Shown here: positions 1-53,652 of the stretch, in pieces | How positions within the stretch are numbered: position 1 is the first letter of the stretch | How the letters are laid out: each line of letters opens with the position of its first letter | Assembly: GCA_003645215.1 (NCBI GenBank) | Contig: QNEM01000002.1 | Location: 1 to 53,652 of the forward strand | Origin: Gammaproteobacteria bacterium | GTDB lineage: Bacteria; Pseudomonadota; Gammaproteobacteria; Eutrophobiales; Eutrophobiaceae | Length of the DNA: 53,652 nucleotides | Reading direction: 5' to 3' | The notes under the pieces: generated by a model | What the model saw: the letters and a program-made list of their open reading frames with translations, nothing else | What the model was told of the DNA's origin: nothing | The model's database searches: none | Program-made: the position numbers and the translations under genes

Positions 1-1
1 G

Positions 2-646
2 GCATTTACCGGTCAGGCATTTATCACCACGGATCTGGATGATAATCAGATCACCGCTTTTCATCCGGGAGCCATGGATTATGCCCATGAGAACACGGTA
101 TTTGATGCAGAGGGGATAAGTATTGGCATAATTTCACCGGATGGGCGCGATGGCATGATTCAACATGCCAGTCAATTTGTAGAAGCAGATATTCCTTTTG
201 TGTTTGATCCCGGACAAGGTTTGCCTATGTTTACGGCAGAGGATCTTAAAAACTTTTTTAAACAGGCGACATGGATCACCGTGAATGATTATGAATGGCA
301 GATGATGCAGGAAAAGACTGATATGACTCCTCACGATGTTGCAGAGCTGGTAGATGCATTAATCGTGACCAAAGGTGGTGAAGGATCATTAATTTATACA
401 ACTGAAAAACGTTATGAAATACCCAGCGCCACACCATCAATACTTGAAGACCCTACAGGTTGTGGTGATGCCTATCGCGCAGGCCTGTTATATGGCCTGA
501 TGAATGATATGGACTGGGAAACCACAGGACGAATTGCCTCACTCATGGGCGCTATAAAAATTGAATGCCATGGCACGCAGAACCATTCGTTTACCATGGA
601 TGAATTCAAAGCTCGATTCAAAGAAGCCTTTGAACGGACTATGTGA
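2..646 (+). CDS. PfkB-family carbohydrate/nucleoside (adenosine-type) kinase, 5' end cut by window edge
   Basis: The frame of ORF 74..646 stays open back to nt 2 (AFTGQAFITTDLDDNQITAFHPGAMD...). C-terminal PfkB signature DPTGCGDAYRAGLLYG. TGA stop at 644-646. Confidence 0.85.
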   Translation, partial: AFTGQAFITTDLDDNQITAFHPGAMDYAHENTVFDAEGISIGIISPDGRDGMIQHASQFVEADIPFVFDPGQGLPMFTAEDLKNFFKQATWITVNDYEWQMMQEKTDMTPHDVAELVDALIVTKGGEGSLIYTTEKRYEIPSATPSILEDPTGCGDAYRAGLLYGLMNDMDWETTGRIASLMGAIKIECHGTQNHSFTMDEFKARFKEAFERTM

Positions 647-712
647 AGCGTTAAAAGTGAAGAGTGAAACGCAATCTTAATACTTTTCACGTTTAACACT
701 TAACGTTTCACC
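643..712. repeat. Heptamer-word inverted-repeat element, copy A (GTGAAG/GTGAAA left arm, TTTCAC right arm)
   Basis: Left arm is atGTGAAGcgttaaaaGTGAAGaGTGAAAcg and right arm is aCTTTTCACgtttaacacttaacgTTTCACc. It shares the core ACTTTTCAC(G/A)(T/C)TT with the copies at 20945 and 38118. The first GTGAAG word contains the pfkB-family stop codon. Confidence 0.7.
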
Positions 713-760
713 TTATGGTTTTCTGCTCCCGTCCGCGCTTATAGTGCACGAAGTCGATAC
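708..760 (-). pseudogene. Relic of a malate synthase G 3' end (last ~15 codons plus stop)
   Basis: nt 721-755 match nt 12972-13006 (the real glcB 3' end) at 31/35 positions in the same orientation. The minus-strand translation DFVHYKRGREQKTIR* compares with glcB EFVLYKRRREQKNI*. Similarity fades further upstream. Confidence 0.6.
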
Positions 761-929
761 ATACTGTGCATTCACCTATATCTCGATCAACATCGGCTTA
801 GTTGATCTAAATCAATTCATTTTTGTGTGACTCTACTAGTCTCGTATGTATGTGCCTCCAGTTTATATAGCTGGGAAGGGCGGGTGTGATGGATGTTCTG
901 TCTTTATTAATAATAGGAGATCATTGATT

Positions 930-1271
930 ATGACAGTACCAGTTATTGAGATAAGTGGAATAGGACCAAAAGCAGCGGAATATCTAAGAAATAACGGGAT
1001 TTTTACTGCTGAGGACTTGCTCAAAGATGGCATTAACTGTCTACAGCAGGTACCGGGGTTTGGTAAAAACAGGGCAGAACAAATACTGGAAGTAATTACT
1101 GTCACGCTCGGTCTTGGCGGTAAAAAATCCAGCGCAAAGCCTGACAAGAAAAAGAAGAAAAAAAGCAAAGATAAAAATAAGAAAAAGTCCGGCAAGAGAA
1201 AGTCTGGCAAGGATAAGAAAAAAAGAGATAAGAAAGGTAAGAAGAAGGATAAGAAAAAAAAGAAAAAGTAA
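930..1271 (+). CDS. Helix-hairpin-helix (2x HhH) protein with a poly-lysine C-terminal tail (histone H1-like)
   Basis: ATG at 930 lies 9 nt after AGGAGA (915-920) and is preferred over the listed 846 start. HhH motifs are ISGIGPKAAEYL and VPGFGKNRAEQIL. By my count the last 49 residues hold 31 K and 2 R. Confidence 0.7.
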   Translation: MTVPVIEISGIGPKAAEYLRNNGIFTAEDLLKDGINCLQQVPGFGKNRAEQILEVITVTLGLGGKKSSAKPDKKKKKKSKDKNKKKSGKRKSGKDKKKRDKKGKKKDKKKKKK

Positions 1272-1337
1272 AGTAAGGTAGAAATTCTAAAAGTCATAGC
1301 TAACACATTAATAAACAGAGATCCTGGGAGATTGAAC

Positions 1338-2222
1338 ATGCCAAAAAATAAAGGCAATAATGCTGAGGCAAACATGAAGGATAAAGTGGACGAAGGGATC
1401 ATGACAGATGGTGAAGTTGATCCAAAACTGCTTGCAAGGAAAAAGAAAAAGCTACCGACGGAATTCTACGAAAAGGAATTGTTCAGGCTTCAGGTAGAAA
1501 TGGTAAAACTTCAGGAATGGATCAAGGAGAAAGACCTGAAGGTTGTGGTTATATTTGAAGGACGTGATGCAGCAGGAAAGGGTGGTGTCATAAAGCGCAT
1601 CACAGAGCATCTGAACCCTCGCGTCTGTCGTATAGCAGCATTACCTGCCCCATCGGAACGGGAAAAAACCCAATGGTACTTCGAGCGATACACTAATTAT
1701 TTGCCATCTGCAGGCGAGATGGTTTTGTTTGACCGTAGCTGGTACAACCGGGCAGGGGTAGAGGTAGTGATGGGATTTTGTACCGATGATGAACACCAGG
1801 AATTTCTGCGTTCCTGCCCGGAATTTGAGCGCATGCTGGTTCGATCCGGGATTATCCTGATTAAGTACTGGTTCTCTGTCAGTCATGGGGAACAGGAAAA
1901 ACGTTTTCAGGGCCGTAGAAAGCAACGGCACAAGTATTGGAAACTAAGTCCCATGGATATGGAATCCAGGGCACGCTGGAAAGAATATTCCAAGGCCAAG
2001 GATGAGATGTTTGCCCATACTGATATCAAGCAGGCACCCTGGTACGTTGTACCGTCGGACGACAAGAAGCGTGCACGACTCAACTGCATGGCACATCTGT
2101 TAAGTATGATCCCGTATGAGGATCTGGTGCCGGAAATTCCGAAACTACCGGCCCTGGGTGATATAGGTGGATATGTTCGCTCGCCTATGCACGATCAGAC
2201 GTTTGTCCCGGAGCTATACTAG
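1338..2222 (+). CDS. ppk2: Polyphosphate kinase 2 (PPK2 family)
   Basis: P-loop FEGRDAAGKGG, FDRSWYNRAG and WKLSPMD motifs typical of PPK2. ATG 1338 lies 7 nt after GGGAG; the listed ORF starts at TTG 1332. Confidence 0.9.
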   Translation: MPKNKGNNAEANMKDKVDEGIMTDGEVDPKLLARKKKKLPTEFYEKELFRLQVEMVKLQEWIKEKDLKVVVIFEGRDAAGKGGVIKRITEHLNPRVCRIAALPAPSEREKTQWYFERYTNYLPSAGEMVLFDRSWYNRAGVEVVMGFCTDDEHQEFLRSCPEFERMLVRSGIILIKYWFSVSHGEQEKRFQGRRKQRHKYWKLSPMDMESRARWKEYSKAKDEMFAHTDIKQAPWYVVPSDDKKRARLNCMAHLLSMIPYEDLVPEIPKLPALGDIGGYVRSPMHDQTFVPELY

Positions 2223-2248
2223 GGAACCGTAAAGAAAACCGGCATATC

Positions 2249-3691
2249 TCACATAAAGAATAGCCGGAGGCCATAAAAGAACGCAATAGCAAGCGCAGCA
2301 CCGGCCGGTATCGTAATCACCCATGAGATAATAATCTCCCGGACGATGCTGAAATTAACAGCGCCAATACCACGGGCGAGACCAACACCGAGAACAGCTC
2401 CAACGAGGGTGTGGGTCGTCGAGATCGGCAGGCCAAGCTTGGTCGCTATAACAATAGTCGTGGCAGCACCGAACTCTGCGCAGAATCCCCTGGTAGGGGT
2501 AAGTTGGGTGATCTTATGACCAATTGTTTCCATTACCCTCCAGCCCCAGGTCGCGAGTCCGATAACAATACCGATACCTCCAAGACCGAGCACCCACAGG
2601 GGAACTGGTGATTCTGCAGCGATACTGGCCCCTCCCGCCATGGCAACGGATATAACCGCCGACATGGGTCCGATTGCATTAGCAACGTCATTTGCCCCAT
2701 GGGCAAAAGCAACTAATGAGGCACTCAGGATCTGAAGATAGACAAAAAGTTTTTCTACCCTTTGATACTCTACGGTATTGGTATGGAATTCATATTTTCG
2801 TTGAGACTCGAAGCGAAGCCGTTTGACTTCGTCTAAGGTATCAGAGAGTTCTCTTTTCATACGTTTTGGTGCAGTAGAATGTACTCGCTCGAGATGTTTA
2901 ATCGCTTTTTCAAGCGCCTTTACGACGCTGGGGTCAGTTACAGCCTCTTGATCATCTTGTTTATCTTCCCCTTCCTGATCTGGCATTAGCGATACCAGCC
3001 ATAGACTAATCAGTGATGCAAGCAGACCTACACCCATGGCAACAACAAGGGCTTCTGGCAGATTTAGATCTAGATTCAGGTTCTTCAGGCCTTTAAAGAC
3101 CAGTGCCAGTGACAATATCGCGAAAACAGTAAAAACAATATAGGGCGCTAACTTTTTTGCAGCTCGAAGTGGATGGTGTTTAAAAAAGATGTGGCGTAAC
3201 AAGAGACGAAAGATGAGGTAGGAAATGATACCACTGAGTAGTGGTGAGACGATCCAGCTCAGGGCTATTTGTCCAACCATGTCCCAATGGACGGCAGAAA
3301 TTCCACCGTAAGCAACACCAAAACCGATCACAGCACCAACAATAGAGTGAGTTGTCGATACCGGCCATCCTTTCAGTGATGCAAATTGTAGCCAAACACC
3401 GGCAGCCAGGAGGGCAGCAAGCATACCGAGCATGAACGACAGGCCGTCACCGGCAAAGAGTGCAGGATCCACGATCCCCTTACGTACCGTCTCAGAGACA
3501 TGCGAGCCGGCCAGGAACGCCCCGCTGAATTCCAGGATTGCGGCTAAAATAACCGCACGGCGTATGGTCAGTGCACCGGAACCGACCGAGGTACCCATGG
3601 CATTGGCGACATCATTGGCACCAATGCCCCAGGCCATATAAAGCCCGAAAATAATTGCCAGGACAAGGATAATGAGAAACTGCGTTTCCAT
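2249..3691 (-). CDS. pit: Inorganic phosphate transporter, PiT family
   Basis: Two PHO4 repeats, each with the GANDVAN signature (GIGANDVANAMGTSVG, HGANDVANAIGP). Polytopic, with a charged central loop. Confidence 0.92.
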   Translation of the reverse strand: METQFLIILVLAIIFGLYMAWGIGANDVANAMGTSVGSGALTIRRAVILAAILEFSGAFLAGSHVSETVRKGIVDPALFAGDGLSFMLGMLAALLAAGVWLQFASLKGWPVSTTHSIVGAVIGFGVAYGGISAVHWDMVGQIALSWIVSPLLSGIISYLIFRLLLRHIFFKHHPLRAAKKLAPYIVFTVFAILSLALVFKGLKNLNLDLNLPEALVVAMGVGLLASLISLWLVSLMPDQEGEDKQDDQEAVTDPSVVKALEKAIKHLERVHSTAPKRMKRELSDTLDEVKRLRFESQRKYEFHTNTVEYQRVEKLFVYLQILSASLVAFAHGANDVANAIGPMSAVISVAMAGGASIAAESPVPLWVLGLGGIGIVIGLATWGWRVMETIGHKITQLTPTRGFCAEFGAATTIVIATKLGLPISTTHTLVGAVLGVGLARGIGAVNFSIVREIIISWVITIPAGAALAIAFFYGLRLFFM

Positions 3692-3738
3692 TGCTTAATC
3701 GTTATGTCTGATTGTGTTGATTATTTACTGGATGTAAT

Positions 3739-4413
3739 TTAATGGGATTCAAGTGTCATGCGAACCGAAGATGTAAGTTCCTCACATCGATCCGCGAGAC
3801 GTGCAACTTGCCTGATAATGCTGGTCCACAGGAAAAAATCACCGTGTGATATATCATCCTCGTGTGCCAGCATACTGCGTAACAATTCTCTCTGGATGAC
3901 ATCTGTTTCGTACTCTTTGTGTGCGACCTTGTCGACGAGTTCCTGGACGGTCTGTGCCTGAATACCACCAAAACCTGTTTCCAGAAGTTCGTCCAACTGG
4001 GCAATGACGCTGTGTGTCAATGTAAATGCTTCAAGGCTTTTGCTTACCAGGTCATTGAAGCCTGTTTCAAATCCTTCAAAGGTGTTGGCCTGCTTGAAGG
4101 TGAGTAACACAGCGAGATTCTCGGCACGGTTCGCTATGCTGTCCTGAACCTTGAGTATACGCAGGAGGTTCGCACGATCGACAGGCATAAATATGCCTCG
4201 CGGTAGATTGTTACGTATATCGTGTTTAATAAGATCTGCGGCGTGCTCCAGACGCGAGATTTTTTTTGCGAGAGATTTGACTTCAGACTTATCCTGACGA
4301 TGGTAGGCATCTATTATCTCCGGAATTTTAGCCACACATTCAGCCACTTTTTCCATATGCATTTGTAATGGAACAAAGGGAGATCGGCCAAAAACTTTTG
4401 CTATGCTACGCAT
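3739..4413 (-). CDS. DUF47/TIGR00153 PhoU-like phosphate transport regulator (PiT partner)
   Basis: 224-aa helical protein directly upstream of pit in the same operon. This is the classic ykaA-pit type pairing, and the sequence looks like the PhoU-like DUF47 family. Confidence 0.85.
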   Translation of the reverse strand: MRSIAKVFGRSPFVPLQMHMEKVAECVAKIPEIIDAYHRQDKSEVKSLAKKISRLEHAADLIKHDIRNNLPRGIFMPVDRANLLRILKVQDSIANRAENLAVLLTFKQANTFEGFETGFNDLVSKSLEAFTLTHSVIAQLDELLETGFGGIQAQTVQELVDKVAHKEYETDVIQRELLRSMLAHEDDISHGDFFLWTSIIRQVARLADRCEELTSSVRMTLESH

Positions 4414-4466
4414 GGTAGTGCTCCTCTATACAGGGATGAACGACATACAAGATTACAAGTATGGTA

Positions 4467-6005
4467 CTATTTTTCAAATTGGTCACTAGAAACATTATTA
4501 CTGGACTCTTCATTAATTTTCAGCTTGTAAGCTGTTGCAGAGACATAAGCAGCTTCTGTTTCAATATCTATCTCTGTTAATGGATGGTCATCAAGCCAGT
4601 TTTCAGGAAAAATAATCTTTAAATAATTATTCCCTGCTTTAAGTTTAAATTCTGGCAGTGCATCGGAAGATCTGCTGCGATGCAGGAGGATTGAAAACCT
4701 GACAATGATACACAAGCGCAGTATTCGATCGATATTATTTTCCGACATAGATTGAATTTCTTCTAATGGAAATTTGCGCCGATGGCTACGTACCAAAATG
4801 GCAAGTTCTGCCTGTGTCTGCCTTGAAAAGCCAGGCATATCAGAATGGTTTATCAGATATGCTCCATGCCTGTGATACTGGCTGTGAGCAACTGCAATTC
4901 CTATTTGATGTAATCTGATTGCCCATTTGATTAATTTCAGATCCTGCTTCTTGTCAAGTTGCCAATCAGCTTGTACTTGATCAAAACAATTCCTGGCAGT
5001 TATTTCTATTAATTTTACATGGTCTATATCTACAGAATAGCGGGCCATAAAATTATTAACTGTTGCGACCCGAACATCCTTGTTTTGAACCCTGCCTATC
5101 AAATCATGCAGTAAGCCCTCTCGTAGTGCCCCATCAGAAATAGATATTGATTCCAGATCGAGTGCCTCAAACACAGCAGATAATACCGCAACACCTCCAG
5201 GCAATATGGACTTCTGATTATTTGGAATAGATTCAAATCTGAGTTTCTTGATATGGCCTGCATTTATCATAACATCTGTTAATTTATCCAGAGATTCCCT
5301 GGTAATGCCAACATCACACCAGGATTTTTCCATGGCTATCTCATTTATTCTCAGGACTGCACCTGATGCTCCAAGCGCAACTTCCCATCCCATATTTTTA
5401 TATATTGTTCCTATTGTCTCCAGCTCCTGTCGACAGTGTAAAATAGCCTTGCACATTTTCTTTGCCGTGATTTCCCCATCATTGAAATAACGTTTGCTGA
5501 CACTGACAGAGCCCATATAAAGGCTTTCAGACAATATTGGCTCATAGCCCTGGCCAATAATGATTTCTGTACTACCACCGCCGATGTCAACAACAAGACA
5601 CTTTTTATTGTCCTGGAAAGCAGAATGAGCCACTCCCAGAAAAATTAACCGGGCTTCCTCAATACCTGAAATGATTTCTATCGGATGATCCAGTGCCAGT
5701 CTGGCTTTGTTTAAAAAAATATTACTATTGATTGCCAGTCGTAGGGCATTGGTTCCGACAGCATGTACATTCTCGTGAGGAATCTCATTTATCCTTTGAC
5801 CAAACCTCTCTAAAGCCTTCAGGGCATCTTCCATGGTTTCATCGCTAAGCATATTATGCTTATCAAGGCCACCAGCAAGTCTGACCGTGTCTTTAATGCG
5901 ATCAATTACCTGAATTTGATTATTATCGTTCTTGGCAACGATCATATGAAAGCTGTTTGAGCCTAAGTCGATAGCAGCATATATGTTGGGTTCAGATAGT
6001 GACAT
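4467..6005 (-). CDS. ppx: Exopolyphosphatase (Ppx/GppA family)
   Basis: ASKHA-fold motifs AIDLGSNSFHM and VVDIGGGSTE. 512 aa with a C-terminal HD-like helical domain. Confidence 0.92.
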   Translation of the reverse strand: MSLSEPNIYAAIDLGSNSFHMIVAKNDNNQIQVIDRIKDTVRLAGGLDKHNMLSDETMEDALKALERFGQRINEIPHENVHAVGTNALRLAINSNIFLNKARLALDHPIEIISGIEEARLIFLGVAHSAFQDNKKCLVVDIGGGSTEIIIGQGYEPILSESLYMGSVSVSKRYFNDGEITAKKMCKAILHCRQELETIGTIYKNMGWEVALGASGAVLRINEIAMEKSWCDVGITRESLDKLTDVMINAGHIKKLRFESIPNNQKSILPGGVAVLSAVFEALDLESISISDGALREGLLHDLIGRVQNKDVRVATVNNFMARYSVDIDHVKLIEITARNCFDQVQADWQLDKKQDLKLIKWAIRLHQIGIAVAHSQYHRHGAYLINHSDMPGFSRQTQAELAILVRSHRRKFPLEEIQSMSENNIDRILRLCIIVRFSILLHRSRSSDALPEFKLKAGNNYLKIIFPENWLDDHPLTEIDIETEAAYVSATAYKLKINEESSNNVSSDQFEK

Positions 6006-6025
6006 TTATATAAATAGCAGGAGGT

Positions 6026-7651
6026 TTAATGTTTAACCAGGCTGGCCTTTGTTTTAGATACTTGTCCGATAGTACTATGTAATTTCCGCTGAGATGCAAT
6101 AATATTTTTGTATAGTACAGAATTTGATGGTGACGAAAATTTCCTGAATTTTACATCAAATGCTGATCTTACCTTTTTATTACGTATTGCGAGTCTTGTC
6201 ACCAGCATCTCTATTGCCTTTCTGGTCTCCAGGTCTATTCCAGTTTCATTTTCCATGTCTGATATAAAATGCTGTAATGAATCCTGCTGCACCTGTAAAT
6301 CCTGAAACTCCCCCAGATTGTCCTGCAGATCTTTCAGGTTTCCTATTAATTTTCGCATTTTGTTTTCAGGATAAAGGTTCTGAAAAAATTCATTCAGATA
6401 ACGTAGTTTTTTACATGTCTTACGCAATTCATGAAGTAAGGTAGCAGGAGAATCAGCAACGATGATATTGCCCTCTTTGTATGCCTTGCGGTAGGCACGC
6501 CAGACATGTTCACTGGCAACATTAACAATAGGCAGGTTTGCATTCTTTAGCATTGAATGCTTCGGAGCAGGGGTCTTGAGAAATTTTTCCCAGTCCTGTT
6601 TGAGTTTACGATAACGTACACTGTTCAGGACCTTTACAAGCTGATCATGCTCTTTATGCCTGTGCCGTTGCAGGAACTCGTATAAGGGGGTAATGTCTTC
6701 ACGTACATCTGCCGGTAATTTCTTTTTATATTCATTAAATGACAACAGATAAACATCCATATCACGAGCGGGTCCGCTTACTTCACCAAGCCAGGCAAAA
6801 TCCCTTTTGAACCTTGTTATCCGACGTTTGGGTAATACATTTCTGATTTGACTCAACAAAGAACGGGTGCGACGAACCGCAACGCGGAAATCATGCAGAA
6901 ATTCTGAATCAATGTCTTCTATGATCCCGTTTTCGTTATCTTTCATGGTTTCCAGTAATTGGTAGAAAATATTTTTAACTGCTGTATCTGCACGCTGATC
7001 AGGATCGCTTACTGTTATTATTTGAAGTTTTCTTCCCGGTTCCTTTGCATAATGTTTCAAGGTGGTGATAAGCGGGTCATCAGACAATGGGACAAGATGG
7101 CACTCTTTCTGTAATAAGCGACATGCTTTTTTTATTACCCCTTTATTACCCTTGATTGGGTATAAATGAACGCGCTTGCCAATATTTATATTGCTTTGAT
7201 TATTTTTTACGCAATCATCTTTAGATGGGCAATCACGCTGAAATTCTATACGTAATATGATCTTTCCCTGATCATCATGGACATACGCAATGTGAATACG
7301 CGTAGCAACAGTAGCAACCGGTAACAGGGCACGAAACTCCAATATTTTCTCAAGCTTTGTCTTGATGTCCGATTCTCCCAGATCCCAGACAAATCCTGGA
7401 ATTTGGTCAATTGGGCACCTGCCGTACACTTGTTCTGCTCCCAGTGGACGCCAGGTGAGCCAATTTCCTATCTCATCCATAGCTGATTCCAATACACTAC
7501 CTGCACTGAATATTCGCCAGTCGAATGTATCCAGATAGGTACGGGTAATTACATTAGGCTCCTGAAATTGCAGATTGAGATTTTGCTTCAAAAAAGCCTC
7601 CACCTGCCTGATGGAACCATTCCTGGGTATCTTGAAGATAGTTGTTTTCAC
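6026..7651 (-). CDS. CHAD domain protein with an N-terminal CYTH-like domain (no obvious ExExK motif)
   Basis: CHAD-type basic helices (HDFRVAVRRTRSLL, LHELRKTCKKLRYL). The N-terminal ~200 aa resembles CYTH-CHAD proteins (TYLDTFDWRI) but lacks an N-terminal ExExK. Confidence 0.82.
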   Translation of the reverse strand: MKTTIFKIPRNGSIRQVEAFLKQNLNLQFQEPNVITRTYLDTFDWRIFSAGSVLESAMDEIGNWLTWRPLGAEQVYGRCPIDQIPGFVWDLGESDIKTKLEKILEFRALLPVATVATRIHIAYVHDDQGKIILRIEFQRDCPSKDDCVKNNQSNINIGKRVHLYPIKGNKGVIKKACRLLQKECHLVPLSDDPLITTLKHYAKEPGRKLQIITVSDPDQRADTAVKNIFYQLLETMKDNENGIIEDIDSEFLHDFRVAVRRTRSLLSQIRNVLPKRRITRFKRDFAWLGEVSGPARDMDVYLLSFNEYKKKLPADVREDITPLYEFLQRHRHKEHDQLVKVLNSVRYRKLKQDWEKFLKTPAPKHSMLKNANLPIVNVASEHVWRAYRKAYKEGNIIVADSPATLLHELRKTCKKLRYLNEFFQNLYPENKMRKLIGNLKDLQDNLGEFQDLQVQQDSLQHFISDMENETGIDLETRKAIEMLVTRLAIRNKKVRSAFDVKFRKFSSPSNSVLYKNIIASQRKLHSTIGQVSKTKASLVKH

Positions 7652-7888
7652 AGCTTATTCTTTATATGAAAATTGGCAATCCACACAAAACTCCTTAACT
7701 GGATATATAGCTGGAAGATTAAGTAATTTCTGTTGTTTTTTCATTGACCTGAATCAACATCATGCCAAACACTACCGAAAAGTGCCTTGTTAAGCCCCTC
7801 TACGTGTGTTTCCTCACGTTCAGGCAAAAGTTGGAAAGTGTAGAATATCAGGTAATATTGACCTGTTTAAAATTGCAATAGGCAAACA

Positions 7889-8407
7889 ATGAAACGCAGC
7901 CTACTTATCATGCGTCATGGGAAATCTGACTGGAATACCGACAGTCACTCAGACTTCGAACGCCCACTTGCTAAACGTGGCCAGAAAGCAGTGAAGCGTA
8001 TTGGCCAATGGCTAATACAGCAGAAATTGACCCCCGACCACATCATCAGTTCTCCAGCCAATCGCGCACAACAAACAGCAATCGGAATATGCCGGAAACT
8101 AAAGCTTGCCGAATCAAGCATTACCTGGGAGTCGAGGATTTATGGAGCAGAAATGCAAACACTACTCGATGTGCTGGCTGCATGCCCAGCAGAGAAACAG
8201 AGGGTCATGTTAATCGGTCATAATCCTGGTCTTGAGATGTTGCTTCGCTATCTTGCAGTTGACACATTTGAAACCTCTCATGGTCACAATCCCATGCCCA
8301 CTGCAGCACTGGCTTCCCTGGATATGCCGGATAACTGGGAGGATTTAGATGCGGGTGCCGGGGAACTGATTTCTATTATCTACCCCCGTGAACTTGCAGA
8401 TATCTAA
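7889..8407 (+). CDS. sixA: SixA-type phosphohistidine phosphatase (histidine phosphatase superfamily)
   Basis: LIMRHGKS catalytic motif, SPANRAQQT and LIGHNPG motifs; 172 aa. Confidence 0.85.
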   Translation: MKRSLLIMRHGKSDWNTDSHSDFERPLAKRGQKAVKRIGQWLIQQKLTPDHIISSPANRAQQTAIGICRKLKLAESSITWESRIYGAEMQTLLDVLAACPAEKQRVMLIGHNPGLEMLLRYLAVDTFETSHGHNPMPTAALASLDMPDNWEDLDAGAGELISIIYPRELADI

Positions 8408-8450
8408 TATTCCCTTTAACTAAAATATAATAGAAATCTCTGTTTAATAT

Positions 8451-10712
8451 CTATAATGCATCCTGCCTGACGTTTCTGTGGCTGATTACCCTGGTTTTCC
8501 GTTTCTTTAGGCGCAGCGCTTCCTTCTGTCTTTCTTCTGCCTCCTGTATCAGTTTTTCCTGACTACCCAAAGCTGTTTCATCAGTTGGTATACGCTTGAT
8601 GTAGCTTCCATCCGATTGCATATCCCAGGCATTACGTTGATCCGCGAGGTGGATATCTAATATGGTGCGTAGTTTTTCCTGTAGTGCCGGGGTATCCACT
8701 ATCACAGCTACTTCAACCCGGTGTTCCAGATTACGTTTCATTAAATCTGCTGAGCCTATGTAATACTCTTCATCACCACCATTGTGGAAATAACAGATAC
8801 GGCTATGTTCAAGGAACCTGCCAACGATACCCATAACACGTATGTTTTCCGAGATGCCCTGTATGCCGGGACGCAGTCGGCAAGTATCACGAATTATGAG
8901 GTCGATATGTACACCAGCCTGTGATGCTTCATATAGCCCACGAATTATATCGGCGTCTTCCAGTGCATTCATTTTAAACTGGATCAGACCATTCTTATTT
9001 TCCGAATGTTGTTCTATTTCTCGCTTGATCTTGCTGAGCAGGGCACGTTTCAGCATCTTGGGTGACGGAATAATCTTTCGATAATTACGTTTTGGCGTGT
9101 AGCCTGTAGTAAGGTAATTGAACAATTCAGTAAGATCCTGACCAATGATCCGATCATCGGTCAACAAACCGATGTCAGTGTACAGTCTCGCAGTACCAGC
9201 GTGATAGTTACCGGTTCCGATGTGCGCATACCGGCGCAGTCCATCATAATCATTGCGTACTACCAGTATTACCTTACTGTGAGTCTTGAGACCCAGCACG
9301 CCATAAGTCACATGAATACCAGCTTCTTCCATTCTGTTTGCCCAACGTATATTGGCCGCCTCATCAAATTTGGCTTTTAATTCAACTACAACTGCCACCT
9401 GTTTGCCGTTACGCGCGGCACTAATAAGATACTCAATGACTTTGGTATCACTGGAAGTACGATAAAGCGTCATTTTAATGGCAAGCACCTTGGGATCACG
9501 GCTCGCTTCTTTCAGAAACCGCTCTACAGAAGTAGAAAATGATTCGTATGGATGCTGGAGTAAAATCGATCCCGAATCACGGATAGTATAAAAAATACTT
9601 GGAGAACCCTTTAACTTGGGATGATCGACTGGATGATGTGGTACGTAGTGAAGCTCTGGATTCTCCAGCGATGCCAATTGAAATAAATCGGCCATTGCTA
9701 TCATGCTACCTGTTTCAAATACATCAGTAGATTCATCCAGGCCCAATTCTGCGGCGAGCATCCCTCGGCGTTCAGGATTCATATCTTTTTCGGTTACAAC
9801 ACGTACGATGCGTGAGAATTTACGGTCTCGTAATTCGGATTCGATCAATTCCAGAAGGTCATCAGCCTGATCTTCATCTTTCTCCGTATTGGCATTGCGA
9901 ATCACATTGAATAATTCACATGCCTGAATTTCCATTTTTGGGAAGAGCAGGTCAAGATTATTGGAAATAACATCTTCCAGAAGAACAAATTTTGTGGAAT
10001 CGTCTATTTTGAGAAATCGGGGGATGCCGCTACCTATCGGCACCTTTACCCGCGCAAGTAATGATTCGTCGTCATCAGGATAGTTGAGCGTAACCAGCAG
10101 GTTTAAGGATCGATTGGAGATAAAAGGAAAAGGATGTGCAGGGTCCATGGCCTGTGGTGTAACCAGCGGAAAAATATTCTCCATGAAAAAATCACGCACT
10201 ATCTTTTTATTATCTTCATCAAGCGTGTCATATGAGAGTACACGAATGTCGTGCTCCTCAAGTTCTTTCAATAATTGTGGTAGTAGCAGATCTGTCTCAG
10301 CTTCAATGTTACGAACAACATCGTAGCATTCATTGATCTGTTCCTGGGGCGTGCGCCCGTCATCAGTTAAATCATGTACTCCTGCACCTACCTGCAATTT
10401 CAGTCCACCAATACGCTTCATGAAAAATTCGTCCAGATTGGATCCGATAATTGCCAGGAATTTTATTCGCTCCAGAAGTGGAGTATTCGGGTCTTGAGCC
10501 TCATGCAAGATGCGCCAGATAAATTCGAGCCAGGTTAATTCACGATTTAGATAATACTCGGTAGATGTCGGGTCATAATCGACTGCCTGCTCGATATCCT
10601 GAGTCTCGCTGGTAAGCGTAGACGAATCGGGGCTTTCATCTGAACTTTCCAATAGATGAAGTGATTCTACATTCTGATTTTGTGACTTCTGTCGCATGTC
10701 TGCCATTATCAA
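8451..10712 (-). CDS. ppk1: Polyphosphate kinase 1, with a ~45-aa acidic Ser/Thr-rich N-terminal extension
   Basis: 753 aa. YYLNRELTWLEFIWRILHEA aligns with the E. coli PPK N-terminus. PLD-like C-terminal domains are present (GLKTHSKVILVV, RFLEHSRI). Confidence 0.95.
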   Translation of the reverse strand: MIMADMRQKSQNQNVESLHLLESSDESPDSSTLTSETQDIEQAVDYDPTSTEYYLNRELTWLEFIWRILHEAQDPNTPLLERIKFLAIIGSNLDEFFMKRIGGLKLQVGAGVHDLTDDGRTPQEQINECYDVVRNIEAETDLLLPQLLKELEEHDIRVLSYDTLDEDNKKIVRDFFMENIFPLVTPQAMDPAHPFPFISNRSLNLLVTLNYPDDDESLLARVKVPIGSGIPRFLKIDDSTKFVLLEDVISNNLDLLFPKMEIQACELFNVIRNANTEKDEDQADDLLELIESELRDRKFSRIVRVVTEKDMNPERRGMLAAELGLDESTDVFETGSMIAMADLFQLASLENPELHYVPHHPVDHPKLKGSPSIFYTIRDSGSILLQHPYESFSTSVERFLKEASRDPKVLAIKMTLYRTSSDTKVIEYLISAARNGKQVAVVVELKAKFDEAANIRWANRMEEAGIHVTYGVLGLKTHSKVILVVRNDYDGLRRYAHIGTGNYHAGTARLYTDIGLLTDDRIIGQDLTELFNYLTTGYTPKRNYRKIIPSPKMLKRALLSKIKREIEQHSENKNGLIQFKMNALEDADIIRGLYEASQAGVHIDLIIRDTCRLRPGIQGISENIRVMGIVGRFLEHSRICYFHNGGDEEYYIGSADLMKRNLEHRVEVAVIVDTPALQEKLRTILDIHLADQRNAWDMQSDGSYIKRIPTDETALGSQEKLIQEAEERQKEALRLKKRKTRVISHRNVRQDAL

Positions 10713-10991
10713 ACTTTCTCTCTATATATATCATTGACTTAGATCAATAATTTTTTGAAATAGCACCAAAAAGGTGGATCCTGTATTTACTAGCAAAAAA
10801 ACAGAAATATCATTCGGCTGGAATGGTGCTACACAAAAACTTTACCGTTTATATATCGCTAGTATAGGGGGTTCCCCCGATAATTTCCTTATTCTACAGC
10901 AGATTAAGTCATTTATCGGTGAAATTTCATCATGTTCTATAATATTTCGATACTCAAACCTGACGTAAGAACATAAATTGAAGATCAAAAA

Positions 10992-12779
10992 TCAGGCAGC
11001 TTCTTTAATTTGAATGTTGATGTCTTCTTCCTCTTTGAAGAAGACTTCTTCAAGTTGTCTATATTCAGAACCAATGATTACAAGATATTTGGCTGCCTTG
11101 AGCAGCAAGCGGTAGATTTCCAGAACCGAGGAACTGCAGGTAATCAGGGATACACCTTGTTCAGGTGTTATTTTCTTTTCCCTGATCAAGCGGTCAATAT
11201 CCAGCAGCAGGGTATTATCGTCGGATTCTGCCGAGCTCTTGATTCCACCCAGAAGGGTATCGCATTCATGGAAAAATATTTCCTCATCATCCTTCAGGAA
11301 TGTTCTGAGTAATCTGATCACCGCACATTTTAATTTCAAATATTCATTATTAAGAACGGTATTCTTGTCACTCTTGTGCCTGGCGATCTCTGATGTCAGT
11401 GTCTTGACATGAAGTAGTATTTCCATTGCATCGCGATGAATCTTCTTTAGCCGGGTTACGCGTTCATTGTCTTCACGTGCAAGCTGGAACTTTTCCTGAA
11501 TTGAAGAAGCAAAATTCAAGACCTCGCTGTAGATTGGTTGAATACGCATTTTAATAAACTCCTCCTGTTTAATGCCTGGATGCGCCTTCGCCTTTACAAT
11601 CTCTTCAATAGGTTTGTCTGATTTAATATCCTTACGATGAACACCAAGACTATGTGCAATTGCTTCAATGATAGCCTCCTGGTAAAGACGGCGGGTTTCT
11701 TCCAGCAGGGCCTTAATTGCAGTTTCCGGATATTTCAGGGCCTGTTTATTCAGGTATTTTGGTTTTGAAAACACGGGCTCCGGCTTAACTTTCTCGGGGA
11801 GAATAAAGATAACCAGATTTGCTATGATCGTGACGCACCAGATCAGAAGCAGGGTATTCAGCACGTTAAAGGTACTGTGAAACAGTGCCAGACCAATGGG
11901 AATATCCGTAGCAACAACAAGAGGGTTCGCACCCATTAATTCAAAAGCCAGTTTGTCTATTATGGCCAGATACGGGACAAACAATATCAATATCCAGGTC
12001 ACACCAATCACATTAAATATAAGGTGAGCGAGGGCGGCACGTCTTGCCTCGGTGCTGGAGATCGCCGCCGCCAGGTTTGCGGTAATGGTTGTACCGATAT
12101 TTTCACCAAGGACAATGGCCGCTGCTGCTTCAAAGGTGAGAACACCCTGGCTCGCTGCAACCAGCGTAATCGCCATGGTGGCACTGGAAGATTGCAAGAT
12201 TAGCGTCAATATGGTGCCTATGAGCACAAACAACATAATACCAAGAGCACCCCGTTCAGTGTTGCGTTGGAAGAACTCAAACAATTCAGGATTGTTGTCC
12301 AGACCCGTTATGGCATCCTTCATGAATTCGAGGCCAATAAACAGCAGGGCAAAACCGATAATGAAATTACCGAGGGCATTCAATTGACGATCTTTTTTCA
12401 GGTAAAAGATCAAGCCGACGATGATCATGGGGACGACTATGGAACTCATCTTTACCTTGAAACCGAGAACCGCAATCAGCCAGGCAGTAAAGGTGGTGCC
12501 GATATTAGCGCCCATAATCACGCTGATTGCTTCGGTCAGGCTTAACAACTGGGCGTTTACAAAGCTGACCACCATAAGTGTGGTCGCGGAGGAGGATTGA
12601 ATCAGGCCGGTAACAAATAAACCCGTGAGTACGCCTTTGAACCGATTCGATGTTAACTGAATCATGACTTTGCGCATCTTATCCCCGGCCAAATCCATCA
12701 GCGCGTCACTCATGACCTTCATGCCATAAAGAAACAGCGCCAGGGAACCAAGTAAATTAAGAAACTCAAAAAATCCCAT
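10992..12779 (-). CDS. Na+/phosphate cotransporter family protein (NptA/YjbB-like) with a C-terminal PhoU-like domain
   Basis: Duplicated Na_Pi_cotrans repeats carry QSSSAT signatures (LIQSSSATTL, ILQSSSATMA), followed by a ~230-aa soluble helical tail. Confidence 0.9.
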   Translation of the reverse strand: MGFFEFLNLLGSLALFLYGMKVMSDALMDLAGDKMRKVMIQLTSNRFKGVLTGLFVTGLIQSSSATTLMVVSFVNAQLLSLTEAISVIMGANIGTTFTAWLIAVLGFKVKMSSIVVPMIIVGLIFYLKKDRQLNALGNFIIGFALLFIGLEFMKDAITGLDNNPELFEFFQRNTERGALGIMLFVLIGTILTLILQSSSATMAITLVAASQGVLTFEAAAAIVLGENIGTTITANLAAAISSTEARRAALAHLIFNVIGVTWILILFVPYLAIIDKLAFELMGANPLVVATDIPIGLALFHSTFNVLNTLLLIWCVTIIANLVIFILPEKVKPEPVFSKPKYLNKQALKYPETAIKALLEETRRLYQEAIIEAIAHSLGVHRKDIKSDKPIEEIVKAKAHPGIKQEEFIKMRIQPIYSEVLNFASSIQEKFQLAREDNERVTRLKKIHRDAMEILLHVKTLTSEIARHKSDKNTVLNNEYLKLKCAVIRLLRTFLKDDEEIFFHECDTLLGGIKSSAESDDNTLLLDIDRLIREKKITPEQGVSLITCSSSVLEIYRLLLKAAKYLVIIGSEYRQLEEVFFKEEEDINIQIKEAA

Positions 12780-12904
12780 AGACGATTAACCCCTACTTGT
12801 ATGTAAAGGTATAACTCAGATCGCTAAAATAATTATTGATTCAGATCAAATCATTCGGTTTCAGTGGGGAAATTGATTCGATGATCCGTCGGCACAGCTC
12901 GATA

Positions 12905-12953
12905 GTAGTTAGTAGGTGGTAGGTAGGTTTTCCCTACATGCCACCTACTACCT
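12905..12953. repeat. Heptamer-word hairpin (TAGTAGG/GTAGGTR words) immediately downstream of glcB
   Basis: TAGTAGGTGG (12910-12919) pairs perfectly with CCACCTACTA (12941-12950). An inner GTAGG/CCTAC pair is also present. The left arm reads as tandem heptamers tagtagt-tagtagg-tggtagg-tagg. Confidence 0.65.
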
Positions 12954-12961
12954 GCAACATA

Positions 12962-15142
12962 CTAAATATTCTTCTGTTCCCGTCTGCGCTTATAGAGCAC
13001 GAACTCCGTATAACCATTGGCTTGCTCAAGTCCTTCAAAGACCAGGTCCAGGGCAGCTTGAAACGGGATACTGTTTTCGAAATCTACTGACATCTGTTTG
13101 TATTCTTTGTCGTCTCTGTTCTGTCGATCAACAATGACGGCCATACGTTCCATTGCTGAACGCACATCCTCTCTTGTGACGATTTTATGGTGAAGCCAGT
13201 TAGCAATATGCTGGCTGGAAATACGTAAGGTCGCGCAATCTTCCATCAAGGCAACGTCATTGATATCGGGCACCTTGGAACAGCCTACACCTTGACCAAC
13301 CCAACGCGATACATAGCCCAGAATTCCCTGTGCATTATTTTCCAGTTCGTGTCGAATCTCTATTGCCGTTAATTGCCTATCCTTGTTCATCACCGGGATA
13401 TCGAGGATTTCATCAACAGGAACCTGTTTGGCTTTCATTAAGGCATGTTGACGGCTATGTACATTTAACTTGTGATAATGAATAGCGTGTAGTGTTGCCG
13501 CAACAGGAGACGGAACCCACGATGTATTGGCACCCGCCTTCAGGTGTTGGATCTTGGTTCTCATCATATTGCCCATTTCTTCTGGCATGGCCCACATACC
13601 TTTGCCAATCTGGGCTTTGCCTTCAAGTCCGCAGCTTAATCCTACCTGGACATTGGATTCCTCATAGGCCGTTAGCCATTTGGCCTGTTTTATTTCTGCC
13701 TTGGGGATTATTGGCCCTGCTTCCATATTGGTGTGGATGTCATCGCCGGTACGATCCAGAAAACCTGTATTAATGAAAACAAGCCGATCTTTGGCAGCAT
13801 TGATGCAGGCTTTCAAATTCACCGACGTACGTCGTTCTTCATCCATGATGCCTAGCTTCAAGCTGTTTCGTTCAAAACCCAGGGCGTCTTCAACGCGTTC
13901 AAATAAGTCATTGGCCAGTGCAACTTCCTCCGGGCCGTGCATCTTGGGCTTAACGATATAAACGGATCCCGTTCTGCTGTTACGTAATTTCGAGTTACCC
14001 AACAAATCATGTTTTGCAGATAAAGCCGTGACCATGGCATCGAGCATAGTTTCCGGAATCTCTTCTCCCTTATAAAGCACTGCATCTGTATTCAGATGCA
14101 TACCAACATTACGTACCAATGCCAGACTTCTTCCATGTAAGGTGACTTCCTTGCCATCAGTGCCGATATATTTTCTATCCGGTTCCATAGTACGTTCAAT
14201 GGTTTCATCATCTTTAACAATGGTGCGTACCAGTGTGCCTTTCATCAAACCCAGCCAGTTTTTGTAGACCTGAACTTTATCTTCGGTATCGACAGAGGCC
14301 ACCGAATCTTCGCAGTCCATGATTGTAGTAACAGCCGATTCCAGAGAAATATCATAAATTTTAGCGTGATCACGGCGGCCGATAAAATAGCCATCACCAA
14401 ATTTAATTTCTAAATGCAAATTGTGGTGGCACAGTAAAACTGCATCAGGATTATCCGGTTCTCCGGTGTAACCAATAAATTGTTGCGGTTTAAGTAATGT
14501 TGTTTCACTACCATCACCAAATTTCACGGTGAGTTGATTGTTATTGATAAAATATTTCGTCACATGTTTGTGCGTATCTCTTTCCAGGGCAAAGTGTCTG
14601 TCTAAAAGATGCCGCGCACGTACGATGACTCGTTCACCACGAATCGGATTATATTTATTAATATTTCTACAGCCGTTTGCTTCTGAAATAGTATCTGTTG
14701 AGTAGAAAGCATCATAGATACTACCCCAACGTGCATTAACGGCATTTAGTACATAGCGTGCATTATCGAGTGGGACAACCAGTTGTGGACCTGCAACTTT
14801 TGCAATTTCCAGATCAACATTGCTGGTACTAATACTGAAACTTTCACCTTCCGGGACAAGATAGCCAATTTCCTGTAAGAACTTTTTATAGGCTTCCGGA
14901 TCATGTTTTTCATTCCGATTGGTTATATGCCATTCATCGATTTGTTTCTGTAGTTGATCGCGTTTGGCTAATAGTTCGGTGTTTCTTGGCTGCAGTTCGC
15001 TAACGATTTTTTCAAGCGAAGACCAGAAGTCATTAACTTCGACACCGGTTTCAGGAATAACTTCAGTTGCTATTAAATTGTACAGGTCTTCAGCGATATC
15101 AAGATCGCCTGCTTTCTTATAATTCATATCTCTACTCTTCAT
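12962..15142 (-). CDS. glcB: Malate synthase G
   Basis: 726 aa with MDCEDSVASVD, GIMDEERRTSVNL and NTGFLDRTGDDIHT motifs characteristic of the G isoform. Confidence 0.95.
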   Translation of the reverse strand: MKSRDMNYKKAGDLDIAEDLYNLIATEVIPETGVEVNDFWSSLEKIVSELQPRNTELLAKRDQLQKQIDEWHITNRNEKHDPEAYKKFLQEIGYLVPEGESFSISTSNVDLEIAKVAGPQLVVPLDNARYVLNAVNARWGSIYDAFYSTDTISEANGCRNINKYNPIRGERVIVRARHLLDRHFALERDTHKHVTKYFINNNQLTVKFGDGSETTLLKPQQFIGYTGEPDNPDAVLLCHHNLHLEIKFGDGYFIGRRDHAKIYDISLESAVTTIMDCEDSVASVDTEDKVQVYKNWLGLMKGTLVRTIVKDDETIERTMEPDRKYIGTDGKEVTLHGRSLALVRNVGMHLNTDAVLYKGEEIPETMLDAMVTALSAKHDLLGNSKLRNSRTGSVYIVKPKMHGPEEVALANDLFERVEDALGFERNSLKLGIMDEERRTSVNLKACINAAKDRLVFINTGFLDRTGDDIHTNMEAGPIIPKAEIKQAKWLTAYEESNVQVGLSCGLEGKAQIGKGMWAMPEEMGNMMRTKIQHLKAGANTSWVPSPVAATLHAIHYHKLNVHSRQHALMKAKQVPVDEILDIPVMNKDRQLTAIEIRHELENNAQGILGYVSRWVGQGVGCSKVPDINDVALMEDCATLRISSQHIANWLHHKIVTREDVRSAMERMAVIVDRQNRDDKEYKQMSVDFENSIPFQAALDLVFEGLEQANGYTEFVLYKRRREQKNI

Positions 15143-15343
15143 AACTCATGTCAATTATCAGGAATTTACACGATTGTGCAGCGCAGCAGAGTAAAACAAA
15201 AACGATTAAATTTCAATCGCAAATAAGCCAGATAATGTCTGATTATTGATAAGTTTCAGGAATAATTTCGGGGGAGGAGACTACAAATGATGAAGTTAAA
15301 ACTAAAACGCGTCCATGCGTAATGTAGCCTTTTTTTATACTCT

Positions 15344-15676
15344 TTAGTCAGCCATCGCCTTGCCAGCTTTGAGCGTTACCGCACGAACAGATTTGGAAGC
15401 TTTTTTTGCTTTAATCATAATTTCTTCGCCGGTGAAAGGGTTACGACCTGGTCTTGCTTTGGTTGCTGGTTTCTTGACGGTTTTCATTTTCACGCCCAGT
15501 TCAGGAACCAGAAACACACCACAACTACGAGGTTTTAGATGACGTGCTGCCTGTACACCCAATGATGCGAGCACAGCTTTTACATCAGCTTTCGAAACAT
15601 CTGTAGCTTCTGAGATTTCGGTAACAATTTGAGCCTTGGTTTGCTTCTCTTTAAAAGCGGTAGTTTTAATAGACAT
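15344..15676 (-). CDS. HU-family histone-like DNA-binding protein
   Basis: 110 aa with the HU arm motif GRNPFTGEEI and the dimerisation helices typical of the IHF/HU fold. Confidence 0.8.
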   Translation of the reverse strand: MSIKTTAFKEKQTKAQIVTEISEATDVSKADVKAVLASLGVQAARHLKPRSCGVFLVPELGVKMKTVKKPATKARPGRNPFTGEEIMIKAKKASKSVRAVTLKAGKAMAD

Positions 15677-15862
15677 GTTTTCTCCTGTCTTTATTGTTTT
15701 ACGAGTTGATTAAAAAATAAATAAATAAATCGTTACTATAACTATTTTAATTAATGATTGTTATTATTCTACCGTAGCAGCTCCTGCAAGTTCCAGTGTC
15801 ATCTCAATCATGTGAATATTTCTCCTTGGTAATGTTCTATGTTGTAAATGCCTTTCTCGGTC

Positions 15863-15891
15863 AAAAAAAAAGCCCGCTAATTATAGCGGGC
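15863..15891 (-). terminator. Rho-independent terminator of pckG
   Basis: GCCCGC (15872-77) pairs with GCGGGC (15886-91) around an 8-nt loop. On the minus strand the hairpin is followed by a 9-nt T run (A run 15863-15871 on plus). It lies 39 nt after the pckG stop. Confidence 0.8.
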
Positions 15892-15929
15892 TTTTCAGGT
15901 TTGTTAACCTGTATCTAACAAGAAACGAT

Positions 15930-17741
15930 TTAGGCAACAGCCTGTTTCGAAGCTTCGAGACGATCACGTAGTGCATTAACCTGAGAGGTCAGCTCTGCCG
16001 GCAGGTGATCACCGAATGTTGCGTAGTATTCTTCGATACCAGGCAATTCAGACAACCAGCCATCAACATCAACACGCATCAGATTAGCGATATCTTCATC
16101 AGCCATATCCAGACCGTCAAAGTCGATAGCATCCAGTGTCGGCATGTAACCAATAGCTGTTTCAACAGCTTCAGCAGTACCATTGCAACGTTCGAATACC
16201 CATTTCAGTACGCGGCTATTTTCGCCAAAACCAGGCCACATGAATTTGCCAGCTTCGTTCTTACGGAACCAGTTTACATAGTAGACTTTAGGCATCTTGG
16301 CGCCTTCTTTCTTACCCAGGTTCAACCAATGACCCCAGTAATCAGCCATGTTGTAACCGCAGAATGGCAGCATAGCCATTGGATCACGACGTAATTCACC
16401 AAGTTTACCGAAGGCCGCAGCAGTCATTTCAGAAGCAATAATAGTTCCGAGGAAAGTACCGTGGTTCCAGTCCAGAGCTTCAGTAGCCAGAGGCACCACA
16501 GAGGCGCGACGACCACCAAACAGGATCGCACTGATTGGAACACCCTTAGGATCTTCCCATTCATCAGCGATTACAGGACATTGGCCTGCACGTGCAGTGA
16601 ATCGAGCATTTGGATGTGAAGAAGGTCCATCTGACTCAGGAGTCCAGTCATTACCTTTCCAGTCGATCAGGTGATCTGGAGCCGGATCAGTCATCTCTTC
16701 CCACCAGACATCACCGTCATCGGTTTCAGCCACATTGGTGAAAACAGCATTCGCTTCCATTGACAACATAGCGTTGGCGTTGGAGTGCATACTGGTACCA
16801 GGAGCAACTCCAAAGAAACCGGCTTCTGGATTGATGGCATATAGTTGACCATCTTCGCCAAATTTCATCCATGCAATGTCGTCACCGATTGTTTCAACTT
16901 TCCAGCCAGGAATGGTTGGTGTCAGCATAGCCAGGTTGGTTTTACCACAGGCACTTGGGAAAGCACCGGCAACAAATTTAACTTCACCTTCTGGATTGGT
17001 AAGCTTGAGGATAAGCATATGTTCAGCCATCCAGCCTTCATCACGTGCCATGGTAGAAGCAATTCGCAGTGCGAAACATTTCTTACCCAGCAGCGCATTA
17101 CCACCGTAACCAGAACCAAAAGACCAGATTTCACGGGTCTCTGGATAATGAACGATATAACGATTATCAGGGTTACAAGGCCAGGGCTCGCTTGTTTCAC
17201 CTTCAGCCAGAGGTACACCAACAGAATGCAGGCAAGGAACGAATTCACCATCTTCACCCAGAACGTCTAATACGTTCTGACCAACACGAGCCATGATGTG
17301 CATATTGGCAACAACATAAGGAGAATCAGACAGTTCAACACCAATCTGGGCAATGTCTGATCCGACAGGACCCATGCTAAAAGGCACAACGTACATGGTG
17401 CGGCCTTTCATACAACCGGTGAACATGCCATTCATTTTTTTGCGCATTTCTGCTGGTTCGAACCAGTTGTTGGTAGGCCCTGCATCTTCTTCTTTTGCTG
17501 AACAGATATATGTGCGATCTTCAACACGTGCAACATCAGCAGGAATTGAATTAACGTGGAAGCTGTTAGGACGTTTGTCTTCATTGATCTTTCTGGCAGT
17601 ACCGCCTTTGACCATAATATCCCACATGGCATCCCATTCTGCATCTGTACCATCACACCATTCGATGTTATCTGGTTGACACAGTGTGGCCATTTTCTCA
17701 ACCCAAGCGAGTAACTTCTTATTCTTGGAACTAGAACTCAT
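15930..17741 (-). CDS. pckG: Phosphoenolpyruvate carboxykinase (GTP)
   Basis: 603 aa with the GTP-PEPCK kinase-1a loop FPSACGKTN, plus WMAEHM and LFGGRR motifs. Confidence 0.95.
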
Positions 17742-17977
17742 GATTAAAACCTCTCAAGTACATTTTATTGTTAAATAGTATTTTTCAAATGGTAAAGCTT
17801 GACCTCGATGACGAGTCATCGGGTAAGAGTTATTGTTTTGCTTGAATCAGACTTGTTTCAGGCGCCGAATTATTATTCGGTCAAGCGTGCCATCCGTGAA
17901 GAAGTTTATTACCCGAGGCTTTTCCCGAACCTTACTACCAGGCAATTTATTGCTGCATAGCAACATATTATTATTTA

Positions 17978-20017
17978 TTAGAGGGGATTGTTCAAGTTTT
18001 TAACGATCAAATCAAGGTCAAATATGGGTTCCTGACACGAGTATCCTTCACAGATATAGGCAACTGGAGACTTTTCGGTCTTATATTCGCTAAGGATTCC
18101 AGGGAGTTCGGAGACATTGGTCGGCAGGAGCATTAGGTTATTAAAGGGATTATGGGTTTGTCGATATTTTTCCAGCCATTCAGTGGTTGTAGCTGTTTCT
18201 CCCAGAATGACTATTCTTTTGGCTGGAGAAATATTTTCTTCCAGGGCATGCAGCAGGGCATTATGGGCGGATGGATAGCGCTCGATCGATGACCAGGCGG
18301 CTCGAAGTGTCGATTCTGATGCTTGTAGATAGCGGGAATCACCTAATAGATGACCGAGCTTGCCAAGCGCAGAAGCGGTCACTCCATTTCCTGAGGGTAG
18401 TGAATCATCCATGAAAGATTTGCTTCGCTGGATCAGTTTTTCGTGATCATGCGAGGTGAAAAAGAAACCTCCGTGTTCTTTATCTTCGAATGAATCCAGT
18501 AATTCATCCGCCAGTCGAATCGCCATGCCTAACCACTTTTGATCCCAGCGACATTGTAAAAATGCGAGGAGGGCATCGATGAGAAATGCATAATCATCCA
18601 GATAGGCATTTAGATGTGCTTTACCCTCTCTATAAGTAGCGAGTAATTTTCCATCCGTGTAAAGGTTCTGATGGATAAATTCCAGGGCCTTTTCTGCAGA
18701 AGCCAGATAACGTTCATTATCAAAGGTAAAGGCTGCGGTTGCCATGCCCTTGATCATCAGTGCATTCCATGAAGTCAGGATCTTGTCATCACAAGCCGGC
18801 CGGATACGCGTCGAACGTTGTTGCAATAATTTTGCTTTGGCTTGTTCTATGATTGCCAGAGTTTCCTCATCCGCTGACTCTTGCATAACTCTTAAGTGCC
18901 ATTTGCCTTCAAAGTTGGGCCCCTGATCCAGGCCATAATATTTTGCAAAGGCTTCAAATTCCTCTGTGTTTAACAGCGAACTGATTTCATCTTTAGTCCA
19001 GGCATAAAATTTTCCTTCTACTCCTTCGGAGTCAGCATCCATGCTGGAGTAATAACCACCTTCCGGGCTTTGCATTTCATCAATAACCCAGTCGGCAGTA
19101 CCTGTTGCCACTTGATGATACAGAGGATTTTTAGTGATTTGCCATGCCTGACTGTAGAGCGTCAGTAATAAGCCATTGTCATAAAGCATTTTTTCAAAAT
19201 GCGGAATTATCCATTCTCTATCGACAGAATAGCGATAAAAGCCACCACCAAGTTGATCGTACAGACCACCCAGAGCCATCTTACCCAGGGTAAGCTCCAC
19301 CATGTTGATGGCCTGGTTTTGAATACAATCTGTTTGTAGATGCTGTCGAAGTAGATGCTCAAGGTTGGAAGGATGAGGGAATTTAGGTGCGCTACCGAAG
19401 CCGCCGAATTGCAAATCAAAGCTTTGGTGTAATTGTTGCGTTGCCGTCTCAAGAGGCAAGGGGCCTAATTCAGCTGTTTTATCCGGGGCGACTTGCTGGT
19501 TCACGTTTTGCAGACTCATTAGAAAGGAACCATTCTGTTGCCTGATGGAGTCTCTTTCCTGTTGATAGAAATCTGCAATTCTTGTCAGTATTACCTTGAA
19601 GCCTGGCAAACCATATTTTGATTCGATTGGGAAATAGGTTCCACCAAAAAATGGAATATGATCTTCCGGTGTCAGGAACATCGTTAAAGGCCAGCCACCG
19701 GTTTTTTGTGTCAGCATTTGCTGCGCAGTTTGGTATATCTTGTCGATATCCGGTCTTTCTTCTCTATCAACTTTAATATTAATAAAATGTTCATTCATTA
19801 ATTTAGCAGTTTCATTGTCTTCGAATGATTCATGTGCCATGACATGGCACCAGTGACAGGCAGAATATCCAATCGACAGCAATATCGGTTTGTCTTCTTC
19901 GATGGCCTTGTTTAAGGCTGTCTCGTTCCATGCATACCAGTTGACTGGATTATCTGCATGTTGCAGCAAGTAAGGACTGGTCTCGTCAGCTAGATTATTC
20001 TTAGTTTGTTTAGGCAT
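17978..20017 (-). CDS. Thioredoxin-domain (DUF255) / six-hairpin glycosidase-like protein, YyaL/SPATA20 family
   Basis: N-terminal DUF255 motif [11 protein letters not shown]. 679 aa with a long alpha/alpha-barrel-like C-terminal region. Confidence 0.85.
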
Positions 20018-20085
20018 GGCGAGAGAATAACAGTTGCCTGCAGTAAACTATAATATTTTTGACTTGATGATAGACTTCGAATCCT

Positions 20086-20892
20086 ATGTTGAGTTATCCA
20101 GATATTGATCCCGTCGCCCTTGCCCTGGGCCCAATCCAAATTCATTGGTATGGCATTACCTATGTTGTCGGTATCGTTGCCGCATGGCTGTTGTTGCGAT
20201 GGCGGGGCCGGAAAAATTTAACTATGGATAATCCTTTACCGGGATGGAAACCGGAGCATATTGATGACATGGTGTTTTATGCCACGCTGGGTATTATTAT
20301 TGGCGGACGCCTGGGTTCGGTATTGTTTTATAACCTGCCTTATTATCTTGATCATCCAATCGATATATTCAAGATCAATCAAGGCGGCATGTCTTTCCAT
20401 GGTGGAATGATCGGTGTCCTTTTGGCAATGGTCTGGTTTGCACGAAAAACTAATTCCAGGCTTTTTAATGTAATAGATTTTATCGTTCCTGTCGTACCCA
20501 TTGGGCTTGGTTGTGGTCGGATCGGAAATTTTATTAATGGTGAGTTGTGGGGCGCACCTTCTTCTGTTCCCTGGGCAATGATATTCCCCAGCTCTTACGC
20601 AGGTGGTGTGCCCAGACATCCATCACAACTCTATGAAGCCTTACTGGAAGGACTATTACTGTTTATTATTCTGTGGGTTTATTCTGCCAAACCACGTCCG
20701 ATGATGGCGGTAACCGGTTTATTCATGCTGGGATACGGGATATTTCGCAGTAGTATTGAATTTGTACGCGAGCCTGATGCGCACCTTGGATACCTGGCAT
20801 TTGATTGGCTGACGATGGGGCAGATACTTTCATTACCGATGATATTACTCGGTATAATTTTACTGGTTTTAGCACACAGGAACGTAAAATAG
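20086..20892 (+). CDS. lgt: Prolipoprotein diacylglyceryl transferase
   Basis: IHWYGITYV, GGRLGSVLFY and GRIGNFINGELWG motifs. The conserved lgt-thyA adjacency is present. Confidence 0.93.
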   Translation: MLSYPDIDPVALALGPIQIHWYGITYVVGIVAAWLLLRWRGRKNLTMDNPLPGWKPEHIDDMVFYATLGIIIGGRLGSVLFYNLPYYLDHPIDIFKINQGGMSFHGGMIGVLLAMVWFARKTNSRLFNVIDFIVPVVPIGLGCGRIGNFINGELWGAPSSVPWAMIFPSSYAGGVPRHPSQLYEALLEGLLLFIILWVYSAKPRPMMAVTGLFMLGYGIFRSSIEFVREPDAHLGYLAFDWLTMGQILSLPMILLGIILLVLAHRNVK

Positions 20893-20944
20893 TGCACTTG
20901 AAATTGCTCCTGCATTTCAAGTATTTCCACCATCCATGGCGGTC

Positions 20945-21008
20945 AAGTGTTAAATATTAAAGGTGAAGGGTACAATACTTTTCACACTTCACCTTTAACA
21001 TTCCACTT
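20945..21008. repeat. Heptamer-word inverted-repeat element, copy B
   Basis: A perfect 12-bp stem pairs TTAAAGGTGAAG (20957-20968) with CTTCACCTTTAA (20987-20998). An outer AAGTG/CACTT pair is also present. The loop carries the family core ACTTTTCACAC. Confidence 0.7.
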
Positions 21009-21017
21009 ATCAAAAAG

Positions 21018-21812
21018 ATGAAACAATTTTTAGACTTACTACGCCATGTAAAAACTAATGGCATTGAAAAAGCCGATCGAACCGGCACCGGGACAATTAG
21101 CGTGTTTGGTTATCAAATGCGTTTTAATTTGCAGGATGGATTTCCTGCCATGACCACCAAGAAGCTTCATTTAAAGTCCATCATCCACGAATTACTCTGG
21201 TTTCTGGATGGTGATACGAATATCAAGTATTTAAAGGACAATGGTGTCAGTATCTGGGATGAGTGGGCTGATGATAGTGGAGACCTGGGTCCGGTCTATG
21301 GCGCACAATGGCGTACCTGGAAAACTGCAGACGGCAGGACTCTGGATCAAATTACAGATGTGATTGAACAGATAAAGACCAATCCAGACTCACGTCGACT
21401 GATCGTCAGTGCCTGGAACGTAGGTGAGCTGGATAAGATGGCCTTGATGCCTTGTCATGCCTTCTTTCAATTTTATGTTGCTGATGGAAGATTGTCCTGT
21501 CAGTTATATCAACGCAGTGCTGATATTTTTCTTGGTGTGCCATTTAATATCGCATCATATGCCTTGTTAACTATGATGATCGCGCAGGTCTGTGAGCTCG
21601 AACTGGGTGATTTTGTACACACCTTAGGTGATGCACATCTTTATGTGAATCACCTCGACCAGGTTGATGAGCAGTTGTCTCGTAATCCTCTTGCATTGCC
21701 AGTGATGAAAATAAATCCGGAAATAAAATCAATCCTTGATTTTAAATATGAAGATTTTGAATTGCAGAACTATGAGTCATATCCTTCTATCAAGGCCCCT
21801 ATCTCTGTCTAG
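21018..21812 (+). CDS. thyA: Thymidylate synthase
   Basis: 264 aa with active-site region [14 protein letters not shown], plus DRTGTGT and [14 protein letters not shown] motifs. Confidence 0.97.
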
Positions 21813-21818
21813 AGTCTT

Positions 21819-22304
21819 ATGATTATTTCAATCATTGTTGCCATGGATAAAAAAGGCGTTATCGGTCTCGATGGTGATCTGCCTTGGCATCTTTCATCGG
21901 ATTTAAAACATTTCAGGGCTATTACCATGGGCAAGCCGCTCATCATGGGCAGGAAAACCCATGAGTCCATTGGGCGTCCATTACCTGGAAGGAAGAATAT
22001 CGTCTTAACACGCTCGAAGGATTTCTTGGCTGAAGGATGTGTTGTAGTGAATTCACAGCAACAGGCATTAGCACTTGTTGCCGATGTTGAGGAAGTAATG
22101 TTTATGGGTGGTGCTGGAATCTATGCCGAGGCATTGTCACATGCGAACCGTCTCTATCTGACAGAAGTACATGCAGATGTGAGTGGGGATGTTTATTTTC
22201 CCGAATATGATAAGAGTGATTGGCTTGAAGTTGATCGGGAAAAGCATTCCGCAGATGAGAAGAATGATTTCGATTATAGTTTTGTAATGATGGAACGCAG
22301 TTAG
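21819..22304 (+). CDS. folA: Dihydrofolate reductase
   Basis: 161 aa with VIGLDGDLPWHL and MGRKTHESIG motifs; directly downstream of thyA. Confidence 0.93.
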   Translation: MIISIIVAMDKKGVIGLDGDLPWHLSSDLKHFRAITMGKPLIMGRKTHESIGRPLPGRKNIVLTRSKDFLAEGCVVVNSQQQALALVADVEEVMFMGGAGIYAEALSHANRLYLTEVHADVSGDVYFPEYDKSDWLEVDREKHSADEKNDFDYSFVMMERS

Positions 22305-22357
22305 CCAGAATATGACTTTCCCAGGAGTCATGACCCCATGATCACAGAGAAAACTTA

Positions 22358-24265
22358 ATGATCGGTCTCAATGAAGTCAGCCTGCAACGTGGGCAGAAGC
22401 CACTGTTAGAAAAAGCTAACCTGCTAGTACATGCTGGTCAGCGTGTGGGTGTGATTGGTGCCAATGGCAGCGGTAAATCCAGTTTGTTCCAGTTGTTCCT
22501 GGGGCAATTACACACTGACCATGGTGACGTGGTGTTACCCAAAGAACTTCGTATTACCCATATGGCACAGGAGATCGCACACAGCGATCGCACGGCACTG
22601 GATTATGTACTCGATGGTGATACCGAGTTACGGACAACCGAAGCAGCGATAGAAACCGCGCATGCCTGCGAAGATAACACTGCATTGGCGCATGCTTTAG
22701 AAAAACTGGATACGATTGATGCGCACACGGCTCCAAGTCGTGCGCAACAGATGTTGAATGGTCTGGGTTTTGAGGCTGACGATCATCAACGTATTGTTAA
22801 CACGTTTTCTGGTGGTTGGCGGATTCGATTGAATTTGGCGCAGGCGCTGATGTGTCCTGCGGACTTGATGTTGCTTGATGAACCGACTAACCACCTGGAT
22901 TTGGATGCCACCGTCTGGTTGGAACAATGGTTGTTGCGATATCAGGGTACATTATTATTGATCTCCCACGACCGGGATTTCCTGGACTCCGTCGCCACTC
23001 ATATCGCGCGCTTGCATCAGCAACAGATTAACTACTACAAGGGCAACTATTCCGCCTACGAACATCAGCATGCAGAGCGTATGGCACAGCAGCAAGCAAA
23101 TTACGAAAAGCAACAGGCAGAGCGAGCGCATTTACAAAGTTACATCAACCGATTTAAAGTCCAGGCCACCAAAGCCAAACAAGCACAGAGCCGCATCAAA
23201 GCTCTGGCGCGCATGGAAGATATTGCCCCGGCGCATATTGATTCACCATTTCATTTTGGTTTCAGTGAACCGCCCAAGCCTTCGAGCCCATTACTCTATC
23301 TTGAAAAAGCCAGTCTGGGTTATGACGACAAAGAAATCTTAAATGGCGTAGATATACGCATTGCCCCCGGCAGTCGTATTGGTCTGCTCGGTCCAAACGG
23401 CGCAGGAAAATCCACCTTGCTCAAATCATTGGTGGGCGACTTATCGTTACGAGAGGGTATTCGACAAGCGGGTAGTAATTTGCAGGTAGGTTATTTTGCG
23501 CAGCACCAGTTAGAAGCATTGGATTTATCCGCCAGCCCTATTACCCATATTCAGCGGTTATCGCCGACCACCACTGAACAGGTGATCCGTAATTTTCTCG
23601 GCGGCTTTAACTTCCATGGCGACGTGGCATCCGAAGCACCAAAATATTTTTCTGGTGGAGAAAAGGCACGCCTTGCATTGGCGATTGTTGTATGGGAAAG
23701 GCCTAATTTATTGATCATGGATGAACCTACCAACCATCTGGATCTGGAAATGTGTCATGCCCTGACCATGGCTCTGCAAAGTTTCTCCGGTGCGATGATT
23801 CTGGTCTCACATGATCGACATTTATTACGTAATAGTGTGGATGAATTCCTGCTAGTCGCTGATGGGCAGGTTGAAGCCTTTGATGGTGATCTGGATGAAT
23901 ACCAGCAGTGGCTGCTGAAGAGCAAGCGGGACAACTCGGTACCGAAAACTGCAGATAATATAGATGTGCCTAAAGTGGACCGTAAAGAGCTACGCCGCCA
24001 GGCTGCCGTGCAGCGTAATCAATTGCAACCGATGAAAAAGAAAGTATCGAAAGTCGAAGCGGCCATTGAAAGCAATGAACTGGAATTAAGCAGCATTAAA
24101 AGCAAACTGCTAGATAACACAATCTATGAAGTCGCGAATAAAGAAAAACTGCAAGAAATCATGCAATGCCAGGGAATGCTCCGGCTGCAAAATGACAGGC
24201 TTGAAGAAGAATGGATGCTATTACATGAAGAATTGGAGGCTTTGGAGCAGGCATTGCAGGTTTGA
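22358..24265 (+). CDS. yheS: ABC-F family ATPase (YheS-like, no transmembrane domain)
   Basis: Two ABC cassettes (GANGSGKS/FSGGWRIRL, GPNGAGKS/FSGGEKARL) joined by a Q-rich linker. Collinear with my recollection of E. coli YheS, including the coiled-coil C-terminus. Confidence 0.85.
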   Translation: MIGLNEVSLQRGQKPLLEKANLLVHAGQRVGVIGANGSGKSSLFQLFLGQLHTDHGDVVLPKELRITHMAQEIAHSDRTALDYVLDGDTELRTTEAAIETAHACEDNTALAHALEKLDTIDAHTAPSRAQQMLNGLGFEADDHQRIVNTFSGGWRIRLNLAQALMCPADLMLLDEPTNHLDLDATVWLEQWLLRYQGTLLLISHDRDFLDSVATHIARLHQQQINYYKGNYSAYEHQHAERMAQQQANYEKQQAERAHLQSYINRFKVQATKAKQAQSRIKALARMEDIAPAHIDSPFHFGFSEPPKPSSPLLYLEKASLGYDDKEILNGVDIRIAPGSRIGLLGPNGAGKSTLLKSLVGDLSLREGIRQAGSNLQVGYFAQHQLEALDLSASPITHIQRLSPTTTEQVIRNFLGGFNFHGDVASEAPKYFSGGEKARLALAIVVWERPNLLIMDEPTNHLDLEMCHALTMALQSFSGAMILVSHDRHLLRNSVDEFLLVADGQVEAFDGDLDEYQQWLLKSKRDNSVPKTADNIDVPKVDRKELRRQAAVQRNQLQPMKKKVSKVEAAIESNELELSSIKSKLLDNTIYEVANKEKLQEIMQCQGMLRLQNDRLEEEWMLLHEELEALEQALQV

Positions 24266-24487
24266 CTTAAGTCAGCTCAGGGCTGAATCAGATTAGGGTA
24301 ACGCTTATTAAAGTAAAATTTGCCTCGTGCTTGTAAGATACTCAACAGTTGGTGAACTTCCGGTCATGGTGCCACTCATCCGAATATCGTGTCCAGGTGA
24401 CCCTGTAACAATTTACTTCCCCAGCGCGAAATAGGGCGCCTAAAATCAAACGTTACTGGCTCTTTAAATTTTTACTATCCAGTCATG

Positions 24488-24504
24488 TGCGACAAATTGT
24501 CGCA
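24488..24504. promoter_or_regulatory. Perfect 17-bp palindrome TGCGACAAATTGTCGCA (candidate operator) upstream of the OM barrel gene
   Basis: 8+1+8 perfect dyad, 68-84 nt upstream of ATG 24572. No matching regulator gene is adjacent. Confidence 0.45.
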
Positions 24505-24571
24505 TGGGCATCCATATATAATTCCGCTATTCTCCGCCACTCATTTTAACAGGCAAACTAGCAGGAATCGT

Positions 24572-25573
24572 ATGCGTTTCATTACATTCTTAATCATCAG
24601 CTTTTTTGGCTGTGTCCATACTGTCCATGCGGACCATGCCAGCGCCAGTTTCGAAACTGGTGCGGCTGGGGCTATTATGACAACCCCGGGTGGGACCTTA
24701 CCCAAGGGAAAGCTTGTTGTTGGTGCGAGTGTGCAGTATTTAGAACTCGATGATATTTCTGACAGTACATTAGAAGCTGCAGGTACTGCAGATGAAGATG
24801 TACATAGTGTTGATAGTTTTTTAAGTGTATCTGCCAACTTTGCTTATGGCTTGACGGATGATCTGACTATTGGTCTGAGTATGCCTTATGTTGATCGTTC
24901 AAACATTCGTGAGGCGCATAATGATATGGGTGTAGGCGAAGCCGAGTTGGCGGGGGATTCTAATGGTGTAGGCGATCTGACTTTATTCGGACAATATCGT
25001 TTCCATCAGAGTGAAAAACAAGATGCTGCAATTCTTGCTGGCATCAAGACACCAACGGGCGAAACCGGTGTTAGAGAAATTGAGGGTGGATTGTTCGAAG
25101 CTGAACAACAACCGGGTTCCGGTTCGTGGGATCCCTTCTTTGGTCTGGCATATAACCGGAGTTGGGGAGATATTGGTTTTTCCAGCAATCTGCTCTACAC
25201 ATTTGTGACGGAAGGCACGCAAGATACCAATCTGGGTGACATCTTTAACTATAATTTTGCCCTTTCATATCGTACAACGATTCCAGAAGGTGACCATGAC
25301 CACCATAATCATAAACATCAGGGAAACATCGTTGATTATATTGATATGGTCCTTGAACTGAATGGTGATTCGAGACAGCGTGTAGACATCGCTGGCGAGA
25401 CTGAAAAACATACTGGAGGTCATACACTTTACATCTCTCCGGGCTTGCGTGTTGGTCTAGGCCATAGCGTTTCATTATTCACCTCTGTCGGCATACCGAT
25501 TGTGAATGATTTGAATGGGATTCAGAGTGAACCGGATTATCGTGTGATTGGTGGTATGAGCGTTACTTTTTAA
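24572..25573 (+). CDS. Outer-membrane beta-barrel protein (putative transporter, Phenol_MetA_deg-like) with a His-rich loop
   Basis: ATG 24572 follows AGGA and yields a signal peptide MRFITFLIISFFGCVHTVHA|DH. There is an alternating beta-strand pattern and a C-terminal ...MSVTF ending in Phe. The His-rich loop is PEGDHDHHNHKHQ (25283-25321). Confidence 0.7.
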   Translation: MRFITFLIISFFGCVHTVHADHASASFETGAAGAIMTTPGGTLPKGKLVVGASVQYLELDDISDSTLEAAGTADEDVHSVDSFLSVSANFAYGLTDDLTIGLSMPYVDRSNIREAHNDMGVGEAELAGDSNGVGDLTLFGQYRFHQSEKQDAAILAGIKTPTGETGVREIEGGLFEAEQQPGSGSWDPFFGLAYNRSWGDIGFSSNLLYTFVTEGTQDTNLGDIFNYNFALSYRTTIPEGDHDHHNHKHQGNIVDYIDMVLELNGDSRQRVDIAGETEKHTGGHTLYISPGLRVGLGHSVSLFTSVGIPIVNDLNGIQSEPDYRVIGGMSVTF

Positions 25574-25593
25574 GCGCTCTGTTGAAGGTGAGG

Positions 25594-26169
25594 CTATAGC
25601 TTTTTAGATAAACTAAATGCACCCCTGATCTGCCCTAACGAATAACCTGTTGCCATATCATCCGGGTAATGTTGTTGTAATGCCTCGGAAACAGCGGGGG
25701 ATAGTTTTTCACCATGACAACTCAGGCATATTGGTTCAACACCCTGGGCCTTCATGAAGCGGAATTCTCTACCTGTTATTTCTGAATGTGTCATCTTTTT
25801 GGCTGATTCCCCTGCTACCTGACGAGCATTAAAGTCTTGTAATACCCTGGTTTCCCATGCATCTGGTTTTGCAGAATGGCTATTACGTGCTTTTAAACTG
25901 ACACGTTTTATATCCCAACCACTCTCAATGCCTAGTTTTCTGGCAATGTCAGGGGCCTGGGTTGAGCAGACTTCGATTGCATTAACAGGACCACCTGTTT
26001 CAAGTGCCGCTTTGAGTTGTGGTTTCAGGGTTCCTGCAAATTTTTTAACGATAACCATCGCCTCCGCGTTTAAAGCATCCAAAGTGTCATCATTCGCGGA
26101 TACGTCAGAGACAAGAGACACATTGGCCATGAAGAATATTAAAAATAGCGGAGTGGTTTTTATATTCAT
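25594..26169 (-). CDS. DUF3365 (Tll0287-like) periplasmic c-type haem protein
   Basis: Signal peptide, a single CXXCH haem motif (CLSCH) and the C-terminal GQIRGAFS motif typical of DUF3365. Confidence 0.72.
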   Translation of the reverse strand: MNIKTTPLFLIFFMANVSLVSDVSANDDTLDALNAEAMVIVKKFAGTLKPQLKAALETGGPVNAIEVCSTQAPDIARKLGIESGWDIKRVSLKARNSHSAKPDAWETRVLQDFNARQVAGESAKKMTHSEITGREFRFMKAQGVEPICLSCHGEKLSPAVSEALQQHYPDDMATGYSLGQIRGAFSLSKKL

Positions 26170-26261
26170 TTATTGGTTCCAGGAAGTGCGCTTAAGAAAA
26201 GCCCGTATATAATCTGAGTTGCTTATCAAGCCGGGGCCGTTGGGTGTATAACTATAAAAAA

Positions 26262-27083
26262 TCATATTGCAGGGACACTAAACAATTTGTCATCCTCTAG
26301 TCGTAACGCGGTCAATTCACCTCCCCAGAGACAACCTGTATCAATGGGATAAACATTGTAAGGCCTAAAATCCTGAATGGTGCCCAGATGCACTGTTGAC
26401 CAGTGTCCGAATATGATTTTATCGTGCCTGCTTTTTCTTCCATCAACCATGAACCAGGGTGTTAAATGTTCCCCTTGCGAACCGGGTGCGCCTTTCTCAG
26501 AGAAATTTATTTCATTTTCATCATCAAGGTAACGCATGCGGGTGAAGCAATTCACAATAAATCGCAGCCGATCATTTCCTGTCAGGTTTTCATCCCAGAC
26601 ATTGGGTTCATTTCCATACATGACTTCAAGGAACGAAAGATAATTTTCACTATTTAAAACCTGTTCGAACTCTTCAGCCAATTCCATTGCCTGTTCGATA
26701 TTCCACTGTGGCGGCAACCCTGCATGGATCATGGTGAAGTTTAAATCATTGTCATAATGCATGAGTACCTGTTGACGAATCCAAGTGATTAATTCTTGCT
26801 TGTCTGCTGAGGTGAGAATGGACGTCAATGTATCTTTCTTTTTAGGTGGTGTTATTTCTTCGGCAAGCGCTAGAAGATGAAGATCATGATTGCCAAGGAC
26901 GGTGATGGCCGACTTGCCCAGTTTTATAACAAAATTTAATACTTCAAGTGAGTCTGGTCCCCGGTTGACCAGATCACCCACAAACCATAATCGATCATTT
27001 GTCTCATCAAAATTAATTTTATCCAGTAATTTCTGGAGTTCTTTGAAACAACCTTGAACATCGCCAATCGCGTAAGTCGACAT
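26262..27083 (-). CDS. apaH: Bis(5'-nucleosyl)-tetraphosphatase (symmetrical)
   Basis: Metallophosphatase motifs GDVQGC, GDLVNRGP and GNHD; 273 aa; downstream of apaG. Confidence 0.93.
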   Translation of the reverse strand: MSTYAIGDVQGCFKELQKLLDKINFDETNDRLWFVGDLVNRGPDSLEVLNFVIKLGKSAITVLGNHDLHLLALAEEITPPKKKDTLTSILTSADKQELITWIRQQVLMHYDNDLNFTMIHAGLPPQWNIEQAMELAEEFEQVLNSENYLSFLEVMYGNEPNVWDENLTGNDRLRFIVNCFTRMRYLDDENEINFSEKGAPGSQGEHLTPWFMVDGRKSRHDKIIFGHWSTVHLGTIQDFRPYNVYPIDTGCLWGGELTALRLEDDKLFSVPAI

Positions 27084-27098
27084 ATTTAATGATGCCTT

Positions 27099-27476
27099 TT
27101 AATGCAGGGTGTGAGGGATAGAAAGTCCAAAGGCAGGGATCTCTGCATCAAATTCTATGCCATCATCAGCAATTAAATAATAACTCCCCTGCATATAACC
27201 ATAGGGCGTTTCTATCATTGCAGCACTGCTATAGGTAAATGTCTCTCCTGGTTGCAGATGTGGCTGTTTACCGACGACACCATCTCCCTGGACTTCCTGG
27301 ATCTTGTCATTGGCATCTGTGATCAACCAGCGGCGTCTGAGTAACCGGGCAGAAGTTGCCCCATTATTTTTGATAGTGATGGTATAGGCAAATACAAAGC
27401 GCGCATTGTCCGGATCAGATTGATTCTGGACGTAATCAGTTTCTACGGTGACGTCTATATTATGTTGAATCCGCAT
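27099..27476 (-). CDS. apaG: ApaG (DUF525) protein
   Basis: 125 aa with GDGVVGKQPHLQPGETFTYSS typical of ApaG; apaG-apaH pairing. Confidence 0.9.
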   Translation of the reverse strand: MRIQHNIDVTVETDYVQNQSDPDNARFVFAYTITIKNNGATSARLLRRRWLITDANDKIQEVQGDGVVGKQPHLQPGETFTYSSAAMIETPYGYMQGSYYLIADDGIEFDAEIPAFGLSIPHTLH

Positions 27477-27532
27477 GAGTTCAATTTGACCTCAATTGAG
27501 CTATATAGCAAATTTATTTTTCTATAAAGTTT

Positions 27533-29038
27533 CTATTTTCTGTCAAGGCGTCTGTAACTGATGGCTTCACTTAAATGAATTGAGTCTATTGATGCTGAAT
27601 CTGCTAAATCCGCAATGGTTCGGGCAACTTTCAGGATGCGATGGATTGCACGAGCAGATAAGCCCAATCGACTTACCGCAGTATCAAGCAGTTGTGAACC
27701 GGTATCATCGATCCTGCAATGTTTATTCACTTCCTTGTTTGTTAGTTTGTGGTTGGCTTTCCCCGATCGGTTTAATTGCAATTGATAAGCCCTGGCAACA
27801 CGTCGCTGTACACTGCGACTGTTTTCAATATTCGCATTTTGATTTTGATGAAAAACTTCTTTCGCGACCTTTGCCATTTCAATGTGGATATCAATTCTAT
27901 CAAGCAATGGTCCTGATATTTTTTGCCGGTAACGGCGGACCTGATCTTCCGTACAATTACAACGACCATCGCTATCACCCAGATAGCCACAGGGACAGGG
28001 GTTCATTGCTGCAATGAGCTGAAACTGCGCCGGAAATTCCGCCTGATTTGCGGCACGCGAAATTACAATGCGTCCAGACTCCAGTGGTTCTCTTAATACT
28101 TCCAGTACACGGCGATCAAATTCCGGTAATTCATCAAGAAACAATACACCGTGATGTGCCAATGAAATTTCTCCGGGGCGCGGATGACTGCCACCGCCAA
28201 CCAATGCCACACCGGATGCAGTGTGGTGCGGATGCCGTATAGGACGTTGTTTCCATGTTTTTGGATCGAAACCCTGACTACTGATAGAGCTTATTGCTGC
28301 AGATTCCAGGGCCTGTGATTCTGTCATCGGCGGTAAGATACCGGGCAATCGTTCTGCCAACATGGTTTTACCTGTACCAGGTGGGCCAATCATAATCAGG
28401 TTATGACCACCCGCCGCCGCAACCTCTAATGCGCGTTTGGCATGATTCTGGGCACGGACATCCGAGAAATCAATGTCAATGGAAACATCCTCTATTGTAG
28501 ATTTGCCTGTGTGCAGGGGAATTTCTTCATTGCCATGTATATGTGCACACACCTCCATTAGATGTGTTGCTGGATGAATTTCTATATTAGAAACAAGTGC
28601 TGCCTCATCCGCATTAAGACCGGGCAAGACGAGTTTGTGATTTTGCTGCAAACAGGCATGAGCGAACGGTATCATACCTTTTACGGGGCGAAGTTCTCCG
28701 GTCAAGGCCAGTTCCCCGGAAAATTCATATTGATCCAGTGGTTCTTTGGGTATTTGTCCTGATGCAGCAAGGATCCCCAGGGCAATTGCCAGGTCGAAGC
28801 GTGCACCATCTTTGGGTAGATCTGCGGGTGCAAGATTGATAGTGATGCGACCCAGTGGAAATTCGAAATGATTATTTAATATGGCACTACGGACCCTGTC
28901 CTTGCTTTCTTTGACCGCAGCCTCGGGTAATCCCACAATAGAAAGGCTGGGGAGCCCCCGGGTAATATGAACTTCTATGGTGATCAGTGGTGCTTGAATG
29001 CCAACTTGTGCGCGGCTATAGGTAATTGCGATGCTCAT
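27533..29038 (-). CDS. comM: YifB/ComM family Mg-chelatase-like AAA+ ATPase
   Basis: N-terminal Lon-protease-like domain, Walker A GPPGTGKT, Walker B LFLDELPEF and a Cys cluster CPCGY...CNC. Confidence 0.93.
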   Translation of the reverse strand: MSIAITYSRAQVGIQAPLITIEVHITRGLPSLSIVGLPEAAVKESKDRVRSAILNNHFEFPLGRITINLAPADLPKDGARFDLAIALGILAASGQIPKEPLDQYEFSGELALTGELRPVKGMIPFAHACLQQNHKLVLPGLNADEAALVSNIEIHPATHLMEVCAHIHGNEEIPLHTGKSTIEDVSIDIDFSDVRAQNHAKRALEVAAAGGHNLIMIGPPGTGKTMLAERLPGILPPMTESQALESAAISSISSQGFDPKTWKQRPIRHPHHTASGVALVGGGSHPRPGEISLAHHGVLFLDELPEFDRRVLEVLREPLESGRIVISRAANQAEFPAQFQLIAAMNPCPCGYLGDSDGRCNCTEDQVRRYRQKISGPLLDRIDIHIEMAKVAKEVFHQNQNANIENSRSVQRRVARAYQLQLNRSGKANHKLTNKEVNKHCRIDDTGSQLLDTAVSRLGLSARAIHRILKVARTIADLADSASIDSIHLSEAISYRRLDRK

Positions 29039-29200
29039 CGTCCATTGATGTCAGTAATCTGCCTGTAGCAGATTTGAAATCCCTCTCTTTTATAGTTACT
29101 TCAGATAATTGTCCTTAAAAAAAAACGACAACCAGATTAATCATATGGTGAAGGGTCACTATGTCAATCAATATTAATTATATTTGATGTTCTGGAAAAA

Positions 29201-29467
29201 TCAGGGATTCCTTGCCTGTTCCAGATCGCTAATCTTTTTCTCTAACTCTTCAAGCAAAGATCGAGTACGAGAGAGTAGTTCTGCCTGAATATCAAATTCT
29301 TCTCTTGAGACGAGATCCATTTTTGAAAAAGCGGCTTGTAATGCAGATTTAAGATTTTTTTCTACGTCTTCCTGGAAGCGTGTCATATCATCCGGGACCA
29401 GTTTGACTGCCTGCTGAATTGCCTGGTGGATAGATGCTTCTATTTCATTTTTGTTTGGTAATTCCAT
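29201..29467 (-). CDS. ubiK: UbiK/YqiC (BMFP) family accessory factor
   Basis: 88-aa coiled-coil protein with LVSREEFDIQAELLSRTRSLLEELE. It sits in the conserved position next to comM and ahead of glnK-amtB. Confidence 0.72.
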   Translation of the reverse strand: MELPNKNEIEASIHQAIQQAVKLVPDDMTRFQEDVEKNLKSALQAAFSKMDLVSREEFDIQAELLSRTRSLLEELEKKISDLEQARNP

Positions 29468-29577
29468 AATTTAACCTGTTGTAATTATGTAACAACGAAT
29501 CAATTTCTTAATGCGTGATCAATATTAACATAATTAATCACGACGAATTATGTTCTATCACAGTGCGGTTAATGTTC

Positions 29578-29600
29578 TTACGCCCTTTAAAGGTGCGTAA
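29578..29600. promoter_or_regulatory. Imperfect 23-bp dyad TTACGCCCTTTAAAGGTGCGTAA (possible NtrC-type enhancer site)
   Basis: 9 of 11 arm positions pair. The inner 17-mer matches 9/12 positions of the TGCACC-N5-GGTGCA NtrC consensus. It lies ~110-130 bp upstream of the sigma-54 element at 29707. Confidence 0.35.
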
Positions 29601-29706
29601 AAAAACATAATATTTTAAAAAGTTAGATTAGAAATTACTTGGTTAATCATACATAACATTATATTTATAAAAGAAAATTTGAATTTGTATCATTTTGTTA
29701 ACAATG

Positions 29707-29722
29707 TGGCACAAATGATGCA
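29707..29722 (+). promoter_or_regulatory. Sigma-54 (-24/-12) promoter of the TorF-family porin gene
   Basis: TGGCACaaatgaTGCA has GG-N10-GC spacing and lies ~75 nt upstream of ATG 29797. It is near-identical to the element at 32234. Confidence 0.6.
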
Positions 29723-29796
29723 TTGCAAGATGCAGTACTTAATTACTGCTTTTTTTAAAGTGAATTTTAGAAATATTTTTGTGAGGATTAATCGTA

Positions 29797-30507
29797 ATGA
29801 AGAAAATTTTAAATTTAATGATGGCACTTTCGATTTTTGCCGCGGCACCTGTTGCCATGGCTGAAGGTGCATTGGACAAAGGAAACTTTAGTGCCAATGT
29901 AGCTTATACAACAGACTATGTTTACCGTGGTATTTCCTTGTCAGATGATAACGCCGCAGTCAGTGGTGGTTTTGACTGGGGTCACAAAGGTTTCTACCTG
30001 GGTACCTGGGCAAGCTCAATATCACCAGTTGCAGACGAAACTGTAGAGATTGATTGGTATGGTGGTTATGGCAATGAGTTCAAGGGCATTTCATACACAA
30101 TAGACCTGCTGTACTACTATTATCCAGGTGATAGCGGAGATCTTGATTTCTTCGAATTCGGTGGATCATTGGGTTACACATGGGATGTCGCATTGAAACC
30201 AACCCTTGGTTTCGGCATTATGCATTCTGAGGATGGTTTTGATGGTACCGATAGTGAGACATACTACAAACATACCCTTGGTTTGAGCCTCCCTTATGAG
30301 TTCGGTTTTAATTTCACTTATGGCTATCAGGCTTTCGATCCAGATGAAGTTGGTATAAACGGGTATAACCACTGGGGTATTGATATCAGCAGGTCGCTGT
30401 CTATATTTGACTTCACATTTGGCTATAGCGATACAGATGGTAATGGTGAAACGTTTGAAGGTGATGGCACAGAAAAAATTGTCTTTACTGTTGGTGCTTC
30501 ATTCTAA
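29797..30507 (+). CDS. TorF-family (TIGR02001/Gcw_chp) putative outer-membrane porin
   Basis: Signal peptide ...AAAPVAMA|EG, family motif YTTDYVYRGISLSDDNAAVSGGFDW and a C-terminal ...GASF. Confidence 0.75.
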   Translation: MKKILNLMMALSIFAAAPVAMAEGALDKGNFSANVAYTTDYVYRGISLSDDNAAVSGGFDWGHKGFYLGTWASSISPVADETVEIDWYGGYGNEFKGISYTIDLLYYYYPGDSGDLDFFEFGGSLGYTWDVALKPTLGFGIMHSEDGFDGTDSETYYKHTLGLSLPYEFGFNFTYGYQAFDPDEVGINGYNHWGIDISRSLSIFDFTFGYSDTDGNGETFEGDGTEKIVFTVGASF

Positions 30508-30537
30508 GAACGTAGAGAAATTTTATGTAGTTAAAAA

Positions 30538-30563
30538 AGCGGCCCCTGGGTCGCTTTTTTTTT
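30538..30563 (+). terminator. Rho-independent terminator after the porin gene
   Basis: The hairpin AGCGGCCC-ctgg-GTCGCT has a preceding A run and is followed by a 9-nt T run. Confidence 0.8.
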
Positions 30564-30607
30564 AGTTTGATATGATGAGCATGAACAAAAGTAGCAACTA
30601 ATATTCT

Positions 30608-32014
30608 ATGCAGCCAACAACACTTAAAATAAACGATGTCACCAGGCTTTATTTTATCCCGCTGGCACTGATCTCCTTATTCTTTTCACTGAGCTTTAGT
30701 GACAGGGTGCTTGAGAATGACACCCTGAGAATCACTTTCTTTACAATCAGTGGATTATTGCTGTTTTGTTATATCGGGATGCTGGTTTTTATTCGTATCA
30801 GAAAATCAGCAACCGAAATTATTCTGATAGTTATGAAACCTCATTATGTACAGATGATCATGCATCTGTGCATTTTTGCCTACTGGGGCTGGTATTGGCC
30901 ACAGGTCTATGAGCAGGCCATATTAATATTCGCTCAGCTGGTTTTCGTTCACATTGTTGATTTGTTGTTCCGATGGTCTCGAGGAGAGCCCTGGATACTG
31001 GGGTTTGGCAGATTCCCCATTATATTAAGTACCAACCTGTTTTTATGGTTTCGTGATGACTGGTTTTATTTCCAGTTCATCATGATTGCTTTTGGCATTA
31101 TCGCCAAGGATTACTTCACATGGGTAAGGGAAGGCCGTCGTACTCATATTTTTAATCCATCAGCAATATCATTATCAGTTGCGTCACTGCTACTGATAAT
31201 TACGGATAGCACACATATTGGTTGGGGGCATGAAATCTCGAATACCCTGAATAATCCACCCCATATGTATATTGAAATATTTATTCTGGGTTTGATCGTT
31301 CAGTACCTGTTCCAGGTCACACTGGTGACACTGGCATCGGTGATATCCATGCTGTTATTAGGGACTATTTACTATCAGTTAACAGGCGTCTATTTCTTTT
31401 ATACTTCAGATATACCTATTGCCGTTTTTCTTGGCCTGCATCTTCTGGTCACCGATCCTTCCACCTCACCCAGGACAGTTGTTGGGAAATTTATGTTTGG
31501 GTTTCTCTATGGTGTCAGCGTCATGGCGCTGTTTGAGGTACTGGAATTTTATGGCCAGCCAACCTTCTACGATAAATTATTGTGCATCCCACTTATCAAT
31601 CTATGTGTTATTTATCTTGATAAACTTGGAGCACATTTTTCTGGCATATTAAATAGCCTGAAACTGAGTTCATACAGACTAAATCTTATATTTATGGGCG
31701 TCTGGATACTGATTTTTATTGCCTGGTATAGCAGTGGTCATGTTGGTCGTTCCCACCCTGGTAGCCAGTCTCAATTCTGGGCCCAGGCCTGTAGTCAGGA
31801 TTTGAGAAAGGCCTGTAAAACACAACATGATTTGACTCTGGCTGAGTGTGATAAAGGTAACGCCTATGCATGTGCAAAATTAGGTGATATTTACAAGTTT
31901 GGAACAGGGGTCAGCAAAGATGAACTAAAGGCCTACGAGTATGTGGGCAGAGCCTGTCAGATGGGTCTGGAAAAAGCCTGTGAACTGCAGCATGAATATA
32001 TTCCTGGTAAATAA
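30608..32014 (+). CDS. Polytopic membrane protein with an RnfD/NqrB-like core fused to a C-terminal Cys-rich Sel1-like repeat
   Basis: HIFNPSAISL and LLVTDPSTSPRTVVGKFMFGFLYG...PLINL align with the RnfD FNPA and TDPVT(A/S)...G(R/K)..FG...PLID motifs. The C-terminus ACSQDLRKAC...GNAYACAKLGDIYKFGTGVSKDELKAYEYVGRACQMGLEKAC is an Hcp-type Sel1 repeat. Confidence 0.6.
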   Translation: MQPTTLKINDVTRLYFIPLALISLFFSLSFSDRVLENDTLRITFFTISGLLLFCYIGMLVFIRIRKSATEIILIVMKPHYVQMIMHLCIFAYWGWYWPQVYEQAILIFAQLVFVHIVDLLFRWSRGEPWILGFGRFPIILSTNLFLWFRDDWFYFQFIMIAFGIIAKDYFTWVREGRRTHIFNPSAISLSVASLLLIITDSTHIGWGHEISNTLNNPPHMYIEIFILGLIVQYLFQVTLVTLASVISMLLLGTIYYQLTGVYFFYTSDIPIAVFLGLHLLVTDPSTSPRTVVGKFMFGFLYGVSVMALFEVLEFYGQPTFYDKLLCIPLINLCVIYLDKLGAHFSGILNSLKLSSYRLNLIFMGVWILIFIAWYSSGHVGRSHPGSQSQFWAQACSQDLRKACKTQHDLTLAECDKGNAYACAKLGDIYKFGTGVSKDELKAYEYVGRACQMGLEKACELQHEYIPGK

Positions 32015-32233
32015 TCCCGGTAAGTGATTCTGGTCGTTCTCATTTTACGTCGAGGTAGTAAATACAGAACAAACCTGGTTTATGACGAAACAATTATCAG
32101 GTGAATCTAACGCACCAATCTAGAACATCATGCTTTTTAGCGCATTATTATTGTGCATAAATACAAGGCTAACTGTTTAATCCTCCCATAAAAGTTCTAG
32201 GTAACTTATTGATTTAAACGTAAATAGTATATC

Positions 32234-32249
32234 TGGCACAAATTCTGCA
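32234..32249 (+). promoter_or_regulatory. Sigma-54 (-24/-12) promoter of glnK-amtB copy 1
   Basis: TGGCACaaattcTGCA has GG-N10-GC spacing and lies ~146 nt upstream of the glnK ATG. Confidence 0.65.
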
Positions 32250-32391
32250 CACATTATATGACCGTAACTTAATAGCTTCGCCTGACGCAGGATTGATGAA
32301 TTTAGACTCGGGTGAAATCCGTATTAGTTTAACTGGAGGTTTTTATTTAAATGTTTACAAGAAAATACAGCTTAATTATTTGGGAGAGTAA

Positions 32392-32733
<342 letters not shown>

Positions 32734-32754
32734 CAGCCTGGGAGAAACTTAATA

Positions 32755-34098
32755 ATGAAATCATTAATTAGTAGTTTTAAAAATCATAGGGGCTTAACAG
32801 GCCTCTATGTATTAATGGCGGGGCTGTTCGTACCATCTCTGGCCATGGCTGATGATCTGAATACTGGTGATACGGCCTGGATGATTACCGCAACCGTACT
32901 GGTCTTGTTTATGACGATCCCCGGATTGTCATTGTTCTATGCAGGTATGGTCAGGAGCAAAAATGTACTATCAGTATTAATGCAGTGTTTCGCGATTACC
33001 AGTCTGATGTCTATTCTGTGGGTTGTCTATGGTTATAGTATGGCCTTTGATACAACGGGTATGGAAGCCGGCGTCCTTAATATGAGTTCATTTATAGGGG
33101 GTCTTGGTAACTCATTCATGTCGGGAATCAAGGTTGATTCAATGACAGGTACGGTACCAGAATCTGTATTTGCAACATTTCAAATGACATTCGCGATTAT
33201 TACGCCTGCACTTATCGTTGGTGCATTCGCCGAGCGTATGAAATTTTCAACCATGTTGGTGTTTATGACAATCTGGGTAACTGTTTGTTATGTGCCTATG
33301 GTTCATATGGTTTGGTCTGGTGACGGTGCATTAATGTGGGACTGGGGTGTAATTGATTTTGCCGGTGGTACTGTTGTGCATATTAATGCAGGTATTGCTG
33401 GACTGGTCGCTGCGGTAATGTTGGGTAAGCGTAAAGGTTTTCCAACCACTGCCATGCCACCACATAACCTGACTTACACAATCATCGGTGCAGCAATGCT
33501 GTGGGTTGGTTGGTTTGGTTTTAATGCCGGTTCCGCAGTCGCTGCTAACGGCACAGCAGGTATGGCCATGCTGGTAACGCAGATAGCAACAGCAATGGCA
33601 GCTTTAACCTGGATGTTTGTTGAATGGATAAGACACGGGAAGCCGAGCGTCCTTGGTATCGCCTCTGGCGCGGTTGCCGGTCTGGTTGCAATTACACCAG
33701 CATCAGGATCAGTTGGTCCACAGGGTGCACTCTTGATTGGTATTGCAGCTGGTGGCGGTTGCTTCTTTGCGGCAACCTCACTTAAGCGAGCCCTGGGTTA
33801 TGATGATTCACTGGATGTATTTGGTGTCCATGCCGTTGGTGGCATTATCGGTGCGATCCTTACCGGTATTTTTACCGATGTGTCCTGGGGTGGCTCTGGT
33901 TTGGCTGATGGTGTATCAATTGCTGGCCAATTGTGGATACAGACTAAGGGTGTATTGTTTACCATTATCTATACGGGTACTTTGAGTATTGTTATTCTTA
34001 AGGTGCTGGATGTTGTTATGGGACTTCGTGTAGCCGAAGATGAAGAGTCAGAGGGGCTGGATCTTGCCGCTCACGACGAACGTGGTTACATCTTGTAA
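32755..34098 (+). CDS. amtB: Ammonium transporter AmtB, copy 1
   Basis: 447 aa with a signal peptide, plus DFAGGTVVHINAG and WFGFNAGS Amt signatures. Confidence 0.95.
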   Translation: MKSLISSFKNHRGLTGLYVLMAGLFVPSLAMADDLNTGDTAWMITATVLVLFMTIPGLSLFYAGMVRSKNVLSVLMQCFAITSLMSILWVVYGYSMAFDTTGMEAGVLNMSSFIGGLGNSFMSGIKVDSMTGTVPESVFATFQMTFAIITPALIVGAFAERMKFSTMLVFMTIWVTVCYVPMVHMVWSGDGALMWDWGVIDFAGGTVVHINAGIAGLVAAVMLGKRKGFPTTAMPPHNLTYTIIGAAMLWVGWFGFNAGSAVAANGTAGMAMLVTQIATAMAALTWMFVEWIRHGKPSVLGIASGAVAGLVAITPASGSVGPQGALLIGIAAGGGCFFAATSLKRALGYDDSLDVFGVHAVGGIIGAILTGIFTDVSWGGSGLADGVSIAGQLWIQTKGVLFTIIYTGTLSIVILKVLDVVMGLRVAEDEESEGLDLAAHDERGYIL

Positions 34099-34124
34099 TC
34101 TTTCATCACACTCAGTATCAGGAA

Positions 34125-34148
34125 AGGGCGCTTCGGCGCCCTTTTTTT
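34125..34148 (+). terminator. Rho-independent terminator after amtB copy 1
   Basis: AGGGCGC-ttcg-GCGCCCT followed by T7. Confidence 0.85.
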
Positions 34149-34210
34149 GTGCCCCAATCTGGTTCAGGGCAATCTCATGATGCACCGATATGAAATTATG
34201 TTAGTCTTCC

Positions 34211-34227
34211 TGCACACTATCTGTGCA
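34211..34227. promoter_or_regulatory. NtrC-like 17-bp dyad TGCACACTATCTGTGCA upstream of glnK copy 2
   Basis: Matches TGCACC-N5-GGTGCA at 10/12 positions. A TGCACC half-site sits 30 bp upstream (34181-86). No GG-N10-GC element lies between it and ATG 34281. Confidence 0.45.
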
Positions 34228-34280
34228 ATATATTTCAGGCATATGAGTCGTCGAAATTAAATCCCGGGAGAATTATCTAA

Positions 34281-34619
<339 letters not shown>

Positions 34620-34646
34620 AGAATGAAACGGGGAGAGGGGTAAGGT

Positions 34647-35936
34647 ATGTCTATTAAGAAAATTATCGGTTTGCTATCAGGCCTGTCATTAATGTTACCA
34701 GCGGCAGTCTTTGCCGATGAAATCAATGGTGCAGACACGGCATGGATATTAACATCAACGGCCCTGGTTCTGTTCATGACACTACCTGGCCTGGCTTTAT
34801 TTTATTCCGGCCTGGTACGGGCGAAAAATGTCCTTTCCGTCTTGATGCAATGTTTTGCCATTGCCTGCATGGTATCCGTTCTGTGGATGTTTGGTGTTTA
34901 TGGTTTGGCATTTGGCGACGGAGGTGAGTTAAATAAGATAGTTGGAATGGGCTATTTTATGATGTCGGGTGTTGGGTTGGATTCAGTGCGTAGTGACACA
35001 ACCTTGCCTGAAACCGTATTTTTTATGTTCCAGATGACCTTTGCCATTATCACACCGGCACTGATTGTGGGAGCTTTCGCAGAGCGAATGAAATTTTCTG
35101 CAGTACTTTTGTTTAGCGCCTTCTGGTTAATTCTTGTATATGCGCCTGTATGCCACTGGGTCTGGGGTGGTGGTTGGCTGTCTGAGCTCGGATTTATGGA
35201 TTTTGCCGGGGGTGCAGTCGTGCATATTAATGCGGGTATTGCCGCACTTGTTGCTGCATTAGTCATTGGCAATAGAAAGGGCTTTCCGCAAACAGCTATG
35301 CCACCACATAACATGACAATCGTTGTCACCGGTGCCTCAATGCTCTGGGTGGGCTGGTTTGGTTTTAATGCCGGTAGTGCGCTGACAGCAGGGAGTAGTG
35401 CGGGAATGGCTATGACGGTCACACATATCTCGGCGGCAGCTGGATCACTGTCCTGGATGGCATGTGAATGGATTAGATATGGCAAACCCAGTGTTCTGGG
35501 TATTGTCACCGGTATGGTTGCTGGTCTGGGAACCATCACACCGGCATCAGGATATGTTGGACCTATAGGTGGTCTAATAATTGGTTTATCAGCTGGTGTG
35601 GTCTGTTATTTCGCAACCCAATATATAAAACGGGTGTTGGTAATCGATGACTCTCTCGATGTGTTCCCGGTGCATGGTGTCGGTGGTATTTTAGGTACAT
35701 TGCTAACAGCAGTATTTGCAGCTGAATCCATGGGTGGCCTGGGTCTTGAAACCTCAATTGGTTCACAGTTTGTTACGCAAGCGATTGGTGTGGTAGCAAC
35801 GGTTGTCTGGTGTGGCGTCATCAGCTTTGTTTTATTCAAAATACTCGATGCTGTCATTGGTTTGAGAGTGAGTGAAGATGAGGAAACAGAAGGTCTGGAC
35901 ACGGTATTACATAATGAACGTGGTTACATACTCTGA
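34647..35936 (+). CDS. amtB: Ammonium transporter AmtB, copy 2
   Basis: 429 aa with a signal peptide, plus DFAGGAVVHINAG and WFGFNAGS signatures. Confidence 0.95.
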   Translation: MSIKKIIGLLSGLSLMLPAAVFADEINGADTAWILTSTALVLFMTLPGLALFYSGLVRAKNVLSVLMQCFAIACMVSVLWMFGVYGLAFGDGGELNKIVGMGYFMMSGVGLDSVRSDTTLPETVFFMFQMTFAIITPALIVGAFAERMKFSAVLLFSAFWLILVYAPVCHWVWGGGWLSELGFMDFAGGAVVHINAGIAALVAALVIGNRKGFPQTAMPPHNMTIVVTGASMLWVGWFGFNAGSALTAGSSAGMAMTVTHISAAAGSLSWMACEWIRYGKPSVLGIVTGMVAGLGTITPASGYVGPIGGLIIGLSAGVVCYFATQYIKRVLVIDDSLDVFPVHGVGGILGTLLTAVFAAESMGGLGLETSIGSQFVTQAIGVVATVVWCGVISFVLFKILDAVIGLRVSEDEETEGLDTVLHNERGYIL

Positions 35937-35961
35937 TCAATAATATCTTCGGCTTATAGCT

Positions 35962-35996
35962 AAGGGGCACATCTAGTCATGTGCCCCTTAATTTTT
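35962..35996 (+). terminator. Rho-independent terminator after amtB copy 2
   Basis: An 11-bp stem pairs AAGGGGCACAT with ATGTGCCCCTT around a 6-nt loop, followed by AATTTTT. Confidence 0.8.
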
Positions 35997-36041
35997 CTGA
36001 GAAATACAGGGTGATACAAACGTATAAGAATGTGCTAATGG

Positions 36042-36095
36042 ATATATACCCAAACTAGTCTGAAGTCTGCATTTCCAAGTAGTTTGGGTATATAT
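36042..36095. repeat. Perfect 16-bp inverted repeat (ATATATACCCAAACTA / TAGTTTGGGTATATAT) with a 22-nt loop
   Basis: The arms are 36042-36057 and 36080-36095. The loop plus right arm carry a 31-nt motif that recurs at 40137-40167 (26/31). Confidence 0.7.
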
Positions 36096-36206
36096 TTAGT
36101 GTCTCCGATAGTCTAAAATTGGCGTTTCCTAGCAGGATAACCCGCGAATACAATCAAAGCTTCGCAGCTTAAATATAGAATAACGAAGAAAAAGGTATAA
36201 GAATTC

Positions 36207-37250
36207 ATGGCTGAATTGGTCGATAAGGCATTATTAAAATCATTTGTCCCACCTAGCGCATTAAATGCTGAGAATTTTCAGGAGCTTGCAGGCAAGTCAT
36301 TTGTTGAAGATGTTGCTGCAGGCAGAACACTTTTCAAGCAAGGTGATACTGATAAAAAAACAATATATTTGATTGAAGGTGAAGCTACTCTGACCACGGA
36401 CAGTGGTGAAAGCAATACTGTGACTGCAGGCACTGAAGCCGGGAAACATCCTCTGGCTAACTTCCAGCCGCGTCGGCATACCGCAGTTGCTAAATCTGCA
36501 TGCAAGATCACTCGTGTAGATAGCGATCTGCTGGATATTCTGATGACCTGGGATCAAATGTCAGGTATCGAGGTTGATGAAATCCAGGCAGATGATGAAG
36601 ATGAGGGTGGGGACTGGATGACCAGGATCCTGCAATCAAAAGCATTTTTGCAAGTACCGCCAGGAAACATTCAGGCAATGTTTATGCGAATCCAGGAGGT
36701 ATCTGCCAAGGCAGGAGATGTCATTATCAAGCAAGGTGATGATGGTGATTATTATTACGTTGTTAAGAGTGGGGAATGCAAAGTCACCAGAACATCGAAA
36801 ACAGGTTCCGAGTTGACACTTGCAAAACTTAAAGGTGGAGATGCCTTTGGAGAAGAGGCGCTATTATCAGATGCCAAACGTAATGCCAATATCGTAATGG
36901 CAACAGATGGTATGTTGATGCGTTTATCAAAGGAAGATTTTAATGAATTATTGAAAGAGCCTATGCTGACCTGGGTTACCAGGGAAGAAGGTGACGAAAT
37001 GATAAAGAACGGTGCTGTTTGGCTCGATGTGCGACTGGATAGTGAGCATAAACACAATGGACTTGAAGGAAGTATCAATATTCCATTATTTATGTTGCGA
37101 CTGAAGGTTGCGACACTTTCTGAAGACAAGAAATATATCCTCTATTGCGATACCGGCAGACGCAGTGCAGCCGCAGCGTTTCTATTGAGTGAACGTGGTC
37201 TTGATGCTGCTTGTCTCAAGGATGGCATAATGGGTGGCGGTGAAGCTTAA
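36207..37250 (+). CDS. Tandem cyclic-nucleotide-binding domains fused to a rhodanese domain
   Basis: The second cNMP domain has a phosphate-binding cassette, GDAFGEEALLSDAKRNANI; the first lacks one. The C-terminal rhodanese has the active-site loop YCDTGRRS. There is no HTH. Confidence 0.85.
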   Translation: MAELVDKALLKSFVPPSALNAENFQELAGKSFVEDVAAGRTLFKQGDTDKKTIYLIEGEATLTTDSGESNTVTAGTEAGKHPLANFQPRRHTAVAKSACKITRVDSDLLDILMTWDQMSGIEVDEIQADDEDEGGDWMTRILQSKAFLQVPPGNIQAMFMRIQEVSAKAGDVIIKQGDDGDYYYVVKSGECKVTRTSKTGSELTLAKLKGGDAFGEEALLSDAKRNANIVMATDGMLMRLSKEDFNELLKEPMLTWVTREEGDEMIKNGAVWLDVRLDSEHKHNGLEGSINIPLFMLRLKVATLSEDKKYILYCDTGRRSAAAAFLLSERGLDAACLKDGIMGGGEA

Positions 37251-37287
37251 AGTAAACGTCACTTCCGTCTGGGCCTGTTGGGGCTGA

Positions 37288-38139
37288 ATGAAAATACATC
37301 TAGATTCATCCATCGATAATTATGCGGTGATGGGTAACCCCGTCGCACATAGTAAATCTCCTCAAATTCACACTGCGTTTGCAGAACAAACCAAACAACA
37401 TATTTTCTATCAGGCCATTCAGGTTGATGATGGAAGATTTAAAGCGGCAATAAAAGAATTTCAGGAGCAGGGCGGCAAGGGCCTGAATATTACCGTGCCA
37501 TACAAGGGTGATGCATGGGAAGTTTCAGAGGTTAGAAGCAACAGGGCTGAACGTGCACTGGCAGTCAATACAATCAGCTTTGATGATGCAGGTAAAATCA
37601 TTGGTGACAATACAGATGGTATTGGTCTTGTTCGTGATCTGACAATTAATCAGGATATTGCAATTAAAGATAAAGATGTTCTGATACTTGGAGCAGGTGG
37701 TGCCGTCAGAGGAATTCTTGATCCACTATTCGATGAACATCCAGGCAAGCTTGTTATTGCTAATCGTACAGTTAGTCGAGCCGAGAAGCTTGCTGATATT
37801 TTCTCAGACCGTGGTGAAATCTCAGCTTGTGGATTTGATGAACTTTCAGGAAGCAGTTTCGATATAGTCATCAATGGTACTTCGGCCAGCTTACAGGGTG
37901 AAGTTCCTTCGCTACCTGAGCGTCTTCTCAATGACAACGCCTGTTGTTACGACATGATGTATTCATTGACCGATACACCTTTTGTTGCGTGGGCCAAGGC
38001 ACATGGTGCAGCTAAAGCATCCGATGGTTCAGGTATGCTTGTTGAACAGGCTGCGGAGTCTTTCTTTATCTGGCGTGGAGTTAGACCAGAAACAGGATCG
38101 GTAATAAAATTACTTGGAAGAGTGAAGAGTGAAGAGTGA
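37288..38139 (+). CDS. aroE: Shikimate dehydrogenase
   Basis: GNPVAHSKSPQIH, GAGGAVRG and NRT motifs. The last six codons plus the stop lie inside the AGTGAAG repeat. Confidence 0.92.
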   Translation: MKIHLDSSIDNYAVMGNPVAHSKSPQIHTAFAEQTKQHIFYQAIQVDDGRFKAAIKEFQEQGGKGLNITVPYKGDAWEVSEVRSNRAERALAVNTISFDDAGKIIGDNTDGIGLVRDLTINQDIAIKDKDVLILGAGGAVRGILDPLFDEHPGKLVIANRTVSRAEKLADIFSDRGEISACGFDELSGSSFDIVINGTSASLQGEVPSLPERLLNDNACCYDMMYSLTDTPFVAWAKAHGAAKASDGSGMLVEQAAESFFIWRGVRPETGSVIKLLGRVKSEE

Positions 38140-38220
38140 AGAGTGAAGAGTGAAGGGTAAAACGACTCTTCCTATATTGTGCTTTAAACTTTTCACGTTT
38201 CACCTTTCACTCTTCACTTC
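38118..38220. repeat. Heptamer-word inverted-repeat element, copy C: (AGTGAAG)x5 left arm, TTCAC-word right arm
   Basis: Five tandem AGTGAAG units occupy 38121-38155. The right arm is CTTTTCACGTTTCACCTTTCACTCTTCACTTC (38189-38220). The element fills the whole gap between convergent aroE and dctM. Confidence 0.8.
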
Positions 38221-38225
38221 AAATA

Positions 38226-39539
38226 TTAAAGTCCATTCATTCTGTCCATCAAATCGGGTAACCATGTCACTAGCTTCGGGAACAGGAGCAATAAGATCAG
38301 GGTTAAAATCTGTATCATGACGAAAGGTATTATCCCGCGATAAATATCCTGGATTCGTATTTCTGGTGGTGCAACAGCCTTCAAATAAAATAATGAAAAG
38401 CCAAATGGTGGTGTCAGAAAAGATGTTTGCAGGTTGAGGCCAATTAAAACTGCCAACCAGAGTAGATCGATACCCAGAAGGTTGGCAATAGGGGCGATGA
38501 TTGGCACCACGATAAAACAGATTTGTAAAAAGTCCAGGAAGAAGCCCAGAACAAAGATTAGTAACATACTGGCAAACATAAATCCCCATACACCTCCGGG
38601 GATGTTTGTCATTACTTCACGAACCAGTGTATCTCCTCCCATACCACGAAACACCAGACCAAATGCGATGGCACCAATTAAAATCATAAACACCATACTG
38701 GTCAGGCGAACAGTGAGTTCCATGGCGGCTTTCAGTCTGTCCATAGTAAGTTGTTTATGGGCAGCAGAAAGTATCATCGCCCCAAGGGCACCGACTGCAG
38801 CCGACTCGGTAGGTGATGCGATACCGGCAAAGATTGATCCAAGGACACTGATGATTAGTAACAAGGGTGGCAATAAAGTAAATATGACTTTTTTGAACAG
38901 ATGTTCGCTGGCATTATTTTTCAGTGCGGGGGCAATGCCCGGGTTTATCCAGGCCATACCAAGAATGTATAACAGGAACAACAGAATCAATATTGTCCCT
39001 GGAACAACGGCACCAACAAAAAGACGACCTACAGGTACACCCATCACATCACCAAGCAGAATCAGTATAATACTGGGCGGTATGATTTGACCTAATGTCC
39101 CGGATGCGGCAATAGTTCCTGTGGCAAGTAAGGGAGAGTAATGACGTTTGAGCATGGTCGGTAGTGCAATAATTCCCATGGTCACAACGGTTGCACCGAC
39201 GATACCTGTGGTTGCGGCAAGCAGGGCGCCAACCACCACCACAGATACCGCGAGACCACCCCGCATCTTGCCAAATAATAAGCCCATGGTTTCCAGCAAA
39301 TCTTCAGCCAAACCTGATTTATCCAGTGTCACGCCCATGAAAATAAATAATGGAACAGCAAGTAAGGTGAAATTATTCATGGTTCCCCAGATTTGCAGAG
39401 GAAGTAGATTGAAAAAATTCAGATCTAAAAAGATACTACCGAATAAAAGTGCTACAGCACCTAAAGTAAAGGCAACCGGGTAACCCATCAGCAGCATGAG
39501 CATGAGCGTGACAAACATGGCAATGATGGCGGCAGTCAT
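38226..39539 (-). CDS. TRAP transporter large permease subunit (DctM family)
   Basis: 437-aa polytopic protein with DctM-like sequence. Its start overlaps the dctQ-like stop by 4 nt. Confidence 0.9.
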   Translation of the reverse strand: MTAAIIAMFVTLMLMLLMGYPVAFTLGAVALLFGSIFLDLNFFNLLPLQIWGTMNNFTLLAVPLFIFMGVTLDKSGLAEDLLETMGLLFGKMRGGLAVSVVVVGALLAATTGIVGATVVTMGIIALPTMLKRHYSPLLATGTIAASGTLGQIIPPSIILILLGDVMGVPVGRLFVGAVVPGTILILLFLLYILGMAWINPGIAPALKNNASEHLFKKVIFTLLPPLLLIISVLGSIFAGIASPTESAAVGALGAMILSAAHKQLTMDRLKAAMELTVRLTSMVFMILIGAIAFGLVFRGMGGDTLVREVMTNIPGGVWGFMFASMLLIFVLGFFLDFLQICFIVVPIIAPIANLLGIDLLWLAVLIGLNLQTSFLTPPFGFSLFYLKAVAPPEIRIQDIYRGIIPFVMIQILTLILLLLFPKLVTWLPDLMDRMNGL

Positions 39540-40072
39540 GATTTATCTCGCAGGATAAGCTTGAGATTCTTTGCAATATCCGCCACGCCTTGTAGTAAAA
39601 GGAGTGTGAATCCCAATGGAATGCCTGCCTTTAGTATCCAGCGGTAAGGCAGGCCACCTGGATCGGGAGAACCTTCCAGGTGGATATAGGCTTGAAAAAC
39701 AAATGGCCAGGAAGTGGTTATGATTAATATACAAAAGGGAATTAACAGTAGCAGGCTCCCCAGTAAATTAACCCATGCCCTGTGCTGATCATTCATGAAC
39801 CTGCTTTTATAGAAAAGATCCAACCTGACATGATCATCATGTTTTAATGTATACGCGGCTCCAATCAGGAATATCAGGGAAAACAGATGCCATTCCATTT
39901 CCTGTAATGCAATAGAACCGCTGAGAAAGTAGTAGCGCATGGCGACGTCGTAACTGACCAGTAAGACCATGGCCAACACAAGCCAGGAAACCAGTTTGCC
40001 TGAGAACTCACTGAATTGGTCTAGCTTATCTGAAATTTGTTGCAGCAAAAGCAGGGTGTCGTCTCGTTTCAT
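39536..40072 (-). CDS. TRAP transporter small permease subunit (DctQ family)
   Basis: 178 aa with four predicted TM helices, immediately upstream of and overlapping the DctM gene. Confidence 0.82.
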   Translation of the reverse strand: MKRDDTLLLLQQISDKLDQFSEFSGKLVSWLVLAMVLLVSYDVAMRYYFLSGSIALQEMEWHLFSLIFLIGAAYTLKHDDHVRLDLFYKSRFMNDQHRAWVNLLGSLLLLIPFCILIITTSWPFVFQAYIHLEGSPDPGGLPYRWILKAGIPLGFTLLLLQGVADIAKNLKLILRDKS

Positions 40073-40241
40073 ACCTGTTGGGGGAGTCCTTATTGTCAGG
40101 GCGTATTATTATTTGGAACAGGAATAAATACTATAGCTGAACTCTGCATATCCAGATGGTTTGGGTAGTCATCTATGATTTGTCTTGACGGTGCCTGTAT
40201 TGTCAAACGATTTAGTGATCTGCACTGGCTTTATGCACAAG

Positions 40242-40326
40242 CAAATCAAGTGGTAATAAATTATGTGATTTATCGATAGTGCCTACTATTCATGATAACT
40301 ATAAAAACACATAACCACTTGATTTG
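40242..40326. repeat. Long imperfect hairpin (13-bp perfect outer stem plus 7-bp inner stem)
   Basis: CAAATCAAGTGGT (40242-54) pairs with ACCACTTGATTTG (40314-26). The inner pair is TTATGTG (40261-67) with CACATAA (40308-14). It lies in the rsmA-dctQ intergenic region. Confidence 0.6.
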
Positions 40327-40439
40327 AATAGGAAAAACATATTGTTTATATTGCAGTGAAACAATAATGTGAAACCTGAATTCAGAAAAAAACTGGCTGT
40401 ACTATGAAAATTTATTCACAGAGTTTTCCACAGGCTAAG

Positions 40440-41225
40440 CTATTGATTTTCCTTATGGTAGGCGTTTGCCAGTTGGATAAAATTTTCAATTGCTATGGTT
40501 TCTGCTCGTGCCCCAGGGTCAATTCCAAGATTGATTATCTGTCGCTCATCAAGCGTACCCTTTAGACAATTTCTGAGTGTTTTTCTTCTTTGAGAGAATG
40601 CCTGTTTTACGACATGTGCAAAGCATGGATAGTCCGAAATCTGGTTTAAAACCTTATCAAAGGGTTTCAATCTTATGATGGCTGACATGACTTTGGGTGG
40701 TGGTGAAAAAGCCCCTGGACTGACAGTAAACAATTTCTCAGCCTGACAATTCGCCTGAACCATCACAGACAGACGCCCAAAATCCTTGCTTCCTGGTGAA
40801 GCACACGTGCGGTCGATGACTTCTTCCTGAAGCATGAATACCATGTCATCAATAATCTGATTATTTTCCAGTAGATGGAAAATTAAAGGTGTTGAGATAT
40901 TGTAGGGCAGATTGCCAATGATACGTAAGTGCTGATTGCCCAACTCCTTGAAGTCATAAGTCAAAGCATCAAGGCAATGAATAATGATTTTTTGTTCATT
41001 CTCGTATTTTTTTTCCAGCGCATATGCCAAATCCCTGTCAACTTCAAGGACGTGTAAACAATCCAGGTGTTCTAACAATGGAACTGTAAGTGCACCTTTG
41101 CCAGGACCTATCTCAATGATTGTCTGGTTCCGCTGTGGATTTATGGCCGTAATAATACGTTGAATAATATTCTGGTCATGGAGAAAATGCTGACCAAATC
41201 TTTTTCTTGCCCTGTGTTCTGTCAT
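40440..41225 (-). CDS. rsmA: 16S rRNA (adenine1518/1519-N6)-dimethyltransferase
   Basis: FGQHFL, EIGPGKGALT (SAM site) and GNLPYNIST motifs. Confidence 0.95.
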   Translation of the reverse strand: MTEHRARKRFGQHFLHDQNIIQRIITAINPQRNQTIIEIGPGKGALTVPLLEHLDCLHVLEVDRDLAYALEKKYENEQKIIIHCLDALTYDFKELGNQHLRIIGNLPYNISTPLIFHLLENNQIIDDMVFMLQEEVIDRTCASPGSKDFGRLSVMVQANCQAEKLFTVSPGAFSPPPKVMSAIIRLKPFDKVLNQISDYPCFAHVVKQAFSQRRKTLRNCLKGTLDERQIINLGIDPGARAETIAIENFIQLANAYHKENQ

Positions 41226-41234
41226 CAGGCTGTT

Positions 41235-42275
41235 TCAGCCATTAAGAATCTGTGCTGGTGGATCTGCAGATGCAGAATGATCAGATGTGTTAGACGATAG
41301 ATCAATAGCAGACTGAATTGCCTCCATTAAACTTGAACAGGAGGCATTTCCTGTGCCAGCGAGATGAAGCGCTGTGCCATGGTCAACGGAAGTTCTGACT
41401 ATAGGTAATCCCAAAGTTATATTGACTGTTTCACCAAATCCCAGAGATTTTAAAACAGGCAGTCCCTGATCATGATACATAGCGACAACAACATCAAAAC
41501 TATCAATCATTTCTTGCGTAAAGGCAGTATCTGCGGGTTGAGGGCCTGTCAGATCCAGGCCCTGATCCCTTAATGTGTTTATAACGGGAATAATGATTTC
41601 GTTTTCTTCATTACCTAAATGACCATTCTCACCCGCATGTGGATTCAAACCACAAACCAGAATACGAGGCTTGTTGATAGAAAATTTATCCCGAAGATCC
41701 TTATCGACTATTTGTAAAACCTCGGTCAATTTATCTTTTGTGATAGCATCGCTTACCTTTGATAAGGGCAGGTGCGTTGTGACCAGTGCAACTCTTAATA
41801 GTTTATTTTCCAGCATCATGACGGGGGTAGCTTGCTGACAAAGGTCGGCTAGAAATTCTGTATGCCCACTGAATGCAATAGCAGCATCATTAATGATAGA
41901 TTTTTGTACCGGGGCAGTAACCATGGCATCAAATTCATTATTGAGACAAGCTGTACAGGCTGTTTTTAACAGGGTTAAAACGTATTCAGCATTATGTACA
42001 TCGAGTTTCCCTGCAATGGTGTGAGTTTCAGTTTTAACAGGGATTATTCTCAGGGTTTTGGCAACGTGTTTCTGTTTGTATGCATCATCAAATGTAGTTA
42101 ATGACAGGGGCAGTCCCAATAACGATGCTCGATCCTGTAACAAATCCGGATCACCTATGGCAACAATATCAGCATTAATATTTTTCTGGGCAATCTGAAC
42201 GGTGATGTCAGGGCCAATGCCTGCAGGTTCACCTGTTGTTATAATGATGCGCGGCAGGTCGTTGTTACCTCTCAT
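41235..42275 (-). CDS. pdxA: 4-hydroxythreonine-4-phosphate dehydrogenase
   Basis: GEPAGIGPD, GHTEF, NPHAGE, YHDQGLP and TSVDHGTA motifs. I chose the start at Met11 of the listed ORF (42275) by alignment with E. coli PdxA. The listed ORF extends to 42305, so the start is uncertain. Confidence 0.9.
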   Translation of the reverse strand: MRGNNDLPRIIITTGEPAGIGPDITVQIAQKNINADIVAIGDPDLLQDRASLLGLPLSLTTFDDAYKQKHVAKTLRIIPVKTETHTIAGKLDVHNAEYVLTLLKTACTACLNNEFDAMVTAPVQKSIINDAAIAFSGHTEFLADLCQQATPVMMLENKLLRVALVTTHLPLSKVSDAITKDKLTEVLQIVDKDLRDKFSINKPRILVCGLNPHAGENGHLGNEENEIIIPVINTLRDQGLDLTGPQPADTAFTQEMIDSFDVVVAMYHDQGLPVLKSLGFGETVNITLGLPIVRTSVDHGTALHLAGTGNASCSSLMEAIQSAIDLSSNTSDHSASADPPAQILNG

Positions 42276-43557
42276 CCAGTCGGTACTCGACATAGGCCTC
42301 ATCACGTAGATGCCTTAACCAGTTTTGGTGGGCTTCTTCCGATTTTCTTCTGCGAATGGTGTCTGATGCCTTTTCTCGCTTGGCATTTTCGGTATCGTCA
42401 TATTCTCTACGCTCGGTAACCTCAAGAATATGCCATCCGAATTGTGTCTCAAACGGCTGACTGATCACACCAATTTCGAGTTGATTCATAACCTCTTCAA
42501 ATTGCGGCACCAGTCTCCCGGGGCTTGACCAGCCAAGATCTCCACCCTGAGCCGCACTAAGTTTGTCATCGGAATTTGCCTTTGCCAGTTTTGCAAAATC
42601 ATCGCCACCCTCAATACGTATTCTTAACTGATCCAGCCTTACCCAGGCATCATCAGCTGTGGTTAGCTCATCAACTTTAATGAGAATATGGCGGGCACGT
42701 GTCTGAGTGATTATTTGCATTTCGCTACTGCGTACATCAGCTAATTTAACAATGTGAAAGCCAGATGAACTTTTGATCAAATCACTGATGTCCCCTTTTT
42801 TCATGGCCGCAACCTGGGCGCTAAATATACTAGGAATTTCATTCCTTTTACGCCAGCCCAAGTCACCACCTTCAAGTGCTCTCTGACCATCTGACACAGT
42901 CGTTGCCATGGTTGTAAAATCCTGTCCTGTGTTTAAATCTTCAAGTACCTTTGTAGCAATAAGTCTGGCCTGTTCCTCTTCATCCGGGGTCGGGGCTTCC
43001 GGCAAGGAGATGAGTATATGCTGAAGCAGGTATTCCGTTTCTGTTTCTCCCTGAAATTCCATATTGGCGAGGGCATTGTCAATCTCTTTACTGGTAATAG
43101 AAATTCGATTATCTACCTGACGTTGACGCAGTCGGGAGATAACAATCTCCTCACGCATATTTTCTCGAAACTGCTCATAATTAAATCCATCTTTTTCGAG
43201 AATTTCCTTGAATTGACTCAGGCTGACATTATTTCCAGCTGCGACGTTACTGATGGTTCTGTTTAATGTTTCATCATCGACACGGATCCCCGTTTCTTCA
43301 GCCCTCTGAAGCTGAATCTTCATCAGGATCATACGTTCAAGGATTTGCGTTTCCAGAATGTTATTAGGGGGGAGTTGAACATTCTGCTGTTGCATTTGAG
43401 CGACTACCGTGCGAAGTTTCGCATCAAGTTCACTTTGCATAATGATGTCATTTTCAACCACTGCGACGATACGATCTAATTCTACATCTGCCTGTGAATT
43501 AAATATTTGTAACGTAAGAAGGCCTGCAAATAGCAGGCGCAGGTAAGGAAATTTCAA
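42265..43557 (-). CDS. surA: Periplasmic chaperone / peptidyl-prolyl isomerase SurA
   Basis: Signal peptide, an N-terminal SurA domain and two parvulin domains (GGDLGW twice). TTG start one nt after the lptD stop. Confidence 0.92.
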   Translation of the reverse strand: MKFPYLRLLFAGLLTLQIFNSQADVELDRIVAVVENDIIMQSELDAKLRTVVAQMQQQNVQLPPNNILETQILERMILMKIQLQRAEETGIRVDDETLNRTISNVAAGNNVSLSQFKEILEKDGFNYEQFRENMREEIVISRLRQRQVDNRISITSKEIDNALANMEFQGETETEYLLQHILISLPEAPTPDEEEQARLIATKVLEDLNTGQDFTTMATTVSDGQRALEGGDLGWRKRNEIPSIFSAQVAAMKKGDISDLIKSSSGFHIVKLADVRSSEMQIITQTRARHILIKVDELTTADDAWVRLDQLRIRIEGGDDFAKLAKANSDDKLSAAQGGDLGWSSPGRLVPQFEEVMNQLEIGVISQPFETQFGWHILEVTERREYDDTENAKREKASDTIRRRKSEEAHQNWLRHLRDEAYVEYRLDER

Positions 43558-43558
43558 C

Positions 43559-45850
43559 TTAAAATTCGCTCTCGTAACCAGGGATTTTTTGTTTCAGGAA
43601 ATCTACAGTTTTCCGTCCAACTCCCGCCAGCCCCTTGAGTTCAATTTGTAAAAATACACCTGTATCAAAATCCCCGTCTACATCGGTCAGGAATCGTCGT
43701 GCAACTGCCCGGAAGCCCCAACAGCAACTGTCATATTCAACACCACCAAAAATTTCCAGTGATTTTCTTTCCGGAACCGCATAATTCCATCTTCCGAGCA
43801 TGCTCCAGTTTCGGCCGACCGGCCAATGAAAGGAAACATCACTTTGTTCTATGTCTACTCCTGAAACATTAGATGAGGGTCTGCGAACACGATAGGTGAA
43901 ATTTATAATCTTGTTTGCTGCTGGTTTGTACTGGGCCTGTGCAAGTAATCGCTCAGTCTCGTTGTTGTGAGGGTCCCATTGGATATTTCCTCTTAATTTC
44001 CAGTGCCTTAACAAGGTAGTACCAACTTCCGCAATGAAAGGTGAACTGTTGTCATCACGCACTGCATCACCAGGTAAAGTTACCTCTCTATCGCTCAGGT
44101 AATAAATCTGTCCCAGGCTTACGTAGGCCTTCTCTCTTCCTGTGTCCTGATCTAACAGGCGTGATGTCAATGCTACTGTGAACTGGTTGGCATCGCCAAC
44201 ACGGTCTGCGCCACTAAAGCGATCTTCCCGGAATAATGCATCAAAGTTAAAATCGTACAGATTAGAATCAAAAACAGGCAGGTCATCCTGGTTTTCTTCC
44301 GGAACATAAAGATAAAAAAGCCTCGGTTCCAGCGTTTGCAATGATTTTTTCCCGAATAAAGAGAAGTCACGTTCCAGAAAAACACCACTATCAACACTGA
44401 CTATGGGCAACAAGCGATTGGGATTTGAATCGAATGTGTTTGTACTGTGTAGATCATATTGTGTATAACGTAAAGCAACCTTTGGCGTAACGAACGCAGA
44501 AGCGGTTCTATATGGATAGCTGATTGAAGGCAGCAGATCCATCCTTGCACCAAGTACATCATCTACAGTGCCTGTATCATCATCGCCGCGATCAAAATAT
44601 GTAAATTCACTTCTAAGATTATAGACAAACTTGTTACTACCACCAGGGGAACGTGCATAGAAGTTGATTTGTGGAAGACGTTTATAGGGTCTATTAACGG
44701 CATCAATTGTTGAATCAACGGTTTGATAATTTTCCAGCCTGACTCTGCCACTCCAACTGTTGCCACCATACAACTTTCCGCTATATGAAATATCACCACG
44801 CTGCCGTAGAAAGCGTGTGCTGGTAACACCGAGGGAGTTACCAAAATCTTCAAAATAATTTTTGTCAGATACCCTGTTGTAATCCAGTGAGAACTTGCCC
44901 CTGTCTGCAAATCTACGGTCATGTTTCACTCGAATGAGGCTTCTGTTCTCATCATCGAAATCATTATCACTGGGAAGGAACTCGCCACTGAGCTCACTCA
45001 TACTATTTTTTGACATATGACGGAATTCACCCATCAGCATGACGCCACGGTCTGTCATTAACCTGGGAGTCAATGTCGCATCCATCTGCGGGGCGATGTT
45101 CCAGTAAAATGGCGTACGCGCTTCAAAACCACTTCGATTTGAGCTGCCTGCACCAGGAGTTAAAAAACCGGTCTTTCTTTTCTTGCTCAGCGGGAATGAC
45201 ATATACGGGCTGTAAAATATTGGCACATCTTTAATCCTGAGCACGACATTTTTGGCCTTGCCCCATTCTTCGACATGATCAAGATGGATTTCACTTGCGG
45301 ATATGGACCAGAATTTGTCTGCCGGATCACAGGTGCTGTAGTCGGCATTTCTTAAATTTGTCTCTGTGCCCATCTTCATTTCCAGATCGGCACTTTTCCC
45401 ACGTCCACGATTATCCTTAATCGTATATCTGGTATTTTCGAATTGACCGGTATCTGAATTGAATTCGATGTGGCCCTTGTCAGCTTCCAGGTAGATTGCT
45501 TCATCCCAATACTGGATGTTGCCTTCCAGATCAGCGGTATCATCTATCTGGTTAAATTCAACATGGTCAGCTCGAGTCTGTTGATCGTCTCGTGTGATTT
45601 CAACATTTCCATCCAGTGTCGAGATCCCTTCTTCCTCCAGATCAGCATCATCTGCTGCAACATGCACATCGCCTGCTTCCAGTTCAGCTTCAACAACTGG
45701 CCGGGCAGGGATATTTAATGAGTCCGTGCATAAAGGCCAATTTGACTCTTGCTGTTCTGGCTCATCTGCCCGGGTGGGCATAACTGGAGCCAAAAATACA
45801 GACGTAATCAGGGCAGATGCCATGAAGTGATTATTTAATATTTTTTTCAC
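43559..45850 (-). CDS. lptD: LPS-assembly outer-membrane protein LptD
   Basis: 763 aa with a signal peptide, an OstA-like N-terminal domain, a large beta-barrel and a C-terminal ...YESEF. The conserved lptD-surA-pdxA-rsmA order is present. Confidence 0.93.
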   Translation of the reverse strand: MKKILNNHFMASALITSVFLAPVMPTRADEPEQQESNWPLCTDSLNIPARPVVEAELEAGDVHVAADDADLEEEGISTLDGNVEITRDDQQTRADHVEFNQIDDTADLEGNIQYWDEAIYLEADKGHIEFNSDTGQFENTRYTIKDNRGRGKSADLEMKMGTETNLRNADYSTCDPADKFWSISASEIHLDHVEEWGKAKNVVLRIKDVPIFYSPYMSFPLSKKRKTGFLTPGAGSSNRSGFEARTPFYWNIAPQMDATLTPRLMTDRGVMLMGEFRHMSKNSMSELSGEFLPSDNDFDDENRSLIRVKHDRRFADRGKFSLDYNRVSDKNYFEDFGNSLGVTSTRFLRQRGDISYSGKLYGGNSWSGRVRLENYQTVDSTIDAVNRPYKRLPQINFYARSPGGSNKFVYNLRSEFTYFDRGDDDTGTVDDVLGARMDLLPSISYPYRTASAFVTPKVALRYTQYDLHSTNTFDSNPNRLLPIVSVDSGVFLERDFSLFGKKSLQTLEPRLFYLYVPEENQDDLPVFDSNLYDFNFDALFREDRFSGADRVGDANQFTVALTSRLLDQDTGREKAYVSLGQIYYLSDREVTLPGDAVRDDNSSPFIAEVGTTLLRHWKLRGNIQWDPHNNETERLLAQAQYKPAANKIINFTYRVRRPSSNVSGVDIEQSDVSFHWPVGRNWSMLGRWNYAVPERKSLEIFGGVEYDSCCWGFRAVARRFLTDVDGDFDTGVFLQIELKGLAGVGRKTVDFLKQKIPGYESEF

Positions 45851-45903
45851 CGTGCTTTATTATTTTTTGCCGCTGGAGTGGCGATTTCCCTGTAAAATAG
45901 ACA

Positions 45904-45939
45904 CCCAATGCAATGCCCCAAGTAATGTCCCAATGTAAT
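45904..45939. repeat. Three imperfect 12-13-bp direct repeats CCCAA(T)G(Y)AATG upstream of lptD
   Basis: The units are cccaatgcaatg, ccccaagtaatg and tcccaatgtaat, back to back, 55-90 bp upstream of the lptD start. Confidence 0.55.
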
Positions 45940-46216
45940 ATCTGGGAGTAATTTTGTAACTTCTTGATTATAGTGTGATTTTAAACCCCATGATAGCCTT
46001 AGGAGCAGGGTTTTTGTATTTGAAATACAGGGACAGGTGAAAATATATAATGGGGTTTCTTAAGTTTAAAATGTATCTCTTTAATTTTAAAGGACATCAT
46101 TATTATTGATTTGATGATTAATTTGTTAAAAATAATTGTGACAAATGAACAGAATCAATAATTAACATTTGGCAAGACCCCCTGTTTGTCATGAACAAGG
46201 TTAGCAAATATTTCTA

Positions 46217-47056
46217 ATGAGAAAACTAATGAAAAAGCGCAATGTGATTATTACCGGATGTTCATCAGGAATTGGTCGTTGTGTTGCAGCAGGACTAAGA
46301 GAAAGAGGCTACCGTGTGTTTGCGACAGCACGTAAAAAAACAGATGTCAACATCTTGATCGCCGAAGGTTTTGAATCAGTGCAACTGGACTTGGCTAATT
46401 CGGCGTCCATTCGCTCTGCCTTTGCAACAATTATGGAAAAAACTGATGGTAAGATTTATGCACTGTTCAATAATGGTGCTTATGGCCAACCCGGTGCAGT
46501 CGAAGATTTAAGCAGAGATGTTTTGCGGCAACAATTTGAAGTAAATCTGTTTGGCACACATGAGTTGACGAACCTGGTGCTGCCGGTGATGCGTGAGCAG
46601 GGGTATGGAAGAATCATTCAGAATAGTTCAGTGCTTGGGTTTGTCGCCTTGCAGTTTCGGGGGGCCTATAACACGACTAAATATGCCCTGGAGGGCTTAA
46701 CCGATACCTTGCGCCTTGAGTTGATGGGAACAAACATTCATATTTCGCTTATCGAACCGGGACCTATTGAAAGTCAATTCAGAAAAAATGCATTGGCCGC
46801 ATTTGAAGAAAATATATCGGTTGAAAATAGTCCCTTTGAAAATGCCTACAAAAAGCTGGTAGAAAGATTAAAGACAGAGGGTCCTGTGGTACCTTTTACC
46901 CTGGAGCCTGAAGCCGTGCTTGATAAGGTGTACCACGCATTGGAAAGCATGAAACCAAAAGCCCGATACTATGTTACTTTTCCAACCTATCTTTTTGGAT
47001 ACTTAAAACGCGTTCTTTCTACCAAAATGATGGATAAGGTACTGAAGAAGGTTTAG
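46217..47056 (+). CDS. Short-chain dehydrogenase/reductase (SDR) family oxidoreductase
   Basis: Cofactor motif ITGCSSGIG, NNGA, and catalytic YNTTK. The start could instead be Met5 (46229). Confidence 0.88.
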   Translation: MRKLMKKRNVIITGCSSGIGRCVAAGLRERGYRVFATARKKTDVNILIAEGFESVQLDLANSASIRSAFATIMEKTDGKIYALFNNGAYGQPGAVEDLSRDVLRQQFEVNLFGTHELTNLVLPVMREQGYGRIIQNSSVLGFVALQFRGAYNTTKYALEGLTDTLRLELMGTNIHISLIEPGPIESQFRKNALAAFEENISVENSPFENAYKKLVERLKTEGPVVPFTLEPEAVLDKVYHALESMKPKARYYVTFPTYLFGYLKRVLSTKMMDKVLKKV

Positions 47057-47097
47057 GAGTCTGTTGATCCACGTGGTTAACTACATTGATGTTCGCT

Positions 47098-47394
47098 TTA
47101 TTTCGGCAGGTCGATGACGGGCTGTTTGTCGTTTCTACGATAGATGGAGACAATATTACCGATGCTTTGAACTTGAGTAGCGTGGGTTGTCTGGCAAATA
47201 TCGGCAACTGTTTTATTTTTTAAGTCTCTATCTCCAACGCGTAGTTTTATCTTGATAAGTTCATGATGATCAAGTGCCGATTCAATCTCGGCTGTCACAC
47301 TTTCAGTTAATCCATTTTGGCCAATCCAGAGAACTGGTTTCAAATGATGAGCCTTACTGCGTAGAAATTTTTGTTGTGTTTTTGTTATATCCAT
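47098..47394 (-). CDS. yhbY: Ribosome assembly RNA-binding protein YhbY (CRM domain)
   Basis: QQKFLRSKAHHLKPVLWIGQNGLT...ELIKIKL matches YhbY. Met27 of the listed ORF gives the normal ~98-aa length. Confidence 0.85.
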   Translation of the reverse strand: MDITKTQQKFLRSKAHHLKPVLWIGQNGLTESVTAEIESALDHHELIKIKLRVGDRDLKNKTVADICQTTHATQVQSIGNIVSIYRRNDKQPVIDLPK

Positions 47395-47483
47395 CTGCCT
47401 GATGTTATCACAAACTATCAAGCAAGATGTTCTATCGTGATTTAAGTTGCTGATTCGGTAATTGTTATTCAAAGGTACGTTTA

Positions 47484-48014
47484 CTATTGCTGTTGAAACC
47501 AGTCATCGGATTCTGGTTCATACACCTGAATGAATTCTTCAAGATCTTCTTTCTTTACCATACCGGGCCAACGGGCAACGAGCTTACCATCGGGATGAAA
47601 GAAATAGGTAGTAGGGATTGCTTTCAGGTGTTTGCCACCTACCTTCGATGCAAGCTCCTGGTCACCCATAAGTATGGGGAAGCTGATATCGTGTTTCTTG
47701 ATAAAAGCAGTTGCCAGTTTTTTCTTCCCGTATTTAAAGCTTGGGTAATCAATCGTTATCCCCAGGACTGTTGCATCTGTATCACGGTGTTTAAGATGAA
47801 ATTTATTCAAGTCGGGCATTTCGACAACACACTGGATACAGGTCGGACTCCAGATATTCACCAGCGTCCATTTACCATGGCCAATATATTCTGAAATACT
47901 GTGATAATTACCGTTCAGGTCTTCAAGGGCGACATCAGGGGCCTCTGCCTGGCTTGATTCAGCCAGGAAGACAAGCAGAAAAGACAGCAGTGATATCTTC
48001 AGACTTGGGGGCAT
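47484..48014 (-). CDS. TlpA/ResA-like periplasmic thiol:disulfide oxidoreductase
   Basis: Signal peptide and a thioredoxin-fold CXXC motif, WSPTCIQC. Confidence 0.85.
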   Translation of the reverse strand: MPPSLKISLLSFLLVFLAESSQAEAPDVALEDLNGNYHSISEYIGHGKWTLVNIWSPTCIQCVVEMPDLNKFHLKHRDTDATVLGITIDYPSFKYGKKKLATAFIKKHDISFPILMGDQELASKVGGKHLKAIPTTYFFHPDGKLVARWPGMVKKEDLEEFIQVYEPESDDWFQQQ

Positions 48015-48097
48015 ATTATTGATTTCTGTATCGTCATCTTTAAAACAATTACCATATTGACTCTCCCTTACAGAAAAAGTGCAGTAATCAAGTAGCT

Positions 48098-49192
48098 TTA
48101 TTCGTTGTCAGCGTAGAATTCAATTCTGTTCCTACCATTATTTTTTGCCTGGTAGAGTGCGCGGTCTGCACGTACTACAAATAAGGAAGCAACATCTTTG
48201 ACCTCACCTTCATGTTCGCTGGTATTAAGTGAGTTGATGCCGATTGAGGTTGTGACCTTAATATCCCCATGCTGTGGATCAGTGAATATTCGTTCTTCAA
48301 TAGTTTTCCTGATCCTTTCCCCTATTTCTGCTGCCTTTTTCTTGCCCTTATGTGATAGCAGCACTATAAATTCTTCTCCGCCATACCGGGCTACAACATC
48401 TGTGCTACGGACCAGTTCACGTATGATTTGTGCCACTCCCCTGAGGATCTCATCACCAGCCTGGTGGCCGTAGTTATCATTTACTTTTTTGAAGTGGTCA
48501 ATGTCAATGAACAGGCAGCTTATCTCATCATTTGCACGAATGACACTGGCGACTTCTTCAATCAGGCGTTGATCAAAGAATCTTCTGTTATTAACGCCAG
48601 TAAGAGGATCAATCAGGCCAAGGGTCTTAAGACTTTCCTTGCTAATACTTATTTCCAGGCTTACTGAAACCACAGCTGCCAGACGTTGTAAAAAATCTGT
48701 GGCAGAATCTTCCTGAGTATGATTCCCTGATTGTTTGCAGATATTATAGCTTCCAGTCAGGTGATGGTTTCTGCTTAGTGGAAGTGACCAGGCAGCATCA
48801 GGTTTATTTACTTCTGAGGAAAAAAGAAAAAGGTGAGCATCATTATACGATTGAAATATAGGAAATAACTTCTGCTTATAAAGCTTTTCCAGTTCTTCAT
48901 TGCTATCAATAAACTTTAATTCCGGACATTCAAGGAATTTACTCCCCGTGCGTTCAAGATGTCGTTGAATTTCATATTCAGTATCTACCAGTGTCAGGGT
49001 GGCAAATTCCAGATCAAGGTCAAGCAGACTGTCTTTCAGCAATAATTCAATCAGGTTATTCAGTGAACTTGAATTCATTAGCTCAAGTTCAAAGGCCTGG
49101 AAATTTTTCAGTGTTACATCATTGTATGCAACATCATCAAGCAGGGTATCAAGCAGGCTTTGTAATTCCTGAGCCTCTTCATTGATACTCAT
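48098..49192 (-). CDS. Diguanylate cyclase (GGDEF) with an uncharacterised N-terminal sensor region
   Basis: Active site RYGGEEF, with an RSTD I-site five residues upstream. The ~190-aa N-terminal domain has no motif I recognise. Confidence 0.88.
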   Translation of the reverse strand: MSINEEAQELQSLLDTLLDDVAYNDVTLKNFQAFELELMNSSSLNNLIELLLKDSLLDLDLEFATLTLVDTEYEIQRHLERTGSKFLECPELKFIDSNEELEKLYKQKLFPIFQSYNDAHLFLFSSEVNKPDAAWSLPLSRNHHLTGSYNICKQSGNHTQEDSATDFLQRLAAVVSVSLEISISKESLKTLGLIDPLTGVNNRRFFDQRLIEEVASVIRANDEISCLFIDIDHFKKVNDNYGHQAGDEILRGVAQIIRELVRSTDVVARYGGEEFIVLLSHKGKKKAAEIGERIRKTIEERIFTDPQHGDIKVTTSIGINSLNTSEHEGEVKDVASLFVVRADRALYQAKNNGRNRIEFYADNE

Positions 49193-49225
49193 GATTTTAG
49201 CCTCGTATCCATTAAATAATTCAGC

Positions 49226-49831
49226 TTAAAGTTTTTTGAAACGATACCATGTTAGCAGGGCAAATGCTGGCGCACCTACTGAAGCACCAATCAGAAAGGG
49301 TGGGTGTAGATTCAACCAGACAACGGGTGCGAAGAGAAACAGGATGTCATCAAAATCAAAACCGGAAAAACCGGCATAGGCTTTTTCACCAGTATCCTTC
49401 TGTGCCTGATCAATCTTTTCAGCAAGGATCTCGGCGGCAATTACACCGGCTGTCGCACAGATCCCCATAACAATTGTCCAAAGCCCAAGATCCACATTCC
49501 AGAAAGTTGTATTTCTGAGGCCAATACCGATACCGATAAAAAATAATGCGGTAACAAACACATCTGAAAAATAATCATACTGATGCCCCCACGGGGTGGT
49601 CTTGCCGCCGACTCGAGCCAGTTCACCGTCCGCACGATCCAGAAAGCCAGACAATAACCACATCAAACCGCCATAGAGATTCCACTCTGCCGTACCTATG
49701 GCAAACAGACTACAGGCAACCACGCCGGTAATTAATCTTAGTGTCGTCAGATGATTTGGTGTGACGGGGGTATTAACAAGTGGGAGTATACAAAACCGTG
49801 CTACTTTATGCGTCCAGGAATCGCCGACCAT
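49226..49831 (-). CDS. CDP-alcohol phosphatidyltransferase family protein
   Basis: Signature DRADGELARVGGKTTPWGHQYDYFSD (DG..AR...G...D...D) in a polytopic 201-aa protein. Confidence 0.8.
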   Translation of the reverse strand: MVGDSWTHKVARFCILPLVNTPVTPNHLTTLRLITGVVACSLFAIGTAEWNLYGGLMWLLSGFLDRADGELARVGGKTTPWGHQYDYFSDVFVTALFFIGIGIGLRNTTFWNVDLGLWTIVMGICATAGVIAAEILAEKIDQAQKDTGEKAYAGFSGFDFDDILFLFAPVVWLNLHPPFLIGASVGAPAFALLTWYRFKKL

Positions 49832-50092
49832 GTTAGCCCGGATACTTCATGAGGGAACAAAGAGCAGGGGAAATATGGTAATCAAGATTTGACGATTCCA
49901 CGAAAAAGCATAGCAGTAGCTATGGTTTGAGGGTAATTGTTGAATATTGGCAGCCAGATTTTTCCTGACTTTGTTCAGGTACAAACTGTAATCGTTGTAA
50001 AGGATGTTTAGCACAATATTACTTATTTAATTAACCAGAATTTTAATAACTTTATTTTACTGCCTTCGTGAAATATCCGGGCTGTAGGCCAC

Positions 50093-50929
50093 CTATGCTT
50101 CTTTAAAGCTGGTTAACTCGATAGAGAATTTTTTGATAATACGTTTGATTCGTGGATGAATCAGTGCCTTGTATTCTGCTTCAAATTCATAATCTTTTGC
50201 ACCCGGATCGATTCCATCCCATGGTCCTGTGGCTGGATGTAGATAAATCTCTGATAGGCCGTCTTCAAGATTGGGAAGTATTCGGACCAGTGTATCCAGG
50301 TTCATGTGTCCTGTGTGATGAAAACCGAAAACATGCGTATTGAATTTAATATTATTCTGGATAAGTCGCTTCTTCATTCTGGAGGTGAATGGTTTGAGCA
50401 ATAACCAGCTTGCAAATCGTGTAATTTTTTCTCTGGTACTGTCTATTAATGACTTTAATGGTTTTTCATCAGGGACCCGGACAGCATCCATGCCATAATC
50501 TTTACCAATCTCGATGATGGCATCAAAGATGGTTGGATGAAGGTGCATATGATTATGCGCATTAACATGATCAAGACGTAGTCCAGTTGCTTTAAATGCC
50601 TCGAATTGTGCGCGGATTTCATCTTTCACTTGCTGTTTGACACTGGCGTTGAAAAACATCTTGATGCCGCTGCTGACAAGCTTGTTTGAAAATTCACCAT
50701 TAGCATTGACAAGATCAGGTATATCACTCGCCGGCAGGCAGGCATGACCATTAGACAAGACCAGATGTAAACCGACATTAAGCTCAGGCAATTCTTTGGC
50801 TCGTGCGATGGCATCATCTACTTCAGGCGCAGCGACCATCAAACTGGTGCTGGTTAAGATGCCTTTTTGATGTGCCTGTGAAACAGCCTCATTTACTGGA
50901 ACTGACAGGCCGAAATCATCGCCTGTCAC
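50093..50929 (-). CDS. hpnK: Hopanoid biosynthesis-associated protein HpnK (YdjC-like deacetylase)
   Basis: YdjC N-terminal motif (L)IVTGDDFG with a GTG start, directly downstream of hpnJ. Confidence 0.8.
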   Translation of the reverse strand: MTGDDFGLSVPVNEAVSQAHQKGILTSTSLMVAAPEVDDAIARAKELPELNVGLHLVLSNGHACLPASDIPDLVNANGEFSNKLVSSGIKMFFNASVKQQVKDEIRAQFEAFKATGLRLDHVNAHNHMHLHPTIFDAIIEIGKDYGMDAVRVPDEKPLKSLIDSTREKITRFASWLLLKPFTSRMKKRLIQNNIKFNTHVFGFHHTGHMNLDTLVRILPNLEDGLSEIYLHPATGPWDGIDPGAKDYEFEAEYKALIHPRIKRIIKKFSIELTSFKEA

Positions 50930-50940
50930 TATTAGTTTCT

Positions 50941-52362
50941 TCAGGCTGTGCTCTCCCGTACGAAAAGGAATTTAAAGAATTCCACACCTTCACGCAGACG
51001 ACGCTTCATGATCTCCCAGTCCTGACACATCTCGAAAAATAGTGTTGCCATCTTCCATGGGCGGAAATAGAAACGTTTGTAGAAATTATCAACAGCTTCA
51101 AAGATATCATCACTGGGCAGATGTGGATAATTCAGTACTGAGTGTTGAACACCATCATCACCCACCAGTGTCGTATCATCAATCAACCAGCCATTTTCAA
51201 TGGCCTGCTTGTAGAGAAATGTTCCAGGATAGGCAGCAGGCAGTGACACCTGAATCGTTTGCGGGTTCAGTTCCTGGGCATATTTGATTGATTCTTCAAT
51301 GGTGTCTTTTGTTTCACCAGGAAGGCCAACAATAAAAGTCCCGTGAATGAGGATGCCCAGACTGTGGCAGTCCTTGGTAAACTGACGTGCAATATCTATT
51401 CGAATACCTTTCTTGATATTTATCAGGATCTGCTGATTACCGGATTCGTAACCTACCAGTAACAGTCGCAGACCGTTGTCTTTCATTATCTTCAGTGTTT
51501 CATAAGGGACATTGGCTTTGGCATTACAGGACCAGGTGATGCCCAGTTTGCCAATCTCTTTTGCCAGGGCTTCTACATGTTCGATGTTGTCCGTCAAGGT
51601 ATCATCATCGAAGAAAAATTCCTTAATCTCAGGGAAGTTATCTCTTGCATAAGTTAATTCCCCGATAATATTGTCAACCGAACGCGTGCGGTAATTATGA
51701 CCAGAAATAGTTTGTGGCCAGAGACAGAATGTACAATGAGATTTACAGCCTCTGCCAGTATAGAAAGACATATAAGGATGAAGCATATAACCATTGTAGT
51801 AATCTTTTGTGTCCAGATTTTCTTTATAAACCTTGGTCACCCATGGTAGGGAATCCATGTCTTCTATCAAGGCGCGATCTTTATTGTGTACAGGTTTGCC
51901 ATCTTTTTTGTAGATAATGCCATCGACTTCTTCGAGAGGTTTTCCCTCAGCGATTTCCTTGATGGTGAAATCAAACTCATTACCAGCGACAAAATCAATA
52001 GCATCAGAGGCAAGTACGGTATGGTCCGGGTTCACCGCAACATGCGGGCCGCAAAAGCCAATAATCAATTCTGGATTTTCCTGCTTGAATGCTTCTGCGA
52101 TTTTTACATCGTTTGGAAATGAAGGTGTGCTTGTATACAGCACAAGAAATTCATAATCAGTGGCCAGTGGTAAAACTTCTTCTAATGGTATGTCAGCTGC
52201 TGGTGCATCGATCAAACGGCTACCTTCAACCAGGGCTGAAAGTTGAGCCAACCATGTTGGATACCAGAAGGATTTCACTTCTCGTGTACATTGGTAACGT
52301 GAGCCGGCTCCGCCATCAAAGCCATTAAAGGAAGGCGGATTTAAAAATAATGTTTTTAACAT
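50941..52362 (-). CDS. hpnJ: Hopanoid biosynthesis-associated radical SAM protein HpnJ (B12-binding domain)
   Basis: 473 aa with the radical-SAM cluster motif CKSHCTFC, an N-terminal B12-binding-like domain and hpnI-J-K gene order. Confidence 0.85.
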   Translation of the reverse strand: MLKTLFLNPPSFNGFDGGAGSRYQCTREVKSFWYPTWLAQLSALVEGSRLIDAPAADIPLEEVLPLATDYEFLVLYTSTPSFPNDVKIAEAFKQENPELIIGFCGPHVAVNPDHTVLASDAIDFVAGNEFDFTIKEIAEGKPLEEVDGIIYKKDGKPVHNKDRALIEDMDSLPWVTKVYKENLDTKDYYNGYMLHPYMSFYTGRGCKSHCTFCLWPQTISGHNYRTRSVDNIIGELTYARDNFPEIKEFFFDDDTLTDNIEHVEALAKEIGKLGITWSCNAKANVPYETLKIMKDNGLRLLLVGYESGNQQILINIKKGIRIDIARQFTKDCHSLGILIHGTFIVGLPGETKDTIEESIKYAQELNPQTIQVSLPAAYPGTFLYKQAIENGWLIDDTTLVGDDGVQHSVLNYPHLPSDDIFEAVDNFYKRFYFRPWKMATLFFEMCQDWEIMKRRLREGVEFFKFLFVRESTA

Positions 52363-52425
52363 CCCGATGGGACTCCTAATTTTTCATTAACTACAGAAAT
52401 GACATTCGGTAGTTTTAATGTGTTC

Positions 52426-53628
52426 TTAATTATCTTCTTTTATCAGTTCATTTGGATCAGTTTCTACATCTTCATGCATCAATCCCTCATCATCCACAGA
52501 AAAAGTGTGGTTCCTCCATTCAACTGAATGTCCCGTAAAACTGACGATTCGGATAACGAAGGAGAGTAGATCTCTCACAGGAATAAGCAGCCATGATCCT
52601 CGACCATTCAGGCCAAGCGCGGATTTTACCTGCAGGTGCAGCAAAATTCGAGCAGTAATCGTGATTCCCAGTATTGAGGCAGGTAAAAAGGTGTGCTGCG
52701 TGAATATGAGTGCGAATAGTGCGGTCAGGCTGCTTATCACTAATGTATCTGTCAGGAAGGTGCCCAGATAGCCCAGCGGTTCAACGGCCCTGAGTGTCCT
52801 TGCCCATCGAAGTTCATGTAAAAACAATGACTTACAGTTTGATTCGTAAGACAGGTTCTCTACAATTGTGTGTGATAAATGAATCTTATAGCCGCGCTCA
52901 GTGACCATTTGACCCAACATATAATCATCGGCAAGATAATCGCTCAGGGCTTCAAAGCCCCCAAAATCGGTCAATATTTCACGGCGTACGCCCATCGTCG
53001 CACCCAGGCAATAACTAATATCTTTTAGCGCATTAGATATAAGTACTGAAGGCAGAAACCATTCATTAATAAACATGGCATTCAGTCTTGATGCCAGGCC
53101 ACCTTCCGAGCGGCCTGAATAGAGACAGGTGACAGCACCATTTGCCGCATTGGCAAATGGCGCGACAATATCGTGCAGGTAGTTTTTACCTACGCGCATA
53201 TCACTGTCTGCAACCAGTAATAAGTCGTGTTTTGCTGTAGGGAACATATTAATCAGATTTGAAACCTTGTGATTTGAGCCATGTAGCCGTGTGTCGATGA
53301 CCATTTCCAGATCCAGTTGCGGATAATCCTGGATAATTTTTTCAATCACAGGAATTGCCGTGTCATCTTCGCCATGCAAGCCAAAGATAATTTGATATTC
53401 GGGGTAATCTTGTTCGCAGAACGATCTTAAATTCTCATCCATACCATGTTCCAGGCCGCAGATGGGTTTAAGCACCGTGGCCGGTGGTGTGAAGCCGGAA
53501 GGAATGTGGGGTCTTTTTCTGCTTTTGCGAAGTTCAATGATGCTGAAATTGGCGAACAATAAATAGCCAATGGCGCAGAAGCTAATCAGCACCAACAGAT
53601 CAAATATGATTTCGTAACTCCCCATCAA
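52426..53628 (-). CDS. hpnI: Hopanoid biosynthesis-associated glycosyltransferase HpnI (GT2)
   Basis: N-terminal TM helix and a GT2 core (VADSDM, and the Q/RxxRW-like motif HELRWARTLR). First gene of the hpnIJK unit. The start is TTG 53628 or ATG 53625. Confidence 0.82.
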   Translation of the reverse strand: MMGSYEIIFDLLVLISFCAIGYLLFANFSIIELRKSRKRPHIPSGFTPPATVLKPICGLEHGMDENLRSFCEQDYPEYQIIFGLHGEDDTAIPVIEKIIQDYPQLDLEMVIDTRLHGSNHKVSNLINMFPTAKHDLLLVADSDMRVGKNYLHDIVAPFANAANGAVTCLYSGRSEGGLASRLNAMFINEWFLPSVLISNALKDISYCLGATMGVRREILTDFGGFEALSDYLADDYMLGQMVTERGYKIHLSHTIVENLSYESNCKSLFLHELRWARTLRAVEPLGYLGTFLTDTLVISSLTALFALIFTQHTFLPASILGITITARILLHLQVKSALGLNGRGSWLLIPVRDLLSFVIRIVSFTGHSVEWRNHTFSVDDEGLMHEDVETDPNELIKEDN

Positions 53629-53652
53629 GAAACCGCTAACAAATTGATTTAA

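Follow-up and report, generated by a model that had tools for sequence, protein, structure and literature searches.

A duplicated malate synthase G gene end as a putative insertion scar beside a polyphosphate gene block in a marine sediment gammaproteobacterium

Based on sequence comparisons, we propose that a short direct repeat bracketing a block of polyphosphate and phosphate-uptake genes is the likely scar of an insertion at the 3' end of the malate synthase G gene (glcB), with the block as the insert. The block was encountered in an uncultured marine sediment gammaproteobacterium, in a window of 53.6 kb (the whole stretch of DNA that was analysed), where this 12-kb gene set lies between two converging housekeeping genes, glcB and a pfkB-family gene. 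The history that we consider moderately probable is a single old duplicative insertion followed by homologous exchange or loss of the block via the flanking genes, a mechanism that we infer from the scar alone.

The block and the duplicated gene end

Domain profile scans showed that the inserted segment (756..12961) holds nine genes of the phosphate or polyphosphate type, which account for the ~12.2 kb between the repeat copies, as had been predicted, with no recombinase among them. They code for an HhH protein (930-1271, plus strand), PPK2 (1332-2222, plus), a PiT/PHO4 transporter (2249-3691, minus), a PhoU_div protein (3739-4413, minus), PPX (4467-6005, minus), a CHAD protein (6026-7651, minus), a SixA-like phosphatase (7889-8407, plus), PPK1 (8451-10712, minus) and a Na/Pi cotransporter (10992-12779, minus). 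On one side the block abuts an intact glcB (12962..15142, minus strand), whose 726-aa product displays all four Pfam domains (MS_N, MSG_insertion, MS_TIM-barrel and MS_C) and which is 55-97% identical to its relatives. On the other side lie the 3' two-thirds of a pfkB-family (adenosine/nucleoside-type) kinase gene, truncated by the start of the window (1..646, plus strand); ancestrally, this gene and glcB converged on each other.

The same-orientation match at the heart of the original prediction was readily reproduced: positions 721-755 and 12972-13006 agree at 31 of 35 sites (89%) in direct orientation. The only other direct pair in the window to reach at least 31/35 identities is formed by two paralogous ammonium-transporter genes, and none of 40 first-order Markov shuffles yielded such a pair. 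Allowing up to three mismatches, we recovered no further copy elsewhere in the window, contrary to what the dispersed repeat considered alongside the prediction would show. The right copy (12972..13006, minus strand) falls within the genuine 3' end of the functional glcB (EFVLYKRRREQK...), whose product has a C-terminus reading EFVLYKRRREQKNI*. The left copy (721-755, minus strand) lies inside a relic of the same gene end (708..755, minus strand; score 50, 0/500 shuffles), which comprises 15 codons and a stop, DFVHYKRGREQKTIR*, with the stop codon at 708-710. With small indels the homology continues upstream for about 10 nt more, into the NGYT codons, to about 765 and then stops, in keeping with the predicted gene-end relic that decays upstream while its frame and stop are kept.

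A comparison of the relic with 58 glcB tails revealed 4-5 mismatches over 35 positions to those of its own narrow subclade (including L098, a locus of a relative in which the site is empty of the block), 7 to L100 and at least 9 to the rest. This proximity to the tails of its own subclade suggests that the relic copies the resident gene end and is not a foreign-element mimic. Hence, we posit that the left copy derives from the resident malate synthase G gene as a pseudogene fragment, and that the 31/35 identity would reflect shared descent from one subclade-specific glcB allele. The similarity between relic and functional copy is conserved in L081 (28/32). Gene conversion of the functional gene by the relic, at first suggested as the cause of the 31/35 identity by the AT-type functional tails of L091 and L085, was dropped because the empty-site L098 natively has the same GC-type tail; import of sequence accounts better for the odd AT-type tail of L091, whose glcB is 92% identical elsewhere.

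Each copy is followed by a hairpin built of heptamer words, as predicted: one with GTGAAAC/GTGAAGA words, placed between the stop codons of pfkB and of the relic (643..712), and one with GGTAGGT/GTAGTAGG words immediately downstream of the functional glcB (12905..12953). Both were confirmed by folding, at -20 to -22 kcal/mol for 640-716 (z -3.1 and -4.2) and -24.8 kcal/mol for 12898-12962 (z -3.5). The first corresponds by orthology to the hairpin in the glcB|pfkB spacer of the empty sites L002 and L097, and probably acts as a bidirectional terminator. The family of the second adjoins pfkB in the empty sites L098 and L100 and is found behind the relic in L081. Orthologous sites can differ in hairpin family, even where the adjoining pfkB end shows identity at 175/175 nt.

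Empty sites and the distribution of the block

We then examined the same slot in relatives. The predicted empty site, with glcB and pfkB directly convergent and 35-116 nt apart, is present in at least 29 of them (25 loci from one scan of a genome collection with glcB and 4 added by further look-ups); the alternative offered with the original prediction, that glcB had once been convergent with the pfkB-family gene, holds as the ancestral state. Three empty-site lineages, L100, L001 and L098, have glcB genes 90, 89 and 88% identical to that of the window at the nucleotide level and are as near to it as the block-bearers L090 and L081, with both states occurring at 88-93% glcB nucleotide identity. 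The flanking order PEPCK-glcB ... pfkB-NnrU-TrAA12-UvrA is shared by the block-bearing and empty states. The same block was found at the same site in L029, L081, L084, L085, L090 and L091, and all PPK1 relatives of at least 86% identity with flanks on their contig are located at the glcB|pfkB site. An alignment of the five available relic-side junctions holds from the promoter of the HhH gene into the front of the relic, and this alignability across block-bearers points to one origin. However, the glcB of the block-bearing L085 is only 77% identical to that of the window at the nucleotide level, versus 88-90% for the empty-site lineages, and a single origin therefore needs either later lateral transfer of the block or its repeated loss.

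Among the relatives examined the block was never found at any other site. PPK1 relatives at 69-77% identity occur in the unrelated contexts MgtC-PPK1-PPK2-SulP-CHAD, acetyl-CoA-synthetase-like-PPK1-LexA and PPK1-PHO4, L083 has a PPX relative at 45% (PPK1 at 40%) in a different small cluster, and a metagenome scan with PPX returned three loci only; none of the PPK1 and PPX relatives looked up represents a donor locus for the block. Other cargo occupies the same slot in L010 (a pga operon) and L046 (a Na/Ca exchanger), with no gene-end relics at either insertion. The block shows the pattern of a flexible island exchanged by homologous recombination: among close relatives it is either present or absent in one slot amid syntenic core genes, and its flanks are mosaic.

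The mosaicism of the flanks is apparent at both ends of the block. In the window, the relic, the hairpin downstream of it and the pfkB end are collinear with the empty sites L002 and L097, the functional tail and its hairpin family match the empty site L098, and the pfkB body is 90% identical at the nucleotide level to L091 and L081 with its last ~40 nt of the L097/L098 type. In L081, the stretch from the relic through the hairpin to the pfkB end matches the empty site L100, and L001 combines a window-like glcB body with an L004-like tail, spacer and pfkB. These combinations suggest that recombination has exchanged alleles of the tail and the hairpin, and that the history is messier than a single clean scar. 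A mirror image of the glcB relic was detected in L085, in the form of a 49-nt relic of the pfkB 3' end at the opposite, glcB-side junction (38/49, 0/500 shuffles), an outcome expected from duplicative or illegitimate joins. It is confined to L085: a candidate pfkB relic at the corresponding junction of the window (12780-12905) was not significant, with 223/500 and 277/1000 shuffles equalling its score, and neither was an extension of the L085 relic past its 49-nt core. An apparent joint from 644 to 12903 in contigs of metagenome run X3, initially a candidate for the excised or empty form, rests on 22 nt of hairpin words behind a window-identical pfkB end and thus represents hairpin polymorphism instead of excision. 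Contigs from six metagenome runs contained no true excision joint, although contigs cannot reveal rare forms; the sequence of the window is represented in the sediment metagenome runs X1 and X2.

Composition, mobility genes and routes of insertion

Scans with Pfam and NCBIfam profiles detected no integrase or transposase in the block ORFs, bearing out the predicted absence of a recombinase between the repeats, nor anywhere else in the window. Variant blocks were checked in L081, L084, L085 and L091 and in part in L029, L090 and L092. The gene calls of L084, L085, L090 and L091 contain no recombinase, and none appears among the tblastn matches of L081 or in its ORF list, which includes an unscanned small ORF beside an inverted NaPi-type gene. 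An integrase may have disappeared prior to the divergence of the lineages sampled. No tRNA or tmRNA was called in the window or in L010, L017 and L046; a tRNA-like string in the L017 spacer was likewise not called as a tRNA. The block ends lack terminal inverted repeats, having in common an FNR-type box and an AT-rich flank only, and the duplication, at 45 nt or more, contrasts with the 2-14 bp target-site duplications typical of transposons and IS elements. The compositional comparison suggested with the original prediction gave a divided answer. Tetranucleotide distance (0.0094 versus 0.0097 +/- 0.0012 for other 12-kb segments) and GC content (0.443 versus 0.441) equal those of the flanks, contrary to the idea of an island, whereas the block deviates mildly in RSCU correlation (0.864 versus a null of 0.92 +/- 0.02, in the 1% tail) and in GC3 (0.441 versus 0.405, p=0.049). 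This mildly atypical codon usage could be a hint of foreign origin or could just stem from membrane or highly expressed genes.

In the history that we favor, glcB and pfkB would have converged in the ancestor on a short spacer, with a heptamer-word hairpin serving as their common terminator. A single insertion would then have set the phosphate/polyphosphate block between the body of glcB and pfkB, duplicating the final ~50 nt of glcB, probably together with the spacer hairpin. As a result, glcB on one side of the block still has its full 3' end and a terminator, and a second gene end, now useless, is stranded beside pfkB on the other. The likeliest route may be a one-off duplicative recombination, with no demonstrable integrase or transposase, either through an illegitimate join, facilitated by homology, of DNA that was incoming or ectopic, or through a single Campbell-type crossover with a circular fragment bearing a copy of the junction. 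Since then the block has been a presence/absence polymorphism among close lineages, presumably moved and lost through homologous recombination in the core genes on either side. The relic would offer an additional patch of homology, so that the tail, hairpin and pfkB-end alleles may have been swapped repeatedly at both junctions, as the mosaics suggest.

Several other readings of the repeat were weighed against this history. Chance similarity, or a dispersed repeat unrelated to the insertion, has in its favor only the shortness of the match, and its probability is close to nil given the shuffles, the lack of another copy in the window, the retention of reading frame and stop position, the orthology of the relic to gene ends at empty sites and its conservation in L081. 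In its classical form, the att-like reading in the original prediction would make the block the cargo of an integrative island or prophage remnant whose attP carried a glcB 3' end; the two copies would be attL and attR, and the integrase would have been deleted since or have acted in trans. Direct repeats of a gene 3' end flanking an insert that leaves glcB intact, the empty sites in relatives and the precedent of icd/icdC and e14 (PMC13626634) are all consistent with it. However, neither the window nor the variant blocks checked yielded a recombinase, there is no tRNA, the tetranucleotide composition is native and the block was seen at no other site. Moreover, both copies are of one subclade-specific allele, which is not the pairing of a host allele with an element allele, and the duplicated stretch apparently takes in the entire spacer hairpin, as well as part of the opposite gene in L085, instead of a defined core site. 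Site-specific integration of an island is accordingly left without support by these data and we regard it as unlikely.

The relic might also be what remains of a second full glcB, in an arrangement glcB-block-glcB-hairpin-pfkB that arose via a larger duplication or import and from which the second gene was deleted save for its last ~50 nt. Its orientation, shared with glcB, its resident allele type and the frequent recombination among glcB alleles at this locus agree with such an origin, yet in five of five lineages there is no more glcB-like sequence upstream of the relic and its front meets the conserved HhH promoter at the same point. Since an extra duplication and an extra deletion, both prior to the split of the lineages, would also be required, we consider this quite unlikely. 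That the hairpins at the convergent gene ends were themselves the targets or substrates of a trans-acting recombinase, whether REP/RAYT-like, IS200/IS605-like or of an unknown kind, that both inserts cargo and swaps hairpin cassettes appears very unlikely: both junctions do adjoin heptamer-word hairpins, hairpin families do differ at orthologous sites, even next to identical pfkB ends, and other cargo did enter at the same junction in L010 and L046, but the latter insertions lack relics, no such transposase is present in the window, enzymes of this kind make no target duplications of ~50-110 nt, and slippage with recombination can account for the hairpin turnover. A broader version would have the glcB|pfkB spacer, along with other hairpin spacers between convergent genes in these uncultured marine Gammaproteobacteria, act as a hotspot for an unrecognised hairpin-directed mechanism, integrase-free or acting in trans, that inserts cargo and in doing so generates long (~50-200 nt) target duplications; the same mechanism might exchange hairpin cassettes even between otherwise identical flanks. 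We give this version only a slim chance, but were it true, the polyphosphate block would be the earliest case in which a product of the mechanism can be traced. Returning to duplicative insertion with subsequent homologous exchange, the locus is a clean but fairly ordinary example of the gain of a metabolic block with no visible mobility gene.

Parallels in known systems and predicted regulation

Integration into the 3' end of a protein-coding gene is exemplified by icd/icdC and the element e14 of E. coli K-12, and also by phage 21, with recombination between the two copies being capable of restoring the single gene (PMC13626634, citing Hill et al. 1989). As in that case, the polyphosphate block is inserted in the 3' end of a metabolic gene that is kept intact by a second 3' end, and a C-terminal pseudogene fragment is found at the far end of the insert. 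In contrast, e14 possesses its own integrase and excisionase, undergoes SOS-induced excision and carries a diverged, element-type icd end, whereas the polyphosphate block has no recombinase and purely metabolic cargo, both its copies are of the resident allele, and the duplication seems to include the terminator hairpin. Homology-facilitated illegitimate recombination (HFIR) builds foreign or ectopic DNA into a genome through one homologous anchor and one illegitimate join, requires no mobility genes and can leave short duplications or deletions at the illegitimate joint (PMC3240628). The glcB relic, the mirror pfkB relic in L085 and the lack of mobility genes recall HFIR by transformation or conjugation, although the likeness is one of outcome only and the experiments that demonstrated HFIR involved small inserts. 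Marine bacteria also have flexible genomic islands, which homologous recombination in the conserved flanks exchanges between genomes, usually without a scar. The block resembles them in its presence or absence at a fixed core-gene slot, in the alternative cargo of L010 and L046 and in its mosaic flank alleles, but differs in that the relic preserved at the glcB|pfkB site marks a single origin.

In terms of content, CHAD proteins are described as polyphosphate-binding granule proteins (PMC6537752), and for Ca. Accumulibacter a lateral acquisition of polyphosphate genes has been proposed (PMC11361876). As in polyphosphate-accumulating bacteria, the ppk1, ppx, ppk2, pit-phoU and CHAD families are clustered; unlike in other polyphosphate clusters, the nine-gene order at glcB|pfkB with FNR-type boxes on all promoters is seen in this clade only, among the relatives looked up. 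The block is a natural and well-documented case of an entire polyphosphate toolkit, namely two phosphate importers, PPK1, PPK2, PPX, a CHAD granule protein, a PhoU-like protein and a SixA-like phosphatase, that was probably gained as one unit at a defined slot with its own regulatory boxes and no mobility gene. As a physical marker of a single origin, the relic allows block gain, block loss and allele shuffling to be tracked across uncultured sediment, vent and seep bacteria, and in the context of phosphorus cycling in marine sediments it shows which lineages carry the block and which do not. For genome scanning, the case illustrates that an insertion can be recognised reliably from the scar of a duplicated gene 3' end, which does not by itself reveal the mechanism.

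Perfect matches to the FNR/CRP-type consensus TTGAT-N4-ATCAA lie upstream of the HhH-PPK2 genes (802..815) and of the Na/Pi cotransporter gene (12836..12849), and boxes with one mismatch in the divergent CHAD/SixA-like promoter region (7744..7757) and upstream of PPK1 (10734..10747). The presence of these predicted boxes on all promoters suggests that polyphosphate turnover may be tied to the oxygen or redox state. In sulfur bacteria, polyphosphate is built under oxic conditions and phosphate is released under anoxic conditions, a physiology that such wiring would match. Across the block, all four of the four promoter regions have a predicted FNR-type box, with two perfect ones (0.19 expected) and two with one mismatch, and the two end boxes (802..815 and 12836..12849) are conserved in relatives.

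Direct repeat and flanking hairpins

Alignment confirmed the same-orientation repeat that the original prediction had placed around the polyP block: window positions 721-755 and 12972-13006 are identical at 31 of 35 positions in direct orientation (89% in a repeat search). As predicted, the right copy is the genuine 3' end of glcB, falling within the last 15 codons of the intact malate synthase G gene (12962-15142, minus strand; 726 aa), while the left copy belongs to a gene-end relic (708-755, minus strand) that reads DFVHYKRGREQKTIR followed by a stop codon. If small indels are allowed, the homology of the relic reaches upstream by another ~10 nt, into the NGYT codons, before ending at the promoter of the block's first gene. 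None of 40 first-order Markov shuffles of the window yielded a pair of this quality, and the window contains no additional match to the 35-mer with 3 or fewer mismatches, which speaks against a dispersed repeat. The only other direct 35-mers with at least 31 matches in the window, like its other long direct repeats, are due to two paralogous ammonium-transporter genes in tandem (32755-34098 and 34647-35936), which share stretches of 73-77% nucleotide identity.

Heptamer-word hairpins flank the block at 643-712 and 12905-12953, both with folding energies of -20 to -25 kcal/mol (z -3.1 to -4.2). Such hairpins, built from GTGAAAC/GTGAAGA or GGTAGGT/GTAGTAGG words, occupy the spacers of convergent gene pairs and show very rapid turnover: at orthologous positions, close relatives carry different hairpin families or only a stub, and the family differs even behind identical flanks, as in a metagenome contig that matches the window pfkB end at 175 of 175 positions before entering the other family. 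More of them occur at 20942-21006, 38117-38218 and about 47608-47645 of the window, at 15464-15530 of the related locus L081 and at the left junctions of L090 and L091. Marine Beggiatoaceae are known to carry heptamer repeats of a different kind (PMC4679880).

Occupied and empty sites among relatives

A glcB scan of the genome collection returned 80 loci, mostly from uncultured gammaproteobacterial MAGs (some carry a Thiotrichaceae or Methylococcales label), with the more distant matches (57-60% and below) mostly from other taxa. The empty site for which the original prediction called was found at 25 of the 80, with a convergent pfkB-family gene 35-116 nt downstream of glcB, and at four additional loci (L097, L098, L099 and L100) recovered from the genomic context of pfkB homologs. 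The block itself is carried by L029 (glcB 97% at the amino acid level), the metagenome contig L081, L090, L091, L092, L084 and L085-L087, and in every relative with flanks on the contig it lies between glcB and pfkB. PPK1 relatives of at least 86% with flanks on the contig are all at this site, and the 69-77% relatives that were checked have unrelated gene neighborhoods. In L010 (12184-20013) the same slot is filled by a 7.8-kb pgaABCD-like operon with an acyltransferase, and in L046 (12169-14037) by a 1.9-kb Na/Ca exchanger, neither with a gene-end relic.

In the window, the relic tail, GTGAAAC-word hairpin and pfkB end are collinear with the corresponding stretch of empty sites L002 and L097, from the glcB tail through the hairpin to the end of pfkB. 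The window's functional glcB tail and GGTAGGT-word hairpin match L098 in tail and in hairpin family; at that empty site the hairpin adjoins the pfkB stop codon. Likewise, the relic of L081 (28 of 32 positions shared with its own glcB, 0/500 shuffles), its GTAGTAGG-word hairpin and pfkB end are collinear with empty site L100. By these three collinear pairs, both copies resemble native junction sequence, and a joint duplication of gene end and hairpin is suggested. An alignment of the right junctions of the window, L081, L091, L084 and L085 extends from the HhH promoter into the relic's front part, and this agreement across five lineages argues for a single origin of the insertion. The relic has decayed in L091, L084 and L085, and its significant match to the genome's own glcB is gone in L091 and L085. 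Compared with 58 glcB tails of relatives, the window relic has 4-5 mismatches to those of L081, L090, L029 and empty-site L098, 7 to L100 and at least 9 to all others; by these counts its source is a glcB allele of this narrow subclade and not a distant donor, and the relic is a displaced copy of the resident gene end.

Insertion, recombination and competing accounts

An insertion between glcB and its convergent neighbor pfkB left the resident glcB 3' end duplicated, and we consider it very probable that the repeat is the scar of such an event. Allele shuffling came after insertion. Nucleotide identity of glcB to the window is 90-95% in block-bearing L029, L091, L081 and L090, just 77% in block-bearing L085, and 90%, 89% and 88% in empty-site L100, L001 and L098. 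L001 (5275-8145) joins a window-like glcB body (89% nt) to an L004-like tail, spacer and pfkB (69% aa); L091 (1690-1767) bears an "AT-type" tail on a glcB otherwise 92% identical; and the window pfkB body shares 90% nt identity with L091 and L081, with its last ~40 nt (FERTM-stop; 600-646) of L097/L098 type. These mosaic genes show that homologous recombination has been frequent across the locus, and some breakpoints fall within or beside short repeated gene ends. L085 has a mirror-image scar: beyond its intact glcB tail and GTGAAAC hairpin comes a 49-nt relic of the pfkB 3' end with a frameshift (6834-6881, the same in L087; 38/49 to the window pfkB end, 0/500 shuffles), and then the Na/Pi promoter. 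The window group shows no detectable pfkB relic; the original event may have duplicated both gene ends, or a second illegitimate join may have brought the block into L085.

Classical site-specific, integrase-mediated integration leaves the same kind of scar, as for e14 at icd/icdC (PMC13626634). Of its defining features, the repeat and the empty site are present here, and the others are either absent or equivocal. As the original prediction stated for the interval between the repeats, the block ORFs yielded no integrase, transposase or other recombinase, and neither did the rest of the 53.6-kb window, which consists of housekeeping genes; called genes of the relatives' block variants include no recombinase, and no tRNA or tmRNA was found. 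Terminal inverted repeats are absent from the block ends, since these have in common only a 14-nt FNR-type box and an AT-rich flank. Compositional comparison was equivocal, the block equaling its flanks in GC and tetranucleotides and deviating slightly in codon usage (RSCU r 0.864 versus 0.92 ± 0.02; GC3 0.441 versus 0.405). The original interpretation is partly supported: the insertion scar and the empty sites stand, and site-specific integration we judge unlikely. That the relic is the remnant of a second glcB copy appears slightly less likely, and a hairpin-directed mechanism is the least likely of these alternatives. We lean instead toward an integrase-free account, in which a one-off duplicative recombination would have made the join, by homology-facilitated illegitimate recombination (compare PMC3240628) or a Campbell-type single crossover with a circular fragment carrying the junction, and the block would later have been spread or lost via homologous recombination in the core flanks.

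The window sequence recurs with 0 differences in two sediment metagenomes (runs X1 and X2), and related strains are present in vent, seep and marine-sediment metagenomes (X3, X4, X12, hydrothermal vent; X5, marine sediment). Run X1 also contains a second relic variant, with a loose end before 768. Contigs from 6 public runs, aligned to the window, contained no true excision joint; an apparent one in a vent metagenome, from 644 to 12903, was rejected as comprising only 22 nt of hairpin words behind a window-identical pfkB end.

Block content and predicted regulation

The left neighbor of the block is the pfkB-family kinase gene, cut by the window start, and the 12.2 kb between the repeat copies encode an HhH protein, PPK2, PiT/PHO4, PhoU_div, PPX, a CHAD protein, a SixA-like phosphatase, PPK1 and a Na/Pi cotransporter. 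Perfect TTGAT-N4-ATCAA boxes occur in the two end promoters (802-815 and 12836-12849), the only two in the window against 0.19 expected, and are kept in L081, L084, L085 and L091; one-mismatch FNR/CRP-type boxes lie in internal promoter regions at 7744-7757 and 10734-10747. With such boxes in 4/4 of its promoter regions, the block looks like a single regulon of an FNR/CRP-family regulator, and the boxes suggest oxygen- or redox-responsive control.

The first block gene (930-1271), always paired with PPK2, codes for a small protein that combines an (HhH)2 domain and a repetitive tail rich in Lys, Glu and Asp (repeats at 1146-1277). Its matches to the HhH regions of RuvA/RadA are all sub-threshold. 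As speculation, the protein may associate with polyP granules or the nucleoid. Among the variants, the short block of L085 is without the SixA-CHAD-PPX-PhoU_div-PHO4 segment, PPK2 of L084 is a mere 56-aa remnant, and L081 (2373-5230) has an inverted, distant (29%-identical) gene in place of the Na/Pi gene, plus a small ORF.

Follow-up and report, generated by a model that had tools for sequence, protein, structure and literature searches.

A chromosomal polyphosphate and phosphate gene neighborhood in an uncultured gammaproteobacterium with a putative Crp/Fnr-family operator in each promoter region

Nine consecutive genes with polyphosphate (polyP) and phosphate (Pi) functions occupy positions 930 to 12779 of a 53.6 kb stretch of DNA from an uncultured gammaproteobacterium, the whole of which is here termed the window. 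We interpret this 11.9 kb block as probably (at a probability of about 0.58) a vertically inherited chromosomal neighborhood of four or five transcription units, in which each promoter region carries an operator of the Crp/Fnr family. This reading draws on the observed gene identities, spacing and strands, on the positions and enrichment of a palindromic motif, on conservation among relatives, and on absent signatures of mobility.

ORF calls combined with Pfam and NCBIfam searches gave the gene order HhH-polyK, PPK2, PiT, DUF47/PitR-like, PPX, TTM-like-CHAD, SixA-like, PPK1, and NaPi carrier (Table 1). An initial annotation of this DNA had described nine adjacent genes without an unrelated insert and gaps of 20–53 nt within CHAD-ppx-DUF47-pit. 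Both descriptions were accurate: all nine genes were found in place, no further credible ORF interrupts the block, and the gaps measure 20 nt (CHAD-ppx), 53 nt (ppx-DUF47), and 47 nt (DUF47-pit). An ORF at 863–1402 on the minus strand was rejected as a gene, as it is the antisense of poly-lysine codons. Rather than forming a single operon, the genes are distributed over the two strands in four or more transcription units: hhk-ppk2, with 60 nt between the two genes on the same strand; ttm/chad-ppx-duf47-pit, in which pit is the last gene; sixA-like; ppk1; and napi. The flanking genes are unrelated to polyP: a PfkB kinase gene borders one end of the block, and genes for malate synthase G, HU, and PEPCK border the opposite end.

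Table 1. Genes and FNR-type palindromes of the block (window coordinates)
Feature	Position	Strand	Support or location
HhH_5 + poly-K protein (HhH-K)	930..1271	+	Pfam HHH_5 1.8e-12
PPK2, one-domain (class I)	1332..2222	+	PF03976 1.8e-104; TIGR03707 372 bits, cutoff 302
PiT/PHO4-family phosphate carrier	2249..3691	-	PF01384 1.2e-125
DUF47/PhoU_div (PitR-type), PiT accessory	3739..4413	-	PF01865 9.2e-51; TIGR00153 above cutoff
Ppx/GppA-family exopolyphosphatase	4467..6005	-	PF02541 + PF21447
CHAD protein, 541 aa	6026..7651	-	PF05235 7.8e-60
His_Phos_1/SixA-like phosphatase	7889..8407	+	PF00300; TIGR00249 72.2 bits, cutoff 74.5
PPK1	8451..10712	-	four PPK1 Pfam domains; TIGR03705 782 bits
Na_Pi_cotrans (NptA/YjbB-like) protein, 595 aa	10992..12779	-	PF02690 + TIGR00704
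FNR-type palindrome TTGATCTAAATCAA, perfect match	802..815		121 nt upstream of HhH-K start
FNR-type palindrome TTGACCTGAATCAA, 1 mismatch	7744..7757		CHAD-SixA divergent region
FNR-type palindrome TTGACTTAGATCAA, 1 mismatch	10734..10747		just upstream of ppk1
FNR-type palindrome TTGATTCAGATCAA, perfect match	12836..12849		63 nt upstream of NaPi start

The palindromes follow the 14-bp motif TTGAT-N4-ATCAA (FNR/Anr/FixK type, Crp/Fnr family), for which up to one mismatch was allowed; this sequence is the textbook FNR consensus. At this threshold, the window holds nine matches against 4.96 expected, and the only four intergenic ones in 53.6 kb fall one per promoter-bearing gap of the cluster. The only two perfect matches lie one at each cluster end. 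Shuffling gave P-values of 0.012–0.034 per region (product 1.7e-7), with sites in at least three cluster regions in 0 of 20,000 shuffles; these P-values are post hoc, because visual inspection had drawn attention to the motif beforehand. A −10-like hexamer, TAGTCT, starts 22 nt past the box upstream of HhH-K, and a TAATCT hexamer starts 23 nt past the CHAD-SixA box toward the CHAD gene, while the ppk1 box abuts a −35/−10-like pair (GATAAT). Given this spacing of 22–25 nt between box and −10-like element, class II activation would fit. The ppk1 box lies only 28–43 nt from the start codon, which implies that the mRNA is nearly leaderless or else that the box mediates repression instead of activation. 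A generic promoter scan returned fewer sigma-70-like sites than were present in shuffles, and no gene for a Crp/Fnr-family regulator was found within the 53.6 kb window.

A further 83 loci that encode this CHAD family served for comparison. In relatives with CHAD identity as low as 54%, boxes are still present at equivalent positions. Locus L083 (93% CHAD identity) has all four, including the HhH-K upstream box; L174 (84%) has boxes at ppk1, napi, and the divergent chad-sixA region, with the napi box staying with its gene despite an inversion; and in L175 (77%) the CHAD-SixA box is changed in the N4 spacer alone. Intergenic DNA of the closest relatives shows 70–90% overall identity, and real footprint evidence comes only from L084 (62%; ppk1 and a perfect napi box), L171 (59%; ppk1 and the divergent ppk2-chad region), L173 (54%; upstream of a chad-parA-duf47-pit operon), and L086 (upstream of duf47-pit). 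In 80 distant loci, the region ahead of CHAD shows no enrichment of boxes (0.08 per kb vs a background of 0.09 per kb), suggesting that the putative FNR-type regulation is lineage-specific.

The block might instead be a phosphate-starvation neighborhood under PhoB/PhoR, in which the palindromes serve another Crp-family or an unrelated regulator, or are non-regulatory, and oxygen has no role. Several model bacteria place polyP genes under Pho control, and Crp/Fnr members with TTGAT-N4-ATCAA specificity respond to non-O2 signals. In distant relatives, moreover, the same CHAD family adjoins pstSCAB-phoU and SixA (PstS in 30 of the 83 loci), a classical Pho context. We nevertheless consider this explanation rather unlikely: the window contains no pst, phoU, or phoBR genes, and no E. 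coli-type Pho box occurs in any cluster intergenic region, where the best match is wrong at 4 of 14 specified positions and three-mismatch matches lie inside coding sequence. The palindromes, by contrast, correspond to the FNR consensus exactly (two) or with one mismatch (two) and recur in relatives.

Among comparison loci of at least 15 kb, a median of four of the nine families is present per locus, and all nine together occur only in the window's own lineage. The full set is kept in L083 and, as far as the contig reaches, in L174; L084 keeps eight families. Other lineages assemble shuffled sub-modules in different subsets and orders, so that the polyP toolkit looks like a product of piecemeal accretion. 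The functional coherence proposed in the initial annotation is supported, and the gene order does not look accidental. Sub-modules recur in many lineages, and one operator-like motif is found in all promoter regions.

The further claim of a self-contained polyP-organelle cassette, flanked by a direct repeat and acquired or moving as one piece, appears highly improbable. The nine genes are contiguous and in the same order in L083 and L174, and each end does have a short sequence resembling that at the other (802–815 and 12836–12849). These, however, are 14-bp palindromes with two more inside the block, each before a gene, and the supposed flanking repeat is probably two of these four FNR-type palindromes. 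No direct repeat of at least 16 nt flanks the block, no tRNA occurs in the window, and Pfam detected no integrase- or transposase-type gene among the ORFs called in the window other than 52426–53628. GC content is 0.435 in the cluster vs 0.433 elsewhere in the window, and tetranucleotide usage is indistinguishable from that of other 12-kb chunks of the window. The neighbors are core housekeeping genes, and the PfkB flank is the same in L083. Together with the different subsets and orders in other lineages, these observations argue for the vertically inherited neighborhood.

CHAD domains bind polyP and occur in granule proteins (PMC6537752), and the CHAD protein of the window is a candidate two-domain granule-coat protein, with an N-terminal TTM/CYTH-fold domain (approximately residues 1–205) followed by the CHAD domain (approximately 220–520). 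PDB sequence matches were 3e0s and 6qv7, and Foldseek searches with an AF2 model (pLDDT 89) returned CHAD 6qv7, YgiF 5a60, ThTPase 3bhd, and SaTTM 7ns8. The previous label of the N-terminal domain as CYTH-like holds at the level of this modeled fold, but not in Pfam or NCBIfam, where the domain has no match, nor in the ExExK motif, which is absent; strand 1 reads TIFKIP, and the family consensus is FxIP. Directly after the CHAD gene, 61 of the 83 loci encode a ParA-like ATPase. In the window lineage this place is taken by ppx, and ParA is absent from it. The missing ATPase, and a layout of four or more units spread over the two strands, do not support the self-contained, complete cassette that had been envisaged.

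The HhH-K protein combines a small (HhH)2 DNA-binding domain with a tail of 55 aa that is rich in lysine (31 K, 2 R, 5 D), giving by composition a net charge of +26 and a pI of 10.3. A longer ORF begins at 846; an AGGAG sequence lies 11 nt ahead of the ATG at 930, and the homologues all begin with MTVPVIE. At E≤1e-3, there are 280 representative clusters, mostly of 100–150 aa and aligning end to end, and the architecture is common to all 120 homologues. HhH-K is apparently a member of a small, undescribed family recurring beside polyP genes. Of 22 independent HhH-K loci, 13 have polyP or Pi neighbors (CHAD-ParA, NaPi-PPK2, PPK1-SixA, or DUF47-PiT), arranged in several ways, vs only 1 of 61 non-HhH-K loci in the same scan, and this single locus probably encodes a truncated HhH-K. 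The SixA-like protein, which carries RHG and GHNP motifs in its translation, is encoded divergently from the CHAD gene. Such a gene lies inside the sampled locus in 30 of the 83 CHAD loci, in most cases directly ahead of CHAD and in divergent orientation. Both proteins, singled out earlier as unusual extras, are hence co-conserved with polyP genes, HhH-K being present in 15 of the 83 CHAD loci.

It is also conceivable that the adjacency is largely a historical accident and that neither protein has a polyP-specific role: HhH-K would act on the nucleoid in general, like histone H1, and the SixA-like phosphatase would serve an unrelated phosphorelay or PTS-Ntr. The HhH domain resembles modules that bind DNA non-specifically in PolX, RuvA, and RNAP alpha-CTD, a zetaproteobacterial HhH-K member (L087/L088) has no phosphate neighbors, and E. 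coli SixA has non-polyP targets such as NPr and Ndk (PMC7948535, PMC12934123), stripping the pHis intermediate of the latter (PMC12934123). The contrast between HhH-K and non-HhH-K loci makes such an accident improbable, and of the eight HhH-K loci from the metagenome scan that lack such neighbors, most lie on short or truncated contigs. Likewise, the SixA-like gene is divergent to CHAD or adjoins PPK1 in about 30 loci and is among the typical PPK neighbors (PMC12995831).

Several remaining assignments are less sharp. For the 4467–6005 gene, scores are similar with the PPX and the GppA equivalog model, both under their cutoffs. PPK1 probably begins at the ATG at 10697, giving 748 aa, the length called in relatives L001 and L083. 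The NaPi protein has a 270-aa all-helical C-terminal tail (model pLDDT 78), previously described as PhoU-like; it has no Pfam match, but the top seven Foldseek hits of the model are PhoU chains (TMt ~0.5–0.6, E 0.045–0.2), so that the fold is possibly PhoU-like. PitR and the NptA-PhoU domain are accessory regulators, and YjbB-type NaPi proteins reportedly do not suffice for import in E. coli (PMC12439885). The suggestion of two Pi importers goes too far, since transport direction is not given by sequence; Pi efflux fits equally well, as ppx shares the orientation of DUF47-pit and lies close to it.

In a working model of the neighborhood, an FNR-like regulator would switch all units together on oxygen or redox state. 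PPK1 would make polyP, and the TTM-like-CHAD protein would bind the granule surface, with its TTM tunnel domain probably binding rather than cleaving, given the loss of the metal-binding ExExK motif. By analogy with AlgP and PhaH, HhH-K may bridge polyP, through its polycationic tail, and the nucleoid, through its (HhH)2 domain. PPK2 would regenerate NTP from polyP, whereas hydrolysis by PPX would be linked through shared transcription to PiT and the accompanying PitR-type protein, such that released Pi could be exported or re-imported. The NaPi/PhoU-like protein may act as a second carrier or sensor, and the SixA-like phosphatase may tune a phosphohistidine enzyme, for which PPK1 is the obvious candidate.

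Clustering of CHAD and SixA with ppk/ppx is already known (PMC6537752, PMC12995831, PMC10892726). CHAD-containing polyP clusters were described by Lorenzo-Orts et al. 2019 (PMC6537752) and, as cited there, by Iyer & Aravind 2002, and the Sulfolobus "conserved polyP operon" consists of sixA-ppx-ppk3-CHAD (PMC12995831). The window shares with these clusters CHAD, PPX, a PPK, and a SixA-type phosphatase side by side. It differs in adding PPK1, PPK2, two Pi carriers with PhoU-type modules, and HhH-polyK, in splitting its genes among four or more units that use both strands, and in the ExExK-less TTM domain of its CHAD protein. The Acidithiobacillus folD-ppk-parA-CHAD group likewise links a CYTH+CHAD protein to ppk1, and its CHAD-ParA pairing, not interpreted there in terms of granules, is the one prevalent in this CHAD family (PMC10892726); in the window lineage, unlike in that group, ppx rather than ParA accompanies CHAD.

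AlgP of Pseudomonas aeruginosa links polyP granules to the nucleoid and affects their spacing (PMC9239181), and PhaH/PhaF/PhaM tether PHB granules to the nucleoid (PMC13052382). Like AlgP, with its lysine-rich histone-H1-like tail, and PhaH-type proteins, with the HhH domain of PhaH, HhH-K is a small protein, predicted to pair a non-specific DNA-binding element with a granule-binding one. It has no sequence relationship to AlgP or PhaH/PhaF/PhaM, and its K/D/S/G-rich tail has KKKDKK-type runs, not KPAA repeats. With FNR/Anr/FixK regulons, such as the FNR regulon of Accumulibacter, the window shares the 14-bp palindrome and a box-to-(−10)-like spacing resembling class II promoters. Known FNR regulons center on respiration, whereas the window boxes lie at polyP/Pi genes, which the text consulted from the Accumulibacter study does not name as FNR targets (PMC6446978).

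As in PitA-PitR pairs, PiT adjoins a DUF47 protein, here additionally co-oriented with ppx across a gap consistent with co-transcription; as in NptA-PhoU-domain carriers and E. coli YjbB, the NaPi carrier has a C-terminal helical domain, diverged past Pfam detection and weakly PhoU-like by fold (PMC12439885). The phosphate-related flexible genomic islands of HIMB59 (pst-phoU, phoBR, ppk, sixA, ppx; PMC10734472) similarly unite phosphate-acquisition and polyP genes, including SixA, in one locus. Those, however, are variable replacement islands centered on pst, whereas the block described here, without pst, phoBR, or island signatures, unites such genes in a chromosomal neighborhood.

ORF listing and Pfam/NCBIfam scans bear out nine consecutive phosphate-related genes at positions 930-12779, and the gaps in the minus-strand series CHAD-ppx-DUF47-pit, at 20, 53 and 47 nt, agree with the initial annotation (see table). 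Apart from these genes, the block contains a single long ORF (863-1402, minus strand, 179 aa, F/L/S-rich, without a Pfam match), which is an artefact, being the antisense of the AAG/AAA-rich lysine tail encoded by hhk, the gene for the HhH-polylysine protein (HhH-K). Unrelated genes flank the block, namely that of a PfkB kinase at one end and those of malate synthase G, HU and GTP-PEPCK at the other, and core chromosome makes up the remainder of the window (lgt, thyA, folA, apaH/apaG, ksgA, pdxA, surA, lptD). At 32395-35936 (plus strand) lie two tandem pairs of glnK (P-II) and the ammonium-transporter gene amtB, in a stretch of strong GC skew (ca. 0.2). The block does not run along one strand with short gaps. 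Strand switches at 2222/2249, 7651/7889 and 8407/8451 and a 279-nt gap between napi and ppk1 divide it into at least four, probably five, transcription units (hhk-ppk2; chad-ppx-duf47-pit; sixA-like; ppk1; napi), and it is therefore not one operon.

Genes of the polyphosphate (polyP) block and the FNR-type boxes (palindrome TTGAT-N4-ATCAA) beside them
Feature	Position	Strand	Support or sequence	Remark
HhH_5 + poly-lysine protein (HhH-K, hhk)	930-1271	+	Pfam	
PPK2	1332-2222	+	passes TIGR03707	
PiT/PHO4 carrier	2249-3691	-	PF01384	
DUF47/PhoU_div	3739-4413	-	PF01865/TIGR00153	
Ppx/GppA	4467-6005	-	Pfam	
CHAD protein (chad)	6026-7651	-	PF05235	541 aa
SixA-like His_Phos_1	7889-8407	+	TIGR00249, 72.2 bits (cutoff 74.5)	
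PPK1	8451-10712	-	four Pfam domains, TIGR03705	
Na_Pi_cotrans protein (napi)	10992-12779	-	PF02690, TIGR00704	595 aa
FNR-type box	802-815		TTGATCTAAATCAA	perfect; upstream of hhk
FNR-type box	7744-7757		TTGACCTGAATCAA	1 mismatch; chad<>sixA divergent region
FNR-type box	10734-10747		TTGACTTAGATCAA	1 mismatch; upstream of ppk1
FNR-type box	12836-12849		TTGATTCAGATCAA	perfect; upstream of napi

PPK1 has the full N, head, C1 and C2 architecture (PF13089, PF02503, PF17941, PF13090; 782 bits with TIGR03705, cutoff 465.85), and PPK2 is a one-domain class I enzyme (PF03976, 1.8e-104; 372 bits with TIGR03707, cutoff 301.8). The Ppx/GppA protein scores below cutoff with both the GppA model (447.7 bits, cutoff 624) and the PPX model (438.5 bits, cutoff 864); judged by sequence, its family membership alone is certain. 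There are three candidate starts for ppk1 (TTG 10712, ATG 10706, ATG 10697), the last of which is used in relatives' calls (748 aa); with that start, the -10-like GATAAT at 10711-10706 would leave the mRNA nearly leaderless. In L171, a relative with 59% CHAD identity to the window protein, ppk1 at 4660-6914 is broken into a 514-aa and a 240-aa ORF that overlap, owing to either a frameshift or an assembly error. A manA RNA match on the opposite strand within the ppk1 coding sequence (9032-9244, plus; 22 bits, gathering threshold 55, E 0.034) was taken as chance, and an Rfam scan of positions 1-13200 returned nothing beyond this sub-threshold match.

Among the carriers, PiT and DUF47 form a PitA-PitR-type pair, PF01384 lying next to PF01865/TIGR00153 with 47 nt between the genes. 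The membrane domain of the Na/Pi carrier (PF02690, 3.3e-61; TIGR00704 at 251 bits, over cutoff) is of NptA/YjbB type, and its tail (residues 326-595) matches no Pfam family, PhoU included. The AlphaFold2 model of this tail, built on a shallow alignment since a word-index homology search gave only 6 matches, is all-helical (pLDDT 78); its best seven PDB matches are PhoU chains, albeit weak ones (E 0.045-0.2, TMt ca. 0.5-0.6). Profile comparison by hhalign of the tail with PhoU and DUF47 alignments from the loci had no power, as the PhoU-versus-DUF47 positive control failed too. On the strength of the model, a PhoU-like tail is plausible. Carrier/accessory pairs of PitA-PitR and NptA-PhoU type have been described (PMC12439885).

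The CHAD protein combines two domains. One is a CHAD domain by its Pfam match (PF05235, 7.8e-60) and by the helical-bundle fold of solved structures (profile matches to 3e0s and 6qv7 at ca. 1e-80; Foldseek TMt of 0.90 on 6qv7), and polyP binding is predicted for it, CHAD being a polyP granule-binding domain (PMC6537752). The N-terminal 220 residues match no Pfam or NCBIfam family, with Pfam even at E ≤ 10. In the AlphaFold2 model of the protein (26 homologues, pLDDT 89, pTM 0.83), the N-terminal half adopts the eight-stranded TTM tunnel fold and superposes on the ThTPase 3bhd, the Sulfolobus TTM 7ns8 (SaTTM) and full-length YgiF 5a60 (Foldseek TMt 0.55-0.69). No ExExK signature is present: the sequence of strand 1 is TIFKIP, and the family members inspected (13 of 26) have FxIP-type sequences there, without the acidic pair. 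The initial annotation had called this domain CYTH-like, which holds at the level of fold; because both ExExK and a Pfam CYTH match are missing, it is TTM-like in fold and not to be classed as an active TTM enzyme, and is probably a non-catalytic phosphate-chain-binding module. A protein identical to the CHAD protein of the window is encoded in NCBI assembly GCA_003645265.1, a MAG labelled ‘Gammaproteobacteria bacterium’.

Relatives were sampled with CHAD as the anchor, giving 80 loci from GTDB species representatives (34-41% CHAD identity) and eight metagenomic or MAG contigs (54-93%). L083 (93%) has the nine families in the order of the window and is likewise flanked by PfkB, and other lineages contain subsets or modules of them. 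L174 (84%) has seven families up to the contig end, with napi inverted relative to ppk1; the two are divergent, not tandem (L174:627-5152 against window 8451-12779), and remain linked. L084 (62%) carries acylphosphatase, ppk1, sixA, chad, a ParA-like gene, ppx, duf47 and pit, with napi a few kb on and without hhk-ppk2; L171 carries ppk1, a two-domain ppk2, chad and parA, L173 (54%) chad-parA-duf47-pit, and L172 (58%) napi-chad only. Across 83 loci, with counts biased downward by short metagenomic contigs, the neighbouring families were ParA-like (61), SixA-like (30), PstS (30), PstC/A (27), PhoU (22), HhH-K (15), PPK1 (11), PPX (10), PPK2 (8), PiT (4), DUF47 (3) and NaPi (3), and loci of at least 15 kb held a median of 4. 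These figures argue that the nine-family consolidation is specific to the window lineage and was built from modules that are separate elsewhere.

On reading the intergenic DNA, we noticed the same palindrome in each promoter-bearing gap of the cluster, TTGAT-N4-ATCAA, the textbook FNR/Anr/FixK consensus. Its two perfect copies are the only ones in the window and bracket the cluster. Calculated post hoc, the enrichment amounts to nine window matches with at most one mismatch against 4.96 expected (five in coding sequence, the four intergenic ones being the cluster boxes), to 0.012-0.034 per region in composition-preserving shuffles (product 1.7e-7), and to 0 of 20,000 shuffles with a site in at least three regions. 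A -10-like hexamer follows each box by 22-25 nt (hhk TAGTCT, chad TAATCT, napi TACCTT, ppk1 GATAAT), the spacing of E. coli FNR class II geometry. A generic promoter/terminator scan yielded fewer promoter-like sites than shuffles and was uninformative, with the exception of a -35/-10 pair abutting the ppk1 box.

All four boxes are kept in L083, differences in L175 (77%) are confined to the spacer, and napi and ppk1 of L174 each keep their own box despite the inversion; since the intergenic DNA of close relatives is broadly conserved, footprints come from more distant loci only. Boxes occur before ppk1 and before napi in L084, before ppk1 and in the ppk2<>chad region in L171, before the chad operon in L173, and before duf47-pit in the further relative L086. 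The 80 distant GTDB loci show no enrichment of boxes ahead of CHAD, so we dropped FNR control as a family-wide trait and regard it as lineage-specific. By their place in promoter regions, their excess over chance and their conservation, the boxes are putative FNR/Crp operators; no earlier report of FNR-type boxes before every polyP transcription unit was found in the literature searched. A Crp/Fnr-family regulator gene was not found in the 53.6-kb window. One candidate, the cNMP-binding protein at 36207-37250, was rejected, as Pfam assigns it two cyclic-nucleotide-binding stretches and a rhodanese domain, without a DNA-binding domain. Nothing convincing resembled a Pho box (CTGTCAT-N4-CTGTCAT) in intergenic DNA.

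Upstream of the ppk1 box, the window shares with L083 and L174 a strongly conserved block of ca. 190 nt (10760-10950), which stays with ppk1 in the napi inversion of L174. It contains a GGGGGTTCCCCC palindrome, has no Rfam match, and its z-scores for folding are modest (-1.9 and -2.3); an additional regulatory region, an sRNA and a small ORF are all conceivable.

A direct repeat flanking the nine genes had been taken as a sign that they moved as one piece. At the borders we find no direct repeat of at least 16 nt, only chance-level pairs (seed 11, minimum 16 nt), and what was seen probably corresponds to the FNR-type boxes. The window contains no tRNA, and Pfam detects no recombinase, integrase or transposase on the window ORFs scanned (all but 52426-53628). 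The cluster has a GC content of 0.435 and the rest of the window one of 0.433, the tetranucleotide correlation of the cluster to the window (0.96-0.975) resembles that of other 12-kb chunks, and GC3 is mildly raised in ppk2 and napi only (z ca. 2.2-2.3). With the hallmarks of a genomic island or mobile cassette all missing, and with the same PfkB flank in L083, transfer as a cassette is unsupported. What stands of the initial annotation's interpretation is a coherent, co-conserved block; it is neither mobile, nor a single operon, nor complete.

The most frequent neighbour of CHAD is a ParA/Soj-like deviant-Walker-A ATPase (KGGVGKT), which is encoded directly after TTM-CHAD in 61 of the 83 loci (e.g., L084:11530-12270, L085:11587-12336), its carriers lying among L003-L085, plus L171 and L173. 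The chad and parA genes overlap by 4 nt at 28 of 69 junctions, and the HhH-polyK gene is often next. The ATPase is missing after chad in the window lineage and in L172, and no ParA-like ORF exists anywhere in the window; a ParA/MinD-type cargo-positioning gene, tightly coupled to CHAD in relatives, is thus not part of it. Judging from gene arrangement, the CHAD-ParA pair of the relatives could be read as a candidate module for the ATP-driven positioning of polyP granules, an interpretation for which we found no earlier report in the literature searched. Clustering of CHAD, SixA, PPX and PPK is known (PMC6537752, PMC12995831), and a ppk-parA-CHAD linkage in Acidithiobacillus has been drawn without interpretation (PMC10892726). 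In Methylococcales and other Gammaproteobacteria (L004-L068; L032:2352-9051, L005:13042-18643), SixA<>CHAD-ParA adjoins a complete pstSCAB-phoU operon, and a CNNM/CorC-type gene recurs as well, in 15 loci.

The SixA-like and HhH-K genes, initially listed as unusual extras, are both co-conserved with polyP genes (30 and 15 of the 83 CHAD loci, respectively). The SixA-like protein has the RHG (residues 9-11) and GHNP motifs, and genes of its type stand next to CHAD in divergent orientation at about 30 loci, chiefly in Methylococcales, or lie beside ppk1; earlier papers list this association, its function not given (PMC12995831, PMC10734472). HhH-K homologues (120 of 120) are 100-150 aa long and combine an (HhH)2 domain with a tail of 40-80 residues, 40-65% of them Lys/Arg, the window protein having a net charge of +26 and 31 lysines in a 55-residue tail. 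An exhaustive HMMER search places the family in 280 of 1.84 billion representative clusters, most of them small and aligning end to end. At the CHAD loci, hhk either follows CHAD-ParA at a distance of 0.2-1 kb or directly precedes CHAD. Sampled from the HhH-K side, 13 of 22 independent loci adjoin CHAD-ParA, NaPi-PPK2, PPK1-SixA or DUF47-PiT; most of the neighbourless loci from the metagenome scan (n = 8) are on short or truncated contigs. That scan used the single-clade alignment A3, alignment A2 being too diverse, and 61 of the 80 loci it returned were not classified as HhH-K. As nearly all of these carry a different HhH protein, they were taken as a negative control, in which polyP/Pi neighbours appear once (L119, probably a truncated HhH-K). 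Recurrence of the linkage with varying gene order is a signature of functional coupling; the literature searched held no earlier report of the HhH-polyK family as a polyP-gene neighbour.

Beyond gene identity, we infer a division of labour in which PPK1 would synthesize polyP, PPK2 regenerate NTPs, PPX hydrolyze polyP and CHAD bind the granule, alongside two carrier/accessory pairs. The co-orientation and tight spacing of ppx with duf47-pit suggest that hydrolysis would be coupled to Pi flux via DUF47-PiT, which matches the efflux model of polyphosphate-accumulating organisms. PPK1, which autophosphorylates on histidine, would be the obvious candidate target of the SixA-like enzyme. By analogy with E. 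coli SixA, which acts in this way on Ndk (PMC12934123), the latter may return a phosphohistidine intermediate to its unphosphorylated state. The common FNR-type box predicts that an oxygen/redox signal would switch the whole polyP programme. As the most far-reaching reading, we tentatively propose, at a probability of roughly 0.3, that the TTM-like-CHAD and HhH-polyK proteins form a dedicated tether of the polyP granule to the nucleoid, joined in most relatives by a ParA-like ATPase translationally coupled to CHAD, and that the window lineage is a ParA-less version with its whole granule programme, from synthesis, coat and tether to use, hydrolysis and Pi flux, under one FNR-type oxygen switch.

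PolyP granules are widespread, and how shifts in oxygen bring about polyP build-up and release is unsettled; according to a 2025 review, most bacteria have no identified positioning proteins for them, and whether ATP is used is unknown (PMC13052382). If the proposed tether and its ATPase are real, CHAD-linked ParA would be the first system known to position polyP granules by means of ATP. A single FNR-type switch over the whole programme would provide the oxic-storage/anoxic-release polyP cycling of sediment sulfur bacteria and polyphosphate-accumulating organisms with a genetic basis; should the FNR link hold, redox-driven phosphate cycling in sediments would gain a transcriptional mechanism. 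The locus supplies a compact set of candidate granule proteins, TTM-like-CHAD and the previously unremarked HhH-polyK family, and the box is a simple testable cis-element that putatively connects all polyP genes to an FNR-type regulator. Relatives with the ParA-like partner include methanotrophs that are in culture and amenable to genetics, such as Methylotuvimicrobium buryatense 5G (L034). HhH-K itself may follow the logic of known granule-nucleoid tethers, sharing a lysine-rich tail with AlgP, which acts on polyP (PMC9239181), and an HhH domain with PhaH, which acts on PHB (PMC13052382).

Follow-up and report, generated by a model that had tools for sequence, protein, structure and literature searches.

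Most bacteria have polyphosphate (polyP) granules, which are located within the nucleoid or on its surface and in many cases show regular spacing or inheritance. To our knowledge, AlgP of Pseudomonas is the only organiser of these granules. This protein carries a lysine-rich tail, is found on polyP granules, and controls their number and spacing (PMC9239181). A 2025 review describes polyP positioning proteins as unidentified in other species and the involvement of ATP hydrolysis as unknown (PMC13052382). PhaM of Cupriavidus necator and PhaF of Pseudomonas putida are adaptors whose loss alters granule number and size (PMC13052382), and PhaH of Caulobacter crescentus is summarised as a phasin with a helix-hairpin-helix (HhH) domain that anchors granules of PHB on the nucleoid (Salinas et al. 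2023, as described in PMC13052382 and PMC12678847). With regard to polyP binding, lysine repeats are described as binding the polymer non-covalently (PMC12345225, and Neville 2024 as cited there). The disordered K/S/D/E tracts of Nsr1, Top1, and E. coli YihI ("PASK-like") bind polyP via their lysines, Lys-to-Arg changes abolish the polyP shift of PASK and lysine-repeat targets, and model bacteria are reported to have few motifs of either kind (PMC12345225). The CHAD domain is a polyP-binding, granule-associated "phosin" domain (PMC6537752, PMC9239181).

We analysed a window of 53,652 nucleotides (the whole stretch of DNA under study), which contains a gene for a small protein, here termed HhH-K, with an HhH core and a polylysine tail. 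HhH-K is like AlgP in that a folded N-terminal domain is followed by a long disordered lysine-rich C-terminal tail and the net positive charge is high (PMC9239181, PMC11894788). A link between polyP granules and the nucleoid is proposed for both, and AlgP co-localises with Ppk2A while the HhH-K gene adjoins ppk2. The two proteins share no domain, the AlgP N-terminus being a predicted coiled coil whereas that of HhH-K is an (HhH)2 domain (HHH_5), and they differ in length (352 versus 113 aa). The AlgP tail comprises 154 aa of the KPAA type (K/A/P), whereas that of HhH-K has 49 aa in which K is accompanied by D, S, G, and N; with 1 Ala and 1 Pro in these 49 residues, it is not an H1-like K/A/P repeat tail (KPAA, PAKKA). 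The available portions of PMC9239181 and PMC11894788 make no mention of algP adjoining polyP genes.

PhaH, compared by its published description, is similar in that an HhH domain gives a granule-nucleoid protein its non-specific hold on DNA, but its cargo is PHB, its HhH domain is C-terminal, and its N-terminus binds the hydrophobic granule. In HhH-K the HhH domain is N-terminal and is the only folded region, the other module being a polycationic tail. Assignment as a PhaH-type phasin was rejected, as the HhH domain is at the wrong end and the window's annotated ORFs include no PHA genes. PhaM and PhaF are likewise bipartite, with a lysine-rich histone-like tail that binds a polyanion (DNA), and PhaM is in addition an activator of the polymer synthase (PMC13052382), a parallel to the effect that HhH-K might have on PPK2. 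They differ in their cargo (PHB/PHA), their PAKKA/AKP-type H1-like tails, their lack of HhH, and their phasin-like granule-binding N-termini. The PASK targets are matched by HhH-K in that its tail fits the formal motif definition and lysine predominates over arginine family-wide (97:3), but their motifs lie inside large proteins of unrelated function that have neither an HhH fusion nor a genomic tie to polyP. CHAD phosins (PptA and others) are non-enzymatic polyP binders that sit on granules and have their genes in polyP loci (PMC6537752, PMC6771595). In the window a CHAD gene lies 5 kb from the HhH-K gene, and at locus L045 a member of the HhH-K family has another CHAD gene in its operon. CHAD is, however, a helical bundle that is folded and basic at its surface, whereas HhH-K would bind polyP through a disordered tail and has a putative DNA-binding domain that phosins lack. 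A search of the HhH-K protein for the CHAD domain (PF05235) gave no match even at E≤1.

The HhH-polylysine gene and its polyphosphate island

On re-analysis, every element of the gene described by the sequence-only reading (a 113-aa ORF, two HhH motifs, the AGGAGA Shine-Dalgarno sequence, and a stop 66 nt before ppk2) was recovered (Table 1). A complete polyP/phosphate island fills the 12 kb that follow, with PhoU_div being the usual partner of Pit transporters. The order HhH-K then PPK2 was found in all 13 orthologous loci that reach past the HhH-K gene. A terminator scan of the 66-nt gap between the two genes predicted no terminator-like site, and co-transcription of HhH-K and ppk2 is therefore probable. 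Elsewhere in the window the gene order LptD-SurA-PdxA-RsmA agrees with Gammaproteobacteria.

Table 1. Features at the HhH-K locus and in the adjoining polyP island (window coordinates)
Feature	Position	Strand	Details and evidence
Long hairpin directly after the stop (646) of a pfkB-family kinase gene	643..711	+	Inverted repeat, 27-nt arms, 78% complementary
Conserved non-coding block	777..840	+	Near-invariant across orthologous loci; flanking intergenic DNA diverges
Shine-Dalgarno sequence AGGAGA	915..920	+	9 nt before the ATG at 930; kept in most orthologous loci
HhH-polylysine (HhH-K) gene	930..1271	+	113 aa plus stop codon (within range); ORF listing
(HhH)2 core, residues 1-64	930..1121	+	Hairpins G10-I11-G12 and P42-G43-F44-G45; net charge -2
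PASK-like polylysine tail, residues 65-113 (49 residues)	1122..1268	+	Composition, predicted disorder, in-frame conservation
Spacer between HhH-K and ppk2	1272..1337	+	66 nt; bears the ppk2 Shine-Dalgarno sequence (GGGAGA); both kept in orthologues
PPK2, single-domain	1338..2222	+	Pfam PPK2, E=1.8e-104
PiT/PHO4 inorganic phosphate transporter	2249..3691	-	Pfam PHO4, E=1.2e-125
PhoU_div (DUF47)	3739..4413	-	Pfam PhoU_div, E=9.2e-51
Exopolyphosphatase Ppx/GppA	4467..6005	-	Pfam Ppx-GppA, E=2.5e-69, plus domain III
CHAD-domain protein, 541 aa	6026..7651	-	Pfam CHAD, E=7.8e-60, residues 230-460
SixA-like histidine phosphatase (His_Phos_1)	7889..8407	+	TIGR00249 sixA, 72.2 bits, just below the 74.5 cut-off
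PPK1	8451..10712	-	NCBIfam poly_P_kin, E=4.4e-235; four PPK1 Pfam domains; ORF counted from first TTG, true start may be internal
Na/Pi cotransporter, edge of the phosphate/polyP island	10992..12779	-	Domain searches

The region upstream of the gene contains two further features. The hairpin that follows the pfkB-family kinase gene is probably a transcription stop that parts the upstream gene from the HhH-K/ppk2 unit, a terminator role that we infer since the hairpin has no strong T tract. The conserved block contains an inverted repeat, ATCTCGATCAAC-N9-GTTGATCTAAAT, at positions 780-812 and is a candidate promoter/operator of the HhH-K/ppk2 unit. Rfam searches of the whole window and of positions 600-1400 gave no match, so the block is not a known RNA element. 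A scan for the sigma-70 consensus found nothing within the block and no convincing promoter upstream of the HhH-K gene, and the inverted repeat, judged by eye, is not a Pho box.

The HhH core, the lysine tail, and the wider family

The N-terminal core of HhH-K matched Pfam HHH_5 (PF14520) over residues 5-54 (E=1.8e-12, 47.9 bits against a cut-off of 27), and this match is precomputed for every homologue. Single-motif Pfam matches, each below threshold, were obtained at residues 3-24 and 38-54 and thus indicate two HhH motifs. Across 57-65 divergent family members Gly10, Gly12, and Gly43 are invariant and Arg48 and Ala49 nearly so, with both GhG hairpins and Arg48 kept family-wide. The AlphaFold2 (AF2) model of the core had a pLDDT of ∼80, and three helices of at least four residues were assigned by DSSP. 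The best Foldseek matches for the core were the RAD51/RadA N-terminal domain, the RNA polymerase (RNAP) alpha-CTD, NusA AR, and BAF, with probabilities of 0.94-1.0, E values that were all ≥0.02, and target-normalised TM scores of 0.5-0.7 for small domains only. HhH is a non-sequence-specific binder of the DNA backbone, and HhH domains are typically DNA-directed; some (HhH)2 domains are protein-interaction modules, and NusA AR and the RNAP alpha-CTD mediate protein contacts. The core of HhH-K is slightly acidic and the family median net charge is 0; the N-terminus of HhH-K is not basic.

The tail contains 31 K, 2 R, 5 S, 5 D, 3 G, 1 A, 1 P, and 1 N (∼63% lysine, net charge +28), in exact agreement with the residue counts given earlier for nucleotides 1122-1268. 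It had a pLDDT of ∼50 and no secondary structure in the AF2 model, which predicts it to be disordered. By the definition of PASKMotifFinder, a polyP-interacting motif is a stretch of 20 aa in which D, E, S, and K make up 75% or more of the residues and K occurs at least once (PMC12345225). The best 20-aa window of the tail has 90% D/E/S/K and so fits this definition, as do 167 of 171 family members. The family-wide K/(K+R) ratio of the tail is 0.97, and the last 40 residues average 3.4% A, 1.3% P, 8.6% D, and 5.6% S, with ∼12% acidic residues. HhH-K provides a natural bacterial case of a strong PASK-like/lysine-repeat motif. The lysine codons of the tail are mixed (17 AAG and 14 AAA) and its longest A run is 8, as had been noted and read as consistent with selection against long poly(A) tracts. 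Counter-selection is weakly indicated by the window alone, where AAG enrichment over background gave a Fisher p of 0.057 and the probability of a maximum A run of 8 or less under background codon usage was 0.09, neither value being significant; it reaches significance when seven independent lineages are pooled (Fisher combined p=0.0019).

We identified 21 full-length orthologues (70-96% identity) and one 52-aa fragment. All of the full-length proteins have the tail in frame with the same composition, all of the indels are in frame, and core and tail had dN/dS values of 0.178 and 0.185, respectively. Free drift of the tail in frame or length had been named as a sign of non-coding DNA; the length does vary, but only in frame, and at the low dN/dS just given. 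These comparisons show that the HhH-K gene is real and under purifying selection.

The HhH plus lysine-tail family has at least 456 members, counted as sequence clusters and typically of 105-145 aa, and on this count the architecture is a broad family, not a rare oddity. The sequence-only reading had not recognised it as a described family. Indeed, no Pfam or NCBIfam family model, curated family, or paper describing it was found, and an NCBIfam search with the HhH-K protein gave no match. The JGI names carried by homologues (RuvA, NusA, endonuclease III, and DNA ligase) are domain-level mislabels. RuvA is a protein of ∼200 aa in which domain I (an OB fold) and domain III flank the HhH domain II. 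A RuvA identity, the JGI name of several orthologues, was rejected because the OB-fold domain I and domain III are absent from these proteins, which have only HHH_5 and a lysine tail.

Genome-collection and metagenome scans were run with the orthologue alignment as the query. None of the species-representative genomes searched belongs to the clade of the window. Besides close orthologues, the scans gave only generic HhH segments of other proteins, namely Omnitrophota NusA C-termini, a chlamydial RuvA, an XPF/Hef-like nuclease from an archaeon, and DUF4332-type and membrane proteins; as these are not family members, they served only as control loci. The protein P0177 of an "uncultured Desulfobulbus sp." (L040/L041) is a 64-aa remnant with no downstream lysine tail in any frame and no polyP neighbours, and it was left out of the polyP-linkage count. 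The long multi-HhH proteins P0045-P0062, which scored high in the exhaustive search, are unrelated repeat proteins and not family fusions to polyP domains. A tblastn search of the plasmid collection gave no match, and a scan of viral contigs gave partial single-motif matches only.

Polyphosphate genes near divergent homologues

Of the seven divergent lineages sampled, three have a polyP neighbourhood, and the genes are arranged differently in each. The HhH-K gene directly adjoins ppk2 only in the window clade. At locus L038 a Pit-PhoU_div pair lies 2 kb from the HhH-K gene and PPK2 lies 6 kb away. At L045 the HhH-K gene closes a tight CHAD-ParA-CYTH-RHH-HhH-K operon; Ppx and PPK1 are encoded within 8 kb of it, and no PPK2 lies within 10 kb. 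No polyP genes were detected within 10 kb in lineages B (L042), C (L043/L044, Sedimenticola), and D (L047, one side only), and lineage G (L046) has only a Na/Pi transporter at 9 kb. None of the 27 non-family control loci (∼330 kb, partly redundant) had a polyP gene. The expected linkage of homologues to polyP genes was thus borne out in three lineages against none of the controls, and lineages B, C, D, and G show no clear linkage. On the basis of the seven lineages sampled, polyP linkage of the family appears to be frequent but not obligatory.

Proposed function and alternatives

By analogy with AlgP and PhaH, we tentatively propose that HhH-K acts as an electrostatic adaptor which joins polyP granules to the nucleoid, an assignment that we consider quite possible if somewhat short of probable. 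The protein would be small and cytoplasmic and would bind polyanions through two modules, and its gene would share with ppk2 a transcript that starts in the conserved candidate promoter/operator region. Contacts with the DNA backbone, without sequence specificity, would be made by the folded (HhH)2 domain at the N-terminus, and the highly charged tail, with its interspersed D, S, G, and N and almost no R, would bind polyP electrostatically and partition onto or into granules; the tail may bind DNA as well. By bridging DNA and polyP, HhH-K would anchor nascent granules, and the PPK2 working on them, to the nucleoid, and such anchoring would affect granule nucleation, number, spacing, or inheritance. 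HhH-K proteins unite a binder of the DNA backbone with a lysine tail of the polyP type and recur in polyP operons, and this family of small, readily purified proteins is therefore a concrete, testable candidate for the interface between polyP and chromatin in uncultured Gammaproteobacteria from sediments and lakes and in further lineages.

The original suggestion of a polyP-DNA tether is upheld to the extent that the gene is real and constrained, sits in a polyP island, has polyP linkage in three of seven lineages, and encodes a PASK tail. The linkage is not universal, and we infer the pairing of HhH with DNA and of the tail with polyP, since the lysine-rich tail is the DNA-binding module in the precedents AlgP, PhaF, and PhaM (PMC9239181, PMC13052382). 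By analogy with these proteins, the HhH-K tail may simply bind DNA.

The main alternative follows this analogy and holds that HhH-K is a generic nucleoid-associated protein (NAP), in which HhH and tail both bind DNA in an H1-like manner and compact or protect the chromosome, with the proximity to ppk2 reflecting at most starvation co-regulation. We regard this as somewhat unlikely. It draws on the three DNA-binding tails just mentioned, on the four of seven lineages without clear polyP neighbours, and on the breadth of the family and small size of its members, which are like those of nucleoid-associated proteins. It is also in keeping with the established role of HhH as a non-specific DNA-backbone binder. 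However, three independently arranged polyP neighbourhoods against none of 27 controls are unlikely to be due to chance, HhH-K lies at the end of a CHAD operon in L045, and the K/D/S/G/N composition of the tail (∼12% acidic, 3% A, and 1% P) is unlike the K/A/P composition of H1-like tails and fits PASK. A merely generic nucleoid protein of this kind would still represent an undescribed NAP family.

The adaptor proposal must also be weighed against HhH-K being a PPK2 accessory factor, in which the tail would capture and present polyP or tune the activity or chain-length preference of PPK2 and the HhH domain would be a protein-protein module. The tight conserved adjacency to ppk2 with probable co-transcription in the window clade is consistent with this idea, as are a core that is not basic and the Foldseek matches to NusA AR and the RNAP alpha-CTD, both mediators of protein contacts. 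It appears quite improbable, however, as the adjacency is limited to that clade, PPK2 being 6 kb away in L038 and absent within 10 kb in L045, and the available part of PMC8776046 describes characterised PPK2 enzymes as working without such a partner. We consider it highly improbable that HhH-K is a polyP-modulated basic protein associated with RNA or the ribosome. Factors of translation and of the ribosome whose disordered regions are rich in lysine are over-represented among the known bacterial polyP binders, examples being E. coli YihI and Rnr, which are lysine-rich and act in ribosome biogenesis/translation (PMC12345225), and such a tail would bind any polyanion, RNA included; but ribosomal or RNA-metabolism genes are not consistently near (L038 and L042-L047 loci), HhH is typically DNA-directed, and nothing else points to RNA. 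Finally, the notion that the gene is A-rich low-complexity DNA open in frame by chance is effectively refuted: the region is also open in other frames (a +1-frame ORF at 1114-1281 and an antisense ORF at 863-1402, both dismissed as by-products of the A-rich tract), but a conserved Shine-Dalgarno sequence, a Pfam-significant N-terminal domain, indels that are in frame only, a tail dN/dS of ∼0.18, and hundreds of homologues with the same architecture all speak against it.

A wider form of the granule-adaptor proposal, which we judge rather unlikely, is that HhH-K proteins are a widespread dedicated polyP-granule class, a disordered-tail "phosin" that grips DNA, with some members acting together with a ParA/MinD ATPase, a ParG-like RHH partner, and CHAD and CYTH proteins as an ATP-driven positioning or segregation system. 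The L045 operon is a candidate ParA-based positioning module. If this ParA-linked reading is true, it would provide the first case of a ParA-type system that partitions polyP granules, as well as the first granule-organising factor known outside Pseudomonas. Adaptors of the McdB/ParG type are encoded beside a ParA/MinD ATPase, which they stimulate through a basic N-terminal peptide. HhH-K itself was rejected as a ParA partner of this type, since no ParA gene is among the window's annotated ORFs and the HhH-K N-terminus is not basic. At L045 a 61-aa RHH protein with a K-rich N-terminus adjoins ParA, and judging from these features it would suit the role of ParA partner better than HhH-K.

HhH-K, a constrained gene with a lysine tail

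The protein of 113 aa studied here, HhH-K (MTVPVIEISGIGPKAAEYLRNNGIFTAEDLLKDGINCLQQVPGFGKNRAEQILEVITVTLGLGGKKSSAKPDKKKKKKSKDKNKKKSGKRKSGKDKKKRDKKGKKKDKKKKKK), matched HHH_5 of Pfam over residues 5-54 (47.9 bits, E = 1.8e-12; cut-off 27), and weaker single-motif HhH matches at residues 3-24 and 38-54 indicate that it has two HhH motifs. The core carries a net charge of -2 and the tail one of +28, the tail lysines being encoded by 17 AAG and 14 AAA codons with no A run longer than 8 nt. The stop codon lies 66 nt from the ATG of ppk2 (1338), and no terminator-like hairpin was predicted between the two genes. The features described in the sequence-only reading (two HhH motifs, tail composition, Shine-Dalgarno sequence, 66-nt gap, and codon mix) were all present. 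Two overlapping ORFs, one in the +1 frame with an R/K-rich peptide and one antisense with an F/L-rich peptide, were rejected as by-products of the A-rich tail composition. Frameshifting by ribosomes on the A runs would still yield a basic tail.

A search with the core retrieved 22 relatives of 70-96% identity, comprising 21 full-length proteins (104-121 aa) and one 52-aa fragment. The lysine tail was in the same frame in 21/21 full-length orthologues, indels were in-frame only, and the ...KSKDKNKKKSGKDKKKSDKKGKK... backbone was recognisable in these tails; the Shine-Dalgarno sequence and the spacer to ppk2 were likewise conserved among the orthologous loci. The pooled Nei-Gojobori dN/dS, computed from ten distinct DNA sequences of the window and its orthologous loci L016-L028, was 0.178 in the core and 0.185 in the tail. 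The in-frame conservation and the latter ratio indicate that the tail is protein-coding and under purifying selection. The earlier concern that it might vary freely in frame or length did not materialise: among the 21 full-length orthologues its length varies and its frame never does. Judged by this conservation HhH-K is a real, constrained gene, and the chance that the ORF is a non-gene is negligible. The proposed selection against long poly(A) tracts was weak in the window tail alone (AAG enrichment, Fisher p = 0.057; maximum A run, P = 0.09) and became significant over seven independent lineages, in 7/7 of which the longest A run was 6-8 nt and below the simulated median (combined p = 0.0019).

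AlphaFold2 with the orthologue alignment predicted a helical core (pLDDT about 80 over residues 1-60), with three helices of at least 4 residues by DSSP, and an unstructured tail (pLDDT about 50). Foldseek matched the core model to (HhH)2 modules in the PDB, namely the RAD51/RadA N-terminal domain and the RNA polymerase alpha-CTD, and further to NusA acidic-repeat domains, BAF, and the HhH of Y-family polymerases; the match probabilities were high and the E-values just 0.02-0.2, which is usual with a domain of 60 residues. A profile search of PDB sequences returned generic HhH segments of polymerases only.

A widespread HhH-polylysine family

A core-only profile, searched exhaustively against 1.84 billion representative proteins (50%-identity clusters), gave 498 matches at E ≤ 1e-3. 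About 60-70 of the best 150 of these were proteins of 90-190 aa whose core begins at residue 1 and leads through a short linker into a K-rich tail; the others were unrelated long multi-HhH proteins and were rejected as members. The full-length profile matched at least 456 proteins at E ≤ 1e-10 in a 90%-clustered collection, nearly all of 105-145 aa with PF14520 alone. In 171 members (median length 123 aa), the last 40 residues contained 61% K, 8.6% D, 6.4% G, 5.6% S, 3.4% A, and 1.3% P, the tail K/(K+R) was 0.97, and the median charge was +23 for the tail and 0 for the core. The published definition of a poly-acidic/Ser/Lys (PASK) tract, at least 75% D/E/S/K in 20 residues (PMC12345225), applied to 167/171 members. 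Across 57-65 divergent members, G10, G12, and G43 are invariant and L19, L30, F44, R48, and A49 nearly so.

HhH-K belongs, by its domain matches, to the (HhH)2/HHH_5 class. It lies outside the AlgP/H1-like family because tail composition and N-terminal domain both differ, and it is not a CHAD phosin, a RuvA, or a PhaH-type phasin. It is without a model in NCBIfam, and Pfam recognises the domain alone, which bears out the earlier suspicion that the fusion was not a described family; the HhH-polylysine architecture is a widespread, undescribed one. Members are named "helix-hairpin-helix domain-containing protein" or "hypothetical protein [Sedimenticola sp.]", or bear domain-level mislabels: RuvABC DNA-binding subunit (Holliday junction resolvasome), NusA (transcription termination factor), endonuclease III, NAD-dependent DNA ligase, and 3-methyladenine DNA glycosylase. 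Two (P0255 and P0263) come from a eukaryotic transcriptome set, where they are assigned to the eukaryote Anaeramoeba flamelloides, and are most likely bacterial symbiont or contaminant sequences. A 64-aa HhH-only remnant in two loci of "uncultured Desulfobulbus sp.", with no lysine tail downstream in any frame and no polyphosphate (polyP) gene within 10 kb, has the appearance of a decayed copy.

Genomic linkage to polyP genes

In the window, HhH-K stands at the edge of a complete polyP island, and beyond the island the window reads as unremarkable gammaproteobacterial chromosome (malate synthase G, PEPCK, Lgt, ThyA, DHFR, two Amt transporters, and LptD-SurA-PdxA-RsmA).

Features of the window and of related loci
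Feature	Location	Strand	Remark
PfkB-family kinase	window ...-646	+	
Long hairpin	window 643-711		inverted repeat, 27-nt arms; starts 3 nt before PfkB gene end
Non-coding block	window about 777-840		near-invariant among orthologous loci; flanking intergenic DNA diverges
Inverted repeat in block	window 780-812		ATCTCGATCAAC-N9-GTTGATCTAAAT
Antisense ORF	window 863-1402	-	rejected
Shine-Dalgarno AGGAGA	window 915-920	+	9 nt 5' of ATG
HhH-K	window 930-1271	+	
+1-frame ORF	window 1114-1281		rejected
HhH-K lysine tail	window 1122-1268	+	residues 65-113; 31 K, 2 R, 5 S, 5 D, 3 G
PPK2	window 1338-2222	+	
PiT/PHO4	window 2249-3691	-	
PhoU_div	window 3739-4413	-	
Ppx/GppA	window 4467-6005	-	
CHAD protein	window 6026-7651	-	541 aa
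SixA-like phosphatase	window 7889-8407	+	
PPK1	window 8451-10712	-	
Na/Pi cotransporter	window 10992-12779	-	
Metallophos	window 26262-27083	-	
Lineage A (window clade)	13 orthologous loci		HhH-K directly then PPK2; polyP link strong
Lineage F (P0194)	L038		CNNM, HhH-K, Metallophos, P-loop protein, PHO4, PhoU_div, then PPK2; strong
Lineage H (P0291)	L045, 4.7-Mb contig		CHAD (509 aa), ParA/MinD ATPase, CYTH, RHH, HhH-K; strong
Lineage G (P0243)	L046		Na/Pi cotransporter at 9 kb only; weak
Operon of lineage H	L045:7047-10363	+	tight, same-strand
PPK1	L045:1435-3642	-	
Ppx	L045:4068-5630	+	
Metallophos	L038:1962-3404	-	
Metallophos	L040:8266-9072	-	
Metallophos	L043:12562-13150	-	
Metallophos	L046:6745-7638	-	
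HhH-only remnant	L040:10001-10195		64 aa
HhH-only remnant	L041:10001-10195		64 aa

The hairpin, which has no clear T tract, is a probable terminator or attenuator. Orthologous loci L016 and L017 have the same PfkB gene 5' of HhH-K. The near-invariant block gave no Rfam match and no Pho box apparent by eye, and is probably a promoter or operator for a putative regulator. On the basis of the hairpin and the block, HhH-K and ppk2 probably form one unit with its own regulated promoter.

Members on long contigs were grouped by core identity (30-55% between groups), and the neighbourhood was read for one member in each of the seven lineages sampled. Where the contig was long enough, Pit, PhoU_div, Ppx, CHAD, and PPK1 followed PPK2 in lineage A; in lineage F, Pit was 2 kb and PPK2 6 kb from HhH-K; and in lineage H, Ppx-GppA, a SixA-like gene, and PPK1 lay 2-8 kb upstream. 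No polyP gene was found within 10 kb in lineages B (P0228, L042) and C (P0099, Sedimenticola, L043/L044) or on the one side covered in lineage D (P0212, L047). When the window's seven polyP/phosphate proteins were compared by tblastn with 49 loci as a control, none of the 27 non-family loci, which together span about 330 kb, gave a match. By an a-priori estimate, not a computed one, the 10-kb surroundings of ppk, ppx, CHAD, and pit-phoU loci make up about 2-3% of a genome, so a link in 3/7 lineages would be very unlikely by chance; since the three strong arrangements differ, they are not one inherited synteny block. The expected linkage across genomes was borne out in part, strong in three lineages, weak in G, and absent in B, C, and D: it is frequent, not obligatory. 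A Metallophos (calcineurin-like phosphoesterase) gene occurs near HhH-K in several lineages and is directly adjacent in L038; this may be coincidence, the family being common, although a role as an uncharacterised phosphatase in polyP turnover is conceivable.

Possible function and a ParA-containing operon

We tentatively propose, as the best-supported reading, plausible though short of probable, that HhH-K acts as an adaptor between polyanions and has two parts. DNA would be held by the (HhH)2 domain and polyP by the PASK-like lysine tail, which possibly holds DNA too; probably made together with PPK2, the protein would attach granules or nascent polyP to the nucleoid and shape granule number, spacing, or inheritance. 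Storage-granule/nucleoid adaptors with a basic disordered region are a known kind of system. AlgP, the sole known organiser of polyP granules, has a 154-aa KPAA-repeat tail and is located on the granules, which become fewer and larger upon its loss or tail deletion (PMC9239181, PMC11894788, PMC13052382). On PHB granules, PhaM and PhaF bind DNA via H1-like lysine tails, whereas the Caulobacter protein PhaH has a helix-hairpin-helix domain for this (PMC13052382, PMC12678847). In PASK motifs and lysine repeats it is the lysines that bind polyP, and such motifs are reportedly uncommon among model bacteria (PMC12345225). We liken the proposed action of HhH-K to those of AlgP and PhaH (the latter compared by description), to which it appears unrelated as far as tested. 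Because DNA is bound by the lysine tail in the precedents, we infer only provisionally which module would hold which polymer. Our literature search found no paper linking an HhH protein with polyP granules. The DNA-polyP bridge put forward earlier is now backed by the conservation of the gene, the breadth of the family, the recurring genomic context, and two precedents of function, and is held back by the incomplete polyP linkage. With four lineages lacking a clear linkage and DNA-binding lysine tails on record, HhH-K could instead be a generic nucleoid-associated protein, which we consider unlikely; the recurrent polyP context favours the adaptor. That it is a PPK2 accessory factor, using the HhH fold for protein contacts, is an improbable reading that fits the direct adjacency to ppk2 in lineage A; in lineage H no PPK2 lies within 10 kb. 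An RNA- or ribosome-associated, polyP-regulated protein is very improbable, although the tail would suit any polyanion. Binding of polyanions by polylysine is unsurprising chemistry; the adaptor hypothesis is specific, cheap to test, and addresses an acknowledged gap, polyP-granule positioning proteins in other species being unidentified and the need for ATP hydrolysis unknown according to a 2025 review (PMC13052382).

The operon of lineage H bears on this gap. Its ParA/MinD-type ATPase (AAA_31, E = 9e-35) is accompanied by a 61-aa RHH protein with a K-rich N-terminus (MGDDKKGKKKSKKD; RHH_9, E = 0.003, a weak match), a pair resembling the type Ib partition module (ParA/ParG). Set in a polyP operon, the pair is a candidate ATP-driven system for positioning polyP granules; the 2025 review (PMC13052382) describes no such system. 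That the HhH-K family is part of ParA-driven granule segregation is hinted at by this operon and seems rather improbable. CYTH is encoded by a separate gene there. In the window, about 229 N-terminal and about 80 C-terminal residues of the CHAD protein have no Pfam match; many CHAD proteins have a CYTH domain at that place, and the unmatched part may be a divergent one.
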